Shown here: one piece after another, positions 1 through 64,000 of the stretch
How positions within the stretch are numbered: position 1 is the stretch's first letter
How the letters are laid out: every line of letters starts with the position of its first letter
Source of the DNA: Candidatus Sulfomarinibacter sp.
GTDB taxonomy: Bacteria > Acidobacteriota > Thermoanaerobaculia > Thermoanaerobaculales > Sulfomarinibacteraceae
Length of the DNA: 64,000 nt
Direction of reading: 5' to 3'
Assembly (NCBI GenBank): GCA_041560205.1
Contig: JBFFBV010000003.1
Span: 2,211-66,210 of the forward strand
Made by a program: the position numbers and the translations under genes
The notes under the pieces: model-generated
Told to the model about the DNA's origin: nothing
The model's input: the letters and a program-made list of their open reading frames with translations, nothing else
Databases searched by the model: none

Positions 1-34
1 CTTCAGAATGCGGTCGACCGGCCCCAGTCTGAGA

Positions 35-1483
35 TCACGGCATCGATGCCGACCAGGCCCCCGTGTCACCCGATTCGAAACCGTCGGCGAAGAGCGGGAG
101 CGAGGGGTGGACGAGCTCGAAGACATAGACCGAGCCGTGGTTCGTGAAGCCCAGGTCGTCGTCCCCGTCGGCCCCGAAGACGGCGATGGAGTTGTCGATC
201 GCCACGGAGACCCCGAAGCGGTCTTCGTTATCGGCGTCCGACGCGGTCAGCTTGGCAGCCTCACCCCAGGCATTCGGCCCGCCCTGGTCGCGCAGGAAGA
301 CGTAGGCCGAGCCGGCGGCGGACAAGCCCCCGACATCGCCGAACTCGGCGCCGACGACCACGGCATCGCGATCGATGGCGACGGAGCGTCCGAAGTCGTC
401 CTTCGACCCGGCATCCGATGCAGTGAGCTTGGCAGCCTGTCCCCAGGCATCGTCGCCATCGAGATCGCGCTCGAAGACGTAGGCCTTTTCGCCGGTGGAG
501 CCCGCGACACCCACGACCAGGGAGTCACCGCTGATCACCACCGAGGCCCCGAACTCGTCGCCCGCCTCGATGTCCGACCCGGTGATCGTCGTCAGCGGGC
601 CCCAGGTGTCCGCGCCGCCCAGGTGCCGCATGAAGATGGAGGCCGAACCCATCCCGGGCAACCCGGGGTGGAGGTCGCCGACAGCTCCGACGACCACCGT
701 GTCGCCCTCGATGGCCACGGCCGTTCCGAACTCGTCCTTCTCTGCGGCGTCCGACGCCGTGAGCTTGGCCACCTGCCCCCAGGCGTCCGCGCCGCCTGAA
801 TCCCTCATGAAAACGTAGGCCGATCCCGCGTGATAGAGCCCGTTCGCGTTCTCCCACGCGGCACCGACGACCACGGTGTCGCCGCTGATGGCCACCGACA
901 GCCCGAAGCTGTCGCCGGCTTCGGCGTCGCCCGCCGTCAGCTTGGCCACCTCCCCCCAGGCGTTCGCCCCACCCTCGTCGCGCCTGAAGATGTAGGCCGA
1001 GCCGGCCTCGGAAAGGCCGTCCGGGCTGTGGTGGCGGGCCCCGACGACGGCGGTGTCGCCGCTGATCGCCACCGCGGATCCGAAATAATCGCACGAGGCG
1101 GTGTCCGATCCGATCAGCTTGGCGACCTGTGTCCAGCCTCCGGCGTCTCGGACGAAGACGGAGGCCGAGCCGGCGTTGGTTTCCGCGCCGTGGCTGTCCC
1201 GAAAGGCCCCCGCGATCAGGGTGCCGCCGTGGACCGCGACCGACGTCCCCAGGTGGTCCAGCTCGTCCGCGTCGATGTCGGTCAATTTTACGGTCTCGAA
1301 GGCCCCCAGGACCTCGAGCGCCGCCGGAGCGCCGGCGCGGGAGTCGGGGAGTGGTCGTCCCGGCCCGTTCCGGGTCGACCCGGGAGCTTGCAAAGGACCT
1401 CCACGGCCCGGCGCCGGGTCGATCAGGGCCGCGCCCAAGATCGCGCATCCCGCGGCCACAATCCGTCGCGTCCGCCTCTTCAT
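35..1483 (-). CDS. Secreted FG-GAP (integrin-alpha-like) repeat protein
   Basis: Lies inside ORF 35..1894(-). The ATG at 1483 gives a signal-peptide-like N-terminus, MKRRTRRIVAAGCAILGAAL. About 8 tandem ~50-aa units follow, of the form FGxSVAISGDTxVVGA...AGSAYVFxRDxGGxxAWxQxAKLTASD. C-terminus is DGFESGDTGAWS. Confidence 0.8.
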   Translation of the reverse strand: MKRRTRRIVAAGCAILGAALIDPAPGRGGPLQAPGSTRNGPGRPLPDSRAGAPAALEVLGAFETVKLTDIDADELDHLGTSVAVHGGTLIAGAFRDSHGAETNAGSASVFVRDAGGWTQVAKLIGSDTASCDYFGSAVAISGDTAVVGARHHSPDGLSEAGSAYIFRRDEGGANAWGEVAKLTAGDAEAGDSFGLSVAISGDTVVVGAAWENANGLYHAGSAYVFMRDSGGADAWGQVAKLTASDAAEKDEFGTAVAIEGDTVVVGAVGDLHPGLPGMGSASIFMRHLGGADTWGPLTTITGSDIEAGDEFGASVVISGDSLVVGVAGSTGEKAYVFERDLDGDDAWGQAAKLTASDAGSKDDFGRSVAIDRDAVVVGAEFGDVGGLSAAGSAYVFLRDQGGPNAWGEAAKLTASDADNEDRFGVSVAIDNSIAVFGADGDDDLGFTNHGSVYVFELVHPSLPLFADGFESGDTGAWSASMP

Positions 1484-1950
1484 CTGCCCGGAAGACCGAC
1501 ATCCCATGCTTCCCCCGGTGCGCGGCCGATGTTTTGCAGCCATCGGCAGTGCCGTTCGCTGGCACGGCGTCTCGGCGCACGGCCGACGCACCCAGCCCGA
1601 GACCGCCGCGTCACGCGTCGCGATCGACGTCACGCCTTCGATCTCGGGCCGACACGCGCTCGCAGAGTTCAAGAAATGTGCCACCCGAGGGCGTCGACGG
1701 AAGGCAGCCACGCACCGAGTAATTCCCGCGGTCCCGACCCGATTCTCGGTGGCTGCCGTGATGAGACACGGCACACTCTGTGCCACGCGGACCTGTGCCG
1801 TGACACAGACCGGCAACCCCCAAAAGTCACCCGGCGGCACCCCGAAGCGCGACGTGCCGGCCCATTTTCGAGGTCGCAAAACTCCCCTGAACAACGCTTT
1901 AGCCGACCCGCTTCCGGGCCCGCCCCAATCCCTCCCCGCGCCCCGCCCCC

Positions 1951-1966
1951 TGGCACAGATCTTGAT
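1951..1966 (+). promoter_or_regulatory. Weak sigma-54-like -24/-12 element upstream of the Cu/heme operon
   Basis: TGGCAC-agatc-TTGAtg about 140 nt upstream of the 2108 ATG. The -12 element is TTGA rather than TTGC, so the match is imperfect. Confidence 0.2.
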
Positions 1967-2107
1967 GCCCCGCGGGGCAACAACTCACCAGCTGGATCGG
2001 AGGCCCGGATGCCCACGGTGCGGCCCCGGGCCCACACCGGCGCGACACGACGAACCCGCGGCCGGGGCGCGCCCCGGTCGTGGCAGGGCGGTTCGGAAGG
2101 AGGATGC

Positions 2108-2602
2108 ATGGTTCACGCGATGCTCTGGTTGACCGCCCTCGTGTCCCTGTTCGCGATCTTCGCGATCCCGGTCGTTATCACCAACAACGACCTCCAGGTG
2201 CCCCTCCACCCCGGCGAGAGCGACCGCTGCCCGGTGTGCGGGATGCTGGTGGCCCCCCACCCCGACTGGGCCGCCCAGGTGCGGCACGGCGACGGCACGA
2301 CCGTCTTCTTCGACGGCTGCAAGGACCTCTTCAAGTATCTCCTGATGTTCGAGATCTACGCGCCGCGGCAGGACCGCCGGGACGTGGCCGCAGTCTTCGT
2401 CACCAACTATTACGACGGCGAGCTGATCGCCGCCCGCAGCGCATTCTTCGTCGCCGGCGGCGACGTCGACGGGCCGATGGGCGCGGAGCTCGTGCCCCAC
2501 CGCAGCATCGAGGCCGCCGAGGATTTCCTCAAGGACCACCACGGGCGCCGGATCCTGCGCTTCGAAGAGATCGACGAATCGGTGATTCGCGAAATGTACT
2601 GA
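2108..2602 (+). CDS. NosL-family copper-chaperone-like protein (membrane anchored)
   Basis: Last 164 aa of ORF 830..2602. ATG at 2108 is preceded by GGAAGGAGGA. N-terminal TM segment, then the DRCPVCGM motif followed by FFDGCKDLF, typical of the NosL family. Confidence 0.72.
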   Translation: MVHAMLWLTALVSLFAIFAIPVVITNNDLQVPLHPGESDRCPVCGMLVAPHPDWAAQVRHGDGTTVFFDGCKDLFKYLLMFEIYAPRQDRRDVAAVFVTNYYDGELIAARSAFFVAGGDVDGPMGAELVPHRSIEAAEDFLKDHHGRRILRFEEIDESVIREMY

Positions 2603-2619
2603 GGAAGGAGGAACTTCCG

Positions 2620-3402
2620 ATGCTTCGGCTCGATACCTCGCACGCGCTCGCCGCCCCTCCACCGCGTCGCCAACCCGCCCGCCTTCGCCCCGTCGCCGCG
2701 AGGGTCCGCGCCGACCCCGAGCCCCGTCCGGACCTGGTCGAGGCCCACCGGGTGAGCAAGCGCTTCGCTTCGCCGGGCCGCGCCGGCGTCGCCGCGGTCG
2801 ACGACGTCACCATCCGCATCCCCGAGCGTTCGATCACGCTGATCCAGGGCCCGAGCGGCTCCGGCAAGACGACCCTGCTCGCGGTCATCGGCTGCATGCT
2901 GCGGCCGACGGCCGGCCGGGTCACCGTGGCCGGCCGCGACATCACGCGGCTGTCGGAGGATCTGCTGGCCGACGTGCGAAGGCGCCACTTCGGCTTCGTG
3001 TTCCAGAGCCGCCACCTGATCCAGCGCGCGACCGCGCTCGAAAACGTGATGGTGCCGGGCCTCCCCTGCCCCGAGTTCAACGGCGACCTCCGGCTGCGCG
3101 CGCGCTCGCTGCTGGCGCGGCTCGGCCTCGAGGCGAAGGCCCACCGGCGCGTCCAGAGCCTCTCCGGCGGCGAGCAGCAGCGGGTGGCCATCGCGCGCGC
3201 GCTGGTCAACGACCCGGAGGTGCTGATCGCCGACGAGCCGACGGCCCACCTCGACTCCAGCTCGGGCTCCACGTTCATCCACCTCGCCTTCGAGCTGCTG
3301 GCTCGCGGCAAGTCCGTCATCGTGGCCAGCCACGACCCCGCCATCTGCAGCATCGATTCCTACACCCGGGTCTTCGAGCTGCGCGACGGCCACCTGGTCT
3401 GA
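2620..3402 (+). CDS. ABC transporter ATP-binding protein (MacB/LolD/FtsE-like)
   Basis: ATG at 2620 follows GAGGAAGGAGGAA. Walker A GPSGSGKTT, signature LSGGEQQRVAIARAL, Walker B VLIADEPT, and FVFQSRHLI...ALENV typical of the FtsX-partner ATPase clade. Confidence 0.9.
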   Translation: MLRLDTSHALAAPPPRRQPARLRPVAARVRADPEPRPDLVEAHRVSKRFASPGRAGVAAVDDVTIRIPERSITLIQGPSGSGKTTLLAVIGCMLRPTAGRVTVAGRDITRLSEDLLADVRRRHFGFVFQSRHLIQRATALENVMVPGLPCPEFNGDLRLRARSLLARLGLEAKAHRRVQSLSGGEQQRVAIARALVNDPEVLIADEPTAHLDSSSGSTFIHLAFELLARGKSVIVASHDPAICSIDSYTRVFELRDGHLV

Positions 3403-3414
3403 GGGGGTGACGGC

Positions 3415-4416
3415 GTGGTCCTCAGCCTCCCCGTCCTCGCCCTCCTCGGCTGCTCGGCGGTCGTCTGCGGCCTCACCGTCATGGCCGCGGCCGTCGGTAT
3501 GTCGGTCGCGATCGGCTGGGACCACCTCGACAGCGGGCCGGAGCAGCTGCTCCGCGAACGGCGCTGGTTCCTGGTCGAGGCGAGCCTGCGCCTGATCTTC
3601 GGCCTGCAGGTGTTTTCGCTCGTGCTCTTCGTCTTCGCCACCGACCACCTCGCGCCACTCTTCACCGGGGCGATGTGCGCGGTGGGCACCCTCAAGGCCA
3701 GCCAGATCGGTTTTCCGACCCTGCTCGTCAAGGTCGGGGTCTTCGCGCTCTGCGGCCTGTGGCTGGTCGCCGACAGCGTCAGCGCCGGCGCCGCGAGCAC
3801 CGGTCTGGTCCGCTTCAAGGTCGTCTCGCTGCTGGCGCTCGCCGCCGCGCTGGCGGGCGAGAACCTGCTCCAGATCCGCTACTTCCTCGACCTCGACCCG
3901 GACATCATCACGTCCTGCTGCGCGACGCTCTTCGACCGGGGGGCCGCCGGCATCGGCGCGGGCGTCGCGAGCATTTCGCCGACTCTGAGCCGGGCCGCGT
4001 TCTTCGGCGGCCTCGTGCTCACGGCCGTGGTCGGCATGCGCGCTTTCGGCAGCCGCCGCTTCGCCCTCGCCTACTCGGTCCTGGCCGCGGCCCTCGGCGC
4101 GATCTCGACCGTGGCGATCATGACCTGGATCGCTCCGGCTTACTACGAGCTCCCCACCCATCACTGTCCGCTCTGCCTGCTGGCCGCTGAGCACGGCTTC
4201 ATCGGGTATCCGCTCTACCTCTCGCTGGCGGCAGCCGTCATCACGGGCGTCGGCAGCGGGCTAGTTTCCGCTTTGCGGGCGATCGACCCTCTCCGCTGCA
4301 TCCGGCCGCAGGAGGAGCGAAAGCTCTGCACCGTGTCCCTCGCCTGCTTCGCGCTGGTCACCGGCATCGCGCTGTGGCCGATGGTGACCTCGCCCTTTCG
4401 AATGGAGGTCCTGTAA
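3415..4416 (+). CDS. Polytopic membrane protein of unknown function with CC and HHCPLC motifs
   Basis: GTG at 3415, 7 nt after GAGGGGG and 12 nt after the upstream stop. About 8 hydrophobic segments. Cys motifs: ITSCCATLF and ELPTHHCPLCLL. I do not recognise the family. Confidence 0.6.
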   Translation: MVLSLPVLALLGCSAVVCGLTVMAAAVGMSVAIGWDHLDSGPEQLLRERRWFLVEASLRLIFGLQVFSLVLFVFATDHLAPLFTGAMCAVGTLKASQIGFPTLLVKVGVFALCGLWLVADSVSAGAASTGLVRFKVVSLLALAAALAGENLLQIRYFLDLDPDIITSCCATLFDRGAAGIGAGVASISPTLSRAAFFGGLVLTAVVGMRAFGSRRFALAYSVLAAALGAISTVAIMTWIAPAYYELPTHHCPLCLLAAEHGFIGYPLYLSLAAAVITGVGSGLVSALRAIDPLRCIRPQEERKLCTVSLACFALVTGIALWPMVTSPFRMEVL

Positions 4417-4495
4417 GCGATGCTCACCGGCGGGGCCACCAACCCCGCCACAACGTCAACACCCTTCGCTGTGAAGGGCGCACCAGGGGGTGGTC

Positions 4496-5938
4496 ATGAA
4501 GCAATCGTCTCGATGCATACGCCTGGCGTTGCTCGGCGGTGTGATTCTGATCTTCGGAGTCGCCGAGTCCTTCGCCATACCGACCTTCGCGCGCCGCTAC
4601 GCCACGAGCTGCGCGACCTGCCACGAGGCCTACCCGCGCCTCAACGCCGTCGGCGACTCGTTCCGGATGATGGGCTTCCGCTTTCCGGACGACGAGCGCT
4701 ACCGCAAGGTGCAGCCGGTCGAGCTCGGCGACGAGGCCTACAAGCGGCTGTGGCCGAAGGCGCTGTGGCCGAGCCACGTCCCCGGGAGATCGCCCCTGGC
4801 GCTGGTCACGCGCTTCATGTTCGAGGTCGACCTCAACGGCAGCCGCCAGGCGGCGACCACCTTCCTGCTGCCGGAGGAGATCGAGCTCGTGTGGGCCGGC
4901 AACCTCGGCGAGAACATCGCCTTCTACGGTGACGTGATCTATCTGCAGAAGGACTTCGGCGGTAAGGACCCGGAATCCTGGGCCACCCTCAAGGCGTGGC
5001 TGCAGCTGCAGAGCCTGTTCGGGCGAGACCATCTCTTCAACCTGCGCATCGGCACCGTCGGTACCCAGACGATGGGGCTCTTCAACGCCCGCGACGCCAA
5101 CATCTACAGCACCCACTTCTACATCTACACCTCGTGGTTCATGCCGCGGCCCAACCTCGCCCAGGCCGGGTTGTCGGAGTTTGAGGGCAACAACTTCTCG
5201 ATCACACCGCAGCAGGGCTTCGAGCTCAACGGCCTCGGCAAGAGGTGGTTCTACGCTCTCGGCATCGTCAACGGCAACCTCCTGGTGCCCGCAGGGTCCC
5301 CTCCCCCGAGCGACATCAGCTTCGTCGGCTCGGGGCGGAACACCGACCACAAGGACCTCTACGCCAATGTCGTCTACAAGATCGGCGGCACCCAGTTCGA
5401 CCGCAGCAGCGAACAGCTGCCCGCCACGCTCGGCGCTTCCGGCTCGCAACACTGGCGCGACAACAGCCTCCGGCTCGCCCTCTTCGGCTACTCCGGCACG
5501 GCCGAGATCACGACCGTCGACCTCGAGGGCGGGACGTCGGTCGGGGAGGACGACTTCTGGCGGCTCGGCGTGGGGCTCCAGCACTATATCGGCGATTTCC
5601 AGTGGTCCGCGCAGTACACCGCCGGCAGCAACGACGATCCGTACGGCAGCCTCAGCGGGCAGGCGGTCGACTCGCGGACCTGGCACGTCGAAGCTCTCGG
5701 ATTCGCCTATCCGTGGCTGATGCTCTATGGGCGCTGGGAGGGGCTCGACCTGGACCTTCCGTCGGACGTCCCCGGCCTGGTGCCCGTCCAGGACATCGAA
5801 AAGATCGTCGCCGGGGCCAAGTTCATGATCCGGCCGAACGTGTTCTGCAACGTCGAAGGCACCTACTACACCGAAGGGGCCGAACTGGAGGCGGGCCTTG
5901 ACCAGACGCTCTTCATGCTGCTCGGCATCTCGTTCTGA
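4496..5938 (+). CDS. Outer-membrane beta-barrel protein with N-terminal CXXCH; Cyc2-like fused monoheme cytochrome-porin candidate
   Basis: ATG at 4496 follows CAGGGGG. Signal peptide MKQSSRCIRLALLGGVILIFGVAESFA. The mature N-terminus IPTFARRYATSCATCHEAYPRLNAVGDSFR carries a single CXXCH. The rest shows alternating amphipathic strands with aromatic girdles and ends in a terminal Phe (LLGISF). Confidence 0.6.
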   Translation: MKQSSRCIRLALLGGVILIFGVAESFAIPTFARRYATSCATCHEAYPRLNAVGDSFRMMGFRFPDDERYRKVQPVELGDEAYKRLWPKALWPSHVPGRSPLALVTRFMFEVDLNGSRQAATTFLLPEEIELVWAGNLGENIAFYGDVIYLQKDFGGKDPESWATLKAWLQLQSLFGRDHLFNLRIGTVGTQTMGLFNARDANIYSTHFYIYTSWFMPRPNLAQAGLSEFEGNNFSITPQQGFELNGLGKRWFYALGIVNGNLLVPAGSPPPSDISFVGSGRNTDHKDLYANVVYKIGGTQFDRSSEQLPATLGASGSQHWRDNSLRLALFGYSGTAEITTVDLEGGTSVGEDDFWRLGVGLQHYIGDFQWSAQYTAGSNDDPYGSLSGQAVDSRTWHVEALGFAYPWLMLYGRWEGLDLDLPSDVPGLVPVQDIEKIVAGAKFMIRPNVFCNVEGTYYTEGAELEAGLDQTLFMLLGISF

Positions 5939-6620
5939 GGCGCTCCGTTGCCTCGCCTCGGCCGTCCTGGCGGCGGCGGTGGTCCTCGGAGCGGCCCCGA
6001 TCGAGGGCTCCTGCCCGGGCTGCGGCTCCGTGTCCGGCACGGTCGCCGTCGAGCAGGCCTACATCCGCAGCGACGGCCCCAAGCACGACCGCGACGTCGT
6101 CGTCATGCTGTCGCCGACCGGAGCCGAGGCCCCGCCGGAGCCCGCGGCGCACGCGTCGATGGACCAGAGGGGTCTGATCTTCGTGCCGCACGTGCTGGCC
6201 GTGCCGAAGGGCGCGACCGTCACCTTCCTCAACAGCGACCGGGAGCAGCACAACGTCTACTTCCTCGACGACCGCACCGGCGACACCCTCGACATCGGCA
6301 CCTGGGGACCCGGGGTCAGCGTCGACCACAGCTTCGACACGCCCGGGATGGTCATCACCCTGTGCAAGCTCCACCTCGAGATGGCGGCCTACGTGGTGGT
6401 GTGTCCGAGCCCGTGGTTCGTGCAGGTCGCATTCGAGGACAACGACACGCCGCTTCGCTTCGAGATCGCCGACGTCCCGGCCGGCGAGTACGAGCTGACG
6501 GTGTGGCACAAGAAGCTCAAGCAGAAGGGAGGATCGTTGACGATCGACGTGCAACCCGAGAAGTCCACCGAGGTGGACCTTGTCATCACGAAGGCAAAGT
6601 ACGCCAGGGCAGCTCGCTGA
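5898..6620 (+). CDS. Type-1 copper cupredoxin (plastocyanin/'methylamine utilization'-like) with C-terminal Ig/CarboxypepD_reg-like domain
   Basis: TTG at 5898, 6 nt after GGAGG (5887-5891), overlapping the upstream gene by 41 nt. Signal-like LASAVLAAAVVLGAAP. T1Cu ligand pattern: HNV ... C-K-L-H-L-E-M. C-terminal FEIADVPAGEYELTVWHKK. Confidence 0.72.
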   Translation: MTRRSSCCSASRSEALRCLASAVLAAAVVLGAAPIEGSCPGCGSVSGTVAVEQAYIRSDGPKHDRDVVVMLSPTGAEAPPEPAAHASMDQRGLIFVPHVLAVPKGATVTFLNSDREQHNVYFLDDRTGDTLDIGTWGPGVSVDHSFDTPGMVITLCKLHLEMAAYVVVCPSPWFVQVAFEDNDTPLRFEIADVPAGEYELTVWHKKLKQKGGSLTIDVQPEKSTEVDLVITKAKYARAAR

Positions 6621-8604
6621 GGGCGGGCTCGCGGGATTCGGAGGCTGGGACCTGCGGTCGGCGGCTCGTCCGAGCGTGATCTGGCGCTGGTGGCCGGCCG
6701 CCGTCGTCGCGATGGCCTGTGTGGCCTTCTTCCAGGCGACACGGCCCGAGGTGGTCGTGGCGGCGTCGCCCCGAGAGGTCGAGATCATGGCGCGACAGTA
6801 CGCCTACGAGCCGCACCGCATAGTCGTCGACCCCGGCGACGAGGTCCACCTCCGGCTCGCCTCGACCGACGTCGTGCACGGCTTCTACCTCGAGGGGCAC
6901 GACATCGAGGCGGAGATCCGGCCGGGCTCGCTCACCGCCTGGGCCCGGCGCCCCTCCACCGGCGAGGATTTCCGCGAGCTCGAGGAGATCGTGTTCACCG
7001 CCGGCAGGCCCGGCAAGTACCGCTATCGCTGCTCGGTGACCTGCGGGACCCTCCACCCCTTCATGCAGGGCGAGATGATCGTGCGCCCGAACCTGCTCTA
7101 CCGGGCGTCGCTGATCGCGGCCTGCGGCCTGACCCTGGGCATCTTCGGTCTGATGATGACCGGCGCGTTGGGCAACGGCGTCTCCCGGGCTACGGGAAGT
7201 CCACCGTGCCGCCGGATCGACCTGCTGCGAGTGCTTCCCGGGCTGAGGTGGCTGGTGACGCGACGCTGGTTCCAGTTCGCCGTCGTCCTTCCCAACCTGC
7301 TGGTGCTCTTCTTCTTCGTCGTCGCCGGCTTCTTCGGCTCGCCGATCGGCAACCGCAACATCATCGTGACGATCGTCTGGATCCTGTGGTGGTTTCTCCT
7401 CATCACCGTCCTCGTTCCGGCCGGCGGCAGGGTGTGGTGCATGGCCTGCCCGGTCCCCTTCGCCGGCGAGTGGCTGGCGAGGCGCCGCCTGATCGGCGTC
7501 CGGCGCGAGGCCGAGAGATCGCGGTCCCTCCGCACCGGCGGCCTGAACCGCCGCTGGCCCCACCGTCTGTCGCGAATGTGGCTGCAGAACCTGCTCTTCC
7601 TCACCGTGTGCACCGTGTCGACCATCCTGGTCACCCGGCCCGCGCTGACAGCGGCGGTTCTCATGACGATGGTGGTGGCGGCCGTGGCGATGCACGCGCT
7701 CTACAAGAGACGGAGCTTCTGCAGGTACCTCTGTCCGCTCAACGCGTGGCTCAGCGTGTACTCGATGGCCTCGGCGACGGAAATCCGGCCCCGCGACACC
7801 GGTCTGTGTGCCGACTGCAGAGACCACTCCTGTGCCGGCGGGTCGGCCGAGGCCTGGGGCTGCCCGTGGATGGTCAACCCCTCCAAGCTCGACCGCAACA
7901 ACTACTGCGGCCTCTGCATGGAGTGCATCAAGGCCTGCCCCAACGACAACATGAGCCTTCACGCGCGCCCCGTATTCGCCGACGTGTCGATCCGCCGCCT
8001 CGACGAGGCCTTCATGGCCCTGATCATGATCGCTCTCGTGATCGCCTACACCGTCACGCTCCTCGGACCATGGGGCACGCCCCGCGAGTGGTCCAACGTC
8101 ACCGAGGTCGGCAACTGGGGAGGCTTCGCCCTCCACGCGTCGGTCGTGTGGCTGTGCGCCCTGGGGCTCGTCCCCGCGATCTGGTACGGCCTCTCGTGGC
8201 TGGCGCACCGGGTCGCGGGCACGAGCACCGTGTCCGTCCGCGAGATCTTCGTCCGCTCCACCTACCTCCTGGTGCCGGTCGGTCTGCTCGCGTGGATCGC
8301 CTTCAGCCTGCCCCTCATCATGCTCAACTGGACCCACATCGCCTCCTCGCTGTCGGACCCCCTGGGGTGGGGCTGGGACCTCTTCGGAACCGCCCGCCAG
8401 CACTGGAGCCCCCTCTACCCCGAGTGGATCCCCTCGCTCCAGGCCCCGCTGCTGCTGCTCGGTCTCGCAGTGGCCCTGGTGCGCGGTCACCGGGTGGCCC
8501 AGGGCCTCTTCGCCGATCCTTCGGCCGCCATCCGCAGCCTGATTCCGCACGGTCTGGCCTGCGCCGCCATCACCGCCGTCATGCTGCGGCTTTTCGTGGG
8601 ATGA
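6580..8604 (+). CDS. CuA-type (COX2-like) cupredoxin domain fused to NapH/NosH/MauN-like membrane polyferredoxin
   Basis: N-terminal TM WRWWPAAVVAMACVAFF. Cupredoxin with DVVHGFYL ... C-SVT-C-GTL-H-PF-M, which is the CuA ligand spacing. Then multiple TM segments with CMACP and CRYLCP (CX2-3CP) motifs, and two ferredoxin motifs (CADCRDHSC...CPW; CGLCMECIKACP). Start uncertain: TTG 6580 (SD GAGG; 41-nt overlap with the upstream gene), CTG 6652 (after GGAGG) or GTG 6676. Confidence 0.8.
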   Translation: MSSRRQSTPGQLAEGGLAGFGGWDLRSAARPSVIWRWWPAAVVAMACVAFFQATRPEVVVAASPREVEIMARQYAYEPHRIVVDPGDEVHLRLASTDVVHGFYLEGHDIEAEIRPGSLTAWARRPSTGEDFRELEEIVFTAGRPGKYRYRCSVTCGTLHPFMQGEMIVRPNLLYRASLIAACGLTLGIFGLMMTGALGNGVSRATGSPPCRRIDLLRVLPGLRWLVTRRWFQFAVVLPNLLVLFFFVVAGFFGSPIGNRNIIVTIVWILWWFLLITVLVPAGGRVWCMACPVPFAGEWLARRRLIGVRREAERSRSLRTGGLNRRWPHRLSRMWLQNLLFLTVCTVSTILVTRPALTAAVLMTMVVAAVAMHALYKRRSFCRYLCPLNAWLSVYSMASATEIRPRDTGLCADCRDHSCAGGSAEAWGCPWMVNPSKLDRNNYCGLCMECIKACPNDNMSLHARPVFADVSIRRLDEAFMALIMIALVIAYTVTLLGPWGTPREWSNVTEVGNWGGFALHASVVWLCALGLVPAIWYGLSWLAHRVAGTSTVSVREIFVRSTYLLVPVGLLAWIAFSLPLIMLNWTHIASSLSDPLGWGWDLFGTARQHWSPLYPEWIPSLQAPLLLLGLAVALVRGHRVAQGLFADPSAAIRSLIPHGLACAAITAVMLRLFVG

Positions 8605-8611
8605 GGAGGTC

Positions 8612-9559
8612 ATGAACAGCGAACGACTCGCCGCCGCGCTCGTGATCCTGCCGATGGTGGCCATCGTCACGGCCATCGCGTGGTTCGGCTGGCTCTCCGA
8701 GCGGGTTCTCGGCGCGCAAGAGACCGTCGTCTTCGATCTCACGGGGGTGGCCTCGGCCGGCGTCTGGACCCTCGGTCCCGTCAACGGCCTGAACTACTGG
8801 TGGCGTGACTTCCAGCCCGCGACCCTGCAGGTCACCGAGGGCGACGAGGTGGTCATCCACCTGAGGAGCGCCGACGTCTTCCACCGCTTCTACCTGCCGG
8901 CCTTCGAGGTCGGACCGGTGGCGATCGAGCCTGGCCACACCGTGACGGTCCGCTTCACGGCCGACCGTGCGGGCATCTATCAGTACTACTGCACATCGAT
9001 GTGCGGTGGCTGCCACTTCTACATGCGCGGGTGGATCGTCGTCAGCAGGGAGGGCGAAGATCCGGTCCAACCCCCGCCGATCATGTGCACCCTGTGCCGC
9101 CCGGATGACCTGCCACGCCCCACCAGCGAGAGCCTCGTCGACCGGGGCGCCTACCTCTACCTCGAAAAGGGCTGCGTGACCTGCCACGGCCCCGAGGGCC
9201 AGGGCGGAATCGTCAACCACAACTCGGCCAACAGCCCGGTGCCCGCGCACAACACGACCGCCGAAAAGCTCTTCCTCCGATCGCCGGAGGATGCCGAGGC
9301 CTTCATCCGACTGCTGGACGAGCACGACGACCTCGAAGCTCTCGAGGAGCCGCCGGAGATCGGCCTCTTTCCGGTCGTGCGCACCCGCTACGAGAACGCG
9401 AGGGAGATCGTCCGCAAGGGGCGGTACTCTTCGAAGCTCGACCCGGCCGGTCCGGAACCGCCGCTGCAGATGCCGGCATGGCAGCACATCGTGCGGGACC
9501 GGGAGATCGACGCGCTGTTGGTCTACTTCGTATCGCTCTATCCCTGGGAGGAGGGCTGA
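8612..9559 (+). CDS. CuA-type cupredoxin domain fused to class-I cytochrome c
   Basis: ATG 7 nt after the upstream stop. N-terminal TM. ADVFHRFYLP - x - C-TSM-C-GGC-H-FY-M has the spacing H-x35-C-x3-C-G-x2-H-x2-M seen in COX2 CuA sites. C-terminal half has CVTCH and a distal LQMPAW. Confidence 0.8.
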   Translation: MNSERLAAALVILPMVAIVTAIAWFGWLSERVLGAQETVVFDLTGVASAGVWTLGPVNGLNYWWRDFQPATLQVTEGDEVVIHLRSADVFHRFYLPAFEVGPVAIEPGHTVTVRFTADRAGIYQYYCTSMCGGCHFYMRGWIVVSREGEDPVQPPPIMCTLCRPDDLPRPTSESLVDRGAYLYLEKGCVTCHGPEGQGGIVNHNSANSPVPAHNTTAEKLFLRSPEDAEAFIRLLDEHDDLEALEEPPEIGLFPVVRTRYENAREIVRKGRYSSKLDPAGPEPPLQMPAWQHIVRDREIDALLVYFVSLYPWEEG

Positions 9560-9876
9560 TGACGAGAGGCTACAGGATCGTGATCGCCCTGGTGCTTCTC
9601 GAGGCTGTGACCGTGGCCGCCCTCAGCGTCGCCGGAAGCGCCGCGAGCCGCGTGGACGATCAGGCTCGGCAGTCCAACCGCCGCCTGGTCCGCGAGATGC
9701 TGCTCACCGACCTTGCCCTCAGCACCGGCACCAGCTATTGCCGCCACCCGTCGCAGACCGACCTCTTCGCGCCTTACGGCGACCACCCCTCGGCTATCGA
9801 GCACTTCCCGGCGGGATCCATCATGGCACCTCCGGCCGTCTCGACTCCCTCCACCGCAACCGGACCCGGACCATGA
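9559..9876 (+). CDS. Small single-TM protein, unknown function
   Basis: Its ATG overlaps the upstream TGA (cTGATGa). Its stop overlaps the next ATG (ATGA at 9873-9876). N-terminal TM IVIALVLLEAVTVAALSVAG. No recognisable family. Confidence 0.5.
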   Translation: MTRGYRIVIALVLLEAVTVAALSVAGSAASRVDDQARQSNRRLVREMLLTDLALSTGTSYCRHPSQTDLFAPYGDHPSAIEHFPAGSIMAPPAVSTPSTATGPGP

Positions 9877-11039
9877 GACGCCATCTTCGAATCCTCGACT
9901 TCGCCATCGCGAACCTGCGCCGCAGACCGGCGAAGTTTCTGGTCGTCGTTCTCGTCTACTCGATCCTGGTCGCAGCTCTCGCCTCGCTCATGATGTTCGT
10001 CGACGCCGTCCGGCGTGAGGCTCGCTCGCTCCTCGACGGGTCCCCCGAGATCATCGTGCAGAGCCTTCGCGGAGGCCGGCACGAGCTGATCCCGGTCGAG
10101 CGCGCCGATGCGATCCGGGCGATCCGCGGCGTCGGCAGCGTCACACCGCGGGTGTGGGGCTACTCCTACGACCCGCCGACCGGCGCGACCCTCACCTTCT
10201 GGGGCGCCGAATCCGTGCCCGACGAGTCCCTGGCTTTCGAGGATCAGGAGCTGTCGAGCGGTGAGCTCGTCGGCGGGTGCGTCATCGGGTCCGGGCTCGC
10301 CGACCTCCGCTTCCTGGGGGTCGGTGACCGCCTCCCTGTGAAGGGGTACGACGGGTCGCTGTTCGCGCCGAAGGTGGTCGGCATATTCGAAAGCTCTTCG
10401 TCAATTCTCACCAATGATCTCGTCGTCTGGCCGACCGACGACCTCCGCCGCGTCTTCGCTATCGACCCCGCCCTCGCAACCGATCTCGCCGTCGAGATCC
10501 ACAACCGCAACGAGATCGACACGGTCGCGGCGAAGATCCTCGACAGGTGGCCGGACGCGCGCGTCATCACCCGGGATCAGATCTTCGCCACCTACGACGC
10601 GGCCTTCGACTGGCGTGGAGGGCTGTGGGCCGCCTTCATGGCATGTTGCGTGGCCGCCTTCGCGATCCTGGTCTGGGACAAGGGAACGGGGCTCTCCGCC
10701 GAAGAGTACCGGACCATCGGTCTGCTCAGGGCCACCGGCTGGAAATCGCGGGAGGTCATGGAGCTCAGGGTTTTTGAAGGCGGGCTGGTCTCGCTCGTTG
10801 CATTCCTCACGGGGCTCATCATCGCCCAGATCCACCTGATCTGCTTCGACGGCTTCGTCTTCGCCCGTGTCATCAAGGGATGGTCGGTGCTCTTTCCCTC
10901 CTTCGAGATCGTGCCCGTTCTCGACCTCCCGACGCTCCTGATCTGCGGATCGCTGTCCCTCGTGCCCTACATCGCGGCCAACCTGGTGCCGTCCTGGAAG
11001 GCCTCCGTCACCGATCCAGACTCCGTGCTCCGAAGCTGA
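9873..11039 (+). CDS. ABC transporter permease, FtsX/MacB family
   Basis: Last 388 aa of ORF 9291..11039. N-terminus MRRHLRILDFAIANLRRRPAKF, a periplasmic MacB-like domain, and a C-terminal FtsX 3-TM bundle (RTIGLLRATGWKSREV). Confidence 0.85.
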   Translation: MRRHLRILDFAIANLRRRPAKFLVVVLVYSILVAALASLMMFVDAVRREARSLLDGSPEIIVQSLRGGRHELIPVERADAIRAIRGVGSVTPRVWGYSYDPPTGATLTFWGAESVPDESLAFEDQELSSGELVGGCVIGSGLADLRFLGVGDRLPVKGYDGSLFAPKVVGIFESSSSILTNDLVVWPTDDLRRVFAIDPALATDLAVEIHNRNEIDTVAAKILDRWPDARVITRDQIFATYDAAFDWRGGLWAAFMACCVAAFAILVWDKGTGLSAEEYRTIGLLRATGWKSREVMELRVFEGGLVSLVAFLTGLIIAQIHLICFDGFVFARVIKGWSVLFPSFEIVPVLDLPTLLICGSLSLVPYIAANLVPSWKASVTDPDSVLRS

Positions 11040-11051
11040 AGAGATCGATCG

Positions 11052-11486
11052 ATGCGCGCAGCTTCAATCCTCGCGACCGCAATTTTGATCATGGTTGCCT
11101 GCTCGCCCACCGCGCCGATGCACCAGCTGGTGGCGTCCGACGGCGACGCCGTTCGGATCTCCCTCCAGGAGGTGTCGGACGGCTCGGTCCACTTCTTCAC
11201 CTTCATCCACCGGGGGACGCGAGTGAACTTCCTCGTCCGGACGGACGGAGACGGCGCCCAGCACGCCCACCTGGACGCCTGCTATGCGTGCTATCGCTAC
11301 AAACAGGGATTCGTGGTCGAGGACGAAGCGTTGGTGTGTATCGCCTGCCGGCTCGAATACCGGCTCGAGGACGAGATCTGGGACTACATCGGCGCCTGCG
11401 CCCCGATCGAGATTCACGCGTCGTTGGAAGGCGGTGCGCTGGTCATCGACGAGGCGGTCCTCGAGCGCGCCGCCCGCTACTTCTGA
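11052..11486 (+). CDS. Cys-rich lipoprotein, DUF2318 (FtrD/FetA-like Fe-S/metal-binding) candidate
   Basis: Lipobox ILIMVAC. VHFFTF...NFLVRTDGDG...LDACYACYRYKQGF...LVCIACRL has two CxxC pairs in the arrangement I associate with DUF2318 proteins found next to FtsX/ABC genes. Confidence 0.6.
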   Translation: MRAASILATAILIMVACSPTAPMHQLVASDGDAVRISLQEVSDGSVHFFTFIHRGTRVNFLVRTDGDGAQHAHLDACYACYRYKQGFVVEDEALVCIACRLEYRLEDEIWDYIGACAPIEIHASLEGGALVIDEAVLERAARYF

Positions 11487-11519
11487 GGGACGCTCCCGAT
11501 CACTTTTCGGAGAGGGTTC

Positions 11520-12770
11520 CTAGATGACCGTCCCGTCCGGGATGACCGCGTTCTTGGCCACGACCACGATGCCGTCGCGGATCGCCCAGCCGTCGCCCTC
11601 GGCCTCCTCGATCCCGGCTTCGTTGCAGATGCGGACCTTGCGGCCGATGCGGGCGTTCTTGTCGATGATGGCGTTGCTGATCTCACAGCCCTCGCCGATG
11701 CCGGGCTCCGGCTCTCCTGGCTCCGGGGCCGGGTAGTGCGAGTCGATGCCCATGATCAGGGCGTTGCGGACCGTTGACTTCCGGATCACGCCGCGCAGGC
11801 CGACGACCGCGTTTTCGATCTCGGAGTCCTCGACCCTGGATCCGTCGGAGAGCAGCGCGCGGTCGAAGCGGCACCGGTGGAGCCTGGCTCCGGGGAGGTA
11901 GCGCGGACGAGTGTAGATCGGCCACGCCTGGTCGTGGAAGGAGAATTGCGGATCCTCTTCCACGAGGTCCATGTGGGCCTGGAAGAAGGCGCCGATGGTC
12001 CCGATGTCGCGCCAGTAGCCCTTGAAGAAGTGGGCCTGGACGCGGCGCTTGGAAACCTCGGCCGGGATGATGTCGCCGCCGAAGTCGACGAGCGCATTGT
12101 CCAGCGCCTCCACGAGCGCCTGCTTGCGGAAGATGTAGATCCCCATCGACGCGAGGTAGGGCAGATCGGAGGACACACCCTTGGCCTCGAGGAGGCTCGG
12201 CGCGACCTCCATCCCCGCTCTCTCTGCGGCGGTCGAGGGCTTCTCCCGGAACTCGACGATGCGCCCGCTCTCGTCGACCATCACCGCCCCGAAGCCGGCG
12301 ATCTCCTGGCTCGAGCACGGCTTGACGGCGATCGTGATGTCGGCTTCATGGTCGACGTGGTCCTGCAGGAGCTGGCGGTAGTCCATGCGGTACATGTGGT
12401 CGCCGGCGAGGATCAACACGTGCTCGCCCGGAAGCTGCGTGAAGATGTGGAGGTTCTGCCTGACGGCATCGGCGGTTCCCTGGAACCAGGTCTGGACCGT
12501 CGGCGTCTGCTGCGCGGCGAGGATCTGCACGTAACCGCGGGAGAAGGCGTCGAATCGATAGGTGCGTCCGATGTGGCGGTGGAGCGACACCGAGTTGAAC
12601 TGGGTGAGGACGTACATCCGCTCCATGCCCGAGTTGATCGCATTCGAGATCGGGATGTCGATCAGCCGGTACTTCCCCGCCACCGGCACGGCCGGCTTGC
12701 TCCGGCGGAGGGTCAGAGGCGCAAGTCGCGTGCCGCGGCCGCCGCCGAGGATCAAGACTGTGACGTCCAA
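11520..12770 (-). CDS. glgC: Glucose-1-phosphate adenylyltransferase
   Basis: Full-length ORF. N-terminus LILGGGRGTRLAPLTLRRSKPAVPVAGKYRLIDIPISN, and a left-handed beta-helix C-terminus (IGEGCEISNAIIDKNARIG). Confidence 0.92.
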   Translation of the reverse strand: MDVTVLILGGGRGTRLAPLTLRRSKPAVPVAGKYRLIDIPISNAINSGMERMYVLTQFNSVSLHRHIGRTYRFDAFSRGYVQILAAQQTPTVQTWFQGTADAVRQNLHIFTQLPGEHVLILAGDHMYRMDYRQLLQDHVDHEADITIAVKPCSSQEIAGFGAVMVDESGRIVEFREKPSTAAERAGMEVAPSLLEAKGVSSDLPYLASMGIYIFRKQALVEALDNALVDFGGDIIPAEVSKRRVQAHFFKGYWRDIGTIGAFFQAHMDLVEEDPQFSFHDQAWPIYTRPRYLPGARLHRCRFDRALLSDGSRVEDSEIENAVVGLRGVIRKSTVRNALIMGIDSHYPAPEPGEPEPGIGEGCEISNAIIDKNARIGRKVRICNEAGIEEAEGDGWAIRDGIVVVAKNAVIPDGTVI

Positions 12771-12853
12771 AGGCCTTCCTCCCGCGAGATTCCGGAGTCA
12801 GTGTAGCGGGTCCGGCTTCAGCTGCAAAGCTGAGATTCACGCGGTGGAATCGG

Positions 12854-13972
12854 CTACCGACCGCCGCGAAGGGCCGCCGCCGCCAGCGGCAGCAAGCCGC
12901 CCGATCCGAGGATTCGTGGACCGTCGGCGCGCATCTTGAGGGCCAGGAAGCGGGACATCAGGGAAGGATCCGCGGCGAGTGAACGCATCACCCGGCGCCG
13001 CAGCCGTGGCCGACCCTCGACGAGCAGAAGAAGGCGCGTGATCGCATTGGGATAGCGGCCGATACGGCGGTGGGCGGCAGCGTAGCGGCGCAGGTCGCCC
13101 GCAACGATCGACTCGACGAGAGCTCGAGCATGGTGAAACGAGAGGGCGAGCCCCTCGCCGGTAATGGCGTCGACGTATCCCGATGCATCGCCGACGAGTG
13201 CGAGCTTGCCGCGCACGACGGCGGAGCAGCGCTGTTCGAGGGGTCCCGCACCACGGTCTTTCGAGGCGACCGGTGCATCGGCGAGCCGCGTCTCGAGCTG
13301 CGGGAATCGTGCGAGCAGGTCGTCAAAGGACGCGGTGTCTCCGGACCACAGCAGCGCGACTCCGACGAGGTGATCCCCCACCGGGGTGACGTAGGCCTCG
13401 CAGCCGTCGGCCCAGGAGACCTCGACCCGATCGCACCACGGCTCGATTCCGAAATGTCGGCGGACGCCGAACCTCCGGCGTCGCGCCGGACGGCCGGCGA
13501 GACCCGACCACTCCCGGACCCGCGAGCCTCGGCCGTCGGCGCCGACCAGCCACCGCCCACCGAAGGGATCGTGATCAGTTTCGAATCCATCTTCCGTCAA
13601 CCCACCGACCCGCACTCCCCACCGCAGATCGACTCCGAGATCGTGGGCTCGCTGAATGAGAGCGCCGTGAAGAACGGTCCGGCGGATCCCGACACCCGGC
13701 TTCCCCGGGAACTCTCCCTCGGCCTCGAGCGCGCCGTCGATGTAGCGGATGCCGCGGAAAGGACGTGACTCCACGCTCCGCAAATCCACCCCGAGACCCT
13801 CCAGGTTCTCGACGCCGTCCGGCATGAGGCCCTCGCCACAGGCCTTGTCGATTGGTCCCCTTCCCGAGCGTTCCAGCACCACCACATCGAGCCCTTCGAG
13901 GCGCGCCGCGATCGCGGTGGCGAGCCCCGCGGGCCCTGCGCCCGCGACGACGAGATCTGCCTGTTCAGCCAT
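12854..13972 (-). CDS. FAD-dependent oxidoreductase/monooxygenase (geranylgeranyl-reductase-like; SrsC/FtpE-like position)
   Basis: ATG at 13972 (MAEQADLVVAGAGPAGLATAIAARLEGLDVVVLERS, dinucleotide-binding GxGxxG). Overlaps the upstream FAAL stop by 8 nt. Confidence 0.85.
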   Translation of the reverse strand: MAEQADLVVAGAGPAGLATAIAARLEGLDVVVLERSGRGPIDKACGEGLMPDGVENLEGLGVDLRSVESRPFRGIRYIDGALEAEGEFPGKPGVGIRRTVLHGALIQRAHDLGVDLRWGVRVGGLTEDGFETDHDPFGGRWLVGADGRGSRVREWSGLAGRPARRRRFGVRRHFGIEPWCDRVEVSWADGCEAYVTPVGDHLVGVALLWSGDTASFDDLLARFPQLETRLADAPVASKDRGAGPLEQRCSAVVRGKLALVGDASGYVDAITGEGLALSFHHARALVESIVAGDLRRYAAAHRRIGRYPNAITRLLLLVEGRPRLRRRVMRSLAADPSLMSRFLALKMRADGPRILGSGGLLPLAAAALRGGR

Positions 13973-15719
13973 GGCCCCGCCGACCTTCGGCTCGCGCCAT
14001 GGCGAGTGACGATCGCAAGGCGGCACCGACAAGCCGAAACGGCGTCACCGCAGCGGGCGGTGTGAGATTCCCCGATCGCCACCGGCGGAGCGCCTCCTGG
14101 CGGCGGATCTTCCCCGACGAGGTGCGGGGAAGAGTCCCCGCCTCGAGGACCTCGACGTGGTCCGCCTCGAGCCCGGTCGCGGCCAGCACCGATCGCGCCA
14201 CCTCCTCGGCCACCTCGACAAGGCGGTCGGGAGCCAGGCCCTTCCTCGCCTCGACCATGACGATCAGAGCCTCGGTGTCCGCTCCCTCGGGCATGAATGA
14301 CGCGGCCGCACAGCAGCCGGTGCGCACGCCGCTCACGGAGTCCGCGGCGTGCTCGACTTCGACCGGCGAGTGGTTGCGCCCGCGCAGGATGAGCACGTCC
14401 TTGGCGCGCCCCGTCAGATAGAGCTCCCCGTCGGCGACGAAGCCGAGGTCGCCGGTGTCGAGCCAGCCATCTCTGACGGCGCGGGCCGTCGCGCCTTCGA
14501 GCCCGAAGTAGCCCTCCATCAACGAGGGCCCGCGAACCTGCACGCGACCGACACGTCGTTCGGGCAGCTCACGTTGCTCACGATCAACGATCCGCAGCGA
14601 AAAGTCGGGCAGCGGCCGACCCACCGACACGATCTCCGATCCGCTCGCGTCGTCTCTCGCCTCGCCTTCTTCGGCCAGCGCCAGACGATCGAATCGCTTG
14701 CACACGAAGTTCCTGTCGATGCTGGAGAAGGTCACCGCGAGCGACGCCTCCGACAGCCCGTAGACCGGCGTCAGCGCCTCGGGACGAAAGCCCCAGGCGG
14801 CGAATCGACGCTGGAAGCGTCGCAGCACCTCGGCCGCTACCGGCTCGGCGCCGTTGAGGGCCACCCGCCAGGACGACAGGTCGACGCCCTCGAGCTCCTC
14901 GTCGCGGATGCGGTCGACGCACAGGCCGTAGGCGAAGTTGGGCGCCGGCGAGACAGTCGCCCGGAATCTCGAGATCGCACGGAGCCAGGACGCCGGTCGG
15001 GCGACGAAGAGCTCGGGCGGAATCAGGGTCAGGGTCGCGCCCCGCTCGAGCGCCGGGAAGACACAACCGATCAGGCCCATGTCGTGGTACAGCGGCAACC
15101 AGCTCGCGCCGCTGTGGACGACCCCGTTTCCGTCCGGCCAGAAAGCGTTGAGGCGGACGGTCTGCGCGACGACCGCACGGTGGCTGAGGGCGACCGGCTT
15201 TGGCTCGACCGTTGTGCCCGAGGAGAACTGCACGAGCGCGAGGTCGCCTTCCGCCGACGACACCGAGCACGGTTCGGCCCGTTGCAGCTCCTCGAGAGTG
15301 CGGCACCCCGCACTCGGCCGGGCCGCCTCGATCGCCGGGCCGAGGAGCCTGCGGACCCTTTGCTCCGCCAGCACAAGGTTGGCGTCGACCGCTCGGAGCA
15401 TCGCGGCCGTTCGATCGTGGTACGAATCGAGCCTGCCGAGCCGCACCGGTGGGTACAGCGGCACCGGTACCGCGCCCGCTTGCAGGATCCCGAAGAAGGC
15501 TTCGAAGAACTCCGCACAGGTCGGGTACACCAGGGCCACCCGGTCGCCGGGTGTGACGCCGCCGGCGAGGATCCGACCGGCGACCGCCCGCGCACGATCG
15601 TGGATCTCCGGCCACGGCAGCCATCTGGCACGCTCGCGCTGGTCGAGGATTCTCAGTCCTCCGTCCTCCGAGGCCGCCGCCAGCTCGAGCAGACGGTTGA
15701 TGGTCACCGCATCAGTCAT
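13965..15719 (-). CDS. Fatty acyl-AMP ligase (FAAL, FadD32-like)
   Basis: AMP-binding motifs (LVQFSSGTTVEPKPV; GDLGF; SSGKIRR). The N-terminal architecture is typical of FAALs. An ACP gene lies immediately upstream. Confidence 0.9.
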   Translation of the reverse strand: MTDAVTINRLLELAAASEDGGLRILDQRERARWLPWPEIHDRARAVAGRILAGGVTPGDRVALVYPTCAEFFEAFFGILQAGAVPVPLYPPVRLGRLDSYHDRTAAMLRAVDANLVLAEQRVRRLLGPAIEAARPSAGCRTLEELQRAEPCSVSSAEGDLALVQFSSGTTVEPKPVALSHRAVVAQTVRLNAFWPDGNGVVHSGASWLPLYHDMGLIGCVFPALERGATLTLIPPELFVARPASWLRAISRFRATVSPAPNFAYGLCVDRIRDEELEGVDLSSWRVALNGAEPVAAEVLRRFQRRFAAWGFRPEALTPVYGLSEASLAVTFSSIDRNFVCKRFDRLALAEEGEARDDASGSEIVSVGRPLPDFSLRIVDREQRELPERRVGRVQVRGPSLMEGYFGLEGATARAVRDGWLDTGDLGFVADGELYLTGRAKDVLILRGRNHSPVEVEHAADSVSGVRTGCCAAASFMPEGADTEALIVMVEARKGLAPDRLVEVAEEVARSVLAATGLEADHVEVLEAGTLPRTSSGKIRRQEALRRWRSGNLTPPAAVTPFRLVGAALRSSLAMARAEGRRGHG

Positions 15720-15954
15720 CGAGCTGCTCCCGGATCATGGCGACGAGCTCACCGACGGTCGTGACGACGGTCTCGTCGTCGAGGCACACCCGAAAGTGAT
15801 TCTCGACCTCGAGGGCCAGCGTCAGGCTTTTGAGCGAGTCGAGCTCGAGGTCCTCCACCAGCCGCAGCTCGGGGCGCAGCTCTCCATCCCAGCCGAGATG
15901 GGCACGCGCGACCTCGGCGACGGCGTCCAGGATCCACTGCTCGGAGACGCTCAT
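15712..15954 (-). CDS. Acyl carrier protein
   Basis: 80 aa from the ATG at 15954. Phosphopantetheine site LELDSLKSLTL. 8-nt overlap with the FAAL start and 4-nt overlap with the upstream methyltransferase. Confidence 0.85.
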   Translation of the reverse strand: MSVSEQWILDAVAEVARAHLGWDGELRPELRLVEDLELDSLKSLTLALEVENHFRVCLDDETVVTTVGELVAMIREQLDD

Positions 15955-16508
15955 CCTGCGCTCCTCGAGGCGAGGTCTCCGAGCGCTCCGTTCTCGACCC
16001 GGAGTCGTTCGCGAAGGAGCACCCCATTCGCGGCGCTGAAGATGATCGCCGTCAGCCACGCACCGTGGACCAGGGGAATCGAGAGGATCTCGAGCGCGAC
16101 CACCAGGTAGTTTGGATGTCGGAGCCAGCGGTAGGGTCCGTCGTTCACGAACTTCTCGCCCGGGACCACCAGAACGCGGGTCGTCCACCGTTCGCCAAGT
16201 GTGCTGAGCGTCCACCATCGAAGGGCGAGCGCCGCGACCAGGATCGAGACCGCCGCGACGGCCAGAGCCGGCCGCCACGGCCGCTCGAGCAGCCAGACCT
16301 CGGCGAGACACGCCAGGATGAACCCGGTGTGCAGCACGACCATCCATGGATAGTGGCCGGCCCCGACCTCGATCGCACCCCGCGCCCGCAGCGCACGTTC
16401 ATGGTGCCGGGACACGCGGAGCTCCCACAAACGCTGCACGGCGATGGCGGCGATCACCACCGTGTACGCAAGGCGCGAATCGATGCCGATCACCGTCCCA
16501 CCCATCAT
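15951..16508 (-). CDS. Isoprenylcysteine carboxyl methyltransferase-family membrane methyltransferase (SrsB/FtpB-like)
   Basis: Hydrophobic 185-aa protein with GPYRWLRHPNYLVVALEILSIPL, the ICMT/PEMT-family signature. Confidence 0.85.
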   Translation of the reverse strand: MMGGTVIGIDSRLAYTVVIAAIAVQRLWELRVSRHHERALRARGAIEVGAGHYPWMVVLHTGFILACLAEVWLLERPWRPALAVAAVSILVAALALRWWTLSTLGERWTTRVLVVPGEKFVNDGPYRWLRHPNYLVVALEILSIPLVHGAWLTAIIFSAANGVLLRERLRVENGALGDLASRSAG

Positions 16509-17569
16509 GCATCCCAGCTCAGGAGGACCAGCTCGGAGCAGAAGCCCGGTCCCATGGCGGTCATCAGCCCCAAGCTCTCCGCCGGCGGCGGCGACTCGAG
16601 AACCTCCTCCAGCACCAGGAGGACCGACGTCGACGAGAGGTTGCCGACCTCCCGCAGGGTCCTCCAGGCTCCATCGAGCGCCCCATCTGGAAGCTCCAAC
16701 GCCTCCTGCATCGCTTCCAGCACCCTCGGCCCTCCGGGATGCGTGATCCAGACCGCCACATCCTTCCTTTGCAGACCGTGCTCGTCGAGGAACGCGTCGA
16801 CATCCCGCCGCAGATAGCGGCGGACCATCTCGGGCACCTCGGCCGAGAGGACGATCTTGAATCCTCGCTCCGACACGTCCCAGCCCATGACCCTCTCGGT
16901 ATCGGGGTAGAAGGAAGAACAGCTGTCGACAATTCTCGGCCCGGTTGGAGACCTCTCCTCCCCCACCAGGACCGCGGCCGCTGCGCCGTCACCAAAGAGC
17001 CCGGAACCGATCAGGTTCTCCACCGACAGATCATCGCGCTGCAGCGTCAGCGAGCACAGCTCCACCGACAGCAACACGGCGACGTCCTTCGGGTGGCCCT
17101 TCAAATAGTCGGCGGCGCGCGCGACCCCGGCGGCCCCGGCGAGGCAACCGAGGCCGAAGATCGGCACCCGCTTCACGCGTGACGGCAGCGACAGGCGGTT
17201 CATCAGGCGGGCGTCGATTGACGGTGTGGCGACACCGGTCACCGTCGTGAAGAACAGCGCGTCGACGTCGTCGACCTCGAGTCCCGCGCGTTCGAGGGCC
17301 TGCGTCACCGCCTGGCCGCCGATCTCCTCCGCGACCCTGATCCAGTGGTCGTTGGCCTGGCCCCAGTTCTCGATTTTCAGGTATTCCTCCATCGGCAGGG
17401 CGAGGTGCCGGCCGCCGACCAGCACGTTGCGGTGGAGCTTCTCGATCCGTTCGACGTTGTGATAGCGCCCGGCCCACTGCTCGCGAAAAGCCGCCAGCAG
17501 CGTCTCCTGGTCGTAGTGGTGCTCCGGCAGCGCCGAACCGACGGCGGTGATTCTCACGACGCTTCGCAC
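16505..17569 (-). CDS. Type III polyketide synthase (chalcone-synthase superfamily)
   Basis: GTG at 17569 follows GGGAG. Active-site Cys context VPIFGLGCLAGAAG. C-terminal HPGGPRVL and GPGF motifs. Confidence 0.92.
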   Translation of the reverse strand: MRSVVRITAVGSALPEHHYDQETLLAAFREQWAGRYHNVERIEKLHRNVLVGGRHLALPMEEYLKIENWGQANDHWIRVAEEIGGQAVTQALERAGLEVDDVDALFFTTVTGVATPSIDARLMNRLSLPSRVKRVPIFGLGCLAGAAGVARAADYLKGHPKDVAVLLSVELCSLTLQRDDLSVENLIGSGLFGDGAAAAVLVGEERSPTGPRIVDSCSSFYPDTERVMGWDVSERGFKIVLSAEVPEMVRRYLRRDVDAFLDEHGLQRKDVAVWITHPGGPRVLEAMQEALELPDGALDGAWRTLREVGNLSSTSVLLVLEEVLESPPPAESLGLMTAMGPGFCSELVLLSWDA

Positions 17570-17737
17570 CCGACTCCCGGGGCGCCCCGCCCCGGTCCCA
17601 TGGATCTCGAAAATGCTTTCAGCCGTTCCATCGCCGTGTGCAACAGGGATGTGCGCCCGTGTATTGCTTCTCGATTCGCCGCCGGAACCTGGATCCGGCG
17701 CTCGCGAAGCCGCTGTTTCCGGTTAGCATGGGGCGCG

Positions 17738-19879
17738 ATGGCCGTGAGCGACAGGTCCCCCCGTTCGACGGAATGGATCCGTTCAGCGCTGGTCTCGGTG
17801 GCGGCGGTGGCCGTCACCGGCGTGGCCTGGCTTCTCGGATGGTTGCCGCCGATGGAACGCGTGACGGGCGACTTTCTCCTTCGCACGTCGACCACCGAAA
17901 GCGGCCGTGACCCGCAGGTGATCGCGGTTCTGATCGATGATCTGGCGGTCGACCGCCTGGGACCTCTTCCCTGGCCCCGCGACAGGTTGGCCGACCTGAT
18001 CGCCGCCGTTCATGATTCAGGCGCGACCGGCGTTGCCATCGATCTCATCCTTTCGGATGCAAGCACGGTCGAGGCCGATCGGGCCCTCGCCGAGGCGCTT
18101 GCAGGCTCGCCAAAGGTTTTGGCCGCCGCCTTCGACAAAGACGGCAAGTGGTTGCTTCCGATTCCCGCCCTCGGCGGCGCGGCATCCGCAGCCCACGCCT
18201 ACGGTGAGGTCGGCCCCGACGGCGTCGTTCGAACGGTCGCAGCCACCAAGCAAGCGCACGGTCTTTCCCTCCCCGCCCTGTCGCTCGCCGCTGCGAGGCT
18301 GGTGATGCCCGAGATCGCAATCGAGGCGGGAGTCGAGATCCGACCCGAGTTCCGACCGGCCCCTCAGTCCCTCCCGATCCTCAGCGCGGCGAGAATTCTC
18401 GACGGCTCATTCGATCGCAACGAGATTTCAGGGCGGCTCGTGTTCATCGGCCTCTCGGCGACCGGGGCCGGAGACCAGTTCGTCGTTCCCACGGGCCCGC
18501 GTCACGCGCCCGTACCGGGTGTGGTGGCGCACGCCTCGGCCGCGACCTCGATCATCCATGGCCGACTCCTTCGAGTTCTCGATTTCTGGTGGACTCTGGC
18601 CGCTGCGGTCATTCTCTCCTTCGGCGTCCAGGTGATCCGAAACCGCCGCGGCGCATTCGATATCGCCTCGTTCATGGGCCTCGCCGTCGGCCTCGTTCTG
18701 ATCGCGTCCGCCGCTGTCCGTTTCGGTCTGCTCTTGATGCCCGCGACGACGCTGCTCACAGCGGCCGTCATGTCGGCACTCCTCCGGGAAGCGATCGAAT
18801 CGCGGTCGGCCCGGCTCGAGAGCGGCCGCCTGCTGCAGGCGTTGCTCGAACACGTCGGTGCCACGCGATCTGCTGTACCACGCACCGCGCATACCCGTCT
18901 CGGAGCGCTGCGCCGTCTCCAGGAGCGTGTTCTGGAGGAGGACGCGACCCGCAGGGCCCTGCTCACGGGAATGGACGAAGGTGTCGTTTTGTGGAACGCG
19001 GCCGGCGAGGTGGTGCTCGCCAACCCGGCCGCGGAGCGGCTCTGGGGGAGTCTGGCGGAGCTCGGCGAGCTCGCGTCCGGCCCGGTAACACCCGATCCGC
19101 TCGTGGTGCCCCGCGGCGGTCGCCAGCTCGCGGTCGGACTGACCGACCTCGAGCGCGGCCGGCTCGCCATCATTCGGGACATCTCTGCCGAGCACGCGCT
19201 GGAGCGCCGTCGCCAGGAGATGCAGCGGCTCGTTTCCCACGAGCTCAAGACGCCGCTCGCCTCGATCGCCGGTTTCGGGGAAGCCCTCGAACGCTACGAG
19301 CTCTCCGCTGATGAGCAGCGGAGGGTCGCCGCGCTGATCCGCGGGGAGGCGGGACGCTTGCAGGAGATGGTGACGGTCTTTCTCGATCTCGAGCGCTTGG
19401 GTGGCGGCCACTGGGTCGGATCGACTGACGAGGTCGATTTCGGGCGGCTGGTCACATCCCGTCTCGAGGTCCTCGAGGCCGCGGCCAATGCCAGGGGTCT
19501 GGAGCTCCGTGCGTCCATCGAGGACGACTGCAAAGTCCACGGTGTGCCCGCCCTGCTCGATCGAGTGGTCGACAATCTGGTCGGCAACGCCATCAAATAT
19601 TCCGCCGAGGACACGTGGGTGGATATCGGAGTTGAGCGAGAGGGCGAGAACATCGTGATGCGCGTGCGCGACTGCGGGCCCGGAATTCCCGAGCAGCATC
19701 GACAGCGGATCTTCGACCGTTTCTACCGTATTCCCGGCTCACCCGGCGCCGGAGCCGGTCTGGGGCTTGCCCTCGCCAAGGAGGTGGTCGATTGGCACGG
19801 AGGATGCATAGAAATGGAGAGTGAGATCGGGGCCGGCAGCACCCTGATGGTCCGGCTGCCGGTCTCGGGGGAGACGTAG
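17738..19879 (+). CDS. CHASE2-PAS sensor histidine kinase
   Basis: ATG at 17738. CHASE2-like IAVLIDDLAVDRLGPLPWPRDRLADLI...GVAIDLILSD, TM cluster, PAS (MDEGVVLWNAAGEVVLANPAAERLWG), HisKA SHELKTPLASI, HATPase GLGLALAKEVV. Confidence 0.85.
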   Translation: MAVSDRSPRSTEWIRSALVSVAAVAVTGVAWLLGWLPPMERVTGDFLLRTSTTESGRDPQVIAVLIDDLAVDRLGPLPWPRDRLADLIAAVHDSGATGVAIDLILSDASTVEADRALAEALAGSPKVLAAAFDKDGKWLLPIPALGGAASAAHAYGEVGPDGVVRTVAATKQAHGLSLPALSLAAARLVMPEIAIEAGVEIRPEFRPAPQSLPILSAARILDGSFDRNEISGRLVFIGLSATGAGDQFVVPTGPRHAPVPGVVAHASAATSIIHGRLLRVLDFWWTLAAAVILSFGVQVIRNRRGAFDIASFMGLAVGLVLIASAAVRFGLLLMPATTLLTAAVMSALLREAIESRSARLESGRLLQALLEHVGATRSAVPRTAHTRLGALRRLQERVLEEDATRRALLTGMDEGVVLWNAAGEVVLANPAAERLWGSLAELGELASGPVTPDPLVVPRGGRQLAVGLTDLERGRLAIIRDISAEHALERRRQEMQRLVSHELKTPLASIAGFGEALERYELSADEQRRVAALIRGEAGRLQEMVTVFLDLERLGGGHWVGSTDEVDFGRLVTSRLEVLEAAANARGLELRASIEDDCKVHGVPALLDRVVDNLVGNAIKYSAEDTWVDIGVEREGENIVMRVRDCGPGIPEQHRQRIFDRFYRIPGSPGAGAGLGLALAKEVVDWHGGCIEMESEIGAGSTLMVRLPVSGET

Positions 19880-19882
19880 CCA

Positions 19883-21247
19883 GTGAAAGCGGCACGCATT
19901 CTCGTCGTCGACGACGACACGGCCATGCGCGAGATGATGGCCCTGGCCCTCGGCAAGGAAGGATTCGAGGTTCGCACGGCGGCGACGGCCGACGAGGCGC
20001 GAGAGGCTTTCGAGTCGACGAATTTCGACGTGATCGTCACCGACATCTATCTCGGAGACGGCACCGGCATCGAGCTCCTCGAGCACTCCGGCGAAGCCTG
20101 CCCCGACGCGAGGGTCATCCTCGTGACCGCCCACGGGACGGTCGAGACCGCCGCCTCGGCGCGCCGGCTCGGCGTCTTCGATTACCTCGCCAAGCCCTTC
20201 GAGGTGGAGACCCTGGTGACGCGGGTCCACGCGGCCATGCAGGCGGCCCCGGGGGGAGGCGCCGAGGTCGAGCTCGGCCCCGAGTCGATGATCGTCGGCA
20301 ACGATCCGTCGATCGTCGAGGTCTACAACGCCGTTGCGCGCGTCGCGCCGCTGCCGATACCGGTGCTCCTGCACGGCGAAACCGGCACCGGCAAGGAGCT
20401 GATCGCGCGGGCCCTCCACCGTTTCGGCGCCAACCCGGAGGCGCCCTTCGTTCCGCTGAATTGCGGCGCCATCCCGGAGAACCTGCTCGAGAGCGAGCTC
20501 TTCGGGCACCGCAGAGGATCGTTCACGGGGGCCGACCGAGACCACCGGGGTGCGATCGAGGCGGCTCGCGGGGGCACCCTCTTCCTCGACGAGGTCGGCG
20601 AGCTGCCCGCCGCCCTCCAGGTCAAGCTCCTGCGGTTCCTGCAATCCGGCGAGGTTCGGCCGGTGGGTGCGGAAAGCGCCGTCCAGGTCCCGGTCCGCAT
20701 CGTCGCTGCAACCAACCGCGATCTGCGGGCGGAGGTGGACGCCGGGGCCTTTCGCGAGGACTTCTTCTATCGGCTTTCAGCCTACGAGATCGTGCTGCCC
20801 CCGCTCCGCGAACGCCGATCCGACATCCCGCTGCTGGTCGAGCACTTTCGCCGCCGCCATCAGGAAAGGCTCGGTCTCGACCTCCAGCCCGCCAGCGACA
20901 AGGTCATTGCGGCGCTCGCGGCGCACCCGTGGCCCGGCAACGTGCGCGAACTCGAGCACGTCGTGCAGCGGGCGATCGTCGACAGCGGCTCCCTGGCCGA
21001 CCCGGAAAGCGTGCGCCCACTGTTGACCGCAAGCGGCGGGGAGCAGGTGCCGGCCAGGTCTCAGCCTGCCATCGGGGACGAGCTAAGCCTCGAGGAGCTC
21101 GAGAAGCTCCACATCGAAGCGGTGCTGCGCCGCTGCGGCGGAAATCGAACACGGGCGGCCGAGATCCTCGGCATCGAACGGAAATCCTTGTACCGAAAGG
21201 CCAAACGTCTGGGAATCGCCCTCGACGGCGAGGAGGTGGAATCATGA
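19883..21247 (+). CDS. Sigma-54-dependent response regulator (NtrC family)
   Basis: GTG 3 nt after the kinase stop. REC domain (ILVVDDD...D), AAA+ GETGTGKELIARALH, GAFREDFFYRL, C-terminal Fis-type HTH (RTRAAEILGIERKSLYRK). Confidence 0.92.
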   Translation: MKAARILVVDDDTAMREMMALALGKEGFEVRTAATADEAREAFESTNFDVIVTDIYLGDGTGIELLEHSGEACPDARVILVTAHGTVETAASARRLGVFDYLAKPFEVETLVTRVHAAMQAAPGGGAEVELGPESMIVGNDPSIVEVYNAVARVAPLPIPVLLHGETGTGKELIARALHRFGANPEAPFVPLNCGAIPENLLESELFGHRRGSFTGADRDHRGAIEAARGGTLFLDEVGELPAALQVKLLRFLQSGEVRPVGAESAVQVPVRIVAATNRDLRAEVDAGAFREDFFYRLSAYEIVLPPLRERRSDIPLLVEHFRRRHQERLGLDLQPASDKVIAALAAHPWPGNVRELEHVVQRAIVDSGSLADPESVRPLLTASGGEQVPARSQPAIGDELSLEELEKLHIEAVLRRCGGNRTRAAEILGIERKSLYRKAKRLGIALDGEEVES

Positions 21248-21972
21248 GATGGTCCATCGGCACCGTCGCATTGCTGCTCACGGCCCTGCCATTTGTTTTC
21301 GCAGCCGAGGCCCCGGCCAACCTCGAATACGACGTCGTTTCGGTCAAACGCCACCTGTTCCTCGAAACATCAGACGGCGAGAAGGCCGTCCACGCAGGAG
21401 AGCGCGTCCGCTCGGGAGACGTGCTTCGAACCGGCTCACGCTCGAAGACCGAGCTGGCGGCCCCCGCATTCGCCGCGCGCTTCGTCGTCGGATCGAAGAC
21501 GCGCTTCTCGCTCGCCCACGAACAGCCGGGCGTGCTGCTCGAGATCCAGCGCGGGAGCCTTCGCGCCATTTTCGGCACGCTCGGCGAAGGCGATCAGCGG
21601 GAACGTCTCGTCACGACCCCCTCGGCGGTGCTGGCCGTCCGCGGCACCGAGTACGGCCTCGAAGTCGAAAAGGACGGTGACACCTCGGTCGCGGTCTTCG
21701 AGGGAATCGTCGAGGTCTGGGAGGCGGCGGGCGTCGGCGAGCGTGTTCGCGTGCAGGCCGGAGAGTCGACCCGGGTCAGACGCGGCAAGGCGCCGTCGCG
21801 GCCAATGCTGCACGGGCTCTCGCCCGGAGATTGGGATCAAAGACGGCGCCGACCCGGCCAATCGATGGGTGGGGCACAGCAGGGGCCGGGAACGAGCATG
21901 GGCGGTCCGCAGGGAAGTGGAGGCTCACGTTCGTCGGGCTCGCAGGGTGGGTCCAAACGACGCGGCGGCTGA
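21244..21972 (+). CDS. Secreted FecR-domain protein with Gly/Ser/Gln-rich tail
   Basis: ATGA overlap with the regulator stop. Signal peptide MRWSIGTVALLLTALPFVFA. FecR-like core (VRSGDVLRTGSRSKTEL...VTTPSAVLAVRGTEYGLEV). Confidence 0.75.
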   Translation: MRWSIGTVALLLTALPFVFAAEAPANLEYDVVSVKRHLFLETSDGEKAVHAGERVRSGDVLRTGSRSKTELAAPAFAARFVVGSKTRFSLAHEQPGVLLEIQRGSLRAIFGTLGEGDQRERLVTTPSAVLAVRGTEYGLEVEKDGDTSVAVFEGIVEVWEAAGVGERVRVQAGESTRVRRGKAPSRPMLHGLSPGDWDQRRRRPGQSMGGAQQGPGTSMGGPQGSGGSRSSGSQGGSKRRGG

Positions 21973-21987
21973 GTCCCTTTGACACGA

Positions 21988-23178
21988 TCACGGGGCGGCG
22001 GTCTGCGTTCTTCGCAGGCGGAGCATCGCCACGACGGCCACCCAACAGGCCAGCAACATGAAAATCGATCCGGTACGGAACGGCCACGCGAAGCCGATCG
22101 TGCCGTAAACGACCTCACCCCAGAATGGGCCGACAATCCGGCCGAGACTCGACATGCCCTGGTAGACACCCATGACGCCACCCACCTCGTCCGGATCGAC
22201 CAGCTTGGAGGTGAAGGCCGAGAGCGACGGGTGGGCGACGCCTTGGCCGAGGGCCAGCACCGCCAGGACGGACAACAGAGGTCCGCGGCTGGACGCGTAC
22301 GGGAGCAACCCGAGCGATACGAAGCTGAGGGCGGTGCCCGCAACGATCAAACGGATCTCGCCGAACCGGGCGGCGAGATGACCCACCAGACCTCCCTGAA
22401 CCACGGCGCCCAGGACACCGGCATAGACGAAGAGCCAGGCGATGGTCGAGGTCTGGAAGCCGAAGCGCAGCCTGGCGAACTGGGCAAAGGTCGTTTCGAA
22501 GTTCGCGAAGGCGAAGATCGTGCAGAAGACCATCAGCAGGCAGAGACCGACCAGTGGATGTGACAGCGCCTCGGCGAGGCTGCTCAGGTTGAGTGGGTGG
22601 CGGCGCGCTTCGCGTCTGGCCTCCGGGGCGAGCGTCTCGGGGAGCCGGGTCAGCACCAGCACGAAGGCGATCAAGGATGCCGCGGCCGCACCGATTCCGG
22701 GCAGCCACGGCGCCACCGTCACCAGCAGGGCGCCGATCGCCGGGCCGAGGATGAAACCGAGCCCGAAGGCGGCGCCGATGATCCCCATCCCTCGTGCCCG
22801 GTCCTCCGGACCGGTGATGTCTGCAATCACTGCCTGTGCGGTGGAGATGTTCCCACCCGAAATGCCGTCGATGATCCGCGAGGCCAAGAGCATGCCGAGC
22901 GACCCTGCGATGCCGAAGAGGACATATCCAAAGGCGGAGCCCAGCAATGAAATCAGCAGGACAGGACGTCGTCCGACCCGGTCCGACAACCTTCCGAGAA
23001 TGGGCGCCGCAATGAACTGCATGATCGAGAACGACGCCATCAACAAACCGAAGATCACCGGCGACGGCCCGTACTGCTCGGCGTAAAGCGGCAGGATCGG
23101 AATCACGATGCCGAAGCCGACCAGATCGATGAAGACGATCAGGAAGATGATGCCGATCTTTGCTCTATGCTGTTTCAA
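21988..23178 (-). CDS. MFS transporter (TetA/DHA1-like efflux pump)
   Basis: 12-TM-like pattern. GRLSDRVGRRPVLLISL matches the MFS motif A context seen in TetA-class pumps. Confidence 0.88.
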   Translation of the reverse strand: MKQHRAKIGIIFLIVFIDLVGFGIVIPILPLYAEQYGPSPVIFGLLMASFSIMQFIAAPILGRLSDRVGRRPVLLISLLGSAFGYVLFGIAGSLGMLLASRIIDGISGGNISTAQAVIADITGPEDRARGMGIIGAAFGLGFILGPAIGALLVTVAPWLPGIGAAAASLIAFVLVLTRLPETLAPEARREARRHPLNLSSLAEALSHPLVGLCLLMVFCTIFAFANFETTFAQFARLRFGFQTSTIAWLFVYAGVLGAVVQGGLVGHLAARFGEIRLIVAGTALSFVSLGLLPYASSRGPLLSVLAVLALGQGVAHPSLSAFTSKLVDPDEVGGVMGVYQGMSSLGRIVGPFWGEVVYGTIGFAWPFRTGSIFMLLACWVAVVAMLRLRRTQTAAP

Positions 23179-23237
23179 GGACTTGGGTCCTCTCTTCGAA
23201 ATCGCTGTAGTTTACACGTGCTTCCGGTCTTTGGTTT

Positions 23238-23325
23238 TGAGGGCGTGAGGGGGTGAGGGCCTGCCCATCCGCAGAGATCTTTCAGACCCGCATCCCCGCA
23301 TTCCCCCATCCCCTCACTCCCTGCG
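23238..23325. repeat. Heptad-stutter hairpin element (TGAGGGC subfamily)
   Basis: TGAGGGCGTGAGGGGGTGAGGGCCTGCCCATCC ... CCCCATCCCCTCACTCCC. G-rich stutter arm and complementary C-rich arm. Ends 6 nt from the trkH stop. Confidence 0.7.
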
Positions 23326-23330
23326 AAGCG

Positions 23331-24767
23331 CTACCTGCGCCAGAACTCGCGGGAAAAGAGGGCGAGCAGGGTGAAGATCTCGAGGCGGCCGAAGAGCATG
23401 CAGCAGGCCAGCACGATCTTCACGACCCCGGGGAAGTGAGCGAAGTTGTCGTAGGCGCCGATCTCGCCGAGACCCGGACCGACGTTGCCGATCGAGGTCA
23501 GTCCGGCCGAGATCGCGGTCATCAGATCGTAGCCGTAAGCCGCCACCACTGCAGTGCCCGCCAGGGCAATCAACAGGTAGGCGGTGAGGAACGACCAGAT
23601 CCCCGACAGCACGGACTCGGAGACCACGGCGCCGCCGTACTTCACCGGCCGCACCGCGTGTGGATGAATGAGGCGGTGGAGGGTCGTGCGCAGGGAGGTG
23701 ATGGCGAGCAGGGCGCGCAAGCTCTTGATCCCTCCGCCGGTCGAGCCCGACATCCCGCCCAGCACCATCAAGCACAGCAGGACCAGCAGAGGCAGGGTGG
23801 CCCAAACTTCGAAGTCGGTCGTGCAATACCCGGTGGTGGTGAGGATGCTCACCGTCTGGAAGGCGGCGTGGCGAAGGCTGTCCGCAAGGCGCGCCCCGTC
23901 CTCGTGGACCGTCAGGAAGAGGATGATGGTGGCGACCACGATGACGCCGAGGAAATACCTGAGCTCGCTGTCGCGCCACACCTCCTTTGCGCGGCCGGTC
24001 AGGAGGCGGTAGTGGAGCACGAAGTTGATGCCGGCCAGCAGCATGAAAAAGATGACGATCCACTCCACCGTTGCCGAGCCGTACTCGCCAACCGACGTGT
24101 TGCGGGTCGAGAAACCGCCGGTCGCCAGGGTCGTGAACGAATGGCAGAGCGCATCGAACCAGCTGAGACCGGCGAGGCGGAGGGCGATCCACTCCGCGCC
24201 TGTAAAACCCACGTAGACCATCCACAGCGTGCGGGCAGTGGTTGCGAGCCGCGGCTTCACCTTGTCCGCGACCGGACCCGGTACCTCTGCCTTGAAGAGC
24301 TGCATGCCGCCGATCCCGAGCAGGGGGAGGATGGCGATGGTGAAAAGAATGATCCCCATTCCGCCGAGCCACTGACTCATGGCGCGCCACAGCAGGAGAG
24401 ACCTCGGGATGACGGTCGTGTCCCCGATCACGGTCGAACCCGTGGTGGTGAAGCCCGAGACCGACTCGAAGAGCGCGTCGACCGGTCCCAGAGCATCGGT
24501 CACGAGGTAGGGCACCGCACCGACGAGAGAGACCGCGATCCACGCGCCGCCGACGATCAGAAACCCGTCCCGTGGACGGATGTGCCGGTCGATCGGTGGC
24601 CGCACACCGACCAGCAACACACCGATGACGCCGGCCACCGCGATCGCCGCCACCCAGGGCTCGAGCGAATCGCGGAACACCAGGCTCGCTATCAGCGGCA
24701 GCACGAGAAAGGCGCAGTCCAGCAGCAGCAGCCAGCCGATCAGGTAGGTCGCGAAGCGGCGATTCAT
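23331..24767 (-). CDS. trkH: Trk-type K+ uptake protein TrkH
   Basis: ATG at 24767 (MNRRFATYLIGWLLLL). ESVSGFTTTGSTV and LATGGFSTRN selectivity-filter-like repeats. Confidence 0.9.
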   Translation of the reverse strand: MNRRFATYLIGWLLLLDCAFLVLPLIASLVFRDSLEPWVAAIAVAGVIGVLLVGVRPPIDRHIRPRDGFLIVGGAWIAVSLVGAVPYLVTDALGPVDALFESVSGFTTTGSTVIGDTTVIPRSLLLWRAMSQWLGGMGIILFTIAILPLLGIGGMQLFKAEVPGPVADKVKPRLATTARTLWMVYVGFTGAEWIALRLAGLSWFDALCHSFTTLATGGFSTRNTSVGEYGSATVEWIVIFFMLLAGINFVLHYRLLTGRAKEVWRDSELRYFLGVIVVATIILFLTVHEDGARLADSLRHAAFQTVSILTTTGYCTTDFEVWATLPLLVLLCLMVLGGMSGSTGGGIKSLRALLAITSLRTTLHRLIHPHAVRPVKYGGAVVSESVLSGIWSFLTAYLLIALAGTAVVAAYGYDLMTAISAGLTSIGNVGPGLGEIGAYDNFAHFPGVVKIVLACCMLFGRLEIFTLLALFSREFWRR

Positions 24768-24792
24768 GCCCGTCGCCTCACCCCGCCGCCCC

Positions 24793-26142
24793 TCAGGCCT
24801 CGAGAACGTCGTCGAGCCGACACGCCATCTCGGCGGTCGCGGCCACGATGACCTGGTCTCCGGGCTCGATCCGGTCGTCACCGCCGGGGATGAAGATCCG
24901 ATCGTCGCGCTGGACCGCGACCATGAGGATCCCGCGCGGCAGCCCGAGCGCGGAGAGCGGCGACGACACCAGACGGCTTCCTTCGGCCGCCTCGACCTCG
25001 AAGACCTCCACCGAGTCCTCGAGAAGGGCTGCGACCGACCTGATCCGGCCCTTGCGGGCGAAGTGGAGAGCGAGGCTCACCGACAGGAGGCGCGGCGAGA
25101 TGATGGCGTCGATGCCGAGGTCTCCGACCAAGCTCGAGAGTGCGGCGTTGTCGACCAACGCAAAGGTGTGCGCGGCGCCCATGCGGCCCGCCAGAAGACA
25201 GGCCACGACGTTCTCCTCGTGCCGGTCCGTGCAGGCGATAAAGCCCTCGACCCTCTCCGCACCTTCCTCGCGAAGGAGCTCTCGGTCGGTCGCGCTTCCG
25301 TGGACCACCAGGGTGTCCCCGAGATCGGCCGCCGCCCGGTCGCAGTCGGGCCGTCGTTCGTCGAAGAGCGTTACCGGAACCCCGGTCTCCTCGAGGCGAC
25401 GGGCGAGTGCCACGCCGATCCGCGTCGCACCAGCGACCATCACCCGCCGCTCGACGCCTCGGTGGAGCCCGAGCAGGACGAGCACGTTGTCGAGCTCGCC
25501 CGGGTCCATCGCGAAGTAGACCAGATCGCCGGCCCTGATCTCATCGTCGCCGAAGGGCACCCGCCACCGGCCATCACGGCGGATGGCGACCACCAGCATC
25601 GGCGTGGCGGGGAAAAGCAGCCTCAAATGTGACAGCAGCAGACCGGCAAACTCGCTGCCCGCCTTGATGTGAAAGCCTGCGATCAGCAGCTTGCCGTCGA
25701 AGAACGAGACGACGTCCACCGCACCGGGGACGGGCATCAACGACAGGATCTTCTCGACCGCAGCCATATCCGGATTGATGACGACACGCTCCTCGCCCGG
25801 CTCTCGGGCGATGCGGCGGAAACCCTCCTCGTGCCCGGTATCCCGCAGCCGCGCTGCGACGCGTGGCACCTTGAAGATCACCGAGCCCACGAGCGCCACC
25901 ACCATGTTGGCCTCGTCGGAATCGGTTGTGGCAAGCAGGAGCTCCGCGTTCTCGATGCCCGCGTTGATCAGTACGGGAATGGTCGCGCCGTTGCCGCAGA
26001 TGGTCTGGACGTCGAGCCGCTCGTTGAGGTCAGCGATGAGTTCGCGGCTCTGCTCCACCAGCAACACGTCGTGGCCGTCGCCCGAGAGCTTCTCTGCCAG
26101 GGTCGAGCCGACCAAGCCACCACCGACGACTACGACTCGCAT
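24793..26142 (-). CDS. trkA: Trk system NAD-binding protein TrkA
   Basis: ATG at 26142 (MRVVVVGGGLVGSTLAEKL). A second Rossmann repeat (VMVAGATRIGVALARRL) gives two RCK N+C modules. Confidence 0.9.
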   Translation of the reverse strand: MRVVVVGGGLVGSTLAEKLSGDGHDVLLVEQSRELIADLNERLDVQTICGNGATIPVLINAGIENAELLLATTDSDEANMVVALVGSVIFKVPRVAARLRDTGHEEGFRRIAREPGEERVVINPDMAAVEKILSLMPVPGAVDVVSFFDGKLLIAGFHIKAGSEFAGLLLSHLRLLFPATPMLVVAIRRDGRWRVPFGDDEIRAGDLVYFAMDPGELDNVLVLLGLHRGVERRVMVAGATRIGVALARRLEETGVPVTLFDERRPDCDRAAADLGDTLVVHGSATDRELLREEGAERVEGFIACTDRHEENVVACLLAGRMGAAHTFALVDNAALSSLVGDLGIDAIISPRLLSVSLALHFARKGRIRSVAALLEDSVEVFEVEAAEGSRLVSSPLSALGLPRGILMVAVQRDDRIFIPGGDDRIEPGDQVIVAATAEMACRLDDVLEA

Positions 26143-26203
26143 GTCAGGGCCTTCTGCCGAAAACCAGATCCAGGTGATCGATGAGTCATGGCGATGCAAG
26201 TAT

Positions 26204-26236
26204 AGCTGTCAGCTCTCAGCTGTCAGCAGTCAAAGC
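26204..26236. repeat. Short heptad stutter (CTGTCAG/CTCTCAG/CTGTCAG/CAGTCAA)
   Basis: AGCTGTCAGCTCTCAGCTGTCAGCAGTCAAAGC in the trkA upstream intergenic region. Confidence 0.5.
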
Positions 26237-26457
26237 CCAAGCTGCGACGTTTTCGCAGACACCGCGGTGGTCCGGCCTGTGTCATCCCCCAAGGTGTAAC
26301 CCATGTGCTGATACGATTCTGTTACCGATCTCCTGATACGGGACAGCTCACGCCCCAGGCTATCCATCTGGGGCCCCTCCGGGGCTTGAGAGCGTCACAA
26401 TTCCCTGGGAACAATCTTGAGTGGGAAGGGGAGCTGGCGGCTCATGCCCCCACCTTT

Positions 26458-26865
26458 CTACGGAAGCGCTCCGCCTTCGATCCACCTGCGATAGAGCTCG
26501 AGCTCGGCCTCGCGCAGCTTCTTAGAACCCGTCAAGGTGCGCGGCATCCCCTTGCCCTCCTTTGCAACGTGCTGCAGCTTGAGCCACAGGTAGGATCGAT
26601 CGGGGTCGCCCGGTTCGACCAGCGCCATCTCCGGCACCTGGATCGAGCGCGGACCGACCAGCCGTTCGTAGCCGAGCCCCGGATCCAGCACGAGCTTGGC
26701 CTTGGCCTCCTCCGACTCGTGGCAGCCGATGCAGTGGGCAATCACCAGCGGTTCGAGATGGGTGGCATAGGAGACCGGCTCCTCGATCGGCACCTCGGGC
26801 ACCCCGGTACCGCAGCCGGTGACGATCATCAGGACGATGCCAGCGCCGGTCGTGGCGGTCCGCAT
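26458..26865 (-). CDS. Lipoprotein with PSCyt1-type ('Planctomycete cytochrome c') domain
   Basis: ATG at 26865, 6 nt after GGAGG. Lipobox IVTGC. HLEPLVIAHCIGCH...GMP...LELYRRWIEGGA matches the PSCyt1 pattern. Confidence 0.7.
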   Translation of the reverse strand: MRTATTGAGIVLMIVTGCGTGVPEVPIEEPVSYATHLEPLVIAHCIGCHESEEAKAKLVLDPGLGYERLVGPRSIQVPEMALVEPGDPDRSYLWLKLQHVAKEGKGMPRTLTGSKKLREAELELYRRWIEGGALP

Positions 26866-26885
26866 CCCGACCCTCCAGGGCTCGC

Positions 26886-28640
26886 TCACGTCTCGCCCCG
26901 TCTGCGGATCATGCCGAACCTCGACGCACAGTCGATTCGCACGTCGAGGGGAGCCGGCACCCGGACGTGGCGCACGCTGCGGCTCTCCCAGATCGCTTCC
27001 TGCTCGTCAAACCACTCCCAGTCGATCCGACCGCGACCGTCGTGTTCGACCGACATGTAGAGGACCTGGTTGCTGAGCAGCCGGTGGAAAAAATGCGTCC
27101 CGTGGCTGAGGCTCGTGGGGGCGTCCTCGAGGGTCGCTTCGACGATGACCCGCGCGGACGAAATCTGGCCCCACTTCACCGGCACGCCGAAACGATCGTC
27201 GGTCGTGCCCCAGCGTCCGAGCCCGATGAAGATCCCGTGTCGGCCCTCTTCCACGAGGCCCCGATTGACCGCGTCCAGCTCTGAGGCCATCATCCGCGTG
27301 GCGCCTCGATCGAAGCTTTGCGGACGCAGGTAGACGACGTCGGTGAGGTCTTCTCGAGAGCCGTGACCGAGGCAGTTGTCCGAGGCGACGATGATCTCGG
27401 GCGCCTCGAGGTCGACCTCGCTCACCGGTGACCGTTCGCCCGGCGTCAACATCGGCCGTACCTGGAGAAAGGCGACCTCCATCGGCAGCGCATGCTCCCG
27501 GTCGAGATTCGCGGCGATCTCGATCTCGGCCTCGCCGTTGAACACGTTGCACGACAACTCGAGCAAATTTTCCATCAGCGGCGTGAAGGGAATGGTCTTC
27601 GACTCGAGGAGCGGGGCGAAGGTCAGGGCGCGAGGCCCGCGGCCGCCGATGCCCGAACGCAGCTGATTCGACGCCGGGTCGTAGGTCGAGGCGAGGTAGC
27701 TCAAGCTGCCATCGGCCTCGGCGTCCGCCAGGCCCGACCGCAGGAGACATGTCGTCTCGCGCACCGGATCGGGCGGCGGCGGGTCGCCGACGTTGACCGC
27801 CCAGAAGCTGTTCTGTGTGAAGTTCAGCAGGTCACCGGTGCTCTTGTACGGAGGCGGGGCGAGCGGCCGGTGGGGACAGTAGCTCCACACGTGGTCGCCG
27901 TCGGATATGGACTTCCCGAGTCCGAGGGCCAGGGACACCACGCCGTCCTCGCGGTCGTTGCCGGGCACCGGGTAGTGGTTGTACGACCTGGCGAGAGCGG
28001 AAAGGGTCGGGTAGAAGCGGCCGTCGTGGCGCGTACCCGTCACCTCCTGGACGATGACCGCCATCTGCTCTGCGTCGTCCGCCAGCCCGGCAGCACGGCG
28101 AGACACGACCGCATTGCCGAAGAAGGTCGAGGCCCATGCCAGCTTGATCGCTCCCGAAAGACGTCGATAGCGGGCGTCGTCGCGGGTCTCGGTGTTGGGG
28201 ATCATCTTCGAGGTGAAGATGCCGGCGAAGGCCCGCTGGTGCGCGTCTTCGAGATAGCTCGACGGCCTGATCGCGAGCGGATCGCGCATGACCGCGAGCA
28301 CAGCTCTGAGCTGCCCCCGAAGGCCTTCGGAGAGCTCCGCGTGCTGAAACTCCTGTGCCAGCTGGCTGTCCGGGAGCTCCTCCGCGACCACGTTCCAGAG
28401 GCGGTTCCGATCCATGAACTCGGCGAAGACCTCGGTCGCGATCACCACCGCGCGCGGCACCCCAACGGTCACGCCCTCGAATCTCGAGGCGTCGAATCGC
28501 GGCAAGATCTCGTCCTGGATCTGCTTCAGACCTACCGCCTTGCCGCCGACGCTGCCGGCGCCGAGACGCGCGATCGAGTGCTCGGATCCGAAGGTCTGGG
28601 GGTCAAACTTGGGAACGCCTGAATCCACGGTCGCATTCAT
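26886..28640 (-). CDS. PEP/pyruvate-binding (PPDK_N ATP-grasp) domain protein
   Basis: N-terminus GAGSVGGKAVGLKQI...AIRPSSYLEDA...MAVIVQEV is typical of the PPDK/PEP-synthase nucleotide-binding domain. I see no swivel-His or PEP-utilizer TIM domain. Confidence 0.72.
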   Translation of the reverse strand: MNATVDSGVPKFDPQTFGSEHSIARLGAGSVGGKAVGLKQIQDEILPRFDASRFEGVTVGVPRAVVIATEVFAEFMDRNRLWNVVAEELPDSQLAQEFQHAELSEGLRGQLRAVLAVMRDPLAIRPSSYLEDAHQRAFAGIFTSKMIPNTETRDDARYRRLSGAIKLAWASTFFGNAVVSRRAAGLADDAEQMAVIVQEVTGTRHDGRFYPTLSALARSYNHYPVPGNDREDGVVSLALGLGKSISDGDHVWSYCPHRPLAPPPYKSTGDLLNFTQNSFWAVNVGDPPPPDPVRETTCLLRSGLADAEADGSLSYLASTYDPASNQLRSGIGGRGPRALTFAPLLESKTIPFTPLMENLLELSCNVFNGEAEIEIAANLDREHALPMEVAFLQVRPMLTPGERSPVSEVDLEAPEIIVASDNCLGHGSREDLTDVVYLRPQSFDRGATRMMASELDAVNRGLVEEGRHGIFIGLGRWGTTDDRFGVPVKWGQISSARVIVEATLEDAPTSLSHGTHFFHRLLSNQVLYMSVEHDGRGRIDWEWFDEQEAIWESRSVRHVRVPAPLDVRIDCASRFGMIRRRGET

Positions 28641-28768
28641 GCGCGCAGCCTCTCCCTTCCCGAGCTCCTTGTCAACACCTCTCCGCCACTTCGCGCCCCT
28701 CCGGTCGGCTCCTCGTCATGGTTGGGAGACGCGGGGCCTGATATCGTGCCTCACGGGTTCATTTCACC

Positions 28769-30013
28769 GTGGACACGAGTTCCCCTGACCACCGGATCCG
28801 CACCCGCAGCGGGATGATTGTCGCTGTCCTCGCGGTGGTTGCGGCCCAGGCGGTGTTTCTCGCGTGGACCGTTCACGAGCGCGGTCTCTTCGAGTACATC
28901 GGCCTCGACTATCGCGGGTCCCGAACGGCGGGCGAAGAGATCCCAGAGCACGGCTTCGAAGCCGCCTATGATCCCGCCCTGGTCGAAGAATCGCAGCAAG
29001 AGATCTTCAACTCCTACACCAACGAGTCGAATCCGTACCGTCTCCCGTTTTACGTGGTCCCGGCCCCCTACCCGCCGCCGTTCACTTTGGCTTTCATTCC
29101 CTCCACCTGGCTCCCGCCCGTCCCGGGCTTCGTGGCGTGGACCATGTTTCACATGATCGTGCTTGCGCTTTACCCTCTCCGCCTGGCGAAGGCTTTCGAC
29201 GTCCCGAGACCTGGATGGTTGATCGTCGCGATCGTGCTGTCCTTCCCGGCCCTTTTCAACTTCATCATGGGGCAGTTCAGCGTGTGGCTCGTCGTGTTCT
29301 TCGGCGAGGCCCTCATCGCCTTCGACCGCAGGCGGGACCTGCTGGCTGGGCTTTGGCTCGGACTGTTGATCTGTAAACCGCAGACCCTGGTCCTCGTGGT
29401 GCCCGCACTGCTGATCGCCGGCAGGTTCAGGCTTGTCGCCGGGATGGTGGTCTCGATCGCCGCTCTTCTGGTTCCGACCCTCGTGTTCGACGGCGCGTGG
29501 CTCTCGAAATATCTGGGTGGACTCATCGATGCCGCGGGATCGACCGGCCAGGTGATGAACATCTTCCCCTCGACCATGACCAACTGGCGCGCTTTCGCCC
29601 TCAACGCCGCCAGAATCCATTCCCCGTGGTTTGTCTGGACTGTGACCGTCCCTGCAATGATCGGGACGGCTATTGTCAGTCTCCGGTGCTCCTTGGGCCT
29701 CCGCACCACCGAAGGCCTTCGAAACGGACGTGCCTGGCTGGGGCTCGCCGCCGGCACCTGCGCCTGCTCCTGGCACGCCCACGCGCACCAGGTCCTCCTG
29801 CTCGTGCCACCCCTGTTCATGGTCGTGGCATCCAGGCCGAAGCTCTTCGGTCTCGCAACGTGCATGCTCCTCGGGACTTCCGGCCTCTTCGTTGCAGCGG
29901 CCTTCCTGCTGGGCGTCGATCCGGCGCACGAGGTCCTCGGGCAATGTTTACTCGCCTTGCTGATTGTCGTGACAGCGTGGTGCGCCGCTGAGCTTTATTC
30001 GAGGGATCCCTGA
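28769..30013 (+). CDS. Polytopic membrane protein (possibly GT-C/DUF2029-like glycosyltransferase)
   Basis: 10 or more hydrophobic segments across 414 aa. Start is either GTG 28769 or ATG 28814 (MIVAVLAVVAAQAV). The family assignment is a weak impression only. Confidence 0.55.
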   Translation: MDTSSPDHRIRTRSGMIVAVLAVVAAQAVFLAWTVHERGLFEYIGLDYRGSRTAGEEIPEHGFEAAYDPALVEESQQEIFNSYTNESNPYRLPFYVVPAPYPPPFTLAFIPSTWLPPVPGFVAWTMFHMIVLALYPLRLAKAFDVPRPGWLIVAIVLSFPALFNFIMGQFSVWLVVFFGEALIAFDRRRDLLAGLWLGLLICKPQTLVLVVPALLIAGRFRLVAGMVVSIAALLVPTLVFDGAWLSKYLGGLIDAAGSTGQVMNIFPSTMTNWRAFALNAARIHSPWFVWTVTVPAMIGTAIVSLRCSLGLRTTEGLRNGRAWLGLAAGTCACSWHAHAHQVLLLVPPLFMVVASRPKLFGLATCMLLGTSGLFVAAAFLLGVDPAHEVLGQCLLALLIVVTAWCAAELYSRDP

Positions 30014-30127
30014 CGACCCGGGGCTTTTTGATGCGGCGCTGACCATCAACGGGAATACCGTGCACGGAGACGGAAACGGGCACGGGTATCTTCGCCCGTC
30101 CGGTGGCAAGGCGTTGCCGGGCGGCGT

Positions 30128-31588
30128 ATGGTGGCAGCGGAGGTGCGGATGAACGACGCATCGGGCCACTGGGACGCTGAGCTCTTCCGACGCGAAGGAC
30201 ACCGGATGGTGGATTGGATCGCCGAGTACCTCGACGGGGGCAACCGCGAGCACCCCGTGCTTTCCCGGGTCGAGCCGGGCGAAATCGCCAAGAGAATTCC
30301 GGACGAGATGCCCATCTCTGCGGAGGATCCCGAAGCCGTCTGGCGGGATTTCCTCGACATCATCTTGCCTGGCGTCACCCACTGGAACCACCCGGGTTTC
30401 ATGGCGTACTTCGGGATCACCGGCTCCGGTCCGGGAGTCCTCGGCGAGATGCTCTCGGCCGCGCTTGACGTCAACGGGATGCTGTGGCGCACGTGCCCCT
30501 CGGCCACCGAGCTGGAAATCAAGGTTCTCGAATGGATGCGGCGAGGCCTCGGGTTGCCGGACGACTTCTTCGGCTACCTCAACGACACGGCGTCAATCTC
30601 TTCCCTCCTGGCCCTGGCCGCGGCGCGCGAAGCCGCGGACCCTGCGGTCCGAAAGCACGGAATGAATGGACCCGCGTGGCGGGTCTACGCCTCCGACCAG
30701 GCCCACTCGTCGATCGCGAAGGCCTGTCTGACACTCGGCTTCGGACTCGACGGCTTCCGGGCCGTGCCGCACGACGCGGACTACCGAATGGATACGAAAG
30801 CGCTTTCCGAGATGGTGGCGGCGGATCGGGCCGAGGGCCACCGTCCGCTCGCCGTTGTGGCCACCGTCGGCACGACCTCGACGACATCCGTGGACCCATG
30901 CGTCGAAATCTCAGAGATTTGCATGCAAAACGATCTTTGGATGCATGTGGATGCTGCTTATGCAGGATCTACGGCTCTAAATGAGAGTTACAGGTGGTGT
31001 ATAGAAGGATGTGAACGCGCAGATTCCTTCAATTTTAACCCCCACAAATGGCTTTTCGTGCCAATTGATGCATCAGCGTTCTACACCCGGCGCCCCGAGA
31101 TCTTCAAAAGGGCCTTTTCGCTGGTGCCCGAGTACCTGACCACGCCCCTCAGCGGCCAGGTCGTCGATCTGATGGACTACGGCGTCCAGCTCGGCCGGCG
31201 TTTCCGGGCTCTCAAGCTGTGGTGGGTCCTGCGCTGCTTCGGGCTCGACGGGATCCGCGAGCGCCACCAGCGCCACATCACCATGGCCGCTGAGTTTGCC
31301 CGCTGGGTTGACGCCGAGCCCGCATTCGAGCGCATGGCTCCGCGCCCTTTCTCGGTGGTGTGCTTCCGTGCGCGGCCGCAAGGTCTCGAGGGAGACGCGC
31401 TCGACGCGTTCAATATGGAGTTGCTCGAGCGGGTCAACGCCTCTGGTGAGGTCTTCCTCTCCCACACCAAGCTCGACGACGGAGTTGCCCTCCGGCTGGC
31501 GATCGGCAATCTCGGAACCGTCGAAACGGACGTCGCTCGCTGCCGGGAGCTCCTCGCGGAGGGTCTGCAATGCCTCTCGAGCCGCTGA
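30128..31588 (+). CDS. Group II PLP-dependent decarboxylase (aromatic-L-amino-acid/tyrosine decarboxylase-like)
   Basis: HWNHPGFMAYFG, TSTTSVDP, HVDAAYAG and the PLP-lysine motif NPHKW. Alternative start ATG 30149. Confidence 0.9.
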   Translation: MVAAEVRMNDASGHWDAELFRREGHRMVDWIAEYLDGGNREHPVLSRVEPGEIAKRIPDEMPISAEDPEAVWRDFLDIILPGVTHWNHPGFMAYFGITGSGPGVLGEMLSAALDVNGMLWRTCPSATELEIKVLEWMRRGLGLPDDFFGYLNDTASISSLLALAAAREAADPAVRKHGMNGPAWRVYASDQAHSSIAKACLTLGFGLDGFRAVPHDADYRMDTKALSEMVAADRAEGHRPLAVVATVGTTSTTSVDPCVEISEICMQNDLWMHVDAAYAGSTALNESYRWCIEGCERADSFNFNPHKWLFVPIDASAFYTRRPEIFKRAFSLVPEYLTTPLSGQVVDLMDYGVQLGRRFRALKLWWVLRCFGLDGIRERHQRHITMAAEFARWVDAEPAFERMAPRPFSVVCFRARPQGLEGDALDAFNMELLERVNASGEVFLSHTKLDDGVALRLAIGNLGTVETDVARCRELLAEGLQCLSSR

Positions 31589-32457
31589 AGGACCGGGGAG
31601 GCCTGGCCGCGTCCCTGCGGGGTCTCGGAGTGCTCGCGATCGGATTCACGACCCTGCTCCCATTCAACCTGCTCCAGCTCCTCAGCCTGCTCCTCCTCCC
31701 CTTCTCCCGCAGCGCGTTTCGCGCGGTCAACAGGTGGTGCGCCGGCACCTGGTGGGGGTGGTGCGTCATCGGCGCCGAACGCATCAACGGCACCCGGATC
31801 ACCTTCACCGGCGATGACGTGCCGGCGAGAGAGAACGCCCTCCTGATCGCCAACCATCAGCAGATGCCGGACATCCCGGCAATCATGAAGTTCTGCAAGA
31901 CCAAGGACCGTCTCGGCGACATGAAGTACTTCGTCAAGAAGCAGCTCAAGTGGGTGCCGGGCATGGGCTGGGGCATGCAGTTTCTCGACTGCCTCTTCAT
32001 CGACCGCGACTGGGCGTCGGACCGCGAGCAGATTCGCCGCACCTTCGACCGTCTCGTGAGCGGCCGGGTCCCGGTTCACCTCGTGTCCTTCGTCGAAGGG
32101 ACCCGGTTCACGCTCCCCAAGCTCGAGGCTGCCCAGGCCTACGCCCGCGAGCACGGTCTGACCGTCACTCGCCACACCCTGGTTCCGCGCAGCAAGGGCT
32201 TCGCGGCCTCGGTGGAAGGTCTCCGCAGCCACGTTGCCGCAGTCTACGATCTCACGATCGCATACGAGGAGGGGGTGCCGACCCTGTGGCAGTACATCAA
32301 GGGTCTCGTGCAACGCATCCGCGTCCACGTTCGCCGTTTCCCGATCACCACCCTCCCCGATACCGCAGACGACCTTCGACAATGGCTGCTCGATCGCTGG
32401 TCCGAGAAGAACGATCTCCTCGAGCACTACTACGCCAACGGCTCGTTTCCAGATTGA
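31570..32457 (+). CDS. Lysophospholipid/1-acylglycerol-3-phosphate acyltransferase family protein (AGPAT3-5-like)
   Basis: HX4D motif NHQQMPD, FVEGTRF, and KKQLKWVPGMGWGMQF. Overlaps the decarboxylase gene by 19 nt. Confidence 0.85.
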   Translation: MPLEPLKDRGGLAASLRGLGVLAIGFTTLLPFNLLQLLSLLLLPFSRSAFRAVNRWCAGTWWGWCVIGAERINGTRITFTGDDVPARENALLIANHQQMPDIPAIMKFCKTKDRLGDMKYFVKKQLKWVPGMGWGMQFLDCLFIDRDWASDREQIRRTFDRLVSGRVPVHLVSFVEGTRFTLPKLEAAQAYAREHGLTVTRHTLVPRSKGFAASVEGLRSHVAAVYDLTIAYEEGVPTLWQYIKGLVQRIRVHVRRFPITTLPDTADDLRQWLLDRWSEKNDLLEHYYANGSFPD

Positions 32458-32461
32458 CCCG

Positions 32462-32857
32462 TCAGCCTTTTCGATTGATCAGCCTCCAGGTCATGGCCCG
32501 CACATCGTCGAAGGTCGAAAGCGTGCTTTCGGTTGTAGCGCGATTGATCGCCCCAGCATGCGCGAGGAGCCTCATGTGGCTGTCGACCTCTTTTGCCGAC
32601 GCGTCTGCAATTCGCCAGTGGTGGAATCGATCTCTGCCGGATCGGCCATGACCCTCAGAGAAGTTTGCTGGAACCGAGCTTGCTGAACGAATCACCTGAT
32701 CAGCGATCGACTTCAGCGGGGCTGGGACCTTCATCACAAGGGCGACGGCGTCGCCTGCAGCTTGAAGGGCCTTGTCATGGGCAATGAGAGTCGTGTGGTT
32801 GAGGGCGTCGTGACTCACCCCCGCCAGCGAGCAGGCTATGGCTGACCCCACTCCCAC
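32462..32857 (-). CDS. Four-helix-bundle protein (23S rRNA intervening-sequence protein family)
   Basis: QVIRSASSVPANFSEGHGR...ADASAKEVDSHMRLL matches the Q..RAa.Si..NIAEG ... GS..E pattern. Start uncertain (GTG 32857 or GTG 32818). Confidence 0.72.
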   Translation of the reverse strand: MGVGSAIACSLAGVSHDALNHTTLIAHDKALQAAGDAVALVMKVPAPLKSIADQVIRSASSVPANFSEGHGRSGRDRFHHWRIADASAKEVDSHMRLLAHAGAINRATTESTLSTFDDVRAMTWRLINRKG

Positions 32858-32866
32858 CCTTCCTTC

Positions 32867-34237
32867 TCAGCCGTTGCCTGCGGGTCGCTGCCAGCGGCGA
32901 GTTGACGCCCCGGGCGAACCATCTGCCGCCCCATTCTGGGGCTTTTCCGCGGGGTGGAAGAGACGTTTCGTCCACAGGTGGAGGACGACGCTGAGGGCGA
33001 GGAGGAGCGCGCCGGTCGCCTGGTGCGAGGTCGTGATGGTGACCTCGATCGTGGTCGGCGAGCCGACCGTTGCGAGACCCTGGGTCACGGCAAGGGCGGC
33101 GATGCCGAGGAAGACCTGGACACAGGTGACGATCACCATCAGCTTGCCGAGCTGCTCCACGGGCCTCGACCCGCGATACAGTCCCCAGGCCCGGACGCCA
33201 ACCATGACCGCCAGCAACACCACGATCGTGGCGAGCGAGATATGAACGATCACCAGGGACGACATGTGCCGTTGCGCGGCGCCAAGCACCAGCTGGAGAA
33301 TCAGGATGACGATGAGCCATCGCTGAAAGGTGAAGTCGTCCTTCGCCCTTCGCGAGCCCTCGGGCGCAGACGCGTCGAACCACAGGTTGCTCGTCACGAC
33401 TGCGATCGCGACCATCACACAGAGAAAGATCTGGCCCAGAACTCCGTGAACCAGGGCCAGCGCCACGCTCGGCGCCATGTCCGCCTCGGAGGTCGAAAGG
33501 GTGAATCCACCGGTCACCCGAAGACCACCCAGGACACCCTGCAGGACCACCAGCACGATCGCCGCCAATCCGAGGCGCCGGAGCCACGTGCGATCGTCGG
33601 TGCGCCACAAACGGATGGCGAGGGCAATGGTCGTCAGGCCGACGAGCGCCCCGAAGAGACGGTGAGCGTGCTCGTAGTAGATGCCGCCGGTCATGCGGGC
33701 GAGCGGGAACAGGAACATGTTCGAGCCGAAGCTGTTCGGCCAGTCGACGACCGCGAGGCCGGCCTCGTTGCTGGTCACCAGTCCACCGGCAACCACCAAC
33801 AGAAAGGTCGCCGCCACAGCGACCTTCGAGAACAGAGCTGTCCACCGGCGCGGGGCGGTTTCTTCCCCGACCGCTTCCGGGGCAGCCGCGAAACCACCAG
33901 CGATGAGGGCCACCACCACGATCGATCCCGGCACCCACCACAGGGCTGTTGGCACGACGCCGCCACCCTCTGCCGGTGTCAGCAGGCTCCCGAGAATCAG
34001 CAGGTTCAAAACCGCCGCCACACCACCCACAAGCACTCCGGCGAGCCAGCCACCGCCCGCGCGCGACCCGGTGAACCACCCCCAAACCGCCACTGCGGCG
34101 AGCATCAGGCCCAGCACCAGCCAGCTCGGAGCGATGACCGCGGGTAAGCGACAGAAATACGCGACCGCCCACATCGAGACGGTGGTGGCGAAAGCGAGGG
34201 GCAGGATCGAGCTGCGGTCGACTGTGGTCGTGGTCAT
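32867..34237 (-). CDS. COX15/CtaA-family (heme A synthase-like) membrane protein with N-terminal extension
   Basis: VVDWPNSFG...IYYEHAHRLFGALVG, VVLQGVLGGLRV, and LVHGVLGQIF / HQATGALL His-containing helices. Divergent from ctaB. Confidence 0.65.
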   Translation of the reverse strand: MTTTTVDRSSILPLAFATTVSMWAVAYFCRLPAVIAPSWLVLGLMLAAVAVWGWFTGSRAGGGWLAGVLVGGVAAVLNLLILGSLLTPAEGGGVVPTALWWVPGSIVVVALIAGGFAAAPEAVGEETAPRRWTALFSKVAVAATFLLVVAGGLVTSNEAGLAVVDWPNSFGSNMFLFPLARMTGGIYYEHAHRLFGALVGLTTIALAIRLWRTDDRTWLRRLGLAAIVLVVLQGVLGGLRVTGGFTLSTSEADMAPSVALALVHGVLGQIFLCVMVAIAVVTSNLWFDASAPEGSRRAKDDFTFQRWLIVILILQLVLGAAQRHMSSLVIVHISLATIVVLLAVMVGVRAWGLYRGSRPVEQLGKLMVIVTCVQVFLGIAALAVTQGLATVGSPTTIEVTITTSHQATGALLLALSVVLHLWTKRLFHPAEKPQNGAADGSPGASTRRWQRPAGNG

Positions 34238-34353
34238 GGCTCACCTCCGAGGCGCGACGGCAGCCGGGCCGCGTCGGTTATAATGCCCGGCGTCCACCGC
34301 CGCAGTGTGGTAACGAGCCGCAACACTATACACCGGTGGTTCACCTGCGTCGC

Positions 34354-35379
34354 ATGTACCAGATGAAGAAGGAGCGACAGATCTCATATCAGAAGACCTC
34401 CCATCAGGAGTCGGAGCCCGACACCGTGCGGTCCTTGATCTCGGATTATCTCGAGCTCGCCAAAGCGCGCCTGGGCGCCCTCGTCGTGTTGACGGCCTGC
34501 GTCGGCTACGTGCTGGGAGCTCGCGGTGAGATTTCGCTGCGGGGCTTGGCGGCCGCGGTCGTGGGGACCGCGCTCAGCGCATTCGGCGCCAACATCCTCA
34601 ACCAGTGGCGTGAGGCTGAGCGCGACAGCCTCATGCTCCGCACGCGCGAGCGGCCGCTGCCGGCGGGGAGAATCAGCGCGAGGGTGGCGGCATTTCTGGG
34701 CCTCATCACGGCCGCCGCCGGTCTCGTGATCCTCGCTTTCGGTACCAACTGGCTCACGACCCTCCTCTCGCTCTTCGTCATTCTCCTGTACGTCCTCGTC
34801 TACACGCCGCTCAAGGTGAAGACGCCCCTCAATACCGTCATCGGCGCGATCTGTGGCGCGGTGCCGCCGATGATGGGCTGGACCGCGGCCACGGGTCGCC
34901 TCGACGCGGGGGCCTGGATTCTCGGTGGAATTCTCTTCGCGTGGCAGATCCCCCACTTCCTCGCCCTCGCCTGGCTCTACCGCGAGGATTACGCTCGCGG
35001 CGGTTTCCGCATGCTGCCGGCGATCGACCGAGAGGGCCGTCTCACCGCACGACTCGCATTTCTCTACGCGGCGGCGTTGCTGCCGATTACGGCTGCCCTT
35101 AGCGCCTTTGGCGTGACCGGGGGCGCCTTTCTCGTGACCTCACAAGCGATCGGTGTTGCCTTCCTGGCGCTCGGCTGGATCTTCCTCAGGACGCGCAACA
35201 GGCCGGCTGCGCGTCGCCTCTTCCTGGCCAGCATCCTCTATCTCCCGGTCCTCCTGGGTCTGATGGTCGTCGACGTGGATGATCGCGCGGTCCGGGGCGG
35301 TGAGGTAACGGTCGCATCCTCGAATCCGACGACTTCGGGCGCCGAGGTCGTCACCGTTCATCCACACGAAGGGCTCTGA
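34354..35379 (+). CDS. ctaB: Protoheme IX farnesyltransferase (heme O synthase)
   Basis: UbiA-family motifs (NQWREAERDSLMLRTRERPLPAGR; YREDYARGGFRMLP). Start is ATG 34354 or 34363 within ORF 34336..35379. Confidence 0.88.
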   Translation: MYQMKKERQISYQKTSHQESEPDTVRSLISDYLELAKARLGALVVLTACVGYVLGARGEISLRGLAAAVVGTALSAFGANILNQWREAERDSLMLRTRERPLPAGRISARVAAFLGLITAAAGLVILAFGTNWLTTLLSLFVILLYVLVYTPLKVKTPLNTVIGAICGAVPPMMGWTAATGRLDAGAWILGGILFAWQIPHFLALAWLYREDYARGGFRMLPAIDREGRLTARLAFLYAAALLPITAALSAFGVTGGAFLVTSQAIGVAFLALGWIFLRTRNRPAARRLFLASILYLPVLLGLMVVDVDDRAVRGGEVTVASSNPTTSGAEVVTVHPHEGL

Positions 35380-35383
35380 GCTC

Positions 35384-36454
35384 GTGCGCGTGCCGGCCGT
35401 CATCCAAAGCGGTTGGTGGGTGGCTGTGGCGGCGGTCATCGTCAGCCTCGTGACGGCGTGGATCGTCACTGATCCACTTTCGAAACGCCCCCAGGATGAA
35501 GCACCCCGATCAGAGTTCGCTCTCGGCAAAGCCACGGTGCCGCGCGATCTCGTGGTGCGGGCGATGGCCACGGATGGGCTTTCCGTTCTCAGGGACCCGC
35601 CAACCATCACCCCGACCGATGTCGACCGGTGGAACGAGGAACAGCGAGGCAAGCTGTTGGTGCCGGACGACCGGGTGATCGGTGTCCATATCGCCGGTGA
35701 GGCGCGCGCCTATCCACTCCGGTTGATGCGCTGGCACGAGGTCGTCAACGACACGGTCGGCGGCGAGCCGCTCGCCGTCACCTACAGCCCCCTCTGTGAC
35801 AGTGTCGCGGTCTTCAGCCGGGCCGTTGGAGATGAGGTGGTCGAGCTCGGCGTCTCCGGCTACCTCTACAACTCCAACCCTTTGCTGTACGACCGCCGTC
35901 TCCATCCCGCGGCATCGCCCATGTGGTCCCAGCTCGACGGTGAGGTCGTTGCTGAACCGGACCCCGGTTTTTCGGACCCCCTCGCGCTCGGGGTCGCGGC
36001 ACTCGCGACATGGGGCGAGTGGCGCGAAAGACACCCGTCAACCCGCGTCCTTGCGCCGCTGCCGGAACTCAAGAAGCTCTACAAGAGAGACCCCTACCAC
36101 TCCTATTTCGGGTCGGACCTGCTGCACTTCCCGGTCAGGCCGTTGCCGCCCACGGAGCCGCGACGGCTCAAGGACCGGGTGGTCGTCGTGACGGTCGACG
36201 GCCACCACAAAGCCTTGGCGCTTCGCGACCTCGCGGCGGAGATCGGATCTGAAGTCGGTGCGGCAGTTGTGGAGATCGACAGTCTGCCGATTCGCGTCAC
36301 CTTCAGCGTCTCGCCGGGCACGGCAATCGTGGAACCGATGGCCGACCCGAACCGCCTGGAAGCGGTTCGCCACAGTTTCTGGTTTGCGTGGTACGCTCTC
36401 GGCGGAATGATTCCTGATACCGACGAATCTCCGGATTCGGCCGGATCGGGATGA
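35384..36454 (+). CDS. DUF3179-domain protein (membrane anchored)
   Basis: N-terminal TM. VIGVHIAGEARAYPLRLMRWHEVVNDTVGGEPLAVTYSPLCDS...GVSGYLYNSNPLLYDR is the DUF3179 pattern as I recall it. Confidence 0.78.
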   Translation: MRVPAVIQSGWWVAVAAVIVSLVTAWIVTDPLSKRPQDEAPRSEFALGKATVPRDLVVRAMATDGLSVLRDPPTITPTDVDRWNEEQRGKLLVPDDRVIGVHIAGEARAYPLRLMRWHEVVNDTVGGEPLAVTYSPLCDSVAVFSRAVGDEVVELGVSGYLYNSNPLLYDRRLHPAASPMWSQLDGEVVAEPDPGFSDPLALGVAALATWGEWRERHPSTRVLAPLPELKKLYKRDPYHSYFGSDLLHFPVRPLPPTEPRRLKDRVVVVTVDGHHKALALRDLAAEIGSEVGAAVVEIDSLPIRVTFSVSPGTAIVEPMADPNRLEAVRHSFWFAWYALGGMIPDTDESPDSAGSG

Positions 36455-36497
36455 GATCTCCAGGACCATTTACAATCACCACTCCGGGAGGAGTTCG

Positions 36498-38789
36498 ATG
36501 ACCGTGCAGATCGAGCAGTTCTCTTACGACGACGCCATCGTCCGCAAGTTCACGCTGATGACTTTCATCTGGGGCGCGGTCGGCATGCTGGTCGGCGTGA
36601 TCATCGCGCTGCAGCTCGCGGCACCGCTCTTCAACTTCGAGCTGCCCTGGATCTCCTTTGGACGGCTTCGGCCGCTCCACACCAACGCCGTCATCTTCGC
36701 CTTCGCAGGCAATGCCGTCTTCGCCGGTATCTATTACTCGATGCAGAGGCTGCTCAAAACGGCGATGTTCTCGCGGGCCTTGAGCGCGATCCATTTCTGG
36801 GGCTGGCAGGCGATCATCGTCGCCGCTGCCGTCACCCTGCCCCTCGGCATCACCCAGGGCAAGGAGTACGCCGAGCTGCAGTGGCCGATCGACATCGCGA
36901 TCGCGGTCGTCTGGGTGGTCTTCGCGATCAACGCCTTCGGCACCATCGCCATTCGACGTGAACGGCACATCTACGTCGCCATCTGGTTCTACATCGCCAC
37001 CATCGTCACCATCGCCATGCTCCACATTTTCAACAACCTGGTGGTGCCGGCCGGCCTGTGGCGCAGCTACCCCCTCTATGCCGGTGTCCAGGACGCCTTC
37101 ATGCAGTGGTGGTACGGCCACAACGCGGTCGGTTTCCTGCTGACGACGCCCTTCCTCGGCATGATGTACTACTTCATGCCGAAGGCGGCCAACCGGCCGG
37201 TCTTCTCCTACCGGCTGTCGATCATCCACTTCTGGTCGCTGGTCTTCATCTACATCTGGGCAGGGCCCCACCACCTCCACTACACGGCGCTGCCCGCCTG
37301 GGCGTCGACCCTCGGCATGCTGTTTTCGGTCATGCTGTGGATGCCGTCCTGGGGCGGCATGCTCAACGGCCTGCTGACCCTGCGCGGGGCCTGGGACAAG
37401 GTCGCCACAGACCCGGTGCTCAAGTTCTTCGTGGTCGCGGTGACCTTTTACGGCATGTCGACCTTCGAGGGGCCGCTGCTGTCGGTCAAGGCGGTCAATC
37501 TGCTCTCCCACTACACCGATTGGACGATCGCCCACGTCCATTCGGGGGCGCTCGGCTGGGTCGGATTTCTGACCTTCGGCATGATCTACTGGCTGCTGCC
37601 GCGCCTTTTCCAGGCCGAGCTCTGGAGCCGCAAGCTGGCTGAGGCGCACTTCTGGATCGGCACCATCGGCATCCTCCTCTACATCGTTGCCATCTATGCC
37701 GCCGGTCTGACCCAGGGCCTGATGTGGCTCGCCTTCGACGAGGAGGGATACCTCAAGTACGGCGACTTCGTCGAAAGCACCCTGCAGTTGATTCCGATGT
37801 ACTGGGTGCGGGTCATCGGCGGTGTCGCCTACCTGGCCGGCATTCTCATGTTGGGCGTCAACTTCTTCATGACGTGGAAGCGTCGTCCGTCGACCTACGA
37901 GGTGCCGGTTCACGAGGCGCCCGCGCTGGCGAAGGACTTCACCGATCATCCCGAGCCGGCCACCCCATTGCGGACCAGCGGCGCCCACGTCGCCGACCTG
38001 GCCTACAAACTCGACCGTCTCTTCTCGACCAACTGGCATCGGCGCTGGGAGCGGTTGCCGCTGAAGTTCACAGTCGCGGTGGTGATTGCGGTCGTCGTGG
38101 CATCGCTTTTCGAAATCATTCCGACCTTTCTCATCAAATCGAACGTGCCGACGATCGCGACGGTGACGCCTTACACGCCGCTGGAGCTCGCCGGTCGCGA
38201 CATTTACCTCGACGAGGGCTGTTACAACTGCCACTCGCAGATGATCCGGCCGATCCGCGCCGAGACCGAGCGCTACGGCGAGTACTCGAAACCGGGCGAA
38301 TTCGTCTGGGATCACCCTTTCCAGTGGGGCTCTCGCCGCATCGGGCCCGATCTGCAGCGCGTCGGAGGCAAGTATCCCGACCTGTGGCACGTCCGCCACA
38401 TGGACGACCCGCGGGCCATTACCGCCGGATCGATCATGCCCGCCTACCCATGGATGCTGACCACGCCAATCGATTTCGACTCCATCGAGCCGGTGATGCG
38501 CGCCCACCAGATCCTCGGTGTGCCCTACAGCGATGAAGAGATCGCCGGCGGCGAGGCCGCCGCGCGCGAGCAGGCGCTGGCGATCGCCAACGAAATCGTG
38601 GTCCAGGGGGGTCCCGACGGGCTGGCCGACAAGCAGATCGTCGCCCTCATCGCGTACCTCCAGCGTCTCGGCACCGACATCACGAAGCCGGAGCCTGTGG
38701 CGGTCGAGAAAGAGGTTGGGCCGCCAGAGGGGGCTGACGAGGCGGAGGCCGCAGAGGCGGCGGCCGATGAGGCGGAGGAGGCGTCATGA
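36498..38789 (+). CDS. ccoN: cbb3-type cytochrome c oxidase, fused subunits I and II (CcoN-CcoO)
   Basis: The CcoN core starts at FNFELPWISFGRLRPLHTNAVIFAF and runs about 470 aa. The CcoO module has GRDIYLDEGCYNCHSQMIRP...WGSRRIGPDLQRVGGKY...HMDDPR. Confidence 0.93.
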   Translation: MTVQIEQFSYDDAIVRKFTLMTFIWGAVGMLVGVIIALQLAAPLFNFELPWISFGRLRPLHTNAVIFAFAGNAVFAGIYYSMQRLLKTAMFSRALSAIHFWGWQAIIVAAAVTLPLGITQGKEYAELQWPIDIAIAVVWVVFAINAFGTIAIRRERHIYVAIWFYIATIVTIAMLHIFNNLVVPAGLWRSYPLYAGVQDAFMQWWYGHNAVGFLLTTPFLGMMYYFMPKAANRPVFSYRLSIIHFWSLVFIYIWAGPHHLHYTALPAWASTLGMLFSVMLWMPSWGGMLNGLLTLRGAWDKVATDPVLKFFVVAVTFYGMSTFEGPLLSVKAVNLLSHYTDWTIAHVHSGALGWVGFLTFGMIYWLLPRLFQAELWSRKLAEAHFWIGTIGILLYIVAIYAAGLTQGLMWLAFDEEGYLKYGDFVESTLQLIPMYWVRVIGGVAYLAGILMLGVNFFMTWKRRPSTYEVPVHEAPALAKDFTDHPEPATPLRTSGAHVADLAYKLDRLFSTNWHRRWERLPLKFTVAVVIAVVVASLFEIIPTFLIKSNVPTIATVTPYTPLELAGRDIYLDEGCYNCHSQMIRPIRAETERYGEYSKPGEFVWDHPFQWGSRRIGPDLQRVGGKYPDLWHVRHMDDPRAITAGSIMPAYPWMLTTPIDFDSIEPVMRAHQILGVPYSDEEIAGGEAAAREQALAIANEIVVQGGPDGLADKQIVALIAYLQRLGTDITKPEPVAVEKEVGPPEGADEAEAAEAAADEAEEAS

Positions 38790-38995
38790 GCCTCACGGAC
38801 GTCATGAGCGCCGCCGGGCTCTCCTCGTGGACCGAGGTGGCCCTGATCCTCTGCTTGATCACCTTTGCGGCCATCGTCTTCTGGGTCTTCGTCGTGCGCA
38901 GCAAACCGTCGTGGGAGCACCAGCGGTCGCTGCCGCTCGAAGAAAACGGAGGCACGGACGTCCACGCCGCCGCGAAAGGAGGCGACCTGTCGTGA
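38786..38995 (+). CDS. ccoQ: cbb3 oxidase small subunit CcoQ/FixQ-like
   Basis: ATGA overlap with ccoNO. Single TM (EVALILCLITFAAIVFWVFVVRSK). Sits between ccoO and ccoP. Confidence 0.7.
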   Translation: MSLTDVMSAAGLSSWTEVALILCLITFAAIVFWVFVVRSKPSWEHQRSLPLEENGGTDVHAAAKGGDLS

Positions 38996-39666
38996 ATACG
39001 GAAAACCTCGATCAGCAGCGCGCAGCCAGCGATCAGGACCACCTGCTGGATCACAACTACGACGGTATTCAGGAATACGACAATCCCCTGCCGAGGTGGT
39101 GGTTGGCGCTCTTCTGGGCGACCATCATCTTCACGCCGCTCTACATCCTGTACTTCCACTTCGGCGGCGGCATGCTCGCCATCGAACGCTATGACCAGGA
39201 GATGATCGCCTTTTACGACAAACAGGCGGAGCAGCTCCTGGCACTGGGAGAAATCAGCGAGAACACGCTCGTGGATCTCATGGCCGACGACAGCATGATG
39301 AACGGCGGCAAGAAGATCTTTCAGGCCAAATGCGCCACCTGCCACGGGATGTTCGGCGAGGGCGGCATCGGCCCCAACCTGACCGACGACTATTGGCTGC
39401 ACGGAGCGCAGCTGATGGACGTCTACGCCACGGTCCGCGACGGCGTCACCGCCAAAGGCATGCTGGCCTGGGAGCGCCAGCTGCGCCCCGCCGAGCTCAT
39501 GGCCGTGAGCTCCTACGTCGGAACGATGCTCGGCACAGAACCTCCAAATCCCAAACCGCCGCAGGGAGACCTGCAGGTCCGCCTGACGCCCGCGCCAGCC
39601 GACCAAGCCGAGGCGACACGCGAGCAGCCCGCCGAGGGAGCGGTGGTGGAGCCCGCCAGCTCCTGA
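38992..39666 (+). CDS. ccoP: cbb3 oxidase subunit III CcoP, monoheme variant
   Basis: GTGA overlap with ccoQ. HNYDGIQEYDNPLPRWWLALFWATIIF is the FixP N-terminal motif. Only one CXXCH (CATCH) in 224 aa. Confidence 0.85.
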   Translation: MNTENLDQQRAASDQDHLLDHNYDGIQEYDNPLPRWWLALFWATIIFTPLYILYFHFGGGMLAIERYDQEMIAFYDKQAEQLLALGEISENTLVDLMADDSMMNGGKKIFQAKCATCHGMFGEGGIGPNLTDDYWLHGAQLMDVYATVRDGVTAKGMLAWERQLRPAELMAVSSYVGTMLGTEPPNPKPPQGDLQVRLTPAPADQAEATREQPAEGAVVEPASS

Positions 39667-39673
39667 ACGTGTC

Positions 39674-41077
39674 GTGGCCGTTTCGTCCAACGCCCCGGAA
39701 GCTCAGGAGAGGGTCCTCTCGACCCTCAACCGTGACGGCTCGCGCCGCTGGATCCGGCCCAAGCTCTCCAAGGGCAAACACTACCGGCGACGGCTCTTCA
39801 CCGCCTGGGGCCTGATCGCGATCTTCACCCTGATCCCGATTCTCAAGCTGGGTGGCAAGCCCCTCATGCTCTTCGACATTCCCAGACGGGAGTTCATCTT
39901 CTTTGGCGCGACGTTTCTGCCGACCGATACGTTCTTGCTGATGCTTCTCCTGTTCAGCATTTTTATCGGCATCTTCTTGATCACTGCGGTGCTGGGCCGG
40001 GTGTGGTGCGGCTGGGCCTGCCCGCAGACCGTCTACATGGAGTACCTCTACCGGCCGCTCGAGAAGCTCATCGAAGGGGGCCGGAACCGGCAGATCGAGC
40101 TCGACCGCAGCGGTCCGGACGGTCGCCGACTCGTGAAGTACATGGTCTTCTTTGCCGTGTCCGCCTTCCTCGCCAACACCTTTCTCGCCTATTTCGTCGG
40201 TTGGGACCGGCTGTTGGGATGGATGACGAGCCCGCCGACCCGCCACCCGGTGGCTTTCGCGGTGATGCTCGGGACCACCCTCCTGATGTTCTTCGACTTC
40301 GCCTGGTTCCGCGAACAGACCTGTATCGTCGCCTGTCCCTACGGACGGCTGCAATCGGTTCTCCTCGACCGCCATTCGCTGATCGTCGGCTACGACAAGA
40401 ACCGTGGCGAACCGCGCGCAAAGTGGCGCACGAAGGAGGAACGAACGGCGGGTGACTGTATCGACTGCCACCTCTGCGTCAGCACGTGCCCCACCGGTAT
40501 CGACATCCGCGAAGGCCTGCAGATGGAGTGCATCGCATGCACGCAGTGCATTGACGCCTGCGACGAAGTCATGGACCGAGTCGGCCTCGATCGCGGCCTC
40601 ATCCGCTACACCTCGCAGGCCGAGCTGGAAAGCGGCAAACGCGCATTTTTCCGCCCGCGGGTTTTCGTCTACTCCGCCATCCTGCTCGTGATGTTCGGCG
40701 CCTTCGGATTCTCGCTCGCCGGCAAGCAGACGGCCGACGTGACGCTTCTGCGCGGGCTCGGATCGCCCTTCACTGTGCTTCAGAGCGGCGAGGTCTCGAA
40801 CCAGATTCGCATCAAGATCGCCAACCGGACATCGCAGAAGCGCTCGTACCTGATCGAGCTCGATGGGGTCGAGGGCATGACGCTGATTGCACCCGAGAAC
40901 CCCCTGACGGTAGGGCCCGGCGAAACCGAGATGACGGCCGCCTTCATCACCGCGCCCCCATCGGTCTTTGCGGGCGGCGAAGCCGGCATCACCCTGAAGA
41001 TCGGCGACGGCGTCGATTTCACCACCGAGCTCCGGTACCGGATTCTCGGCCCGTCCAAAGCAGGCGCCGGACCATGA
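39674..41077 (+). CDS. ccoG: Cytochrome c oxidase accessory protein CcoG/FixG (polyferredoxin)
   Basis: RVWCGWACPQTVY, FREQTCIVACPYGRLQ, and CIDCHLCVSTCPTGIDIR...CIACTQCIDACD. Confidence 0.9.
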   Translation: MAVSSNAPEAQERVLSTLNRDGSRRWIRPKLSKGKHYRRRLFTAWGLIAIFTLIPILKLGGKPLMLFDIPRREFIFFGATFLPTDTFLLMLLLFSIFIGIFLITAVLGRVWCGWACPQTVYMEYLYRPLEKLIEGGRNRQIELDRSGPDGRRLVKYMVFFAVSAFLANTFLAYFVGWDRLLGWMTSPPTRHPVAFAVMLGTTLLMFFDFAWFREQTCIVACPYGRLQSVLLDRHSLIVGYDKNRGEPRAKWRTKEERTAGDCIDCHLCVSTCPTGIDIREGLQMECIACTQCIDACDEVMDRVGLDRGLIRYTSQAELESGKRAFFRPRVFVYSAILLVMFGAFGFSLAGKQTADVTLLRGLGSPFTVLQSGEVSNQIRIKIANRTSQKRSYLIELDGVEGMTLIAPENPLTVGPGETEMTAAFITAPPSVFAGGEAGITLKIGDGVDFTTELRYRILGPSKAGAGP

Positions 41078-41568
41078 AGCAGGGCAGCCTCTGGCCTTGG
41101 GTCATCGGCGTCGCACTGACCGTGCACGTCGTTGGATCGTTGGTGGTGGTCGCAATCGCCACCTCGGATTCGTCGGTCGCCGTCGAGGAGGACTACTACC
41201 GGAAGGCGGTCCACTGGGACGAAAAGCGAGCCCAGGAACGGACCAACACCGAGCTCGGATGGTCGCTCACCTTCGAGGTCACGCCACCGACGCGGCCCGG
41301 CGACTCCCCAGTGGTGGCAGTTCGCCTGGCGGACGGCGATGGCATTCCGTTGAGCGGCGCGGCGGTTCGTGTCGAGTCCTTTCACAAGGCGCGCAGCGCC
41401 GACGTCATTCGGATTCCGTTCGTCGCCGCTGAGGAGGCCGGCCTCTACACGGCCTCGCCCGCCATGCGGCGCAACGGACTCTGGGAGCTGCGCTTCACCG
41501 TCGATTACACCGGCGACCGCTTCACCCATACCGAGACCCGGCACCTCTATGTCGAGGGCAGTTGGTGA
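41074..41568 (+). CDS. ccoH: FixH/CcoH-family protein
   Basis: ATGA overlap with ccoG. N-terminal TM, then SVAVEEDYYRKAVHWDEK, typical of FixH. Confidence 0.78.
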   Translation: MKQGSLWPWVIGVALTVHVVGSLVVVAIATSDSSVAVEEDYYRKAVHWDEKRAQERTNTELGWSLTFEVTPPTRPGDSPVVAVRLADGDGIPLSGAAVRVESFHKARSADVIRIPFVAAEEAGLYTASPAMRRNGLWELRFTVDYTGDRFTHTETRHLYVEGSW

Positions 41569-42326
41569 TGGCCCCGCTGTTGCTGACCGTTTTCGTGGCG
41601 AGCTTGGTCGGATCGCTGCACTGCATCGGCATGTGCGGGCCATTCGTGGCTTTCTACTCGGGCGCCGACTCATCGGGCGGCGCGCGTCGCCTGCTCAGTC
41701 ACGCCGCCTACTCGGGCGGGAGGCTTTTGACCTATGCGGTATTTGGTGTGGCGGCGGGCGCCGTCGGCGCGGCACTCGACGTTGCCGGCTCGTTGGCAGG
41801 ATTGCAGCGCATCGCCGCGATCCTTGCGGGCATCACCATGATCGCCTGGGGCATTCTGGCGTTGCTCCAGATCCGCGGCGTGCGGATCTTCCGTCACGGG
41901 TCCGGCGACGGGCGCATCGCACGCAGCCTGCGCCGTGGTTTTTCGCTGGTCAGTGACAAGCCACCGATAATCCGCGCCGCGGTGGTCGGCTTGTTGTCGG
42001 GCGTCCTGCCCTGCGGATGGCTGTGGGCCTTCGTCGTGACCGCTGCCGGCACTGGAAATTGGGCGAAAGGCGCTTTGGTCATGGTCGCCTTCTGGGCGGG
42101 AACGGTGCCGGCGCTGCTCGGCGTGGGCCTCGGCGCTCAGCTTTTGAGCGCGCCACTGCGTCGTCACGTGCCCGTCATCACCGCCGTTCTGCTGGTCTGT
42201 CTCGGCCTCTATGCCATCCTCGGCCGCCCCACCTCGGTCGACGCCGCGATCAGCAAACACCAGCACTCCCAAGCTGAGGTTCCCTCACCAAACGAGGCGG
42301 CCAGCACCTGCTGTGACGACGAATAG
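41568..42326 (+). CDS. TauE/SafE-DsbD_2-type membrane protein commonly linked to ccoGHIS
   Basis: ATG overlaps the ccoH stop (TGATG). SLHCIGMCGPF motif in TM1 and a second LPCGW motif. Six hydrophobic segments. Confidence 0.72.
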   Translation: MAPLLLTVFVASLVGSLHCIGMCGPFVAFYSGADSSGGARRLLSHAAYSGGRLLTYAVFGVAAGAVGAALDVAGSLAGLQRIAAILAGITMIAWGILALLQIRGVRIFRHGSGDGRIARSLRRGFSLVSDKPPIIRAAVVGLLSGVLPCGWLWAFVVTAAGTGNWAKGALVMVAFWAGTVPALLGVGLGAQLLSAPLRRHVPVITAVLLVCLGLYAILGRPTSVDAAISKHQHSQAEVPSPNEAASTCCDDE

Positions 42327-42404
42327 GGCCTGAGGGCGTGCGGACCTGAGGGCCTGCCCGCCCGACCCCACGGACTCCGTATCTTCCTCAAGCCCTCAAG
42401 CCTC
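42327..42404. repeat. Heptad-stutter hairpin element (TGAGGGC subfamily)
   Basis: GGGCCTGAGGGCGTGCGGACCTGAGGGCCTGCCCGCCCGACCCCACGGACT...CTCAAGCCCTCAAGCC. Shares the core TGAGGGCCTGCCCGCCC.ACCCCACGGACT with 63303-63398 (inverted there). Starts right after the TauE-like stop and overlaps the MaoC stop. Confidence 0.75.
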
Positions 42405-42797
42405 CACCATCACAACTGCTTCGCCTTCGAGGACGAGCTTGTCGTCCTGGTTGGTGCACACCGTGGAGAGCGTGACGATCGGTTTGTCCTCGCGAACTTT
42501 CAGAACCTCGATAGTGGCGGTCAAGGTGTCACCTGGGAAGACCGGCAGCTTGAATTTCAAGGTCTGGCTCAGATACACGGTCCCCGGCCCCGGCAGGTCA
42601 TTGGCGATGGTCGCCGAGATCAGCCCTGCGGAAATCATCCCGTGCGCGATGCGGCGTCCGAAACGCGTGCCGGCGGCGAAGTCGTCGTCGAGGTGAACCG
42701 GGTTGGTGTCCGTCGTGACATCCGCAAAGGCGCGGATCGTGTCGTCCGTGACGGTCATGGAGCGCGACGCGCTGTCACCTGGCTTCAGGGCCGGCAT
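42396..42797 (-). CDS. MaoC-like (R)-specific enoyl-CoA hydratase/dehydratase
   Basis: ATG at 42797 follows GAAGGAGG. Hot-dog fold motif DTNPVHLDDDFAAGTRFGRRIAHGM. Confidence 0.85.
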   Translation of the reverse strand: MPALKPGDSASRSMTVTDDTIRAFADVTTDTNPVHLDDDFAAGTRFGRRIAHGMISAGLISATIANDLPGPGTVYLSQTLKFKLPVFPGDTLTATIEVLKVREDKPIVTLSTVCTNQDDKLVLEGEAVVMVEA

Positions 42798-42798
42798 C

Positions 42799-43512
42799 TC
42801 AACCTCCTTCGTCACCCGATACGATGCCTTCGATCTCGGACAGATCGGCGATTTCATAGGTCGGCTTCGGGTAACCGTCCAAGGGCAGGCCGTTCGGGTT
42901 GAACCAGCAGGTGTCGATCCCGTAGTTCACTCCCGCGGCGACGTCAGAGCTCAGGCTGTCGCCGATCATCAGCACTTCCGACTTCGGTGGATTGCCCATC
43001 CGGGAGAATGCCTCGTCCATGTACTCCGGCTGAGGCTTGGCGACACCGATCTCGTCCGAGATCACCACATCCTCGAAGAAGTTTCGAATCGACGACCGGG
43101 CAAAGCGCGCACGCTGGACGACCGCGATGCCGTTGGTCGCCAGCAGGAGTTTGTGACGCGACGAGAAATCGCGAACCGCGGCCTCGGCCCCGGGAAGGAG
43201 CTGGGTCTGGAGGCCGAGGTCCTTCATGAATTGGTCGTTGAATGCCTCAGCGTCGACGTCGACTCCGAGCTCGTCGAAGAGGCGTTTGAAACGCACGACC
43301 CGAAGGTGCTCCAGATCGATTTCGCCACCTTCGAAGCGACCCCACAGGTCGGCGCTGATGGCCTTGTAGACGTCGTGAAGATGCGGCGAGTACTCGATCC
43401 CGTGGGTCCTCGTGGTCATCTGCAAGGCCGTCGTTTCACCCGCGTGGAAATCGAAGAGGGTGCCGTCGGCGTCGAAGATGAGCCATTGGTAGCGAGACCT
43501 CGGTTCCGTCAT
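42799..43512 (-). CDS. HAD-IA family hydrolase (YjjG/nucleotidase-like)
   Basis: Motif I FDADGTLFD, motif II LLATNG, motif III/IV MIGDSLSSDV. Confidence 0.85.
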   Translation of the reverse strand: MTEPRSRYQWLIFDADGTLFDFHAGETTALQMTTRTHGIEYSPHLHDVYKAISADLWGRFEGGEIDLEHLRVVRFKRLFDELGVDVDAEAFNDQFMKDLGLQTQLLPGAEAAVRDFSSRHKLLLATNGIAVVQRARFARSSIRNFFEDVVISDEIGVAKPQPEYMDEAFSRMGNPPKSEVLMIGDSLSSDVAAGVNYGIDTCWFNPNGLPLDGYPKPTYEIADLSEIEGIVSGDEGG

Positions 43513-43552
43513 GCGGTCAGTGTAGCTGGTACGACCCTCCGGACACGTCGCG

Positions 43553-44011
43553 TCAATCGCCCTCGAGGGTTCTTCTCATGATGACGTACTCGGATTCATC
43601 GAAGCCGCAGCGGCGATAAGCGTCGATCGCGCGCCGGTTCGCACTGTGGGCGTAGAGGCGCAGATCGATCGCTCCGGCAGCTCGCGCCGCCTCCGCCACC
43701 GTGTCGAGCAGGAGATCGACCAGACCGCGCCCGCGGTGCTCGGGCACGATGAAGAGACTCTGAACCCACCAATAGTGCCTGCCGTTGAAGTTGCTCCACT
43801 CCCTGACCGCAGAGGTACTGGCGACCACCTCCCCGTCCGCGCTCACCGCCAGCCAGTAGGTCGCAACGGACGGGTCCTCGAGACCGGCGAGCACACCTCG
43901 CCTGACACCTGCCGCATCGATATCCAGCCCCTCGGCCTCACGCGCCTCGTCGAGGGTGAAGTCAACGATCGTGTCGAGATCGGTCAACCCGGCCTGACGA
44001 ATCGTGTACAT
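43553..44011 (-). CDS. GNAT-family N-acetyltransferase
   Basis: ATG at 44011 (MYTIRQAGLTD). Acetyl-CoA motif SLFIVPEHRGRGLVDLLL. Confidence 0.8.
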   Translation of the reverse strand: MYTIRQAGLTDLDTIVDFTLDEAREAEGLDIDAAGVRRGVLAGLEDPSVATYWLAVSADGEVVASTSAVREWSNFNGRHYWWVQSLFIVPEHRGRGLVDLLLDTVAEAARAAGAIDLRLYAHSANRRAIDAYRRCGFDESEYVIMRRTLEGD

Positions 44012-44130
44012 AGCCCAGATGAATATCACTTCTCCTGGGAGATCTGAAGCAAGTTCCGGCGGGTGTCGTCGAGGACAGCGAGAATCGCCGAACCGACATC
44101 AGGAAGATCTCGTATCTCGAAAGCGCTAAA

Positions 44131-44313
44131 TCATTCGGCCGTGGCCGAAACCGAGGAGCTTTTGCCAGTGGGGCAGAAGTAGACAACAGAGGTCTTCTGT
44201 ATGAATGGCACCCCCTGTGCTCTCGCGTATACCTCGTGAAGTTCGTTTTCGCAGTGAGGGCACACGGGCGCAAGATCTCACCTTGTGACGATCGCGAATG
44301 GTCTGTCACTCAT
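44131..44313 (-). pseudogene. Interrupted small zinc-ribbon ORF (in-frame TGA at 44278-44280)
   Basis: ATG at 44313, 9 nt after GGAGG. Translation: MSDRPFAIVTR-TGA-DLAPVCPHCENELHEVYARAQGVPFIQKTSVVYFCPTGK... The CPHCENEL motif resembles CPLCETEL in the neighbouring gene. Alternative GTG start just before CPHC. Confidence 0.25.
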
Positions 44314-44582
44314 CGGTGATCACCTCCGCGACTTCGTGTCAGATACTGCGCTCGATATCACAGGGAATCCTGGATCGTTCATTGAACGGAATACAAACCC
44401 AACAACATCATCAAGAGGCCTGCGAAAGAGATGGCCGCATGTCTTTTGGCCAGCTCAATTCGAGAAAAGAGTGAGTAGATCGAGACGGCCGGCACGAAGA
44501 GAACCCAGAATCCCAGACGTGTGCTCTCGGTGAAAGGGACGCAACGAACAGCCCGACTCGTGCTTCGATGACTGTCGTTGCC

Positions 44583-44915
44583 CTATCGTCTGGACAGGAG
44601 AAAACCAACTCCTACGCCAACCAGGACCCCGAGACCAACTGCACCGAAACTCGATGTTGAGGCACTGCAGCTTGGCTTCCGTGCCGCCCTGAGCCGATCG
44701 AGCGCTTCACGTCCGTCTTCAACACGGCGCTGCAATTCGGCGACATGGTTGTCTCTGATTTTTCGTCGCCCGTCCGGGGACATCAGCCACGACACGTGAG
44801 TACTCAATCCACACCGCCTGCATTGCCAGTATTCCTGGCTGGCCGGCATGTCTGGTGCGCCCGAACATCGCTTCAATTCGGTTTCACACAGCGGGCAGGT
44901 TGTTTCTTGGGCCAT
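44583..44915 (-). CDS. Small zinc-ribbon protein with C-terminal TM anchor (unknown function)
   Basis: ATG at 44915, 6-7 nt after GAGGA. CPLC-x19-CRRC zinc ribbon, a charged helical middle, and tail FGAVGLGVLVGVGVGFLL. Lies in a low-GC islet. The reading frame stays open for 66 further codons after its TAG. Confidence 0.5.
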   Translation of the reverse strand: MAQETTCPLCETELKRCSGAPDMPASQEYWQCRRCGLSTHVSWLMSPDGRRKIRDNHVAELQRRVEDGREALDRLRAARKPSCSASTSSFGAVGLGVLVGVGVGFLLSRR

Positions 44916-45258
44916 GTCGGTTCCTCATGAACGCACGCCGAAACCCGAAGGTATTGCGGCTGCTCCCCGCCTTACTCCATTTGGCGACCCTGAAAATCTG
45001 GCTGGAAACGTGCTCGGAGAATGAAATAACAGCCGGCGTCACATCGAGCTCTTCTCGACGCAAGTCTCCTCCTCTCAGATTAACCGATGCTCAAAGGGAT
45101 CCGCATGCGGGTTGGTATGTCTGCAGCTGCGCACTCTCAAGGCACGGGTGTTCGCGTGTTCATCAAGTGGTCTCTGGCTGGTGGTGGGTATCCATAGGGC
45201 TCGTGACGCGGCGGCCTCACAATGCTGCCTTCGAATATCAACACGGCCGGAAAAGGTT

Positions 45259-45705
45259 TCAGGCCTCGTGTCGATCGACCACGCTCAGCTCCAGAACCAC
45301 CCGGCCCCAGCCGCCGCACTGGACGCCAACATCGAAACACCCGGCTCGCTTGAAACGCATCTCGTTCGGATCCACTCCCGCGTAGACGAGCTCGTTCGAG
45401 GCGAAAATCAGACCGGTGGCCGCGTGCAGGGCGTAAATGCACACCTTCTTCGGACACTTCTTTGTCAAGGGGTTGCCGGCGCCGTCAAAGTAGAACTTCT
45501 CGCCCACCTCGTGCTGGCTGTTGCACCCGTGGGAATCGATCACCTCGACCACGATCGTCTTGCCCATCAGCTTTGGCACTTTTTCGAGGACATCTGCATT
45601 CCTTGGGTTCTCTCGAAAGATCTCCATCTCCTCCCCGGTATAGCCGAGGTGCCTCTTCATGATCTTCCACTTCGTCGTTTTCCAAACGGCATCCTTGATC
45701 CCCAT
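45259..45705 (-). CDS. Cys-rich TIGR04076-like protein with N-terminal extension
   Basis: ATG at 45705 follows GGAGG. IVVEVIDSHGCNSQHEVGEKFYFDG...CPKKVCIYALHAA...AGCFDVGVQCGGWGRVVLEL resembles the TIGR04076 family as I recall it. Confidence 0.6.
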   Translation of the reverse strand: MGIKDAVWKTTKWKIMKRHLGYTGEEMEIFRENPRNADVLEKVPKLMGKTIVVEVIDSHGCNSQHEVGEKFYFDGAGNPLTKKCPKKVCIYALHAATGLIFASNELVYAGVDPNEMRFKRAGCFDVGVQCGGWGRVVLELSVVDRHEA

Positions 45706-45832
45706 GGCTGCCTCCAGTTCCAGTGTTGATGATCGGAGCCATGGTACTCCGAGCTCGAGATGAAAAGCCCATGAATAACTCACCGCCTCAGGTCGAGAGG
45801 TAGTGGGATACCGCCATGAGAGAATCGCCCCC

Positions 45833-48235
45833 ATGTCTGTGAGCTGCGATCACTGCAGTCTGCCGGTGCCGGCAGGGTTGGTGGAGGACGGGGCCGAGCT
45901 CCAGTTTTGCTGCAATGGCTGCCGGGTGGCCTACGAGGTGATCCACGAGCACGGGCTCGACGGCTACTACGACATCAAGGCGCGCATCGAGGTTCCCGCG
46001 CAGGCGGCGCAGCGGTCGGGCAGGGGCTTCGCCGAGTTCGACGATCCGGCCTTCCACGAGCTCTACTGCCGAAGGCTGCCCTCAGGGCTCGAGACGGTCG
46101 AGCTGTACCTCGAAGGGGTCCACTGCGCCGCCTGTGTGTGGCTGGTCGAAAAGGCGACCGTGGTCGTCGATGGCGTTGCCGAGGTGCGCCTTGATCTCGG
46201 TCGATCGCTCGCGACGGTCACCTGGAGCCCGGAAACCACGCCCCTCTCAGAGGTGGCGCGCTTCCTCGATTCGATCGGCTACGCGCCGCACCCCTTCCGC
46301 GGGGTCGAGGCGCGCGACATGGCGCGGCGCGAGGAGCGTGCACTGCTCATCCGCATCGCGGTGGCCGGCGCCATCGCCGGCAACGTGATGCTGATAGCCT
46401 TCGCGCTCTACGGCGGCCATTTCCACGGCATCAAGGACGAGTTCAGGACGCTTTTCCGCTGGGTCAGCCTGGGCCTCGCCACGCCCTCGGTGCTGTGGTG
46501 CGCCTCGGTTTTCTACCGCGGTGCCTGGGGGGCACTCAAGACCAAAAGTCTCCACATGGACCTGCCGATTGCTATCGGCGTTCTCGCCGGCTTCATCCAG
46601 GGTGCCATCAACACCATCCGCGACGCGGGCGAGGTGTACTTCGATTCGGTGACGGCCCTGATCTTCTTCCTCCTGGTCGGTCGTTTCCTGCAACGGAGAC
46701 AGCAACGCAAGGCGGCGAGCTCGACCGAGCTCCTCTTCTCGCTCGCTCCGACGACCGCGCGGCTGATCGACCGAGAGGGCGTCCGAGACGTCCCGCTCGA
46801 GGCCCTCGCCTCCGGCGCCACGGTCGAGGTGCGCGCCGGGGAGTCGATCCCAGCAGACGGCATGGTTGTCGAGGGTTTCTCGACCCTCGACCGATCGCTA
46901 CTCACGGGTGAGTCGGCTCCCGAGCCCGTCGCCGTCGGAGAACCCGTCCACGCCGGCACCGTCAACCTCGGCAGCCGGCTGGTGGTCGAGGTTCGGGCGA
47001 CCGGAGAGGACACGCGCGTCGGTCGCCTCATGCGCCTGGTCGAAGAGGGCGCCATGCGACGCGCCCCCGTTGTTCTCCTGGCGGACCGGATCTCGGGCTG
47101 GTTCGTGGCCGTCGTCCTCGCACTCGCGGCTCTGACAGTCACCGTCTGGCTGAGGCTCGACCCCGAGCACGCGGTCGAGCACGCAGTCGCACTCCTCATC
47201 GTGAGCTGCCCCTGCGCCCTCGGTCTCGCCACCCCGTTGGCCGTCAGCGCCGCCATCGGCCGCGCCGCCCGCAGGCAGATTCTGATCAAGGGAGGCGATG
47301 CCCTGGAGAATCTTGCCCGACCCGGCCGCATGCTTCTCGACAAGACTGGAACGATCACCGAGGGACGGCTGGCGGTGGTCCGCTGGTGGGGCGACGCCAG
47401 TGTCAAGCCGTTGGTGGCATCACTCGAGCAGCATTCGGCCCACCCCGTGGCTCGGGCTCTCGCCGCCATCGCACCCGTCGAAGATCTGCCTGAAGCGTCC
47501 GAGGTCGAGGAGATCATGGGGGTCGGGATCAGCGGCGTCTGCAACGGTCGGAGGATCATGATCGCTTCGATCGCCCACGTCGAGAGTGAATTCGGAGGAC
47601 TCCCGGTTGGCGCCGCTTCGGCCACGGAGGAGTTCGCCACCGAAGGTCTGAGCCCCGTGGCGGTCACGGTCGACCAGCAGGTGGTCGCCGTCGCAGGGAT
47701 CGGCGACCCCTTGCGCACCGACAGCGCGGCTTCGGTTGCCGCCATCCGCGACGACGGATGGCGGGTCGAAATCCTTTCCGGGGACCACCCGACGGTCGTG
47801 TGGTCGGTCGCCGAACAGATTGGCATCGAAGCGACCGCAGCGCATGGTGGGGTCGCGCCCGAGCAAAAGCTCGAAGCGGTGCGGATGGGATCGGAGGAAG
47901 AGACGACCGCGATGGTCGGCGACGGTGTCAACGACGCCGCTGCGTTGGCCGCTGCCACGGTCGGTATCGGCGTTCATGGTGGTGCCGAGGCGGCGCTCGC
48001 CGCCGCGGACGTCTACCTCGCCCGTCCCGGGCTCGCGCCGGTGGTCGAGCTTCTCGAAGGCGCTCGAAAGACCCTGGGAGTCATCCGCCGTAATCTCGTC
48101 TTCTCGCTGACCTACAACGTGATTGCCGTGAGCTTCGCCATCACCGGCCACATGAGTCCGATCATGGCGGCGATCCTGATGCCGCTCAGCAGCATGACCG
48201 TGGTGCTGAGTTCGTATCGGGCGAAAACGTTTTAA
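45833..48235 (+). CDS. ccoI: Copper-translocating P1B-type ATPase CcoI/FixI
   Basis: ATG at 45833. N-terminus CDHCSLPVP...FCCNGCRVAYEVI, TM CPC motif (SCPCALGLATP), DKTGTITEG, and GDGVNDAAAL. Confidence 0.92.
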   Translation: MSVSCDHCSLPVPAGLVEDGAELQFCCNGCRVAYEVIHEHGLDGYYDIKARIEVPAQAAQRSGRGFAEFDDPAFHELYCRRLPSGLETVELYLEGVHCAACVWLVEKATVVVDGVAEVRLDLGRSLATVTWSPETTPLSEVARFLDSIGYAPHPFRGVEARDMARREERALLIRIAVAGAIAGNVMLIAFALYGGHFHGIKDEFRTLFRWVSLGLATPSVLWCASVFYRGAWGALKTKSLHMDLPIAIGVLAGFIQGAINTIRDAGEVYFDSVTALIFFLLVGRFLQRRQQRKAASSTELLFSLAPTTARLIDREGVRDVPLEALASGATVEVRAGESIPADGMVVEGFSTLDRSLLTGESAPEPVAVGEPVHAGTVNLGSRLVVEVRATGEDTRVGRLMRLVEEGAMRRAPVVLLADRISGWFVAVVLALAALTVTVWLRLDPEHAVEHAVALLIVSCPCALGLATPLAVSAAIGRAARRQILIKGGDALENLARPGRMLLDKTGTITEGRLAVVRWWGDASVKPLVASLEQHSAHPVARALAAIAPVEDLPEASEVEEIMGVGISGVCNGRRIMIASIAHVESEFGGLPVGAASATEEFATEGLSPVAVTVDQQVVAVAGIGDPLRTDSAASVAAIRDDGWRVEILSGDHPTVVWSVAEQIGIEATAAHGGVAPEQKLEAVRMGSEEETTAMVGDGVNDAAALAAATVGIGVHGGAEAALAAADVYLARPGLAPVVELLEGARKTLGVIRRNLVFSLTYNVIAVSFAITGHMSPIMAAILMPLSSMTVVLSSYRAKTF

Positions 48236-48280
48236 GGTTCGAGGCTCGAGGCTTGGGGATTGGGACTTGGGACGTGGGGC
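48236..48280. repeat. Heptad stutter directly after the ccoI stop
   Basis: GGTTCGAGGCTCGAGGCTTGGGGATTGGGACTTGGGACGTGGGGC: degenerate 7-mer tandem units. Confidence 0.55.
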
Positions 48281-48303
48281 CTGATCGCAGTTAAAATGTC
48301 CGC

Positions 48304-48489
48304 GTGTCTGCCGTTTACATAGCTCTTCCGTTTGCGTTGTTGCTGGCATTGCTGTTCCTCGCGTTGTTCATCTGGTCGGTGAGGTCCGGGCAGATGGACG
48401 ATCTGGAAACGCCGGCCCACCGCATTCTCGGCGAGGACGAGGAGCGCAAGGCCCCGGCCGAGAACGACAACCAGCCTCCGACAGACTGA
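48304..48489 (+). CDS. ccoS: cbb3 oxidase maturation protein CcoS/FixS
   Basis: 61 aa. [38 protein letters not shown] matches the CcoS pattern. Sits directly after ccoI. Confidence 0.8.
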
Positions 48490-48803
48490 GCTCTTGAGTC
48501 CATCCGCATCTCGGTGTAACCACGGTCACCGATCCGCACAATAGAAGCTCAAGGAGGTCTTCGTATGTGGCGTTCTCCTCCCGTTCCCCGGAGAACCGAC
48601 CGGAAGCGCCCTGATCCGGTCAAGGGAGATGTGACTCGTCCTGCCGGAAGACCCAGCCCCAACACCATCTATTCAACCTCATAACAACCCCCCCACCCCC
48701 TGACCGTAACGGCGTCCGGGCGCCGTGGCGGTCTCTTCCATCGGCCTTCCGCCTCGCAACCGCACATTCCGCGCAGGAGGCCAGTCGGCGATTCGTCAAC
48801 GCA

Positions 48804-48952
48804 AGTAAAGGGTGAGGAAGTAAAGGGTAAAGGGTGAAGAAGTAGAGGATAAGGAGCCGATATTCTGGCGGGCGTGGGTGGGCCTAACCCTTTGCTCTTG
48901 ACTCTTTACTGGTTTTGGCGGGTCGGCTAAACTCTTTACTCTTAACTTTTTA
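48804..48952. repeat. Heptad-stutter hairpin element (TAAAGGG / CTCTTTAC subfamily)
   Basis: Left arm GTAAAGGGTGAGGAAGTAAAGGGTAAAGGGTGAAGAAGTAGAGG. Right arm CCCTTTGCTCTTGACTCTTTACTGG...ACTCTTTACTCTTAACTTTTTAC. Abuts and overlaps the queA stop. Confidence 0.75.
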
Positions 48953-49978
48953 CACAATGAGCATCGCGTCGCCGTAGGAGAAGAAGCGGTAGCGTTTTGC
49001 GACGGCTTCGGCGTACGCGGACAGAATCCGGTCTCGGCCCGCGAAGGCGCTGACGAGCATCAGCAGGGTCGATCGCGGTAAGTGGAAGTTTGTCAACAAC
49101 GCGCCGACGCCGCGGAATTGGAAGCCGGGAGTGATGAAGATGCGGGTCCACCCTTCACCGGGCTGCACCCGTCCCTCACCCACCGCCAGAGCACCTTCGA
49201 GCGCTCGGACCGACGTGGTCCCGACACAAACGATGCGGCGTTCGTCATCAAGAGCGCGGTTGACGGCCGCTGCGGTCTGCTCCGAAAAGCGGTACCACTC
49301 CTCGTGCATCTCGTGGTCGGCGATGTCTTCGACCGACACCGGGCGAAAGGTGCCGAGGCCGACGTGGAGGGTCAGGGTCGCGATCTCGACCCCGACGTCC
49401 CGGATCCCATCCAGGAGACCCTCGGTGAAGTGCAGGCCCGCAGTCGGTGCCGCAACCGCGCCTGGGATCGATGCATAGACCGTCTGGTAGTCCTGCATGT
49501 CCGACGCCTTCCCGCCTCTCGGCCTCCCGATGTAGGGCGGCAGCGGCATCTCGCCGATGCGATCCAGCCGCTCCAGGTCCAACGGCGGATCGAATCGCAT
49601 GAGCCAACGTCCCTCGCCACGACGCTCTTCGGGGACGGCCGCACCGCCGTCTCCGAGCTCGAGCTGCTCACCGATGCGTGCGCGCGCCGAAGGCCGCAGC
49701 AAGGTTTCCCAATGTTTTTCTCCGGCCTTTCTCAGAAGCAGGAGCTCGAATGTGCGGCCGGTCGGGCGGCGGGTATAGAGACGCGCCGGGATCACGCGCG
49801 TGTTGTTGAGCAACAGGAGTTCGTCGGACCGCAAGTGCCCGACGATGTCACCGATATCGCGGTGTTTCAGACCGCCACCCGAACGGTCGAGCACGAGCAG
49901 CCGGGATTCCCCTCGCGGCACCGGGATCTGCGCGATCAGCTCGCGCGGCAGCTCGAAATCGAAATCGTCCGTTCTCAT
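48950..49978 (-). CDS. queA: S-adenosylmethionine:tRNA ribosyltransferase-isomerase
   Basis: ATG at 49978 (MRTDDFDFELPRELIAQIPV). ...GAVAAPTAGLHFT... and a C-terminal RFFSYGDAMLI. Confidence 0.93.
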   Translation of the reverse strand: MRTDDFDFELPRELIAQIPVPRGESRLLVLDRSGGGLKHRDIGDIVGHLRSDELLLLNNTRVIPARLYTRRPTGRTFELLLLRKAGEKHWETLLRPSARARIGEQLELGDGGAAVPEERRGEGRWLMRFDPPLDLERLDRIGEMPLPPYIGRPRGGKASDMQDYQTVYASIPGAVAAPTAGLHFTEGLLDGIRDVGVEIATLTLHVGLGTFRPVSVEDIADHEMHEEWYRFSEQTAAAVNRALDDERRIVCVGTTSVRALEGALAVGEGRVQPGEGWTRIFITPGFQFRGVGALLTNFHLPRSTLLMLVSAFAGRDRILSAYAEAVAKRYRFFSYGDAMLIV

Positions 49979-50104
49979 CCGCGCGCATTCTACCGCCCAC
50001 CCACCCATCCGGATGCCCGATACACGATGCAAGATGCAGGGCCGCCCACCTACCCCGATTCACCTTTGCCGTCCTGCGACGGAGAAGGGACTAGAATCAG
50101 GCCC

Positions 50105-50494
50105 GTGAAAAAGCCAAGGGGTCACAGGCTTGGCCGTCGCGCCGAGTGGGCCGCCCTGCTGCTGTTGTTGGCCAAGGGCTACCGACCGCGCCACCGAAAC
50201 TGGCGCGGGGCCGGTGGCGAGCTCGACCTGGTCATGCAGCACCGTGACACGATTGTCTTCGTCGAGGTCAAGGCGAGGTCAGACGACCTTTTCGGAGGGG
50301 CTGCGGCAGGGCTGAACGCGAAGAAGGAAAAGATCCTGGCTCGCACCGCGTCGGCCTATCTCGGTCGTTTCGGACTGTGGGGCAGGCCATGCCGCTATGA
50401 CCTCGTGACCTTCGAAAAGGTTGGAGAGATCTTTCCCTGGCGGATCCGTCATTACAGGAACGTCTTGCAGCCCAATCTCGGACGACAGTTCTGA
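50105..50494 (+). CDS. yraN: YraN-family (UPF0102) endonuclease-like protein
   Basis: GTG at 50105. GRRAEWAALLLLLAKGYRPRHRNWR...GELDLVMQHRDTIVFVEVKAR. Confidence 0.85.
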   Translation: MKKPRGHRLGRRAEWAALLLLLAKGYRPRHRNWRGAGGELDLVMQHRDTIVFVEVKARSDDLFGGAAAGLNAKKEKILARTASAYLGRFGLWGRPCRYDLVTFEKVGEIFPWRIRHYRNVLQPNLGRQF

Positions 50495-50504
50495 TTCAAA
50501 GCGC

Positions 50505-50527
50505 AGGGGCGGCACCATGCCGCCCCT
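50505..50527 (+). terminator. Hairpin downstream of yraN (possible terminator)
   Basis: AGGGGCGGCA-cca-TGCCGCCCCT, a perfect 10-bp stem 11 nt after the yraN stop. No U-run follows. Confidence 0.35.
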
Positions 50528-50610
50528 ACCGGTGACCCGCTTCACAGAACTGTGAGGGCGGGAGCTGCTGGCCGCGGCGGAGTCAGGAGCGGAGCCGGGT
50601 CCAGCCGTTT

Positions 50611-50733
50611 CTGTCATCCCGACCGAGGTCCGCCACGGCCCGAGTGGAAGGATCTGTAAGTCACTGGCATCCCTCGTCTGTCCAGGCCATCCCCACAGAT
50701 CCCTCCGCTCGCGACGCTCGGGCGGGATGACAG
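50611..50733. repeat. 123-bp palindromic (MITE/REP-like) element
   Basis: Perfect 11-bp terminal inverted repeat CTGTCATCCCG / CGGGATGACAG. The two halves are inverted copies of about CTGTCATCCCG.CCGAG...GGA.GGATCTGT. Intergenic, between yraN and the RND gene. Confidence 0.65.
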
Positions 50734-50756
50734 GGTTGAAAAGTGCGGCGCGATAT

Positions 50757-53700
50757 TCAACCCTCCGCTGTGGTGACCTGTCGGCTGACCCTGACGTCCT
50801 CGCCTGCAGTGCCAAACAGTTCCTTGAGGTCCTCCAGGATCCGATACAGCACCGGCACCAGGATCAGCGTGATCGCGGTCGCGAAGACGATGCCGTAGCC
50901 GAGGCTGACGGCCATCGGGATCAGAAAGCGCGCCTGCATGCTAGTCTCGAAGATCATCGGCGTGAGACCGAGGAAGGTGGTCGCGGTGGTCAGCATGATC
51001 GGCCGGAAGCGACGCACGCCGGCCTCGGTGATCGCCAGATCGACCGAGCTTCCGCCCTCCCGCATCCGGTTGACGAGGTCGACCAGGATCAGGGAGTCGT
51101 TGACCACCACCCCGGTCAGGGCGACCATCCCGAACATCGACAACATGGTCAGGTCGAGGCCCATGATCAGATGCCCGAAGACCGCGCCGACGAGTCCGAA
51201 GGGGATCGCCGACATGATGATCAACGGCTGAGAGTACGACCGGAACGGAATCGCCAGCAGGGCGAAGATCGCCAGCTGGGCGACGAGGAAGTTGAGGCGG
51301 AGGCTGCCCAGGCTCTCGCTCTGCTCGCGCTGCTCACCCTCGAAGTCGTAGGCGAGGCCCGGAAAATCATGCACGAGCTGCGGCAGCACGGTCGATCGGA
51401 GGTCGCGATTGATCTCGTTCGCGTTGGCCTGCGCTTCCTCGACATCGGCGGTGACGGTCACCACCCGCCGACGGTCGGTGCGGTTGATGACCGCGTAGCC
51501 GCGGCCCTCTTCGACGGTGGCGACGGTGGGGAACGGGACCTCGCTGCCGTCGGGCAGCCGCACCCGCATGCGCTCGATATCTCCCAGCGACCGCCGCTGC
51601 TCCTCTGGATACCGCACCATCACGCGGATATCGTCGCGGCCCCGCTGAATTCGCTGCACCTCCTGGCCATAGAATCCGGCCCGGACTTGCCTGGCGAGGT
51701 CGGCGAGCGTCAAGCCCGCGGCGCGGCCCTCGGCGGTCAGCGAAAGCCTGAGCTCCTTCTTGCCGGGCAGGAACGAATCGGCGACGTCCTTGGTGCCGGG
51801 GTAGGTGGCGATGATGCCCTTGAGCCGTTCGACCGCGGCCAAGAGAGTGTTGAAATCTCGGTGGGCGAGTTGCACGCTGATCGCGTCGCCGGCAGAGAAC
51901 AGGTTGGACTGGAAGGTCAGCGACACCGCCCCGGGCACCTCGCCGACGAGTTGCCGCCAACGGCTGACCAGATCCGCGGAGCCGATGGTGCGATCCTCCG
52001 CGCCCAGCAACTCGACGTTGACCTCGCCGAGGTTTGACGAATCGCCGCCCGAGACCGCGGGACCCATCGGCCCTCTGCGACGCAGCGACGGTTGCTGACC
52101 GATGGTCGTGGAGATGTGGCGCACCACCGATGGCGCGCGCTCCGGCTGTTGCTCGTCGTACTCGCGTGCGATCTGTTTGGCGGCGGCTTCGATGCGAGCG
52201 AGTGCGGCCTCGGTCGCCTCGGCCGGCGTTCCCTGCGGCATCGTCAGTGCGGCGATCATGTTGTCGGCATCGACCCGCGGCATCAGGCTGAACTTGAGGA
52301 AGCCTCCGATGACCAGTGACAGGCTGACGAAGAGGAAGACGAGCGCCAGGGCCACAGTCAGGTAACGCCACTCGAGGGCGAAACGAAGCGACGCCTTGTA
52401 CGGGACGTTGATCCACCATTGAAGCCCCTGCTGGACGAGCTTCTGCGCTCGTTCGATCGGCGCCATCACACTGCGGGGTATGCGCTGGAACAGAGATTTC
52501 TCGCCGGACAGGTGGGCGGGAAGGATGAGCAGGGCTTCGACCAGCGACATCAGCAGCACCGCGATCACCACGATCGGGATCTGGCGCATGATCTTGCCCA
52601 TGGTTCCCGACACGAAGAGAAGCGGGGCGAACGCGGCGACCGTGGTGATGATGGCGAAGGTCACCGGCATCGCCATCTCTCGGACGCCGATGATGGCGGC
52701 GTCGAGCGCTTTCATCCCCGCCTCGAGATAGTTGAAGATGTTCTCTCCGACGACGATCGCGTCGTCGACGACGATGCCGAGGACGACGATGAAGGCGAAG
52801 AGCGAGATCATGTTGATGGTGACGTCGAAGTAGGGCATCAACCACAGGCCGCCGAGGAAGGAGATCAGCATCCCCATGGTGGTCCAGACGGCGAGTCGCA
52901 GGTCGAGGAAGAGCGCGAGGCACGCGAACACCAGCAGCAGGCCCAACCGGGCGTTGCGCAGCAGCAGGCCGATGCGCTGCTTCAGGATGATCGAATCATC
53001 GTCCCAGGTGTCCACCGAAACGCCAGCCGGGAGCCGAGGTTCGAGCTCTTCGATGTAATCCTTGGTCGCGCTGGCGACTGCCAATGCGCCCTCCTTGCCG
53101 ACTCGATAGACCTGGATCAGGGCCGCGCGGCGGCCGTCGAAACGGGTCGTCGTGTCGGTGTCTTCGAAACCGTCGATGACGGTCGCGACATCCGAGAGCG
53201 TGACCCGTGTGCCGTCGGGCCGGGTGACGACGACGATGCCCTCGAACTCGCGGCCGCGGTAGAGCTGTCCCTTGGTCCTGAGGAGGATTTCGCCACCGAG
53301 GGTCTTGACCGCACCTCCGGGGAGATCGAGCGAGGAGGCTCCCACCGCGTTCGCCACCTGGTCGAAGCTGAGCCCGTAGCGGCGCAGCGCTTCCTCCGAG
53401 ACCTCGATCGAGATTTCGTAGTTTCGTACCCCAGCCGTCTCGACCTGGGAGATACCCTCGATCGCGGTCAGCTCGTCACGCACCCGCTCGGAAAGCGTCT
53501 TCAAGGTCTTTTCCGAAGCTCGACCGTGGAGCACGATCGAGATCACGCGACGGCGGGTCTCCCCTTCCGCCACCACCGGTTTTTCGGTCTCCGCGGGAAA
53601 GGTCTCGATGCGATCGACAGCCGCTTTGACCTCGTCGAGCACCTTGCGGTTGTCGGCGTCCTCGTCGAGCTCCACCGTCACGGTTCCCAGGTTCTCCGCG

Positions 53701-53966
53701 GCAGTCGAGCGGATCCGTTTGATGCCTTCGATCGACGCGATCGCCTCCTCGACGCGCACGCACACACCCTCTTCGGCCTCGGCCGGCGACGCGCCCCTGT
53801 ACGGCACACGGATCGTGATGATGTCGGTTTCGAGCTCCGGGAAGACCTCGATGACGACGCTCATCAACGACAGCGCACCGGCGACCAGGATGAAGATCAT
53901 CAGAATGTTGGCCGCCACGTGATTACCGGCAAACCAGGCGAGCGGTCCGCGACGACCGTCCCTCAT
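50757..53966 (-). CDS. RND efflux transporter permease (AcrB/CzcA superfamily)
   Basis: 1069 aa. N-terminus FAGNHVAANILMIFILVAG. Duplicated 6-TM plus large periplasmic loop architecture. Confidence 0.93.
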   Translation of the reverse strand: MRDGRRGPLAWFAGNHVAANILMIFILVAGALSLMSVVIEVFPELETDIITIRVPYRGASPAEAEEGVCVRVEEAIASIEGIKRIRSTAAENLGTVTVELDEDADNRKVLDEVKAAVDRIETFPAETEKPVVAEGETRRRVISIVLHGRASEKTLKTLSERVRDELTAIEGISQVETAGVRNYEISIEVSEEALRRYGLSFDQVANAVGASSLDLPGGAVKTLGGEILLRTKGQLYRGREFEGIVVVTRPDGTRVTLSDVATVIDGFEDTDTTTRFDGRRAALIQVYRVGKEGALAVASATKDYIEELEPRLPAGVSVDTWDDDSIILKQRIGLLLRNARLGLLLVFACLALFLDLRLAVWTTMGMLISFLGGLWLMPYFDVTINMISLFAFIVVLGIVVDDAIVVGENIFNYLEAGMKALDAAIIGVREMAMPVTFAIITTVAAFAPLLFVSGTMGKIMRQIPIVVIAVLLMSLVEALLILPAHLSGEKSLFQRIPRSVMAPIERAQKLVQQGLQWWINVPYKASLRFALEWRYLTVALALVFLFVSLSLVIGGFLKFSLMPRVDADNMIAALTMPQGTPAEATEAALARIEAAAKQIAREYDEQQPERAPSVVRHISTTIGQQPSLRRRGPMGPAVSGGDSSNLGEVNVELLGAEDRTIGSADLVSRWRQLVGEVPGAVSLTFQSNLFSAGDAISVQLAHRDFNTLLAAVERLKGIIATYPGTKDVADSFLPGKKELRLSLTAEGRAAGLTLADLARQVRAGFYGQEVQRIQRGRDDIRVMVRYPEEQRRSLGDIERMRVRLPDGSEVPFPTVATVEEGRGYAVINRTDRRRVVTVTADVEEAQANANEINRDLRSTVLPQLVHDFPGLAYDFEGEQREQSESLGSLRLNFLVAQLAIFALLAIPFRSYSQPLIIMSAIPFGLVGAVFGHLIMGLDLTMLSMFGMVALTGVVVNDSLILVDLVNRMREGGSSVDLAITEAGVRRFRPIMLTTATTFLGLTPMIFETSMQARFLIPMAVSLGYGIVFATAITLILVPVLYRILEDLKELFGTAGEDVRVSRQVTTAEG

Positions 53967-55195
53967 GCCGAGCCTCCGTCGCCTTCGGTCTCTGGCGCTG
54001 GTGCTTCATCGGGCGATCCTCGGAGAGATCCAGCCTCGGCCTCGGGATCGCCTTCGCTGAGACGCAGGGCCATCCCATCGGTGACCGCGTCCAGTGGCGT
54101 CAGCACGATCAGATCGCCGCTGTCGAGCCCTGATGTGACCAGCGCCGACTCGCGATCGGATCTCGCGACCTGGACATCACGGATGTCCATCGCACCGTCG
54201 CTGAAGACCCAGACCCTGTCGCCCTCATGGACGGCATACCGAGGCACCGCCACCACATCGGCCAGCGTCCGTCCAAAGATCGTGACGTTGACGAAGGTGC
54301 CAGGCAAGAGCGCCGGTCGTTCGCGGTTGGAGTCGTACGGTTTCTCGACCTCCACCACAACGTGCACCATGCGCGACGTCTGGTCGACCTCTGCTTCCAT
54401 CCGCTTGACCCGACCCTTCCACGTGAAGCTCATACCACCAAACTCCGCCGTCACCTCGGCCTCGGGCCCGGAACCGCCAGCGCGAGTCGGGACACTGAAC
54501 CACGCCATCTCGCGGCTGTCGAGGGGCACCCTGACTTCAACGGCGTCGGTCCCGTACACTCGCGCCAGGCGTGCGCCCATTGTCACGAATTGACCGACAT
54601 CGATACTTTCACTCACCACGACGCCGTCGAAGGGCAGGGAGATCCTGGTCCGCTCGAGGTTGAGCTCGGTCACCGCGAGGTCTGCCCCGGCAGCCTCGAG
54701 CTCGGCTCGAGCCTGCCGGATCTGCGGCTCGCGCACAACCAGCCCTGAAGGCGGCTCCTCGCCAGGATGCAGCTCATCCCACTCCTGCCTCGCCACCTCG
54801 GCTTCAGCCTCCTCGCGCTGCAGATTGACGCGCGCCCGAGCAACCGCCGCCCGGGCGCGCTCGACAGCGAGCTCGTAGTCACGCGGCTCGATCACGACCA
54901 ACGTCTCCCCGGCCTCGAAGAATCCACCCGCGACCAGTGACTGACTCACGGAGACGACCTTCCCGCCGACCTGGGGAACGATGTCGACCGCGACCTTCGC
55001 TACCACTTCACCGTGACCCGAGACCGCCACCGGGATGTCGGCCGCAGACGCGGTCATCACTTCAACCAGCGGTCCCTGCGGCGGGCTTTCCTGGCGCGGC
55101 GGCGCCTTTCGGGCTGAGGCGATCAACGCGGCAGCAGCCACGCCGGCAAGGAGGACGATGATCGGCACCACCATTTTGAGGACTCTTGGAGACAT
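53963..55195 (-). CDS. RND efflux periplasmic adaptor (membrane fusion protein)
   Basis: ATG at 55195 overlaps the upstream stop (TGATG). N-terminal TM. Coiled-coil hairpin (VARARVNLQREEAEAEVARQ...IRQARAELEAAGADLAVTELNLERT). 4-nt overlap with the RND gene. Confidence 0.88.
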   Translation of the reverse strand: MSPRVLKMVVPIIVLLAGVAAAALIASARKAPPRQESPPQGPLVEVMTASAADIPVAVSGHGEVVAKVAVDIVPQVGGKVVSVSQSLVAGGFFEAGETLVVIEPRDYELAVERARAAVARARVNLQREEAEAEVARQEWDELHPGEEPPSGLVVREPQIRQARAELEAAGADLAVTELNLERTRISLPFDGVVVSESIDVGQFVTMGARLARVYGTDAVEVRVPLDSREMAWFSVPTRAGGSGPEAEVTAEFGGMSFTWKGRVKRMEAEVDQTSRMVHVVVEVEKPYDSNRERPALLPGTFVNVTIFGRTLADVVAVPRYAVHEGDRVWVFSDGAMDIRDVQVARSDRESALVTSGLDSGDLIVLTPLDAVTDGMALRLSEGDPEAEAGSLRGSPDEAPAPETEGDGGSA

Positions 55196-56721
55196 CAGGA
55201 CACCTCTGACAGTTGTGGGTTTTGAGTTTTGATTTTCGATTCGGACTCTTCTGGCTTGGCCTGCGCGACGGTCCCTTCGGCGCTCGCGGCCTGGATCGTA
55301 GCGCCGTCCGTCCCCCAATCGCCGCCCAGCGCGAGGAAGAGATCGATGCGGGAGTTCCACACGTCGCTGGTGGCGTTGATGAACGCTTGCTCCGCGAGTC
55401 GCAGGCGTCGCTCGGTTTCGAGAACCGTCAGCAGGGTGCCGACCCCTCGCTGGTAGCGCTCCTTGGCGAGGCGGTCCGCCGCCCGCGCCTCGGTCACCCG
55501 TTGGTTTGAAAATTCATAGTTCTCGCGCGAGGATGCGTTCAGAACCAATGCCTCTTCGACCTCCCGAAGCGCATTCAGGACCGCTCCCGCGTAGACCGCC
55601 CCAGCTTGTTCGGCGCGGGCCTCCGCCGCATCGACATCCGCCCGGCGTTGGCCACCCGTAAAGAGCGGACCGATCAGGTTCGCGACTGCGTTGTAGACCA
55701 GACCGTCCGAGATCGTCAGATCGTTCAGCTTGTCGGAGGAAGCTCCCACCGAACCGGTCAGGCTGAGGTCCGGGTAGAGACTCGCCATCGCTGCGCCGAC
55801 GCCGTAGGTCGCGGCAGCGAGCCGCATCTCCGCCTGACGAAGGTCAGGCCGGCGATCGAGCAGCTCGGCCGGCAGGCCGAGCGGCACCGGTTCGAGCGAC
55901 GGCAGCTGGGCCAGGGAGTCTGGCAGGGCCTCTCCGCTGCCCGGACGGCGGCCGACCAGGACGTCCAGCGCCAGCCGGGCCTGCTCCAGGGCGCCGGCGA
56001 TGACCGCTTCCGAGGCGCGAGCCGATGAGTAGTTTTCCCGCGCGAGATAGAGCTCGAGCGCCTCGGCAATGCCGGCGCGATATCGACGCTCGACGGTTCG
56101 CAGGGTCGACTCCCAGCTGGCGGTGATCTGACGATTAATGTCCAGCGCCCACTCGGCCGTCGCCACCAGCACCCGAGCCCGCACCACGCCGGCGACAACC
56201 GAGTGCAGCACGGCCTGTTGCGCAGCTTCCTCCGCCAGCAGGTTCGACCACGCCGACTGTTGTGTTCGCTTCAGCCTTCCGAAGAGGTCAGCCTGCCACG
56301 AGATGTTGAAATCGTATGAGTAGGTGGTGGATTCGATCTGCTGGCGGCCGATATTTGGCAGCACGAAGGAAATCTGCTGTGTCGAGCCATCCACGCCATA
56401 GCCCAACTGAGGCAATCGGGCACCGCCCGCGCGGCGGAGTGCGGCTTCCGCTTCCATGACTCGTGCCGCCGCCGCCCGGAGGTCAGGGTTGTTCTCGAGG
56501 GCGAGCTCCACGAGTTCGGTGGTCTTGACATCTCCAAACTCTCGCCACCACGGCGTCACCTCCGGCAGCTCAGCGTCACTCTGGTGTGCGGCATATTTCC
56601 ATGAATCGGAGACGTCGGCCGCGGAGTTCGGGCGCTCCGGCTCGGGTCCGAGTGTGCAGCCGACCGTGAGCGCCAGCGCGGCGGACATGGTGATCATGAA
56701 AGAGGTTCGTCGATCAATCAT
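55195..56721 (-). CDS. Outer-membrane efflux lipoprotein (TolC/NodT family)
   Basis: ATG at 56721. Lipobox LALTVGC. Two OEP repeats. The first 227 codons of ORF 55195..57402 overlap tetR and are rejected. Confidence 0.88.
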   Translation of the reverse strand: MIDRRTSFMITMSAALALTVGCTLGPEPERPNSAADVSDSWKYAAHQSDAELPEVTPWWREFGDVKTTELVELALENNPDLRAAAARVMEAEAALRRAGGARLPQLGYGVDGSTQQISFVLPNIGRQQIESTTYSYDFNISWQADLFGRLKRTQQSAWSNLLAEEAAQQAVLHSVVAGVVRARVLVATAEWALDINRQITASWESTLRTVERRYRAGIAEALELYLARENYSSARASEAVIAGALEQARLALDVLVGRRPGSGEALPDSLAQLPSLEPVPLGLPAELLDRRPDLRQAEMRLAAATYGVGAAMASLYPDLSLTGSVGASSDKLNDLTISDGLVYNAVANLIGPLFTGGQRRADVDAAEARAEQAGAVYAGAVLNALREVEEALVLNASSRENYEFSNQRVTEARAADRLAKERYQRGVGTLLTVLETERRLRLAEQAFINATSDVWNSRIDLFLALGGDWGTDGATIQAASAEGTVAQAKPEESESKIKTQNPQLSEVS

Positions 56722-57425
56722 GGTCCGACCTCCGATGTGATGCTCTCGTCCGAGGCCTCGGCTGGCACCCGTGCACAGGCATGGATACCTCCCGCGGCAA
56801 AACGCACGAAATGGGGAATATATTCGGCAGGGCCGGTCGGAATGACATGGGACCGGTCCCGCGAGGCAAACAGGTGGTGTGCCCTGAGGGCGTGCAGTAA
56901 CTGGCCGACCATGGCCATGATGCACAGCCGGGCATCCGTGGCTTCGAGCCGCGGACCGGAGGCTTCGAGCGCAACCAGAGATTTCTCGAGGATCGGATGG
57001 ATGAACTCCGAGAGGAACACATCGCGCGGGAGTCGCGGATCGAACATCTCCCGCGACACCAGGGCCATGAAATGGCGGCCCCGGCCTGCATCTACCAACG
57101 GGTCGATGAAACCTTCGGCGAAAGAGCGCAGGAACTCCTCGAGCGTCGGCGCCGGCGTGCGCTGGATGAGCTCGTCGAGCACCGACAGCCTCTGCCTGCG
57201 CAGTTCCTGCAGCATCGACCGGAAGGTTTCGAGGTACAGCTTGTCTTTTCCGCCGAAGTGGTAGTTGACCGAAGCCACGTTGCATTCGGCCTCGGTCGTG
57301 ATATCCCGCACCGACGTCGCGTCGAAACCTCTCTCGGCAAACAGCTTCTGGGCCGCCAGGAGGATCCGATCTCGGGTGTCCTCGCACTCTCGTGTCTTGC
57401 ATTCATGGGTGACCCGTCCGTTCAT
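56718..57425 (-). CDS. TetR/AcrR-family transcriptional regulator
   Basis: ATG at 57425 follows GGGAG. HTH ILLAAQKLFAERGFDATSVRDITTEAECNVASVNYHFGGKDKLY. ATGA overlap with the OMF gene. Confidence 0.9.
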   Translation of the reverse strand: MNGRVTHECKTRECEDTRDRILLAAQKLFAERGFDATSVRDITTEAECNVASVNYHFGGKDKLYLETFRSMLQELRRQRLSVLDELIQRTPAPTLEEFLRSFAEGFIDPLVDAGRGRHFMALVSREMFDPRLPRDVFLSEFIHPILEKSLVALEASGPRLEATDARLCIMAMVGQLLHALRAHHLFASRDRSHVIPTGPAEYIPHFVRFAAGGIHACARVPAEASDESITSEVGP

Positions 57426-57441
57426 TGAGACTCCCAACAAA

Positions 57442-57483
57442 TGTTTCAAACAAAAATATTAAACAGATGTTTTAATTTGTCAA
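57442..57483 (-). promoter_or_regulatory. Sigma-70-like promoter plus two AAACA/TGTTT palindromes (candidate TetR operators) for the tetR-OMF-MFP-RND operon
   Basis: Only strongly AT-rich stretch in the region. On the minus strand: TTGACA (57483-57478), 16-17 nt spacer, TAATAT/AATATT (about 57461-57455). Palindromes AAACA-GA-TGTTT (57461-57472) and TGTTT-C-AAACA (57442-57452) overlap the spacer and the leader. Confidence 0.55.
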
Positions 57484-57801
57484 GGTTGTGATGGCACTTC
57501 TGGCATCAACGCGACCTTCTCCCAACTCGATTCCGGAGAGTGCCACCGCTGACGATGTTTGGCCTCGGCAGGAAGGCCTTGTGGAATGGACTCTCGCCAA
57601 AATCGTCACCAGTGGCACGTACGGTAGCGCGCCCATTCGACCGATGATTCGGCGCGCTGCAAGTGCATTGGCAGAACAGCCCGTTGACCGGAGGTGCCTG
57701 GCTCCCTCCGTGACGATGTCCTCATCGTCACGGAGGCGTGCCTGGCATCCTCTCGGCGAGCGCGATCGGAGAAGGTCGCGTAGAATTCGCCGACCCCGCC
57801 C

Positions 57802-59007
57802 ATGAACACTGGGACGGGCACGGGTATCATGCCCGCCATGCACAATGACCTGGCTTCGCGCCGCTGGCTGATCCTCGCCTCGACCGTGCTCAGTTTTCTC
57901 GCCGTCGGCGTGACCTTTTTCGCGGTGCCGGCACTGGCGGCCGAGCTGCTGACACGATTTGGCCTCAGCCACTTCGCGATCGGGGTGCTGATGGGAGCCA
58001 TCGGGGTGCCGGCGATCGTGCTCTCGATTCCTCTCGGGGCGGCGGTCGATCGCTGGCCGGCGCGGGCTGCGGGAAACATCTCGCTCGCCCTGATGCTCGT
58101 CGGCTCGATACTCTTCGCGCTCGCGCCGAGCTACGCGGTACTGCTGGTCGGGCGCATCATCTTCGGCCTCGGTGGCCTGGTCATCAACCTCCTGCTCGCG
58201 AGGCTGGTGACGACCGCCTTTGCCGGACGAGAGCTGTCATTGGCGATGGGCGTGTTCAACGCCGTCTACCCGGCGAGTATGATCATCATGTTCACCCTGC
58301 ACCCGCGACTCCTCGACTGGCTCGGGTGGCGGGGCGAGCTGATGGCACTGGCCTTCGTGGTGCTGGTGGCGATGCCGTTTCACAACATCGCGGTGCCGAG
58401 GAACCTACGCGGCGAAGCCGCAACTGGAGATGTCAGCCGCGAGCGCTGGATCAACCGACCGCTAGCAGGGCTGGCCGTCTCCTGGATGCTGTTTTTCGCC
58501 GCCTACGCCTCGATCTTCACCTTCGCGCCCGAGTGGGCGGGCGGCGGCGCCTCGGCCCTGCTGATCGGCAGCCTGATCGCGTGGGTCGCGATCGTCCTGA
58601 GCCCGGCGGTTGGAACCCTCATCGACCGCACCGGACGCGCGTCTCGATGGCTGCTCGGCGGACAGCTCCTCCTGGCCGCAGTGCTGACGGCCATGGCGAC
58701 GTCGGTCATCCCACCGATCGTGGCGATGCTTCTCATCGGAGTGACCTTCGCGACAGTGTCGACGTCCACATACTCGATGCCGGCGGTGATCGTGCCTCCG
58801 GCGAGAATCGGCTTCGCCTTCGGCTTCATCACCGCCTTTTCGAACCTCGGCAACCTCGTCGGACCGGCCGTGGCGGGAGCGATCCGGGATCGGACCCAGG
58901 GTTGGACTCCGGCGTGGGCGGTTTTCGCCGCCCTGGCCGTCGTCGGCGCCATCGCGGCCCTCTACCTGCCTGTCACAAGAAATCGAGCTGCGGAAGCTTC
59001 GGAATGA
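57802..59007 (+). CDS. MFS transporter
   Basis: 12 hydrophobic segments. GAAVDRWPARAAG is motif-A-like. Start uncertain (57802, 57829 or 57838). Confidence 0.8.
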   Translation: MNTGTGTGIMPAMHNDLASRRWLILASTVLSFLAVGVTFFAVPALAAELLTRFGLSHFAIGVLMGAIGVPAIVLSIPLGAAVDRWPARAAGNISLALMLVGSILFALAPSYAVLLVGRIIFGLGGLVINLLLARLVTTAFAGRELSLAMGVFNAVYPASMIIMFTLHPRLLDWLGWRGELMALAFVVLVAMPFHNIAVPRNLRGEAATGDVSRERWINRPLAGLAVSWMLFFAAYASIFTFAPEWAGGGASALLIGSLIAWVAIVLSPAVGTLIDRTGRASRWLLGGQLLLAAVLTAMATSVIPPIVAMLLIGVTFATVSTSTYSMPAVIVPPARIGFAFGFITAFSNLGNLVGPAVAGAIRDRTQGWTPAWAVFAALAVVGAIAALYLPVTRNRAAEASE

Positions 59008-59803
59008 GGCGCTCTTCGTAGGCGCGTTGGAGAAAGAAACCGACGGCCTTTCTCCCCTTTTCGCCGTAGTCCACGGTCAGCTCGTTGACGTACATCCCGA
59101 CAAACTGGTCCGCCTTGGCCCGGTCGAGCCCGCGGCCGTAGTCGAGCGCGTAGTCGAGCGCCTGGTCGCGGTTTGCGAGCGAGTACTCGATCGACTGCTT
59201 GAGGAGCGCCGCGACTGAAGTGCACATCTCGTCGCCGAGATCGCGTCGGATCACGTTCCCGCCCAGTGGAAGGGGCAAGCCATCGGTCTCCTCTGCCCAC
59301 CAAACGCCCAGGTCGACGATCTTGTGAAAGCCCTCGTCTTCCCAGGTCAACTGGCCTTCGTGGATCACCACCCCAGCATCGACCTCTCCCGAGCTGACCG
59401 CCGGCATGATCTCGTCGAAGGAGCGGGTCACCGTCTGGAGTGCGGGGTTCCACATCTTGAGGGCGAGCGACGCGGAGGTCAGCCGACCCGGAATCGCCAC
59501 CGTGATCGAAGCCAGCTCTTCGGCGTTCACCGGTTCCCGCGCCACCAGGACCGGACCGTAGCCGTCACCCATCGAGGCCCCGGACCCGAGCAACGCGTAC
59601 CTGTCGTCGAGATGCGCGTAGGCGTGGATCGACACCGCGGTCACCTCGTAGGTCCCATCGAAGGCCTCGCGGTTGAGGGTCTCGATGTCGGAGAGCACGT
59701 GCTCGAAGCGCAGCTCGCCGGTGTCGATCAGCCCCTTGGCCAGCGCATAGAACATGAACGCGTCATCCGAATCCGGCGAGTGCGCAACGCGAATTGTCGT
59801 CAT
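58973..59803 (-). CDS. MqnA/MqnD-family (futalosine-pathway menaquinone biosynthesis, SBP-fold) protein
   Basis: ATG at 59803 (MTTIRVAHSPDSDDAFMFYAL). Periplasmic-binding-protein-like fold pattern. The 3' end overlaps the convergent MFS gene by 35 nt. Confidence 0.72.
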   Translation of the reverse strand: MTTIRVAHSPDSDDAFMFYALAKGLIDTGELRFEHVLSDIETLNREAFDGTYEVTAVSIHAYAHLDDRYALLGSGASMGDGYGPVLVAREPVNAEELASITVAIPGRLTSASLALKMWNPALQTVTRSFDEIMPAVSSGEVDAGVVIHEGQLTWEDEGFHKIVDLGVWWAEETDGLPLPLGGNVIRRDLGDEMCTSVAALLKQSIEYSLANRDQALDYALDYGRGLDRAKADQFVGMYVNELTVDYGEKGRKAVGFFLQRAYEERLIPKLPQLDFL

Positions 59804-59853
59804 TGATCCTCCAGAGCCCCTCAGGGGAGTCGGCATTCTAGCGCAGCGCAGAT

Positions 59854-59959
59854 GGTTGAGGGTTCAGAGTTAAGGGTCAAGGGTCAAGGGTTGAGAAGTG
59901 AGCTGGAGCGTTGCATCATCTCCCGTCGAAACCATGTTTCCCGATCTCGTCTTAACTCT

Positions 59960-59977
<18 letters not shown>
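59854..59977. repeat. Heptad-stutter hairpin element (TCAAGGG / CTCTTTAC subfamily)
   Basis: Left arm GGTTGAGGGTTCAGAGTTAAGGGTCAAGGGTCAAGGGTTGAGAAGTGAGC. Right arm CTTAACTCTTTACTGCTCACTCTTGAC. The right arm covers the last 6 codons and the stop of pgi. Confidence 0.75.
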
Positions 59978-61675
<1,698 letters not shown>

Positions 61676-61751
61676 CGTTCCTCCCAGTTGGAACATGACG
61701 AGGATATCTTCGATCGAGAAGTACGGCTACAGCAGAGCCGCCCCGTGTCCT

Positions 61752-61880
61752 AAGGTCCTGGGGTCCTGGGGTCTTGCGGGCTTGGGGTCCCGGGGTCTTG
61801 GTGATCCTGGCTGTTACGGTCTCATGGCCTCATGACCTCACGACCTCATGACCTCAAGACCTGGGTGGGAGGGTGGGTGG
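61752..61880. repeat. Heptad-stutter hairpin element (GGGGTCC / TGACCTC subfamily)
   Basis: Left arm AAGGTCCTGGGGTCCTGGGGTCTTGCGGGCTTGGGGTCCCGGGGTCTTGG. Right arm CTCATGGCCTCATGACCTCACGACCTCATGACCTCAAGACCTGG. Ends 4 nt from the stop of the glutamate-cysteine-ligase-like gene. Confidence 0.75.
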
Positions 61881-61883
61881 AAA

Positions 61884-63251
61884 TCAGCTGCTCGCCCACT
61901 TGAGCGCGCGCGCCGGGTCCTCCGCCAGGAGCTCCAGGACCTCGTCCGTCGGCATGCGGCCCCGGGCGGTGTAGCGCTCGAGGTAAGCTTCGACCGCCGC
62001 GACAGCTTCGTCGTCGACGTAGCCTGCCGGGAGCGACCGCACGCCCTCGAGACCGATCTGCCACAGCCCGAAGGCGAGCTCCCGGAGCATGGGATCACGA
62101 ACACCGTCCATCGCGGCCTTTCGCCACAGCGTGGGTAGCTGAGCACGGATACCGCTCAGGAGACCGAGGGCCTTCCTGCGGGCTCCTTCCTCATAGAGGA
62201 GAGCGGCCATCAATGTGACCGGGACCGAGCGCCACCGATCGGGCAAGGCCTCGCCCGCCCGCAGCTCGAGGAAGCCTCTCGGCCTCACTTCGAAGAACAA
62301 GGTCGTGAGGTGGTAGTCGAGGTCGTCGGCGGTCGGCCACCCCCAGCGCGGGTGGCCTTCGCGAATCCATTTATCGAAACCACAACCGGGGCAGCCGGGC
62401 TCGAAGTGCTCATCGGACACGCGGAAGATCATCACATCCGCCTCGATCGCCGCTTGCCCCCACTCGCCGCGCGGATCATCTCCCGGCCCTTCCACGAGCA
62501 GGCGTGGGAAGCCGCTGCGGGTCGGATCGAGTTCCTGCCACGCACGCGCGCGGCTGCACACCGCGCCGAGCCCCGGGCTCGACGCGAAGCTGGCGGTCAG
62601 GAGAGGGCTTGCCAGGTTGGCGACCAGCCACCGCTCCTGCCACACGCCCTCCGGGCCGAGATCGAGGTTGATCTGCAGGCTCGCGGTATGCCGCATCATC
62701 ACGGCACCCCAGTGCCCCCGCTGACGGTAGTAGGCAGCCTGGGCCGTGTACCTTCCCGCGCGGAGCTGCTGTGGCACGGTCTCGACATCGTGCCAGACGT
62801 CGATTCCGAGAGCCGCGAGCGAGACATTGTGGCGTTCGAAAGCAGCCCGCAGCCGCCCGAGGACATCTCCGACATCGATGCACGCCGCGGCGACGCTCGG
62901 GTACACAGCGGTGGAGTGCTCCACCTGCGCCCCGGGTTCGAAGGTCAGCCTTCCTCCGCCCTCGACCGGGTACTCGATCGGGCCCGGCTGGCGACTGCTT
63001 CGGGGGCCGATGCGGTCATCGGAGGCAGCCAGCTCATCGACCACCTCGAGAACGCCGGTCGCATCCGGCTGGGTCAGGAGCAGCCTTCCCTGCGGCCGAC
63101 CCCTGGCGTCGCGGACGATGGGGAAAAACTCGGGCTCCAATCCGATCCCTCCGAGGACCTCCTCCCGAGCTGGGTCGGGAAAGGCCCTCTGTCCCGCGCG
63201 ATGTCGCGCCTCGTCCAGCGAGATGGCGGCCCTGGGATCTTGAGTCGGCAT
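61884..63251 (-). CDS. Glutamate-cysteine ligase family protein (GCS2/EgtA-like)
   Basis: GLEPEFFPIV, EPGAQVEHST and MRHTASLQINLD are typical of carboxylate-amine ligase / gamma-GCS family 2. Confidence 0.72.
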   Translation of the reverse strand: MPTQDPRAAISLDEARHRAGQRAFPDPAREEVLGGIGLEPEFFPIVRDARGRPQGRLLLTQPDATGVLEVVDELAASDDRIGPRSSRQPGPIEYPVEGGGRLTFEPGAQVEHSTAVYPSVAAACIDVGDVLGRLRAAFERHNVSLAALGIDVWHDVETVPQQLRAGRYTAQAAYYRQRGHWGAVMMRHTASLQINLDLGPEGVWQERWLVANLASPLLTASFASSPGLGAVCSRARAWQELDPTRSGFPRLLVEGPGDDPRGEWGQAAIEADVMIFRVSDEHFEPGCPGCGFDKWIREGHPRWGWPTADDLDYHLTTLFFEVRPRGFLELRAGEALPDRWRSVPVTLMAALLYEEGARRKALGLLSGIRAQLPTLWRKAAMDGVRDPMLRELAFGLWQIGLEGVRSLPAGYVDDEAVAAVEAYLERYTARGRMPTDEVLELLAEDPARALKWASS

Positions 63252-63302
63252 GAGCCTCCTTCGACGTCACGGAACGATACACCCCCCGGGTGGCGATGCC
63301 AA

Positions 63303-63398
63303 CCGCTGAGGGCGTGGGGGCGTGAGGGCTTGAGGTCAAGGCAAGCAAGTCCGTGGGGGTGGGCGGGCAGGCCCTCAGGACCTCAGGTCCTCAAGTCC
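63303..63398. repeat. Heptad-stutter hairpin element (TGAGGGC subfamily, inverted copy)
   Basis: CTGAGGGCGTGGGGGCGTGAGGGCTTGAGGTCAAGG...AGTCCGTGGGGGTGGGCGGGCAGGCCCTCAGGACCTCAGGTCCTCAAG. The reverse complement of its core matches 42345-42377. Confidence 0.75.
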
Positions 63399-63403
63399 AA
63401 CAA

Positions 63404-63429
63404 AAAGGCGCGGCCGAAGCCGCGCCTTT
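63404..63429 (-). terminator. Rho-independent terminator of the tetraheme cytochrome gene
   Basis: Perfect 11-bp stem AAAGGCGCGGC/GCCGCGCCTTT with a CGAA loop. On the minus strand it is followed by TTTTTGTTGG, 30 nt after the stop. Confidence 0.8.
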
Positions 63430-63458
63430 GAAGTCGTTGGTCAATTCCCTGCGACGTG

Positions 63459-63917
63459 CTACTCCGTCTTGTGCTCGTGAATGGCAGCGCGGTTTTCGAC
63501 GTTGTCCTCAAACACGACCTTCTTGGAGTGGTCCTCGCCGGTGTGGCAACCGTCGCAGGTTTCCTGAGTTGGAATGATGAGGCCGTTGGCGATCGAAGCG
63601 TCGCGATCCTTCATGATGCTCATCTTCTTGTAGTCGTTGCCGGGACCGTGACAGGCTTCGCACTGGACGCCTGGCATCTCCTCGCTTGCATTCGTCGCAT
63701 GGCACTTCAGGCAGTCCGCCGAAAACTCACGTTCGGTCGATGCCTTCGCATCATCGGTCGCCTTGGCATGGGTTGTCTGCTCCCATGACGCAAACTGCAC
63801 CTTGTGGCACATCTTACACTTCGCGGCGCCCACGTACTCGTGTTCCTGGGCCTGGGCGCCGGACGCGAACGCCACCACAACCAGAGTCATCGCGATCCAC
63901 AGGGTCTGTTTCCTCAT
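63459..63917 (-). CDS. Small periplasmic tetraheme cytochrome c
   Basis: ATG at 63917, 6 nt after GGAGG. Signal peptide MRKQTLWIAMTLVVVAFASGAQA. Four CXXCH motifs (CKMCH, CLKCH, CEACH, CDGCH) in about 130 mature residues. Confidence 0.85.
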   Translation of the reverse strand: MRKQTLWIAMTLVVVAFASGAQAQEHEYVGAAKCKMCHKVQFASWEQTTHAKATDDAKASTEREFSADCLKCHATNASEEMPGVQCEACHGPGNDYKKMSIMKDRDASIANGLIIPTQETCDGCHTGEDHSKKVVFEDNVENRAAIHEHKTE

Positions 63918-64000
63918 CGACATCCTCCATCTTCTCCGGTACGGCCTTGCCGGCCCCCCGGGGTCAGTCGAATCTACCATCGTCTCAACGCGTGTTCAAG

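Follow-up and report, generated by a model that had tools for sequence, protein, structure and literature searches.

The analysed stretch of the Candidatus Sulfomarinibacter sp. genome (64,000 nucleotides, hereafter the window) contains a cassette of ten open reading frames between positions 2108 and 11486, all on the same strand (Table 1). The initial annotation had announced eleven genes in its title, whereas its own gene list also comes to ten. The close packing described there was confirmed: intergenic gaps are 7–79 nt, two junctions overlap as TGATG (9557–9561) and ATGA (9873–9876), and two further overlaps of 41 nt are possible. Both of the latter depend on TTG start codons, at 5898 (g05) and 6580 (g06), each of which is uncertain; g05 may instead start at 5979 and g06 at GTG 6676 or ATG 6712. 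A ribosome binding site, GGAAGGAGG, is found just upstream of g01. Profile searches upheld the earlier domain assignments wherever families exist. They gave no Pfam or NCBIfam match for g03 and g04; the assignment of g04 was upheld by motif and structural model. Two modules, one nested in the other, make up the cassette: four genes constitute a redox core (g04–g07), and the other six (g01–g03 and g08–g10) a second module.

Table 1. Features of the ten-gene cassette, its upstream region and the cbb3 cluster in the same window.
Feature	Position	Strand	Description	Evidence or hallmark
Promoter-like motif	1951–1965	+	sigma-54-type, TGGCACagatcTTGA	143 nt upstream of NosL start codon
g01	2108–2602	+	membrane-anchored NosL-family Cu(I) chaperone	CPVCGM motif; PF05573, E 1.7e-28
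g02	2620–3402	+	MacB/LolD/FtsE-type ABC ATPase	PF00005, E 2.8e-33
g03	3415–4416	+	8-TM Cys/His membrane protein, uncharacterised family	GAMC, SCC and HHCPxC motifs, predicted on periplasmic side
g04	4496–5938	+	Cyc2-family fused monohaem cytochrome-porin	signal peptide; AIPTFARRY-ATS-CATCH-EAY-PRL; barrel; C-terminal Phe
g05	5898–6620	+	periplasmic type-1 (blue) copper cupredoxin with C-terminal CarboxypepD_reg-like beta-sandwich	Copper-bind (PF00127), E 1e-4
g06	6580–8604	+	signal-anchored CuA cupredoxin fused to NapH/NosR/CcoG-type membrane polyferredoxin	2x CX3CP, 2x [4Fe-4S], ~11 TM
g07	8612–9559	+	membrane-anchored CuA cupredoxin fused to monohaem cytochrome c	COX2, E 3.5e-7
g08	9559–9876	+	small single-TM protein, always precedes FtsX gene	syntenic in cassettes
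g09	9873–11039	+	MacB-type permease (MacB periplasmic core domain and FtsX)	PF12704, E 1.3e-12; PF02687, E 3.1e-6
g10	11052–11486	+	probable lipoprotein with DUF2318/FtrD-like Cys-rich domain	CYAC...CIAC; PF10080, E 2.7e-18
CcoNO	36498–38789		cbb3 cluster	
CcoP	38518–39666		cbb3 cluster	
CcoG	39674–41077		cbb3 cluster	
Cu-ATPase	45803–48235		cbb3 cluster	

On motif, length, CXXCH and predicted barrel, we assign g04 to the Cyc2 family, a haem porin family known from iron-oxidizing bacteria with Fe(II) as the substrate precedent. Both the barrel and the conserved CXXCH that had been predicted for this product were found. The AF2 model is a beta-barrel (pLDDT ~85 for residues 100–480) whose top Foldseek matches are 16-strand porins (E ~1e-11); the N-terminal haem domain is modelled with low confidence (pLDDT 25–40). 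The protein matches the published family definition, AxPxFARxY-x3-CxxCH-x3-PxL (PMC8406198). This motif, including CXXCH, is invariant in the homologue alignment, and it is present in 77 of 79 loci. Cyc2 homologues outside the well-studied clusters are without proven function (PMC8406198).

The three other proteins of the redox core carry copper centres, and the copper ligands are conserved. In g05, which has plastocyanins as best PDB sequence matches, Cys-156, His-159 and Met-162 are kept in all 70 sequences and His-118 in 89%. The CuA ligands of g06 (His-100, Cys-151, Cys-155, His-159 and Met-162) are kept in 17 of 17 sequences, and those of g07 (His-91, Cys-127, Cys-131, His-135 and Met-138) in 21 of 21, together with the haem residues Cys-188, Cys-191 and His-192; Met-287 is kept in 95%. 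For g07, the NCBIfam matches are Sec-dependent NosZ (7.6e-17) and CoxB (1.3e-15), and the PDB matches are CuA domains. The profiles matching g06 are COX2/Cupredoxin_1, Fer4_5 and TIGR02163 NapH (E 2.6e-10), its CuA domain matches that of Thermus (E 1.5e-14), and its Fe–S cysteines are 88–100% conserved in homologues. In Planctomycetota and Gemmatimonadota, two separate adjacent genes encode the CuA domain and the polyferredoxin; g06 is a Rosetta-stone fusion of the two. By the positive-inside rule, its Fe–S clusters are predicted to lie on the cytoplasmic side, as in NapH and NosR. With this placement, ‘quinol dehydrogenase’ would be a putative label, and a path for electrons across the membrane is as hard to explain as it is for NapH and NosR.

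In the six-gene module, NosL genes are present in one or two copies per homologous cassette and per stand-alone module. The best NCBIfam matches of g02 are MacB, LolD and FtsE; NosF is not among the best. The family of g03 comprises 774 clusters of stand-alone proteins of ~330 residues, with Cys-88, Cys-168, Cys-169, Cys-251 and Pro-252 invariant; the AF2 model has eight transmembrane helices (pLDDT 92.8), and a fold search with it against PDB gave no match (best E 0.27). A small protein from a stand-alone NosL–FtsX–ABC–8TM module of a Geobacteraceae MAG is related to g08 (37% identity, E 1e-18), and in 14 loci g10 is conserved as the last gene of the cassette. In all six contigs inspected, the neighbours of the module on its own are Cu genes, namely CusAB together with YHS domains, multicopper oxidases, SCO1, CtaA/B or a cupredoxin resembling g05. 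Since it stands alone beside genes for Cus efflux, multicopper oxidases and SCO1, the module probably handles copper. The copper-delivery machinery that the initial annotation had ascribed to the cassette gains independent support from these neighbours.

The same neighbours, together with the Cu(I) binding of NosL, raise the question of whether the whole cassette acts on copper, for example by Cu(I) oxidation, periplasmic or extracellular, or by Cu(II) reduction at the porin; it would then be a counterpart of CueO/PcoA that needs no oxygen. It would fit that g06 is distantly related (E 6e-5) to the CcoG encoded in the same window, as CcoG is a cupric reductase. We nevertheless regard this as unlikely: the redox core occurs without the accessory module in loci of Planctomycetota, Betaproteobacteria and Gemmatimonadota, the pair of Cyc2 and g05 is mostly tied to respiratory complexes, and no CueR/CusRS/CopRS-type sensor was seen beside the cassettes, where PAS/HAMP kinases and sigma-54 activators are the usual regulators.

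The full cassette, with the same gene set and order, was found in at least 13 genomes. Its hosts include Acidobacteriota, Methylomirabilota, Desulfobacterota, Verrucomicrobiota and the cultured Desulfoluna limicola. The same genes in the same order across different phyla indicate more than chance. Upstream of the cassette, the sigma-54-type motif (TGGCAC-N5-TTG[A/C]) is present in 9 of 16 related loci, at a density of 0.71 per kb compared with 0.023 per kb in the rest of the same loci, and many loci are flanked by genes for histidine kinases and sigma-54 activators. Expression is therefore probably sigma-54-dependent, as judged from these sequence features. Tight spacing, conserved order and the conserved upstream motif all fit transcription of the ten genes as one operon.

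Could the cassette be an accessory block for an enzyme encoded elsewhere, with g07 as alternative subunit II or dedicated donor and the rest as maturation factors? The enzyme served might be a haem-copper oxidase, such as the cbb3 oxidase at 36.5–41 kb, or a distant NosZ. The cbb3 cluster had been noted some 25 kb away and is indeed present in the window. Like caa3-type subunit II, g07 has a transmembrane anchor, CuA and a C-terminal monohaem cytochrome c; it is also similar to the C-terminal end of clade II cNosZ, and its best NCBIfam matches are the CuA domains of NosZ and CoxB. NosL and a NosR/NapH-like protein are themes of nos clusters, and g06 has the CX3CP and 2x[4Fe-4S] membrane core of NosR, NapH and NosGH from nos and nap clusters. 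However, the 7-kb flanks of the 13 full cassettes contain neither COX1 (haem-copper oxidase subunit I) nor NosZ among the best 25 of 85 Pfam families, within which a match to COX1 or the NosZ propeller would have ranked. Unlike caa3 oxidases, the cassette has no subunit I partner, and, unlike the nos and nap systems, it lacks the NosZ propeller, NosDFY and NapG/NapA. Its ABC system is of the MacB type, and g06 carries a CuA cupredoxin as its periplasmic domain where NosR has an FMN-binding domain. Furthermore, cbb3 oxidases to our knowledge have no CuA subunit, the cassette is found in sulfate reducers, and this reading would not explain why an outer-membrane haem porin is invariantly linked. 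We consider this the least probable of the readings discussed here.

The Cyc2–g05 pair, in which the g05 gene lies directly downstream in 72 of 80 loci at identities down to ~30%, is modular, and its partner set varies by lineage. The partners are g06 and g07 in some lineages, Rieske/cytochrome b with a GltD-like flavoprotein and cytochromes c in 13–20 of 45 loci, and an ACIII-like set elsewhere. Every one of these sets is an inner-membrane complex with a probable link to quinones. This joining to respiratory-type complexes argues against oxidation-coupled acquisition of iron or another metal in the style of FtrABCD (Bordetella/Brucella) or C. jejuni FetMP-FetABCDEF, in which Fe(II) would enter the haem porin and be oxidized by the cupredoxins, the electron being dumped on the polyferredoxin and ABC/FtsX/DUF2318 components supporting uptake. 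The parallels are considerable. FtrB and FtrD are a cupredoxin and polyferredoxin pairing of the same logic, and the current name of PF10080 is FtrD-like. The cassette and FetA-D share a DUF2318 domain, an 8-TM protein, FtsX permease(s) and an ABC ATPase, although no homology of g03 to the membrane domain of FetA was detected. The DUF2318 domain of g10 also occurs in C. jejuni FetA, and FetA-D are needed by this organism for growth under low iron (PMC10783030). In contrast to both systems, the cassette has an outer-membrane cytochrome, places DUF2318 on a separate lipoprotein, has NosL where a YHS domain would be, and lacks P19 and the FTR1 permease; permeases of the FTR1/EfeU type and binding proteins of the P19/EfeO type are absent from the cassette itself and from the commonest flank families (best 25 of 85) of the 13 cassettes. 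Three copper centres and two haems would be heavy machinery for nutrition, and we know of no importers among MacB-type transporters. Metal uptake thus seems improbable, to about the same degree as a role in copper homeostasis.

The reading we prefer, at a probability of roughly 60%, is that the ten genes constitute a single transferable unit under probable sigma-54 control, which combines a copper-rich electron path between outer and inner membrane with a copper-handling module. In the redox core, g04 would trade electrons, at its pore or within it, with a redox substrate that is small and soluble, and g05 would be the first periplasmic partner of g04, the role that rusticyanin fills in Acidithiobacillus. 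The g07 protein and the CuA domain of g06 may relay electrons to or from the polyferredoxin body of g06, which would in turn be linked either with the quinone pool or with an electron donor or acceptor in the cytoplasm; in addition, g07 may pass electrons through its cytochrome c domain to the cbb3 oxidase. The most likely task of the six-gene module is to supply or insert the core's five Cu atoms; alternatively, it could serve copper resistance instead of cofactor loading. An electron conduit of this kind had been proposed initially; it is supported as a whole, and none of the refutation tests runnable in silico went against it. A point against it is that high potentials are usual for CuA, blue copper and c-type haem centres, so that electron delivery into the quinone pool would be uphill, and we know of no energy coupling in NapH-type proteins. 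Some hosts of the cassette are strict anaerobes (Desulfoluna, Desulfobacteraceae), and Fe(II) oxidation of the classical aerobic kind is unlikely in them.

We regard the cassette as a form of Cyc2-based extracellular electron transfer. No description of it was found in the literature accessible to our search. It is of real interest and can be tested in a cultured organism. The Acidithiobacillus ferrooxidans rus operon (Cyc2-Cyc1-Cup-CoxBACD-Rus) likewise combines a Cyc2-family monohaem porin, a type-1 cupredoxin and a CuA protein, and there too electrons leave the outer membrane via copper proteins. The cassette differs by the absence of CoxA, of the dihaem c4 cytochrome and of homology to rusticyanin; instead, it has the NapH/NosR-type CuA–polyferredoxin fusion, a stand-alone CuA–cytochrome c and the six-gene copper-handling module. 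Its hosts are neutrophilic and many are anaerobic. With the pathway of neutrophilic iron oxidizers (Cyc2PV-1 to Cyc1 to cbb3 or ACIII), the cassette has the outer-membrane family and its motif in common (PMC8406198). Here, however, copper proteins take the place of soluble cytochromes as periplasmic carriers, a polyferredoxin serves as partner in the inner membrane, and iron oxidation by the clade would be putative. As in that pathway, a cbb3 oxidase is encoded in the genome, and distant relatives of the Cyc2–g05 pair adjoin ACIII-like or Rieske/cytochrome b genes.

Ten ORFs (g01–g10, numbered in order) form a tight block on the forward strand, with gaps of 7–79 nt and several overlapping junctions. 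The initial annotation had spoken of eleven genes, while its own list holds ten; the compact same-strand arrangement it described was found, and its domain calls were all borne out by Pfam and NCBIfam profile searches wherever families exist. No match in either database was obtained for g03 (an 8-TM protein), g04 (a barrel) and g08 (a small TM protein). Genes on the opposite strand border the cassette on both sides. The G+C content of the cassette region is 0.64–0.72 and that of its flanks is alike. No RNA families were detected by Rfam across the whole window.

Features of the window and of homologous loci (L numbers) in other genomes or contigs
Feature	Location	Position	Strand	Content
FG-GAP repeat protein	window	35–1894	−	borders the cassette upstream
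sigma-54-type motif	window	1951		putative promoter
cassette g01–g10	window	2108–11486	+	ten ORFs
g01	window		+	NosL; profile match
g02	window		+	MacB/LolD-type ABC ATPase; profile match
g03	window		+	8-TM Cys/His protein
g04	window	4496–5938	+	Cyc2-family porin by motif and model
g05	window		+	plastocyanin-like cupredoxin with CarboxypepD_reg-like C-terminal domain; profile match
g06	window		+	COX2-type cupredoxin fused to Fer4_5/NapH-like polyferredoxin; profile match
g07	window		+	COX2-type cupredoxin fused to cytochrome c; profile match
g08	window		+	small TM protein
g09	window		+	MacB_PCD + FtsX permease; profile match
g10	window		+	DUF2318 protein (PF10080, current name 'FtrD-like')
putative GlgC-like ORF	window	11520–12770	−	borders the cassette downstream
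regulator genes	window	17345–21247		CHASE2-domain histidine kinase, then sigma-54-dependent response regulator
UbiA prenyltransferase, DUF3179 protein	window	34336–36454		directly upstream of the cbb3 cluster
cbb3 cluster	window	36498–41077, 45803–48235		fused CcoN–CcoO (COX1 + FixO, one 763-aa ORF), CcoP, CcoG, CcoI-type Cu-ATPase
transposase	L003	18063–18872		DDE type
separate CuA and polyferredoxin genes	L028	12588–14594		neighbouring genes
separate CuA and polyferredoxin genes	L039	6530–9071		additional 167-aa gene in between
genes after the Cyc2/g05 pair	L061	11946–15472		GltD-like flavoprotein, Rieske, cytochrome b, cytochromes c
genes after the Cyc2/g05 pair	L072	12162–15777		as L061
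genes after the Cyc2/g05 pair	L021	12201–16236		as L061
FG-GAP protein	L085	2519–6175		weak Cu-oxidase match
stand-alone module	L085	7370–10999		neighbours: CusAB-type RND pump with YHS domains, multicopper-oxidase-like protein
stand-alone module	L086	6690–10993		neighbours: CusAB-type RND pump with YHS domains
stand-alone module	L087	8146–11008		neighbours: multicopper oxidases, SCO1
stand-alone module	L088	5892–9996		neighbours: CtaA/CtaB
stand-alone module	L089	6629–9993		neighbours: Rieske/cytochrome b cluster with g05-like cupredoxin
stand-alone module	L090	6845–10002		neighbours: CusAB-type RND pump, multicopper oxidases

Judged by sequence, all parts of the cassette fall in known families, and its combination of Cyc2 with a cupredoxin echoes the logic of the rus operon. 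In the literature searched (open-access papers and bioRxiv) we found no description of the gene combination as a whole, nor of the CuA–polyferredoxin fusion, a stand-alone CuA–cytochrome c, a near-constant pairing of Cyc2 with a blue-copper protein across many phyla, or a NosL/MacB-type/8-TM module attached to a Cyc2 core.

Keffer et al. (2021; PMC8406198) define Cyc2 proteins by a signal peptide, a single CXXCH with the motif AxPxFAR[Q/K][T/Y] five residues before it and PxL four residues after it, and a 16-strand porin in a product of 365 aa or more. The g04 product, 480 residues long, carries one N-terminal CXXCH (CATCH, residues 39–43) behind a hydrophobic leader. Its motif, AIPTFARRY-ATS-CATCH-EAY-PRL, agrees with that of the family save for a conservative Arg at the [Q/K] position, which is Lys in many homologues. 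Conservation of the CXXCH, proposed as a check in the initial annotation, was confirmed: C39, C42 and H43 are invariant in an alignment of 21 sequences, as is the N-terminal pattern F-x-R-x-Y-x-TSC-x-TCH-x3-P-x2-N. The relaxed form PxF[A/S/T]R..-x3-CxxCH occurs in 77 of 79 related loci, PxL in 70 and the strict regular expression in 28. In the alignment-based AlphaFold2 model, residues 100–480 form the expected barrel (pLDDT about 85), while the haem plug postulated at its N-terminus was modelled only at low confidence. Top Foldseek matches are the 16-strand porins OmpT, OmpC and PorB (E ~1e-11), from which the strand number is taken. Length and C-terminal porin are those of the family, and Phe is the last residue in 59 of the 79 related sequences. 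The roughly 209 homologues found span many phyla; every one comes from an uncultured genome and bears the annotation 'hypothetical'. By its motifs and predicted structure, g04 is a Cyc2-family cytochrome–porin.

The metal ligands of the other core proteins are conserved as well. Type-1 copper ligands C156, H159 and M162 of g05 are kept in all 70 homologues, and H118 in 89%. Both g06 and g07 have the CuA pattern H ... C-x3-C-x3-H-x2-M in a cupredoxin fold: H91, C127, C131, H135 and M138 of g07 are retained in 21/21 sequences, and H100, C151, C155, H159 and M162 of g06 in the 17/17 homologues with the N-terminal domain. The copper sites read from the sequence thus hold across homologues. In the PDB, both domains match Thermus CuA (E 1e-13 to 1e-14) and, more weakly, NosZ. 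The haem ligands of g07, C188, C191 and H192, are kept in 21/21 and its distal Met287 in 95%. Two CX3CP and two [4Fe-4S] motifs (CMACP, CRYLCP, Cx2Cx4C...CP, Cx2Cx2Cx3CP), kept in 88–100% of homologues, assign g06 to the NapH/NosR/CcoG superfamily; it matches Fer4_5, TIGR02163 (E 2.6e-10) and, in distant kinship, the CcoG of the window itself (E 6e-5). It is not an equivalog-level NapH or NosR (40 bits versus a curated cut-off of 213), and profile searches of the cassette found neither NapG nor an FMN_bind domain. Hydropathy and the positive-inside rule, applied by eye, predict a periplasmic CuA domain and a cytoplasmic CX3CP/Fe–S domain, the latter as in the topology of NapH and NosR.

We consider it probable, at roughly 60%, that the cassette encodes an electron path from Cyc2 to the inner membrane together with a copper-supply module. 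Electrons would be exchanged between the Cyc2 haem, the type-1 copper of g05, the CuA/cytochrome c protein g07 and the CuA–polyferredoxin g06, whose inner end would face the quinone pool or the cytoplasm. Inward flow would amount to metal oxidation; Fe(II) oxidation is the only activity demonstrated for Cyc2 proteins, and a cbb3 oxidase is present in the window. Alternatively, electrons may flow outward from quinol. As the potentials of blue copper, CuA and c-type haem centres are usually high, this direction would be downhill, and strict anaerobes also carry the cassette.

The cbb3 cluster reported 25 kb away does exist, and its CcoN is the only COX1 in the window. Elsewhere, CuA centres are known chiefly as the points where electrons enter terminal oxidases and N2O reductase, and the cassette might be an accessory block for an oxidase or NosZ encoded at a distance. 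Profile searches detected neither COX1 nor the NosZ CuZ propeller in the cassette; from a nos cluster it has NosL alone, with a MacB/LolD-type ATPase and an FtsX permease instead of NosDFY, and no NosZ. The initial annotation would have accepted an accessory role if homologous clusters always lay beside nosZ or oxidase subunit I. In the flanks of 13 full cassettes, taken out to 7 kb, neither COX1 nor the NosZ propeller is among the top 25 of 85 Pfam families, the commonest being PAS, HisKA and sigma-54 activator domains. This flank content rules against an accessory block, which we regard as less likely; the cassette points to CuA domains at work outside oxidases and N2O reductase.

To follow the cassette across genomes, one genome per species was scanned; of 296 loci with Cyc2-like relatives, 80 were kept and searched by tblastn with the ten window proteins. 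The Cyc2 gene and g05 are adjacent in 72 of the 80, down to about 30% identity. Among the lineages with the g04–g07 core are Planctomycetota, Gemmatimonadota and Betaproteobacteria. The first two encode the CuA domain and the polyferredoxin as separate neighbouring genes (L027–L030, L039), which argues that both parts work together. The full cassette is present in at least 13 genomes, from Thermoanaerobaculia, Holophagae and other Acidobacteriota, Methylomirabilota, Desulfobacteraceae, Desulfobulbaceae, Verrucomicrobiales and Desulfoluna limicola ASN36, where the accessory genes are contiguous and follow the core. The first six cassette genes are also found on L005, a short contig from Chondromyces. 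In a Verrucomicrobiales MAG (L003) a transposase gene lies just downstream of the cassette; this, with the patchy distribution across phyla, suggests spread by horizontal transfer.

At 45 distant loci having only the pair, 115 downstream ORFs include 20 cytochromes c, 16 cytochromes b, 13 Rieske proteins and 14–15 GltD-like Fe–S flavoproteins; L066 has an ACIII-like set. Given these varied complexes, Cyc2 and g05 behave, as far as gene neighbourhoods tell, as a portable outer-membrane/periplasm module plugged into different quinone-linked complexes of the inner membrane. In distant relatives (L034–L084, and also L021) the pair is followed by the GltD-like NAD(P)H-type Fe–S flavoprotein, a Rieske protein, cytochrome b and cytochromes c. 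This set resembles the unusual Rieske/cytochrome b complexes, equipped with an NAD(P) oxidoreductase subunit, that have been proposed for anammox bacteria; with the pair, it could lead from donors outside the cell to NAD(P)H.

The cassette bears on the route of electrons between outer-membrane Cyc2 and the inner membrane in microbial iron oxidation, and on the role of the many Cyc2 homologues beyond classical iron oxidisers. It provides concrete conserved partners: a blue-copper protein, almost always adjacent in this clade, two CuA proteins and a polyferredoxin. As D. limicola ASN36 is cultured and its genome complete, the cassette is open to genetics and biochemistry, and the steps that follow Cyc2 can be put to a direct test.

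The accessory genes (g01–g03, g08–g10) also occur apart from the core. An exhaustive phmmer search returned 774 clusters for the g03 family, stand-alone proteins almost all of ~330 aa, with invariant GAMC, SCC and H-x-CP motifs in three predicted periplasmic-side loops. Its model (pLDDT 92.8) has no significant match in the PDB (best, haem A synthase, E 0.27, TM 0.19); the protein may have a membrane fold that is yet to be solved. More distant homologues of g03 were inspected at six loci on long contigs (L085–L090, a Geobacteraceae MAG and other metagenomic contigs). Each lies within a small-TM/FtsX/ABC/8-TM module, and all but one of the six modules include one or two NosL genes. No Cyc2 gene is found inside these modules; L089 has an unannotated 461-aa gene beside the g05-like gene. 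The small protein of the module in the Geobacteraceae MAG is homologous to g08 (37% identity, E 1e-18). This homology and the copper-gene neighbours support a dedicated copper-handling system, much as the initial annotation had proposed for copper delivery, with loading and resistance not separated. That the whole cassette is a copper-homeostasis device, a role in which such neighbours would also fit, appears less likely to us than the electron path.

MacB-type permeases have four TM helices, a MacB periplasmic core, an FtsX domain and a cognate ATPase. Correspondingly, g09 matches PF12704 and PF02687, and g02 scores best against the MacB ATPase domain (E 3.9e-56); neither an adaptor nor a TolC-like partner turned up for them. 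From its gene content, the stand-alone module seems to be a type VII ABC system related to copper and not described before, which would be widespread. A parallel in composition exists to Campylobacter jejuni FetABCD (PMC10783030), where FtsX permeases and an ABC ATPase accompany an 8-TM protein that carries DUF2318 and YHS domains. A 'split FetA' (g03, g10 and g01 as 8TM, DUF2318 and YHS) was considered, but phmmer with g03 detected no homology to FetA, and the best 150 of the 774 clusters contain no DUF2318 fusions. Homology to FetA is therefore unsupported, and the compositional parallel is what is left. The module may illuminate unexplained FetABCD proteins of pathogens. The parallel brings to mind oxidation-coupled metal uptake, again a less likely role for the cassette. 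Neither P19 (FetP/FtrA) nor an FTR1-type permease, as in FetMP–FetABCDEF and FtrABCD, occurs among the cassette products or the genes called in the syntenic loci.

A more far-reaching version of the electron path is tentative, and we would rather doubt it: the cassette might be a novel type of extracellular conduit whose wiring is mainly copper, its CuA domains serving as pure relays between the NosR/NapH-like polyferredoxin and Cyc2. Through it, sediment bacteria of many kinds, even strict anaerobes, would need neither a bc1 complex nor multihaem cytochromes to trade electrons with dissolved high-potential metals, for example ligand-bound Fe(II)/Fe(III) or Mn(II)/Mn(III). A previously unrecognised NosL-dependent MacB-type loader would put copper into its periplasmic proteins.

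A sigma-54-type motif, TGGCACagatcTTGA, is located 143 nt upstream of the NosL start. The motif class is not enriched window-wide, and sigma-70 promoter and terminator scans gave nothing informative. Of 16 related loci, 9 have TGGCAC-N5-TTG[A/C] upstream of the cassette, where its density is 0.71/kb versus 0.023/kb in the rest of those loci. At many loci, genes for a histidine kinase and a sigma-54 activator directly precede the Cyc2 gene. In the window, the CHASE2-domain kinase and sigma-54-dependent regulator encoded 6 kb downstream of the cassette are candidates for acting on the motif. The FG-GAP repeat protein upstream of the cassette is large, secreted and divergent; another FG-GAP protein adjoins the stand-alone copper module of L085, possibly by coincidence.

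What the first reader, a model, noticed from the sequence alone, without database searches (positions are those of the whole stretch)
4496..5938. Fused monoheme cytochrome-porin (Cyc2-like) candidate
Seen in sequence:
- A cleavable signal peptide (…GVAESFA|IPTF).
- A single CXXCH 11 residues into the mature protein (FARRYATSCATCHEAYPRLNAVGDSF).
- About 440 residues of alternating amphipathic strands ending in …LLGISF, a typical OMP C-terminal Phe.

Established knowledge: this architecture defines Cyc2 iron oxidases of acidophilic and neutrophilic Fe(II) oxidisers.

Inference: the host may be able to exchange electrons with extracellular Fe or other substrates. The high G+C and the surrounding cupredoxin context differ from the classical Cyc2-Cyc1-oxidase arrangement.
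Basis: partly seen in the sequence, partly recalled or inferred. Interest (0 to 1): 0.7.

Follow-up and report, generated by a model that had tools for sequence, protein, structure and literature searches.

The report
Cyc2-type cytochrome-porin in a copper-protein operon
The gene encodes an outer-membrane pore fused to a single-haem cytochrome, a distant relative of bacterial iron-oxidising Cyc2 proteins, and it always sits in a previously undescribed ten-gene operon of copper redox proteins, which suggests a new way of moving electrons across the cell envelope.

Summary
Window 4496-5938 (+) encodes a 480-aa protein with a signal peptide, one invariant CXXCH 11 residues into the mature chain, a predicted 16-strand barrel and a C-terminal Phe.

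Interpretation:
- It belongs to the Cyc2 superfamily. The published Cyc2 haem-domain motif is matched in 8 of 9 positions (Arg in place of Gln/Lys), and the PXL motif is present.
- Profile comparisons link it over its full length, through intermediate relatives, to Burkholderiales Cyc2-type proteins.
- It is not a classical Cyc2. It defines a tightly conserved subfamily (45-84% identity) in uncultured bacteria of at least seven phyla and in the sulfate-reducer genus isolate Desulfoluna limicola.

The subfamily travels with the same ten genes:
- NosL
- a MacB/LolD-type ABC ATPase and an FtsX-type permease
- an orphan 8-helix Cys/His membrane protein
- a type-1 cupredoxin
- a CuA domain fused to a NapH-like polyferredoxin
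- a CuA-cytochrome c
- a small membrane protein
- a DUF2318 lipoprotein

The best reading is that this protein is the outer-membrane end of a copper-based electron relay to the inner membrane. Substrate and direction are unproven, so Fe(II) oxidation is a hypothesis. I rate it a new variant of a known kind, of moderate interest.

The parts
1951..1966 (+). Imperfect sigma-54-type -24/-12 element (TGGCACAGATCTTGAT) in the intergenic region about 140 nt upstream of nosL; a possible operon promoter
   Evidence: one mismatch; the GC of the -12 box is GA. Such matches occur at chance frequency across the window. However, perfect TGGCAC-N5-TTGC elements lie upstream of the first cluster gene in 5 of 18 related loci, with a one-mismatch element in a sixth. 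This is weak evidence for the window itself.
2108..2602 (+). NosL-family protein (164 aa), a putative Cu(I) chaperone, with an N-terminal hydrophobic anchor and a conserved CPVCGM motif
   Evidence: Pfam NosL, E 1.7e-28. Conserved residues are shown. It is present in the cluster in related loci.
2620..3402 (+). ABC transporter ATPase of the MacB/LolD/FtsE type (start codon uncertain)
   Evidence: Pfam ABC_tran. Best NCBIfam matches are MacB and LolD (E 1e-53 to 4e-56, below the equivalog cut-offs). Conserved in the cluster.
3415..4416 (+). Orphan 333-aa inner-membrane protein with 8 long helices and invariant M-C-A, T-S-C-C and H-H-C-P-x-C motifs; a putative metal- or thiol-handling accessory protein
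   Evidence: No Pfam, NCBIfam or PDB sequence match. Only 139 homologues were found, almost all about 320-355 aa and named, where named at all, 'hypothetical protein'. Invariant residues are listed. AF2 pLDDT 88.7. No Foldseek PDB match; best E about 1.
4496..5938 (+). The finding: a Cyc2-superfamily fused monohaem cytochrome c and 16-strand outer-membrane porin (480 aa)
5898..6620 (+). Periplasmic type-1 (blue) cupredoxin with a C-terminal carboxypeptidase-regulatory/fn3-like beta-sandwich; Cu ligands H(NV)...C-K-L-H-L-E-M; the proposed direct redox partner of the porin-cytochrome (start codon uncertain; overlaps the end of the previous gene)
   Evidence: Pfam Copper-bind, fn3_3 and CarboxypepD_reg. 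A homologue carrying C-x2-H-x2-M lies immediately downstream of the Cyc2-like gene in 73 of the 75 related loci that have one, including relatives at only about 30% identity.
6676..8604 (+). Inner-membrane polyferredoxin of the NapH/MauN/NosR type. It has CxxCP and Cx3CP motifs, two 4Fe-4S motifs and about 10 TM helices, and is fused to an N-terminal periplasmic CuA-type cupredoxin domain (VVHGF...CSVTCGTLHPFM)
   Evidence: Pfam Fer4_5, COX2 and Cupredoxin_1. NCBIfam NapH/MauN, E 2e-10, plus CoxB and NosZ C-terminal matches. Closest PDB sequences are the T. thermophilus ba3 subunit II CuA domains, E 1.5e-14. Motifs, conservation.
8612..9559 (+). Membrane-anchored CuA cupredoxin domain (DVFHRF...CTSMCGGCHFYM) fused to a class-I cytochrome c domain (CVTCH...PPLQMP). 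It resembles caa3 oxidase subunit II, but no subunit I accompanies it
   Evidence: Pfam COX2, Cytochrom_C and Cytochrome_CBB3. NCBIfam NosZ C-terminal, E 8e-17, and CoxB, E 1e-15. PDB ba3 CuA, E 4e-13. The ligands are at least 90% conserved.
9559..9876 (+). Small single-pass membrane protein (105 aa) with a conserved LTDL...Y-RHP...HFPAG segment; function unknown
   Evidence: A gene of 98-113 aa occupies the same position in L001, L002 and L004. No family match.
9873..11039 (+). FtsX/MacB/LolCE-type ABC permease (388 aa) with a periplasmic MacB_PCD domain; presumed partner of the ATPase at 2620-3402
   Evidence: Pfam MacB_PCD and FtsX. NCBIfam LolCE, E 3e-8. Conserved in the cluster.
11052..11486 (+). 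DUF2318/'FtrD-like' lipoprotein (144 aa; lipobox ...MVAC) with two conserved CxxC pairs, a fifth Cys and His residues; a periplasmic metal or redox site
   Evidence: Pfam PF10080, E 2.7e-18. Conservation. The same domain occurs in FetA of the Campylobacter FetMP-FetABCDEF iron-uptake cluster.

Best explanation
**What it is (well supported).** An outer-membrane protein of the Cyc2 superfamily. After signal-peptide cleavage, a roughly 75-residue N-terminal segment carries one covalently bound c-type haem (C39/C42/H43). It is followed by a 16-strand porin barrel. The protein belongs to a distinct, strongly conserved subfamily and is co-transcribed with nine other genes.

**How it most likely works (inferred).** It is the outer-membrane terminus of a copper-based electron relay across the envelope.
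1. A small soluble redox species exchanges an electron with the haem at or inside the pore. Fe2+ is the only substrate with biochemical precedent in this superfamily.
2. The electron passes to the periplasmic type-1 cupredoxin encoded immediately downstream.
3. It then moves to the membrane-anchored CuA-cytochrome c.
4. From there it reaches the CuA domain of the NapH-like polyferredoxin.
5. That protein's Fe-S clusters connect to the quinone pool or the cytoplasmic face of the inner membrane.

**Accessory genes.** NosL, the MacB/LolD-type ABC transporter, the DUF2318 lipoprotein, the 8-helix Cys/His protein and the small membrane protein most likely supply copper to, or mature, the five copper atoms of the relay.

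**Direction.** I favour inward flow, meaning oxidation of an extracellular reductant. In every enzyme where CuA is characterised it is the electron entry site (my knowledge), and all tested Cyc2 proteins are Fe(II) oxidases.

**My estimates.** Superfamily identity about 0.9; electron relay about 0.65; inward direction about 0.55 given a relay.
For: **Identity**
- Invariant CXXCH and the Cyc2 motif.
- Barrel model and 16-strand porin matches.
- Full-length profile links to Cyc2-type proteins.
- 1418 representatives at E up to 1e-3.

**Relay**
- All ten genes are on one strand with gaps of at most 80 nt or overlaps, between a divergent gene and a convergent gene.
- Thirteen non-redundant loci with long enough contigs and a Cyc2-like protein at 39-80% identity carry all ten genes, and a fourteenth (L017) lacks only NosL. 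The accessory block is moved to the other side in L004, L020 and L023. This argues for functional coupling rather than inherited gene order.
- A four-gene core (porin-cytochrome, T1 cupredoxin, CuA-polyferredoxin, CuA-cytochrome c) stands alone in L010 and L026-L029.
- A T1 cupredoxin with intact C-x2-H-x2-M follows the porin-cytochrome gene in 73 of the 75 loci that have a homologue, down to about 30% identity.
- CuA and haem ligands are conserved. CuA domains match ba3 subunit II and NosZ.
- In the distant relatives, the same outer pair is joined to Rieske, cytochrome b, multihaem cytochromes c and a GltD-like FAD/Fe-S protein. The pair therefore recurs next to respiratory electron-transfer proteins.

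**Precedent**
- Cyc2 then rusticyanin/cupredoxin then CuA of CoxB in the Acidithiobacillus rus operon.
- Three Cyc2 proteins have been shown to oxidise Fe(II).
Against: - There is no experimental data for any member of this subfamily.
- The haem domain is modelled at pLDDT below 50, so where the haem sits relative to the pore is unknown.
- No conserved Met or second His is evident in the haem domain across 120 representatives, so haem ligation is undefined.
- Inward transfer from CuA to Fe-S clusters or quinone would be thermodynamically uphill and against the membrane potential (my reasoning; I recall CuA at about +250 mV). No energy-coupling subunit is evident.
- The operon occurs in sulfate-reducing lineages, where neither Fe(II) oxidation nor copper enzymes are expected.
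- The accessory genes resemble those of iron-uptake clusters, which suits a transport role equally well.
- The direct profile match to canonical Cyc2-type proteins covers only the first 64 columns.
Confidence: 0.5

Rival explanations
1. Outward extracellular electron transfer. Quinol or cytoplasmic reductant is oxidised by the NapH-like polyferredoxin. Electrons flow Fe-S to CuA to CuA/haem c to T1 Cu to the porin haem, and reduce a high-potential soluble extracellular acceptor such as chelated Fe(III), Mn(III), Cu(II) or oxidised humics.
For: - NapH-family proteins are quinol dehydrogenases that send electrons to the periplasm (NCBIfam names; mechanism from my knowledge).
- Flow from low-potential Fe-S clusters to high-potential Cu centres is downhill.
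- Hosts include anaerobes and relatives of metal reducers: Desulfobacterales, Thermoanaerobaculia and Holophagae, with Geothrix terrae carrying a distant homologue.
- Cyc2 homologues are already noted in Fe(III)-reducing taxa.
Against: - No Cyc2-family protein has been shown to act as a reductase.
- CuA is an electron-accepting entry site in all characterised enzymes.
- The acceptor would need a potential above that of the Cu centres, which excludes most mineral Fe(III).
- A single haem in a narrow pore cannot reach solids (argument of Keffer et al.).
Confidence: 0.2
2. A metal acquisition or homeostasis system rather than an energy-conserving pathway. The porin admits Fe2+ or Cu+. The haem and Cu centres change the metal's oxidation state in the envelope, with electrons disposed of through the polyferredoxin, as proposed for FtrABCD. 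The MacB-type ABC transporter, DUF2318 protein, 8-helix protein and NosL handle the metal.
For: - DUF2318, FtsX-type permeases and an ABC ATPase are the FetA/FetBC/FetD components required for FetMP-dependent iron acquisition in Campylobacter.
- FtrABCD oxidises Fe(II) with the cupredoxin FtrB before transport. I recall FtrD being described as a polyferredoxin, but could not check it here.
- NosL is a copper chaperone family.
- Five of the ten genes are accessory or transport-like.
Against: - No FTR1/FetM permease or P19/FtrA homologue is in the cluster, nor among the roughly 40 window ORFs scanned.
- The four redox genes occur without the transport-like genes in L010 and L026-L029.
- Three separate copper redox proteins plus a cytochrome c is excessive for oxidising a metal before uptake.
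- Distant relatives pair the same porin-cytochrome and cupredoxin with Rieske/cytochrome b complexes.
Confidence: 0.17
3. A classical Cyc2 iron oxidase. It oxidises Fe2+ at the outer membrane and feeds a terminal oxidase through periplasmic carriers for aerobic or microaerobic lithotrophy. The window also encodes a cbb3 oxidase.
For: - The Cyc2 motif and architecture.
- A cbb3 oxidase (CcoNO fusion), CcoG and a Cu-ATPase lie 25-40 kb downstream.
- Cupredoxins act downstream of Cyc2 in Acidithiobacillus.
Against: - The oxidase genes are not part of the conserved cluster in any related locus.
- The cluster is present in sulfate-reducing lineages.
- The conserved partner is a polyferredoxin, not an oxidase.
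- No cyc1-type dihaem cytochrome is adjacent.
- The protein is only distantly related to canonical Cyc2-type sequences.
Confidence: 0.1
4. An ordinary diffusion porin whose CXXCH is incidental or non-functional.
For: - The barrel resembles general porins.
- There is no Pfam cytochrome hit.
Against: - The CXXCH and about 30 surrounding residues are the most conserved part of the protein, invariant in 45 of 45 homologues and conserved across 120 superfamily representatives.
- The gene is invariably linked to redox proteins.
Confidence: 0.02

Closest known systems
Cyc2 fused cytochrome-porins (Mariprofundus Cyc2PV-1, Acidithiobacillus ferrooxidans Cyc2, Leptospirillum Cyt572; Keffer et al. 2021, PMC8406198)
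   Same: - Signal peptide, then one N-terminal CXXCH preceded by A-x-P-x-F-A-R-x-Y and followed by P-x-L.
- A 16-strand porin of at least 365 aa ending in Phe.
- Full-length profile homology through intermediates to Burkholderiales/Rhodanobacteraceae Cyc2-type proteins.
   Different: - R replaces Q/K in the motif.
- A conserved insert of about 35 residues (DDE..K..PV.LG.EA.K..WP.A.WP..IPG) follows the haem domain. It is absent from the FARQT-type proteins.
- The barrel cannot be aligned directly with canonical sequences.
- The subfamily is unusually conserved (45-84% identity across phyla), whereas Cyc2 clusters share only 17-30%.
- The gene context is entirely different, and the hosts are not known iron oxidisers.
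The rus operon of Acidithiobacillus (cyc2-cyc1-cup-coxBACD-rus)
   Same: An outer-membrane Cyc2 encoded together with cupredoxins and a CuA-bearing protein (CoxB). This gives the logic haem, then blue copper, then CuA.
   Different: - Here there is no CoxA/C/D and no Cyc1.
- CuA is fused to a NapH-like polyferredoxin and, separately, to a cytochrome c.
- NosL, an ABC transporter and a DUF2318 protein are added.
- The hosts are neutrophilic and mostly anaerobic or sediment lineages.
FtrABCD and FetMP-FetABCDEF oxidase-dependent iron uptake systems
   Same: - Cupredoxin plus membrane Fe-S protein logic (FtrB with FtrD).
- A DUF2318 domain, FtsX-type permease and ABC ATPase, as in FetA/FetBC/FetD.
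   Different: - No P19/FtrA and no FTR1-type permease.
- DUF2318 is a stand-alone lipoprotein here rather than part of an 8-TM FetA.
- No thioredoxins.
- An outer-membrane cytochrome-porin and two CuA domains are added.
NapH/NosR/CcoG-type membrane polyferredoxins with the NosL copper chaperone (N2O reductase maturation and electron supply)
   Same: - Fer4_5-type membrane polyferredoxin with CX3CP motifs and a periplasmic redox domain at the N-terminus, as in NosR.
- NosL is encoded alongside.
- The CuA domains are related to the NosZ C-terminus.
   Different: - The periplasmic domain is CuA, not FMN-binding.
- There is no NosZ catalytic propeller and no NosD.
- The ABC transporter is of the MacB/LolD type, not NosFY.
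Porin-multihaem cytochrome conduits (MtrCAB, MtoAB/PioAB)
   Same: A trans-outer-membrane electron conduit built on a beta-barrel.
   Different: It has one haem fused to a 16-strand barrel, instead of a decahaem threaded through a 26-strand barrel. Its periplasmic carriers are copper proteins rather than multihaem cytochromes.

Membership tests
Cyc2 family (criteria of Keffer et al. 2021 / FeGenie) | N-terminal signal peptide directing export | tested here: met
   Basic n-region, hydrophobic residues 10-28, then AESFA|IPTF. The pattern is conserved in homologues. No dedicated predictor was available.
Cyc2 family (criteria of Keffer et al. 2021 / FeGenie) | A single CXXCH haem-binding motif near the N-terminus | tested here: met
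   C39ATCH43 is the only CXXCH. It is invariant in 45 of 45 homologues and present in all full-length representatives.
Cyc2 family (criteria of Keffer et al. 2021 / FeGenie) | AXPXFAR[Q/K][T/Y] motif just upstream of the CXXCH (said to be unique to Cyc2; PXFAR[Q/K][T/Y] was used as a screening filter) | tested here: inconclusive
   The window has A27-I-P-T-F-A-R-R-Y35, matching 8 of 9 positions, with R where Q/K is specified. The literal filter would therefore reject it. Subfamily members show FARRY, FARKY or FSRKY, and relatives at about 30% identity show the exact FARKY. The spacing to the Cys (3 residues) is the same as in the Ralstonia and Caballeronia FARQT proteins.
Cyc2 family (criteria of Keffer et al. 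2021 / FeGenie) | PXL motif four residues after the CXXCH | tested here: met
   H43-E-A-Y-P47-R-L49. P47 is at least 90% conserved.
Cyc2 family (criteria of Keffer et al. 2021 / FeGenie) | Length of at least 365 aa with a C-terminal 16-strand porin barrel | tested here: met
   480 aa. AF2 barrel over residues about 100-480, pLDDT mostly 84-96. Foldseek best matches are 16-strand porins, E about 1e-10. The strand count is read from the DSSP string, not from coordinates.
Cyc2 family (criteria of Keffer et al. 2021 / FeGenie) | Detectable sequence similarity to validated Cyc2 (BLASTP up to 1e-5 to a cluster representative, or a FeGenie HMM above its cut-off) and placement in cluster 1, 2 or 3 | tested here: inconclusive
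   Sequences of Cyc2PV-1, A. ferrooxidans Cyc2 and Cyt572, and the FeGenie HMMs, were not available. The proxy was Burkholderiales/Rhodanobacteraceae Cyc2-type proteins, the group that the similarity-network paper links to A. ferrooxidans Cyc2. The direct profile match covers the first 64 columns only (signal peptide and haem domain; probability 97.6%, E 3.5e-12). The full-length link is only transitive. tblastn of the target against plasmids, including Ralstonia megaplasmids, found nothing. The cluster assignment is unknown.
Cyc2 family (criteria of Keffer et al. 2021 / FeGenie) | Covalently bound haem and Fe(II) oxidation activity at a suitable potential | not testable with these tools
   Needs expression, haem staining, spectroscopy and kinetics.
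FtrABCD / FetMP-FetABCDEF iron uptake | FTR1-family permease (FtrC/FetM) and P19-type periplasmic protein (FtrA/FetP) | tested here: not met
   No such Pfam domains occur in any of the ten cluster genes or in the other window ORFs scanned. They are also absent from the clusters in L001-L004.
FtrABCD / FetMP-FetABCDEF iron uptake | Accessory set: DUF2318 protein, FtsX-type permease(s), ABC ATPase, cupredoxin, membrane Fe-S protein | tested here: met
   PF10080, MacB_PCD/FtsX, ABC_tran, Copper-bind and Fer4_5. The comparison with FetA-D is taken from PMC10783030.
Nitrous-oxide reductase (nos) system | NosZ catalytic beta-propeller with the CuZ site; NosD with NosFY | tested here: not met
   Only the CuA (C-terminal) part of the NosZ models is matched, at 28-61 bits against cut-offs of 625. 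There is no NosD. The ABC transporter is of the MacB/LolD type.
Haem-copper oxidase (caa3-type) subunit II | CuA domain (with or without cytochrome c) encoded with, and docking on, a subunit I (COX1) | tested here: not met
   The CuA and cytochrome c domains are present. No COX1 gene occurs in the cluster here or in the related loci. The only COX1 in the window is the cbb3 CcoNO at 36498-38789, and cbb3 oxidases do not use CuA (my knowledge).

The most novel reading that the evidence does not exclude
The ten-gene module is a previously unrecognised type of trans-envelope electron conduit. A monohaem porin-cytochrome is wired through three copper centres (T1 Cu, CuA-haem c, CuA) to a NapH-like polyferredoxin, with no haem-copper oxidase or multihaem cytochrome involved. 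This would let bacteria from at least seven phyla, including sulfate-reducing lineages, exchange electrons between the quinone pool or cytoplasm and soluble extracellular redox species. It would also mean CuA has a physiological role outside oxidases and N2O/NO reductases. The porin-cytochrome plus T1-cupredoxin pair would be an ancient, portable 'outer module' that plugs into different inner-membrane complexes: NapH-like here, Rieske/cytochrome b elsewhere.
Probability: 0.35. Interest if true: 0.8.

Novelty: new variant of a known kind. Interest (0 to 1): 0.55.

Why it matters
- **Annotation practice.** Cyc2 homologues are routinely scored in metagenomes as markers of iron oxidation, although only three have been tested and their function outside known iron oxidisers is openly uncertain.
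- **What this subfamily shows.** One well-delimited group of such homologues has its own invariant partners, copper proteins and a membrane polyferredoxin, and occurs in lineages not known to oxidise iron. Blanket 'iron oxidase' annotation of these genes would be unsafe.
- **A testable handle.** The complete operon is present in a cultured, fully sequenced isolate, Desulfoluna limicola ASN36. The function of a non-canonical Cyc2 and of a CuA-polyferredoxin fusion could therefore be tested directly.
- **A general clue.** The near-universal pairing of these porin-cytochromes with a type-1 cupredoxin points to their periplasmic electron partner. That partner has been an open point for neutrophilic Cyc2 systems.

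Tried and rejected
**Searches that found nothing**
- Pfam, NCBIfam and PDB sequence searches of the target gave no meaningful hit. No curated family covers Cyc2-type proteins in these libraries.
- I looked for printed Cyc2 sequences in the Keffer et al. supplements and by motif-string search of the literature. None was held.
- tblastn of the target against plasmids gave no match. Querying with a distant relative recovered the Ralstonia and Caballeronia Cyc2-type genes used as comparators.
- Literature searches for the gene combination (Cyc2 + cupredoxin + NosL; DUF2318 + FtsX + cupredoxin + polyferredoxin; Cyc2 + CuA) found no description of this cluster. The cupredoxin clusters reported for Sideroxydans and Tenderia are different.
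- The orphan 8-helix protein gave a confident model but no structural match, so it adds no functional clue.

**Comparison that fell short**
- The direct profile comparison of the target subfamily with canonical Cyc2-type proteins aligns only the first 64 columns (signal peptide and haem domain), not the barrel. An intermediate profile was needed.

**Readings considered and rejected**
- An N2O-reductase-like system: only CuA and NosL are shared.
- A hidden haem-copper oxidase: no COX1 gene in the cluster.
- Recent horizontal acquisition: the GC content of the cluster (0.66-0.71) equals that of the flanks.
- The antisense ORF 4424-6040: a shadow frame.

**Promoter and terminator scans**
- Sigma-70 promoter and terminator scans of the operon were uninformative.
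- The sigma-54 element in the window is imperfect.

**Could not verify**
- I could not confirm from a held paper that FtrD is a polyferredoxin. That statement rests on memory.


Full report
**1. The observation**

Window 4496-5938 (+) is an uninterrupted 480-codon ORF. The complementary strand is also open here (4424-6040). The + frame has the coding signature of this 65.6% GC genome (GC3 0.92, GC2 0.44), and only its product has homologues, so the antisense frame is a shadow ORF.

The product has these features:
- A typical Sec signal: K2/R6/R9, hydrophobic residues 10-28, then AESFA|IPTF.
- One CXXCH (C39-H43), 11 residues into the mature chain.
- A C-terminal ...LLGISF.

In an alignment of 45 homologues at 45-84% identity, C39, C42 and H43 and 18 further residues between P29 and P100 are invariant. 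The terminal Phe is at least 90% conserved.

AlphaFold2 (pLDDT 79.8, pTM 0.79) gives a confident barrel over residues about 100-480. I count 16 long strands, with a long conserved loop at 189-238 between strands 5 and 6. Residues 21-100 are poorly modelled, as expected without haem. Foldseek's best PDB matches are 16-strand general porins (PorB, OmpU, OmpC, OmpF; E about 1e-10). The only correction is that the barrel is about 380 residues, not 440.

**2. Relationship to Cyc2**

No Pfam, NCBIfam or PDB sequence family covers the protein. It is nevertheless far from an orphan:
- 178 close homologues were found, the full-length ones about 460-530 aa and all unannotated or 'hypothetical'.
- An exhaustive search of 1.84 billion cluster representatives found 1418 relatives at E up to 1e-3, and 123 at E up to 1e-30.
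- Nearly all full-length representatives share the N-terminal signature A-I-P-x-F-A-R-K-Y-x-T-S-C-x-T-C-H-x-x-x-P-[KR]-L-N-x-F-G-E-A-F-R-x-N-G-Y.

Keffer et al. (PMC8406198) define the Cyc2 family by exactly this: AXPXFAR[Q/K][T/Y] before the CXXCH, which they call 'unique to Cyc2', and PXL four residues after it. They add a length of at least 365 aa and a 16-strand porin. The window protein reads AIPTFARRY-ATS-CATCH-EAY-PRL. Every element is present except that R replaces Q/K.

I could not obtain the three biochemically tested sequences. Instead I recovered canonical FARQT-type Cyc2 homologues from a Ralstonia megaplasmid and a Caballeronia plasmid. In Caballeronia the gene sits between a HiPIP gene and a c-type cytochrome gene. 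I built a 24-sequence profile of that Burkholderiales/Rhodanobacteraceae group. A similarity-network study links this group to A. ferrooxidans Cyc2.

| Comparison | Probability | E-value | Extent |
|---|---|---|---|
| Target subfamily vs canonical group | 97.6% | 3.5e-12 | First 64 columns only (signal peptide and haem domain) |
| Target subfamily vs 40 diverse FARKY-type relatives | 100% | 1.5e-106 | 430 columns, full length |
| FARKY-type relatives vs canonical group | 99.3% | 8.6e-21 | 370 columns, full length |

Whole-protein homology to Cyc2-type proteins is therefore supported transitively. The FARKY clade, including the target, carries a conserved insert of about 35 residues after the haem domain that the canonical group lacks.

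**3. The surroundings are the main result**

The gene is the fourth of ten co-directional, tightly packed genes at 2108-11486. They are bounded by a divergent FG-GAP gene and a convergent glgC. In order:

| Position | Product | Key evidence |
|---|---|---|
| 2108-2602 | NosL | Pfam, E 1.7e-28 |
| 2620-3402 | MacB/LolD-type ABC ATPase | |
| 3415-4416 | Orphan 8-helix membrane protein with invariant MCA, TSCC and HHCPxC motifs | |
| 4496-5938 | The porin-cytochrome | section 1 |
| 5898-6620 | Type-1 cupredoxin (H...C-K-L-H-L-E-M) with a beta-sandwich domain | |
| 6676-8604 | NapH/MauN-family polyferredoxin with an N-terminal periplasmic CuA domain (CSVTCGTLHPFM) | |
| 8612-9559 | Membrane-anchored CuA domain (CTSMCGGCHFYM) fused to cytochrome c (CVTCH) | |
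| 9559-9876 | Small single-pass membrane protein | |
| 9873-11039 | FtsX/MacB-type permease | |
| 11052-11486 | DUF2318 ('FtrD-like') lipoprotein with two CxxC pairs | |

I compared these ten proteins with 83 fetched loci, 78 of which came from one genome per GTDB species:
- Thirteen non-redundant loci with enough flanking DNA and a porin-cytochrome at 39-80% identity contain all ten genes, and a fourteenth (L017) lacks only a NosL hit.
- In three of them (L004, L020, L023) the accessory block has moved from upstream to downstream, yet all genes stay together.
- Going by the record titles, the hosts span Acidobacteriota (Thermoanaerobaculia, Holophagae), Methylomirabilota, Thermodesulfobacteriota, Verrucomicrobiota, Planctomycetota, a Chondromyces-labelled MAG (Myxococcota; my assignment), Betaproteobacteria and a Hydrogenedentota MAG that carries only part of the cluster.
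- Almost all are MAGs. One cultured isolate with a complete genome stands out: Desulfoluna limicola ASN36.
- A four-gene redox core (porin-cytochrome, T1 cupredoxin, CuA-polyferredoxin, CuA-cytochrome c) occurs alone in five loci.
- Metal ligands are conserved throughout.
- The window organism is probably a Planctomycetota MAG.
- The cluster's GC content matches its flanks.

**4. A wider pattern**

A cupredoxin homologue with an intact C-x2-H-x2-M motif lies immediately downstream of the porin-cytochrome gene in 73 of the 75 loci that have one. This includes relatives at only about 30% identity in Acidobacteriota, Ignavibacteriota, Bacteroidota, a Nitrospinae-labelled MAG and Geothrix terrae.

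In those distant loci the inner-membrane partners differ (loci counted out of 53):
- a GltD-like FAD/Fe-S oxidoreductase (26 loci)
- a Rieske protein (17)
- cytochrome b (28)
- a multihaem cytochrome c of about 660 aa (25)
- a monohaem cytochrome c (14)
- sigma-54 activators upstream (16)

The porin-cytochrome plus blue-copper pair thus behaves as a conserved outer module attached to alternative respiratory-type inner modules. This favours an electron-transfer function over pure transport.

**5. Mechanism**

*Shown.* The architecture, the conserved cofactor ligands, the operon structure and the co-inheritance.

*Inferred.*
- The haem in the pore exchanges electrons with a small soluble species. 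A single haem in a narrow 16-strand pore cannot reach solids (argument of Keffer et al.).
- Electrons then hop T1 Cu, then CuA/haem c, then CuA, then the Fe-S clusters of the polyferredoxin.
- NosL, the ABC transporter, the DUF2318 protein, the 8-helix protein and the small protein provision copper.

*Direction.* This is unresolved.
- For inward flow (oxidation of Fe(II) or another reductant): all three tested Cyc2 proteins are Fe(II) oxidases; the rus-operon logic applies; and CuA is an entry site in known enzymes (my knowledge).
- Against inward flow: the path from CuA to Fe-S clusters or quinone is energetically uphill.
- For outward flow: it is downhill, and it suits the anaerobic hosts.
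- Against outward flow: it has no precedent in this family.

*Third reading.* The system could serve metal acquisition or homeostasis. This rests on the FetABCD-like accessory genes and the FtrB/FtrD analogy (the nature of FtrD is from memory). Against it, no FTR1 or P19 homologue is present, and the redox core occurs alone in some loci.

The window also encodes a cbb3 oxidase, CcoG and a Cu-ATPase 25-40 kb away. These are not part of the conserved module.

**6. Comparison with what is known, and novelty**

Cyc2 homologues are already known to be widespread, including in taxa not known to oxidise iron. A 'Cyc2-like protein' as such is therefore not new. Three things appear to be undescribed, since no paper in the held library mentions the combination:
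- the delimited, highly conserved subfamily;
- its fixed ten-gene operon, with a CuA-polyferredoxin fusion, a CuA-cytochrome c lacking an oxidase, and Fet/Nos-like accessory genes;
- the general pairing of FARKY-type porin-cytochromes with a type-1 cupredoxin.

I classify it as a new variant of a known kind.

**7. Verdict**

- The 'Cyc2-like' label is supported at superfamily level.
- The 'iron oxidase' reading is unproven and, for the classical aerobic pathway, unlikely.
- Interest is moderate (0.55). It is not surprising to a specialist that another Cyc2 homologue exists. The conserved copper-relay operon, and the availability of a cultured host, make the open question of non-canonical Cyc2 function directly testable.

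Noticed in passing
window 12854-17569 (- strand): Four adjacent genes: a type III polyketide synthase (16505-17569), an ICMT-family methyltransferase (15951-16508), an AMP-binding enzyme (13965-15719) and a FAD-binding hydroxylase-like protein (12854-14032). The set resembles srsABC-type phenolic-lipid/alkylresorcinol clusters; that analogy is from memory.
   Followed up: no
window 32867-48235: A respiratory and copper-handling neighbourhood: CtaA and CtaB (32867-35379), a DUF3179 protein, a cbb3 oxidase with fused CcoN-CcoO (36498-38789), the cupric-reductase-type polyferredoxin CcoG (39674-41077) and a P-type Cu-ATPase with an HMA domain (45803-48235). It shows that the host can respire oxygen, but it is not part of the conserved Cyc2-like module.
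   Followed up: partly
window 1951-1966; L001:7401, L017:7702, L032:7444, L026:9872, L028:9870, L010:9725: Perfect sigma-54 -24/-12 consensus elements (TGGCAC-N5-TTGC) lie upstream of the first cluster gene in 5 of 18 related loci, with a one-mismatch element in a sixth (L010). By my estimate a perfect match has a chance probability of about 7e-4 per 750-nt region. The window has only an imperfect copy. Sigma-54 activators flank the cluster in L001 and many distant loci. A CHASE2 kinase and a sigma-54 response regulator lie at window 17345-21247.
   Followed up: partly
window 3415-4416: A 333-aa membrane protein family with only 139 detectable members. It has invariant M-C-A, T-S-C-C and H-H-C-P-x-C motifs, a confident 8-helix AlphaFold model (pLDDT 88.7) and no structural match in the PDB (best E about 1). 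It looks like an orphan fold seen so far only in this operon, though the contexts of the more distant members were not checked.
   Followed up: yes
L035-L083 (for example L078:11969-13846, L069:13862-14347, L005:4909-5751, L050:14723-16711): Distant Cyc2-like plus cupredoxin pairs are followed by a GltD-like FAD/Fe-S oxidoreductase, a Rieske protein, cytochrome b and multihaem cytochromes c. This recalls the anammox-type Rieske/cytochrome b complexes that carry an NAD(P) oxidoreductase subunit; that analogy is from memory. It is a second, apparently undescribed gene context for Cyc2 homologues.
   Followed up: partly
window 4574-4795 (residues 27-100 of the target): Across 120 superfamily representatives, no Met or second His is conserved in the haem domain. 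The distal haem ligand is therefore not evident from sequence. Candidates include conserved Lys or Tyr residues, or a residue from the barrel.
   Followed up: no
L085 (Caballeronia sp. SBC1 plasmid pSBC1_3, 45955-48972): A canonical FARQT-type Cyc2 homologue, annotated only as 'cytochrome C', sits between a HiPIP gene and a c-type cytochrome gene on a 734-kb plasmid of a soil Burkholderiaceae. This is a classical iron-oxidation-like trio in an organism not known as an iron oxidiser.
   Followed up: no
window 35-1894 (- strand): A 619-aa protein made of seven FG-GAP repeats (Pfam E 1e-103), transcribed divergently from the operon. No homologue turned up among the neighbours of the cluster in the related loci whose gene lists were inspected.
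   Followed up: no

Follow-up and report, generated by a model that had tools for sequence, protein, structure and literature searches.

A CuA–polyferredoxin fusion protein encoded in a copper-rich operon with a Cyc2-like haem-porin

Results

A widespread fusion of a CuA domain and a membrane polyferredoxin

The gene at 6580–8604 of the window, a 64,000-nucleotide stretch of a Candidatus Sulfomarinibacter sp. contig, encodes a real and widespread membrane protein in which a periplasmic CuA domain is joined to an Fe–S membrane module of the NapH/NosR type. It is likely to connect the inner membrane, by way of copper proteins, with a haem-porin of the outer membrane. We favour, at a probability of about 0.55, a reading in which the gene provides the inner-membrane end of a copper-rich, envelope-spanning electron-transfer chain with outward flow. 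Literature searches returned no published description or characterised example of such a fusion, as the original prediction had supposed.

The longest open reading frame begins with TTG, and the only alternative in-frame start is the GTG at 6676, which gives 642 residues. The longer frame shares its first 41 nt with the upstream gene (end at 6620). More distant homologues start 5–12 residues ahead of the first transmembrane (TM) helix. The anatomy of the protein is the same with either start. Residues are numbered here from GTG 6676, and conservation counts refer to alignment A1 (n=50 homologues). An N-terminal TM helix is followed by a CuA cupredoxin, a NapH-like core and a C-terminal 5-TM domain, 11 TM helices in total (AF2 model: pLDDT 87.6, pTM 0.90; Table 1). 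Pfam matches are to Fer4_5, Cupredoxin_1 and COX2 and, judged by sequence and structure comparison, the CuA and NapH-type domain assignments are far above chance. The N-terminal anchor proposed originally is seen both in hydropathy analysis and as an AF2 helix.

Table 1. Genes of the operon and parts of the fusion protein, with positions in the window.
Feature	Position	Strand	Basis
NosL-family copper chaperone	2108..2602	+	Pfam NosL E 1.7e-28; in 19 loci
MacB/LolD-type ABC transporter ATPase	2620..3402	+	NCBIfam MacB 3.9e-56, LolD 1e-53
333-aa polytopic membrane protein, Cys/His-rich	3415..4416	+	Invariant MC, SCC, HHCPxC in 21 orthologues
Outer-membrane monohaem cytochrome-porin, Cyc2-like architecture	4490..5938	+	AF2, Foldseek, single CXXCH
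Type-1 (blue) periplasmic cupredoxin with C-terminal Ig-like (CarboxypepD_reg/fn3) domain	5898..6620	+	Pfam Copper-bind 1.1e-4
CuA–polyferredoxin fusion gene	6580..8604	+	Longest ORF, TTG start at 6580, 674 aa
N-terminal TM helix, residues 3–21	6682..6738	+	Hydropathy; AF2 helix; signal-anchor, N-in
Predicted periplasmic CuA cupredoxin domain, residues 32–136	6769..7083	+	Ligands, PDB profile, Foldseek
TM1 (residues 140–162) and NapH-like core TM2–TM5, Fe–S domain predicted cytoplasmic	7093..7983	+	NCBIfam, Pfam Fer4_5, conservation
Conserved C-terminal 5-TM domain, residues 437–642	7984..8604	+	AF2 helices, conservation
Membrane-anchored CuA–cytochrome c fusion	8612..9559	+	Pfam COX2 and Cytochrom_C
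Small TM-anchored protein, 105 aa, conserved	9559..9876	+	tblastn, 20 loci, same operon position
MacB-type ABC permease (MacB_PCD + FtsX)	9873..11039	+	Pfam 3.1e-12 and 5.1e-6
DUF2318 / 'FtrD-like' Cys-rich protein, 144 aa	11052..11486	+	Pfam PF10080 E 2.7e-18

Structure of the CuA domain and the membrane core

The cupredoxin domain carries the ligand set that defines a CuA domain, H...C-x3-C-x3-H-x2-M on a cupredoxin fold. His68 (codon 6877–6879) lies within DVVH68GF, and the other ligands are presented by the loop C119-SVT-C123-GTL-H127-PF-M130 (7030–7065). The claim that all CuA ligands are there extends to the whole alignment, with H68, C119, C123, H127 and M130 each found in 50/50 homologues. 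In a PDB profile search the family profile hits the CuA domain of Thermus ba3 (E 5.5e-19), and Foldseek returns the same domain (2cua, 6ptt; TM 0.70–0.73, 31–34% identity). We infer from these sequence features that the predicted site is loaded with copper, and the motifs of the core with Fe–S clusters.

NCBIfam NapH/MauN matches residues 241–428 with an E-value of 2.3e-10. The CMACP and CRYLCP motifs described originally are each present in 50/50 homologues, but only FC349RYLC353P354 (7720–7737) is CX3CP, WC255MAC258P259 (7438–7452) being CxxCP. The window protein has all eight cysteines of the two [4Fe-4S] ferredoxin motifs noted originally. Motif 2 (7906–7941) is invariant (C411, C414, C417 and C421, each 50/50), and motif 1 (7807–7866) is complete in 38/50 homologues and incomplete in 12/50 (C378 46/50, C381 50/50, C386 38/50, C396-P 50/50).

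A topology prediction, suggested originally as a check, gave CuA outside and Fe–S inside. The CuA domain is predicted to be extracytoplasmic since it falls between TM0 (N-in) and TM1, with six Lys/Arg in the next loop (167–196), and a further 12 Lys/Arg occupy the predicted cytoplasmic loop 261–300. This charge bias and the confident AF2 model both point to CuA in the periplasm and the Fe–S clusters in the cytoplasm. PDB profile and Foldseek searches found no solved homologue of the membrane part. No quinone site is discernible within it, and no electron-carrying cofactor is evident in the ~30 Å of membrane between the Fe–S clusters and CuA.

The C-terminal domain (AF2 helices 442–463, 481–514, 521–550, 582–611 and 615–640) has no Pfam match, even at E 10. 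Its invariant residues include E477, Q589 and residues of a periplasmic loop, such as S560-D-P-x-G-x-G-W567. The original prediction mentioned neither this domain nor the operon context or the NosR/NirI precedent considered below.

Fused and split forms of the protein

Searching with the fusion protein gave 824 matches. More than 100 are full-length (48–88% identity, 95–100% coverage), come from independent assemblies and are spread over about eight phyla. The fusion had been called unusual, which is right relative to characterised proteins but not for the family itself, whose members are frequent in metagenomes of sediment and soil and numerous in sulfate reducers, Anaerolineae and Thermoanaerobaculia. 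Canonical iron oxidisers were not seen among the homologues and loci examined. The fused form is a single intact ORF in 34 of the 80 assessable genome loci, among them one on the complete Desulfoluna limicola chromosome; in about 44 loci the gene is split but its halves are adjacent. Such adjacent, separate CuA and polyferredoxin genes are found in Chloroflexota, Planctomycetota, Myxococcota and others.

The split loci could be taken to mean that an assembly error or frameshift has joined two genes here, and separate genes in related genomes had been named beforehand as a sign of this. They appear in distant lineages only, however. The frame is intact in the independently assembled homologues and in the 34 fused loci, and the two halves are linked by a conserved TM helix (residues 140–162) that the topology needs. 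An artefact, to which we give practically no chance, is thereby effectively refuted. The adjacency of the halves in distant lineages argues instead for functional coupling: fused in some phyla and split but adjacent in others, the CuA domain and the polyferredoxin are likely to work together (the Rosetta-stone argument). The fused gene is real and subject to selection.

A conserved operon of copper proteins and a haem-porin

The fusion gene belongs to a conserved 10-gene operon (2108–11486) with tight spacing and overlapping stop and start codons, as where the gene for the 105-aa protein begins within the stop codon of the CuA–cytochrome c gene. The order haem-porin, type-1 cupredoxin, fusion and CuA–cytochrome c is kept in the annotated loci L001–L003 and in about 30 further loci. 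A CuA or CuA–cytochrome c gene lies beside the target in 81/85 loci, although some of these matches are the target's own CuA domain. In the CuA–cytochrome c protein, H91, C127, C131, H135, M138, C188-xx-C191-H192 and M287 are invariant (n=26 orthologues). The type-1 cupredoxin, which may start at 5898 or at 5979, shares H118, C156, H159 and M162 with 90% or more of the 39 orthologues compared.

NosL, the MacB-type ABC transporter, the Cys/His-rich membrane protein and the DUF2318 protein (C77, C80, C96, C99, C116, H47 and H73 invariant) most likely serve copper supply and insertion. The Cys/His-rich protein, a putative metal- or thiol-handling protein, has no Pfam or NCBIfam match. Such neighbours would also suit a fusion protein that is itself a maturation factor, a CcoG-like cupric reductase or copper handler that holds copper transiently and whose Fe–S clusters keep Cu(I) for the neighbouring cupredoxins; CcoG, which also belongs to the Fer4_5 superfamily, has cupric reductase activity. 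We consider this very unlikely. A complete, invariant set of CuA ligands on a ba3-type fold marks a stable site of electron transfer, and CuA and polyferredoxin persist in Chloroflexota loci without the NosL/ABC set. Moreover, the same organism has a bona fide CcoG (39587–41077), which hhalign aligns to the fusion family over only 20 columns, and a Rieske/cytochrome b complex takes the equivalent position in paralogous operons (see below).

The haem-porin (482 aa) comprises a signal peptide, the sequence FARRYxTSC41xxC44H45, which holds its one CXXCH, and a porin-type β-barrel of about 16–18 strands (AF2, pLDDT 83) that Foldseek matches to 16-stranded porins (E 1e-10). Its features agree with those defining Cyc2-type proteins, namely a signal peptide, a single N-terminal CXXCH, a length of at least 365–400 aa and a 16-stranded porin barrel (PMC8406198). 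The likeness is one of architecture. Those of its relatives that carry a name are each labelled 'hypothetical protein' and belong to lineages that are not iron oxidisers. Its superfamily numbers 2761 representatives. The porin gene adjoins the fusion gene in 33 loci and, reading in the same direction with little space between the two, is the most constant partner of that gene in diderm lineages. In a Desulfobacterota subgroup an MtrC-like pentahaem cytochrome replaces the porin.

This constancy bears on whether the porin might be unrelated, the fusion protein being a NosR/NosH-like quinol dehydrogenase that feeds a NosZ or NirK encoded elsewhere via the cupredoxin and cytochrome c. NosL is present in the cluster, the CuA domains of the cluster also match the NosZ C-terminal domain, and NirK and NosZ usually take their electrons from type-1 cupredoxins and c-type cytochromes. 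Against this, no nosZ, nirK or nor lies beside the cluster in the annotated loci L001–L003 or among the large window ORFs scanned. Together with the close association of porin and fusion gene, this makes such a role highly improbable.

Paralogous pairs of haem-porin and type-1 cupredoxin (28% and 38–40% identity to the window's pair) occur elsewhere. In three loci (L086, L087 and L090) the pair is followed by Rieske, cytochrome b and cytochrome c genes, so that a known quinol oxidoreductase stands at the operon position of the CuA–polyferredoxin and CuA–cytochrome c. This equivalence suggests that the fusion protein is a quinone-linked inner-membrane module.

Discussion

Direction of electron flow

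In the reading that we favour, the NapH/NosR-type core with its two cytoplasmic [4Fe-4S] clusters would exchange electrons with the quinone pool or a cytoplasmic reductant and pass them to the protein's own periplasmic CuA centre. From there they would move to the co-encoded CuA–cytochrome c and type-1 cupredoxin and on to the Cyc2-like monohaem porin in the outer membrane, which would react with a redox partner in solution or outside the cell. The NosL, MacB-type ABC, Cys/His-rich and DUF2318 proteins of the operon would supply and insert the copper. Quinone coupling, direction and substrate are inferred, the first from the NapH-type core and from the Rieske/cytochrome b at the same position in paralogous clusters. 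To our knowledge, every characterised protein related to the membrane module (NapH, NosH and NosR) sends electrons outward. NapGH and NosGH are quinol dehydrogenases, and the CuA entry site of NosZ receives electrons from NosR. In potential, CuA and type-1 copper centres as a rule lie far above quinones and [4Fe-4S] clusters. Because of these relatives and potentials we favour flow from quinol through CuA to the outside, where the final acceptor would be of high potential, for example Mn(III/IV), chelated Fe(III) or O2.

The same anatomy could run inward. The porin would then oxidise dissolved Fe(II), or Mn(II), electrons would go via the type-1 cupredoxin and CuA–cytochrome c to a terminal oxidase, for instance the cbb3 enzyme, or to a nitrate reductase, and the CuA–polyferredoxin would be the uphill entry for reverse transport to quinone or cytoplasm. 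Reduction of quinone or [4Fe-4S] by CuA should be thermodynamically uphill, and electrons that move inward have to work against the membrane potential. Moreover, we know of no NapH-family protein that runs inward, and the family is abundant in the lineages named above and unseen in canonical iron oxidisers. Inward flow is nonetheless plausible, if unlikely, given the Cyc2 precedents and the cbb3 oxidase cluster 25 kb away in the window. Validated Cyc2 cytochrome-porins are Fe(II) oxidases (PMC8406198), and Mn(II) oxidation has also been proposed for Cyc2 (PMC9040806). The haem-porin, blue copper and CuA proteins mirror Cyc2, rusticyanin and CoxB in the rus operon of A. ferrooxidans, which brings together Cyc2, rusticyanin and a CuA-containing cytochrome oxidase (bioRxiv 10.1101/2021.03.22.436458; PMC8406198). 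In L003 the cluster stands beside narGHJI and a NiFe hydrogenase, and in paralogous clusters the porin is accompanied by Rieske/cytochrome b and NAD(P)H-type Fe–S flavoproteins, which is compatible with reverse electron flow.

More tentatively, the CuA–polyferredoxin and CuA–cytochrome c may form an unrecognised class of haem-b-free respiratory complex, a Cu/Fe–S analogue of Rieske/cytochrome b that connects the quinone pool, and possibly cytoplasmic reductants by way of the Fe–S domain, to a Cyc2-type conduit of the outer membrane. If so, sulfate reducers, Thermoanaerobaculia, Anaerolineae and others would have a copper-based extracellular electron route to or from high-potential metals.

Comparison with known systems

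In membership tests the fusion protein falls outside NapH, NosR, CcoG and COX2. Its closest architectural precedent is NosR/NirI, in which an N-terminal periplasmic redox domain is likewise joined to the same type of membrane polyferredoxin, a polytopic part with Cys-x-Cys-Pro motifs and cytoplasmic 2x[4Fe-4S]. The proposed client of NosR is also a CuA centre, that of NosZ, and NosL shares a cluster with the fusion gene. Unlike NosR/NirI, however, the fusion protein has a CuA cupredoxin and no FMN_bind domain in a Pfam search, an extra 5-TM C-terminal domain, and a haem-porin and cupredoxins as partners. Neither nosZ nor nirS is linked to it in L001–L003 or among the window ORFs scanned.

The original description as NapH/NosH-like suits the core, which shares with NapH/NosH/MauN (TIGR02163) its topology, TM hairpins with C-x-C-P motifs and two cytoplasmic [4Fe-4S] motifs over residues 241–428, but does not extend to family membership (40.4 bits versus a cutoff of 213 for TIGR02163; 26.7 versus 234 for NapH PRK09477). 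Those proteins have two CX3CP motifs, roughly 290 aa and four TM helices, whereas the fusion protein has one CX3CP and one CxxCP, 642 aa and 11 TM helices. No gene for a NapG/NosG-type periplasmic polyferredoxin is found among the 10 cluster genes or in L001–L003, its place being taken by the fused CuA.

CcoG/FixG/RdxA, a cupric reductase for cbb3 oxidase assembly, shares the Fer4_5 superfamily, a GRVWC..CP motif, cytoplasmic Fe–S clusters and copper-related biology. It has no CuA domain, and its Fer4_18 and FixG_C domains, present in the window CcoG, are absent from the fusion protein. In FtrABCD Fe(II) uptake the periplasmic cupredoxin FtrB has been proposed as electron donor to FtrD, a membrane polyferredoxin. 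However, the window cluster has no Ftr1-type permease or P19 protein, the 'FtrD-like' PF10080 match falls on the separate 144-aa gene rather than on the fusion, and FtrB, although a cupredoxin (PMC11966278), is mononuclear and non-CuA.

The rus operon of Acidithiobacillus ferrooxidans and the Cyc2 systems of neutrophilic iron oxidisers share the outer-membrane monohaem cytochrome-porin, periplasmic blue copper and CuA protein. They differ in that the window cluster is without a haem-copper oxidase subunit I, carries its CuA domains in fusions with a polyferredoxin and with a cytochrome c, and occurs in lineages that are not known iron oxidisers. Subunit II of the ba3 and caa3 oxidases has a homologous CuA domain with identical ligand spacing, and the caa3-type fusion of CuA and cytochrome c is repeated in the gene next to the fusion gene. 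Differences lie in the TM arrangement, a Pfam COX2 score just at threshold (21.9 versus 22) and the want of an adjacent subunit I: among the ORFs scanned, the cluster has no COX1, and the window's sole COX1 is that of the cbb3 ccoNO gene (36411–38789). The cbb3 oxidases have no CuA subunit. Both modules are known separately; CuA on a NapH/NosR-type core makes up an uncharacterised but widespread family.

Architecture of the fusion protein

The open reading frame originally predicted to join a CuA cupredoxin to a NapH/NosH-like polyferredoxin is present as described, in a window of ~66% G+C. The gene before it ends at 6620 and overlaps its first 41 nt; the sole other in-frame start is GTG 6676, giving 642 rather than 674 residues. 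The longer frame stays open in close relatives. Distant homologues have stop codons just upstream and start 5–12 residues ahead of the first hydrophobic helix, which would make the shorter form at least as likely as the longer; residues are numbered here from GTG 6676.

All motifs were checked against an alignment of 50 homologues (47–88% identity). The CuA ligands expected of the cupredoxin, His68, Cys119, Cys123, His127 and Met130, are all present, each in 50/50 sequences. Both membrane Cys-Pro motifs are also there and invariant (50/50), but the first, WC255-x2-C258-P259, is CxxCP rather than the CX3CP originally assigned, a pattern kept by the second (FC349-x3-C353-P354). The two 4Fe-4S motifs are likewise found. 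Motif 2 (C411, C414, C417, C421-P) is conserved in 50/50 sequences and motif 1 somewhat less uniformly (C378, 46/50; C381, 50/50; C386, 38/50; C396-P, 50/50).

Pfam models recognize Fer4_5 (1.2e-6), Cupredoxin_1 and, at threshold, COX2. NCBIfam models align residues ~35–138 to the CuA domains of NosZ and CoxB, and residues 241–428 to NapH/MauN with E 2.3e-10 (40 bits against a cutoff of 213). When the family profile was compared with all PDB sequences, it matched the soluble CuA domain of Thermus ba3 oxidase (E 5.5e-19), followed by NosZ and then aa3/caa3 subunit II, with no match to the membrane part. An AlphaFold2 model built on the alignment is confident (pLDDT 87.6, pTM 0.90), and comprises a helix (3–21), a beta-sandwich (32–136), a further helix (140–162), four helices (199–342), a small alpha/beta Fe-S domain (345–436) and five long helices (442–640). 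Foldseek comparison of this model with the PDB returned CuA domains alone (TM 0.70–0.73, 31–34% identity). By sequence and modelled fold, the N-terminal domain is a bona fide CuA cupredoxin, and the membrane part is without a solved relative in the PDB by sequence and fold searches. The C-terminal five-TM domain matches nothing in Pfam at E up to 10 and is highly conserved, with D443, E477, N551, S560-D-P, W567 and Q589 invariant in the alignment.

Fused and split forms of the family

The fusion protein has 824 matches among 5.8 billion proteins searched, and of the top 120, more than 100 are full length (611–718 aa, 95–100% coverage, 48–88% identity) and stem from many independent assemblies, under source names that include 'polyferredoxin/plastocyanin' and '4Fe-4S binding protein'. 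Scanning a single genome for each GTDB species identified 119 loci; 80 of these were retained, and a reading-frame check showed the two parts fused in 34 of the 80 assessable loci. These independent homologues and fused loci effectively rule out assembly error, a concern attached to the original prediction, and the fusion is genuine. The fused form occurs in Acidobacteriota, Desulfobacterota, Methylomirabilota, Verrucomicrobiota, one betaproteobacterium and a few Chloroflexota, and is intact in the complete chromosome of Desulfoluna limicola ASN36 (Desulfobacterota). At ~44 loci, a separate ORF with an intact CuA motif lies directly upstream of the polyferredoxin ORF; the stop and start codons of such pairs often overlap, and a small DUF1573 gene intervenes at some loci. 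This split form is found in most Chloroflexota, in Planctomycetota, Myxococcota, Dehalococcoidia and Acidimicrobiia, and in a MAG labelled Nitrososphaerales. Hence, the two subunits always occur together and have been joined into one protein in particular lineages. The pairing is obligate, which is evidence that the two parts work jointly and again argues against assembly error.

The nearest named relatives in the genome scan are MAGs of Thermoanaerobaculia and 'Ca. Sulfomarinibacteraceae' (77–79% identity), and MAGs labelled Planctomycetota sit in the same 90%-identity clusters. The family as a whole spans about eight phyla of sediment, soil and groundwater bacteria. In the low-GC MAG labelled Nitrososphaerales, the CuA and polyferredoxin ORFs share one frame with a single stop codon between them. 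A pentahaem c-type cytochrome, unusual for this archaeal order, is encoded on the same contig, which would suggest mis-binning.

Predicted topology

Hydropathy analysis of the fusion protein gives 11 TM segments. Its N terminus is positively charged, and the loops after TM1 (167–196) and TM3 (261–300) carry 6 and 12 Lys/Arg residues, respectively. From this charge distribution, both loops are predicted to be cytoplasmic and the cupredoxin periplasmic, in line with the original proposal. The Fe-S domain would then lie within the cytoplasm and both Cys-Pro motifs at the cytoplasmic face of the membrane, with the conserved loops 221–228 and 560–568 on the periplasmic side. The published topology of NapH agrees with this arrangement. 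No bridging cofactor through the membrane between the Fe-S clusters and CuA is evident in the fusion protein. TM3 carries invariant W235, W238 and W239; electron hopping along this chain was considered and dismissed, since Trp radical potentials are far above that of CuA.

A conserved operon of copper and haem proteins

The fusion gene sits in a tightly packed, co-oriented block, where its partners are copper and haem carriers and an outer-membrane haem-porin. The core order of haem-porin, type-1 cupredoxin, fusion protein and CuA-cytochrome c recurs in L001–L003 and ~30 other homologous loci, and the NosL/ABC/Mem333/FtsX/DUF2318 set is present in ~20. A CuA or CuA-cytochrome c gene lies beside the polyferredoxin in 81/85 loci, although some of these hits fall on the CuA domain of the target itself. 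All-against-all clustering of flanking ORFs from 81 loci revealed no recurrent catalytic enzyme; solely regulators, PCYCGC and DUF1573 proteins, and multihaem cytochromes recur.

Coordinates of the genes and loci discussed
Feature	Location	Coordinates	Strand	Basis or remarks
Co-oriented block	window	2108-11486	+	
NosL	window	2108-2602	+	Pfam 1.7e-28
MacB/LolD-type ABC ATPase	window	2620-3402	+	NCBIfam
Mem333, 333-aa membrane protein, familyless	window	3415-4416	+	invariant M87-C88, S167-C168-C169, H249-H250-C251-P252-x-C254
Haem-porin, 482 aa	window	4490-5938	+	motif, AF2 barrel, Foldseek
Type-1 cupredoxin + Ig-like domain	window	5898-6620	+	Pfam; H118, C156, H159, M162 conserved
Fusion protein (CuA-polyferredoxin)	window	6580-8604	+	motifs, profiles, model
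Membrane-anchored CuA-cytochrome c	window	8612-9559	+	Pfam; CuA ligands, CxxCH, axial Met invariant
Conserved 105-aa TM-anchored protein	window	9559-9876	+	20 loci, same position
MacB-type permease (FtsX)	window	9873-11039	+	Pfam
DUF2318/'FtrD-like' Cys-rich protein	window	11052-11486	+	Pfam
Weak sigma-54-like site	window	1951-1966		TGGCAC-N5-TTGAT
Apparent phenolic-lipid (srs/ars-like) cluster	window	12854-17722	-	
Sigma-54-dependent response regulator	window	19880-21247		
cbb3 cluster	window	36411-48235		
Fused ccoN-ccoO	window	36411-38789		COX1 + FixO, one 792-codon ORF
ccoG	window	39587-41077		
ccoI	window	45779-48235		CcoI-type copper ATPase
Desulfobacterota subgroup locus	L035	4515-9839		
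Split-gene Chloroflexota locus	L066	6002-11350		
Nitrososphaerales-labelled MAG	L080	7902-9770		
Nitrososphaerales-labelled MAG	L081	3387-5697		
Paralogous haem-porin cluster	L086	7001-14166		
Paralogous haem-porin cluster	L087	7001-15290		
Paralogous haem-porin cluster	L088	4066-8266		
Paralogous haem-porin cluster	L089	6359-9513		
Paralogous haem-porin cluster	L090	7001-15515		

The gene for Mem333 always lies between those for the ABC ATPase and the haem-porin. The protein has no match in Pfam (E up to 10) or NCBIfam, and hhalign shows no relationship to the fusion family; a role in copper or thiol transfer is possible. Between the CuA-cytochrome c and FtsX genes, the ATG of the 105-aa ORF overlaps the preceding stop codon by one base. 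In 26/26 orthologues of the CuA-cytochrome c, an invariant extra Cys generates C127-TSM-C131-GG-C134-H135-FY-M138, so that a canonical CxxCH haem-attachment motif is nested within the CuA ligand loop (26/26); candidate occupants of loop 127–138 are CuA, haem or a three-Cys copper site.

Two groups of loci differ in their composition. A Desulfobacterota subgroup (L035, L030, L032 and L036–L039; 37–42% identity to the target) is without the haem-porin; upstream of its type-1 cupredoxin and fusion genes lie those for a stand-alone CuA protein and for a pentahaem cytochrome of 565 aa that has an MtrC/MtrF-like domain. The split-gene Chloroflexota (L066 and ~24 other loci) are without the NosL/ABC/DUF2318 set and carry a PCYCGC-motif lipoprotein (PF13798), DUF2085, a DUF1573 Ig-like protein, a class I cytochrome c, a histidine kinase and a NarL-type regulator.

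Scanning positions 1700–11800 for sigma-70 promoters and terminators gave nothing above chance. The weak sigma-54-like site, 140 nt ahead of nosL, has no -12 GC; the pattern was rejected as evidence, with 10 matches against 8 expected by chance. A sigma-54-dependent response regulator is encoded 8 kb downstream of the operon. The minus-strand phenolic-lipid cluster comprises an FAD oxidoreductase, AMP-dependent ligase, ACP, ICMT-like methyltransferase and type III polyketide synthase, the last alone having Pfam confirmation.

The haem-porin and exchangeable inner-membrane modules

The haem-porin has a signal peptide and one CXXCH within an invariant F-A-R-x-Y-x-T-S-C-x-T-C-H. In its AlphaFold2 model (pLDDT 83), a small helical region at the N terminus, modelled with low confidence, leads into a ~16–18-strand beta-barrel, which Foldseek matches to the 16-stranded general porins PorB, OmpC and OmpU (E ~1e-10). 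It has no Pfam match at E up to 10, and its profile has no meaningful match among PDB sequences. These features are the ones by which fused cytochrome-porins of the Cyc2 type are recognized in the literature (PMC8406198; see also PMC10654088), a likeness of architecture. An exhaustive profile search collected 2761 representatives at E<=1e-3, mostly 420–520 aa, that have the N-terminal motif in common. The named relatives, from distant representatives and a profile search with 15 distant relatives, are all 'hypothetical protein', from Acidobacteriota, Planctomycetota, Brocadiaceae, Verrucomicrobiota, Bacteroidota and similar lineages.

Five paralogous haem-porins were examined in their own contigs. 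After the porin, L086, L087 and L090 encode a ~200–230-aa protein and then Rieske, cytochrome b and c-type cytochrome proteins. The ~200–230-aa proteins of L086 and L087 are 38–40% identical to the type-1 cupredoxin of the window and keep its C-x2-H-x2-M loop, and the L090 counterpart has a weak Pfam Copper-bind match. L087 and L090 additionally encode GltD-like NAD(P)H Fe-S flavoproteins, an MtrC-like multihaem cytochrome occurs in L088 as in the L035-type Desulfobacterota subgroup, and further cupredoxins form another module type among the paralogue operons. A histidine kinase and sigma-54 response regulator lie directly upstream in several haem-porin/cupredoxin clusters. The haem-porin and type-1 cupredoxin are thus an outer-membrane/periplasmic module that is combined with interchangeable inner-membrane modules, an apparently undescribed system. 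In three cases the inner-membrane module is a known quinol:cytochrome c oxidoreductase, and in the window the CuA-polyferredoxin and CuA-cytochrome c hold the position of these Rieske/cytochrome b modules. This shared position is the best available, albeit indirect, support for the idea that the fusion protein may link periplasmic carriers to the quinone pool.

Direction of electron flow

The function that we infer for the fusion protein starts at its membrane core, which would oxidize quinol, or draw cytoplasmic electrons via the Fe-S clusters, and reduce its own CuA. From there, electrons would reach the porin haem by way of the CuA-cytochrome c and type-1 cupredoxin. Outward flow would be favoured because each of the characterized relatives (NapH, NosH and NosR) delivers electrons outward, in the case of NosR to a CuA site, and because typical CuA and type-1 copper potentials are far above those of quinones and [4Fe-4S] clusters, such that electrons moving inward would go uphill and have to work against the membrane potential. 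A terminal partner of high potential would be implied, which might, speculatively, be Mn(III/IV), chelated Fe(III) or O2. The reverse direction, with oxidation of Fe(II) or Mn(II) at the porin, would be compatible with the cbb3 oxidase cluster 25 kb downstream and has precedent in Cyc2/rusticyanin chemistry (10.1101/2021.03.22.436458; PMC8406198; PMC9040806).

A pure maturation role, akin to that of CcoG, is unlikely for the fusion protein. None of its CuA ligands is missing or variable, the genome encodes a separate CcoG, with which hhalign aligns just a 20-column WC..CP motif of the family, and Chloroflexota retain the CuA and polyferredoxin genes without the NosL/ABC set.

Significance and relationship to known systems

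The original prediction knew of no characterized example, and a full-text literature search bore this out, finding neither a CuA- or cupredoxin-polyferredoxin protein nor this operon; a polyferredoxin mentioned for 'Ca. Tenderia electrophaga' is described with no copper link. The components are of known kinds but their combination, which includes the conserved extra five-TM domain and the partnership with a Cyc2-like porin, is not known. CuA centres are known almost solely as the points where electrons enter haem-copper oxidases and N2O reductase, whereas in this family CuA is hard-wired to a NapH/NosR-type membrane polyferredoxin. If the proposed role is right, the operon would define a new copper-dependent trans-envelope electron pathway, one that supplies electrons to a Cyc2-like porin, or removes them from it, in place of bc1-type complexes. 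Such a pathway would matter for which organisms carry out Fe and Mn oxidation or reduction in anoxic sediments, and for how respiration with a high copper demand is sustained in sulfidic settings. As we understand it, the mechanism of NapH/NosR-type proteins is unresolved, and the fused CuA may provide an intrinsic probe, readable by optical and EPR spectroscopy, at the module's periplasmic end. The cultured host D. limicola ASN36 renders the hypothesis testable. The finding should interest the fields of bioenergetics and extracellular electron transfer.

The fusion protein belongs to none of the NosR/NirI, NapH, CcoG or COX2 families since its scores lie below both the NapH and the NapH-PRK cutoff and one of its Cys-Pro motifs is CxxCP, it lacks the FMN_bind domain that defines NosR and the Fer4_18 and FixG_C domains that define CcoG, and its cluster is without the subunit I partner that defines COX2. 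FtrB/FtrD of Fe(II) uptake systems are a looser analogue; the cluster has no Ftr1 or P19 gene, and the Pfam 'FtrD-like' model matches another of its genes rather than the fusion. Most alike in working is NosR/NirI, in which a periplasmic redox domain is carried on a NapH-type polyferredoxin, and the fusion protein resembles a joined version of NapH and its periplasmic partner.
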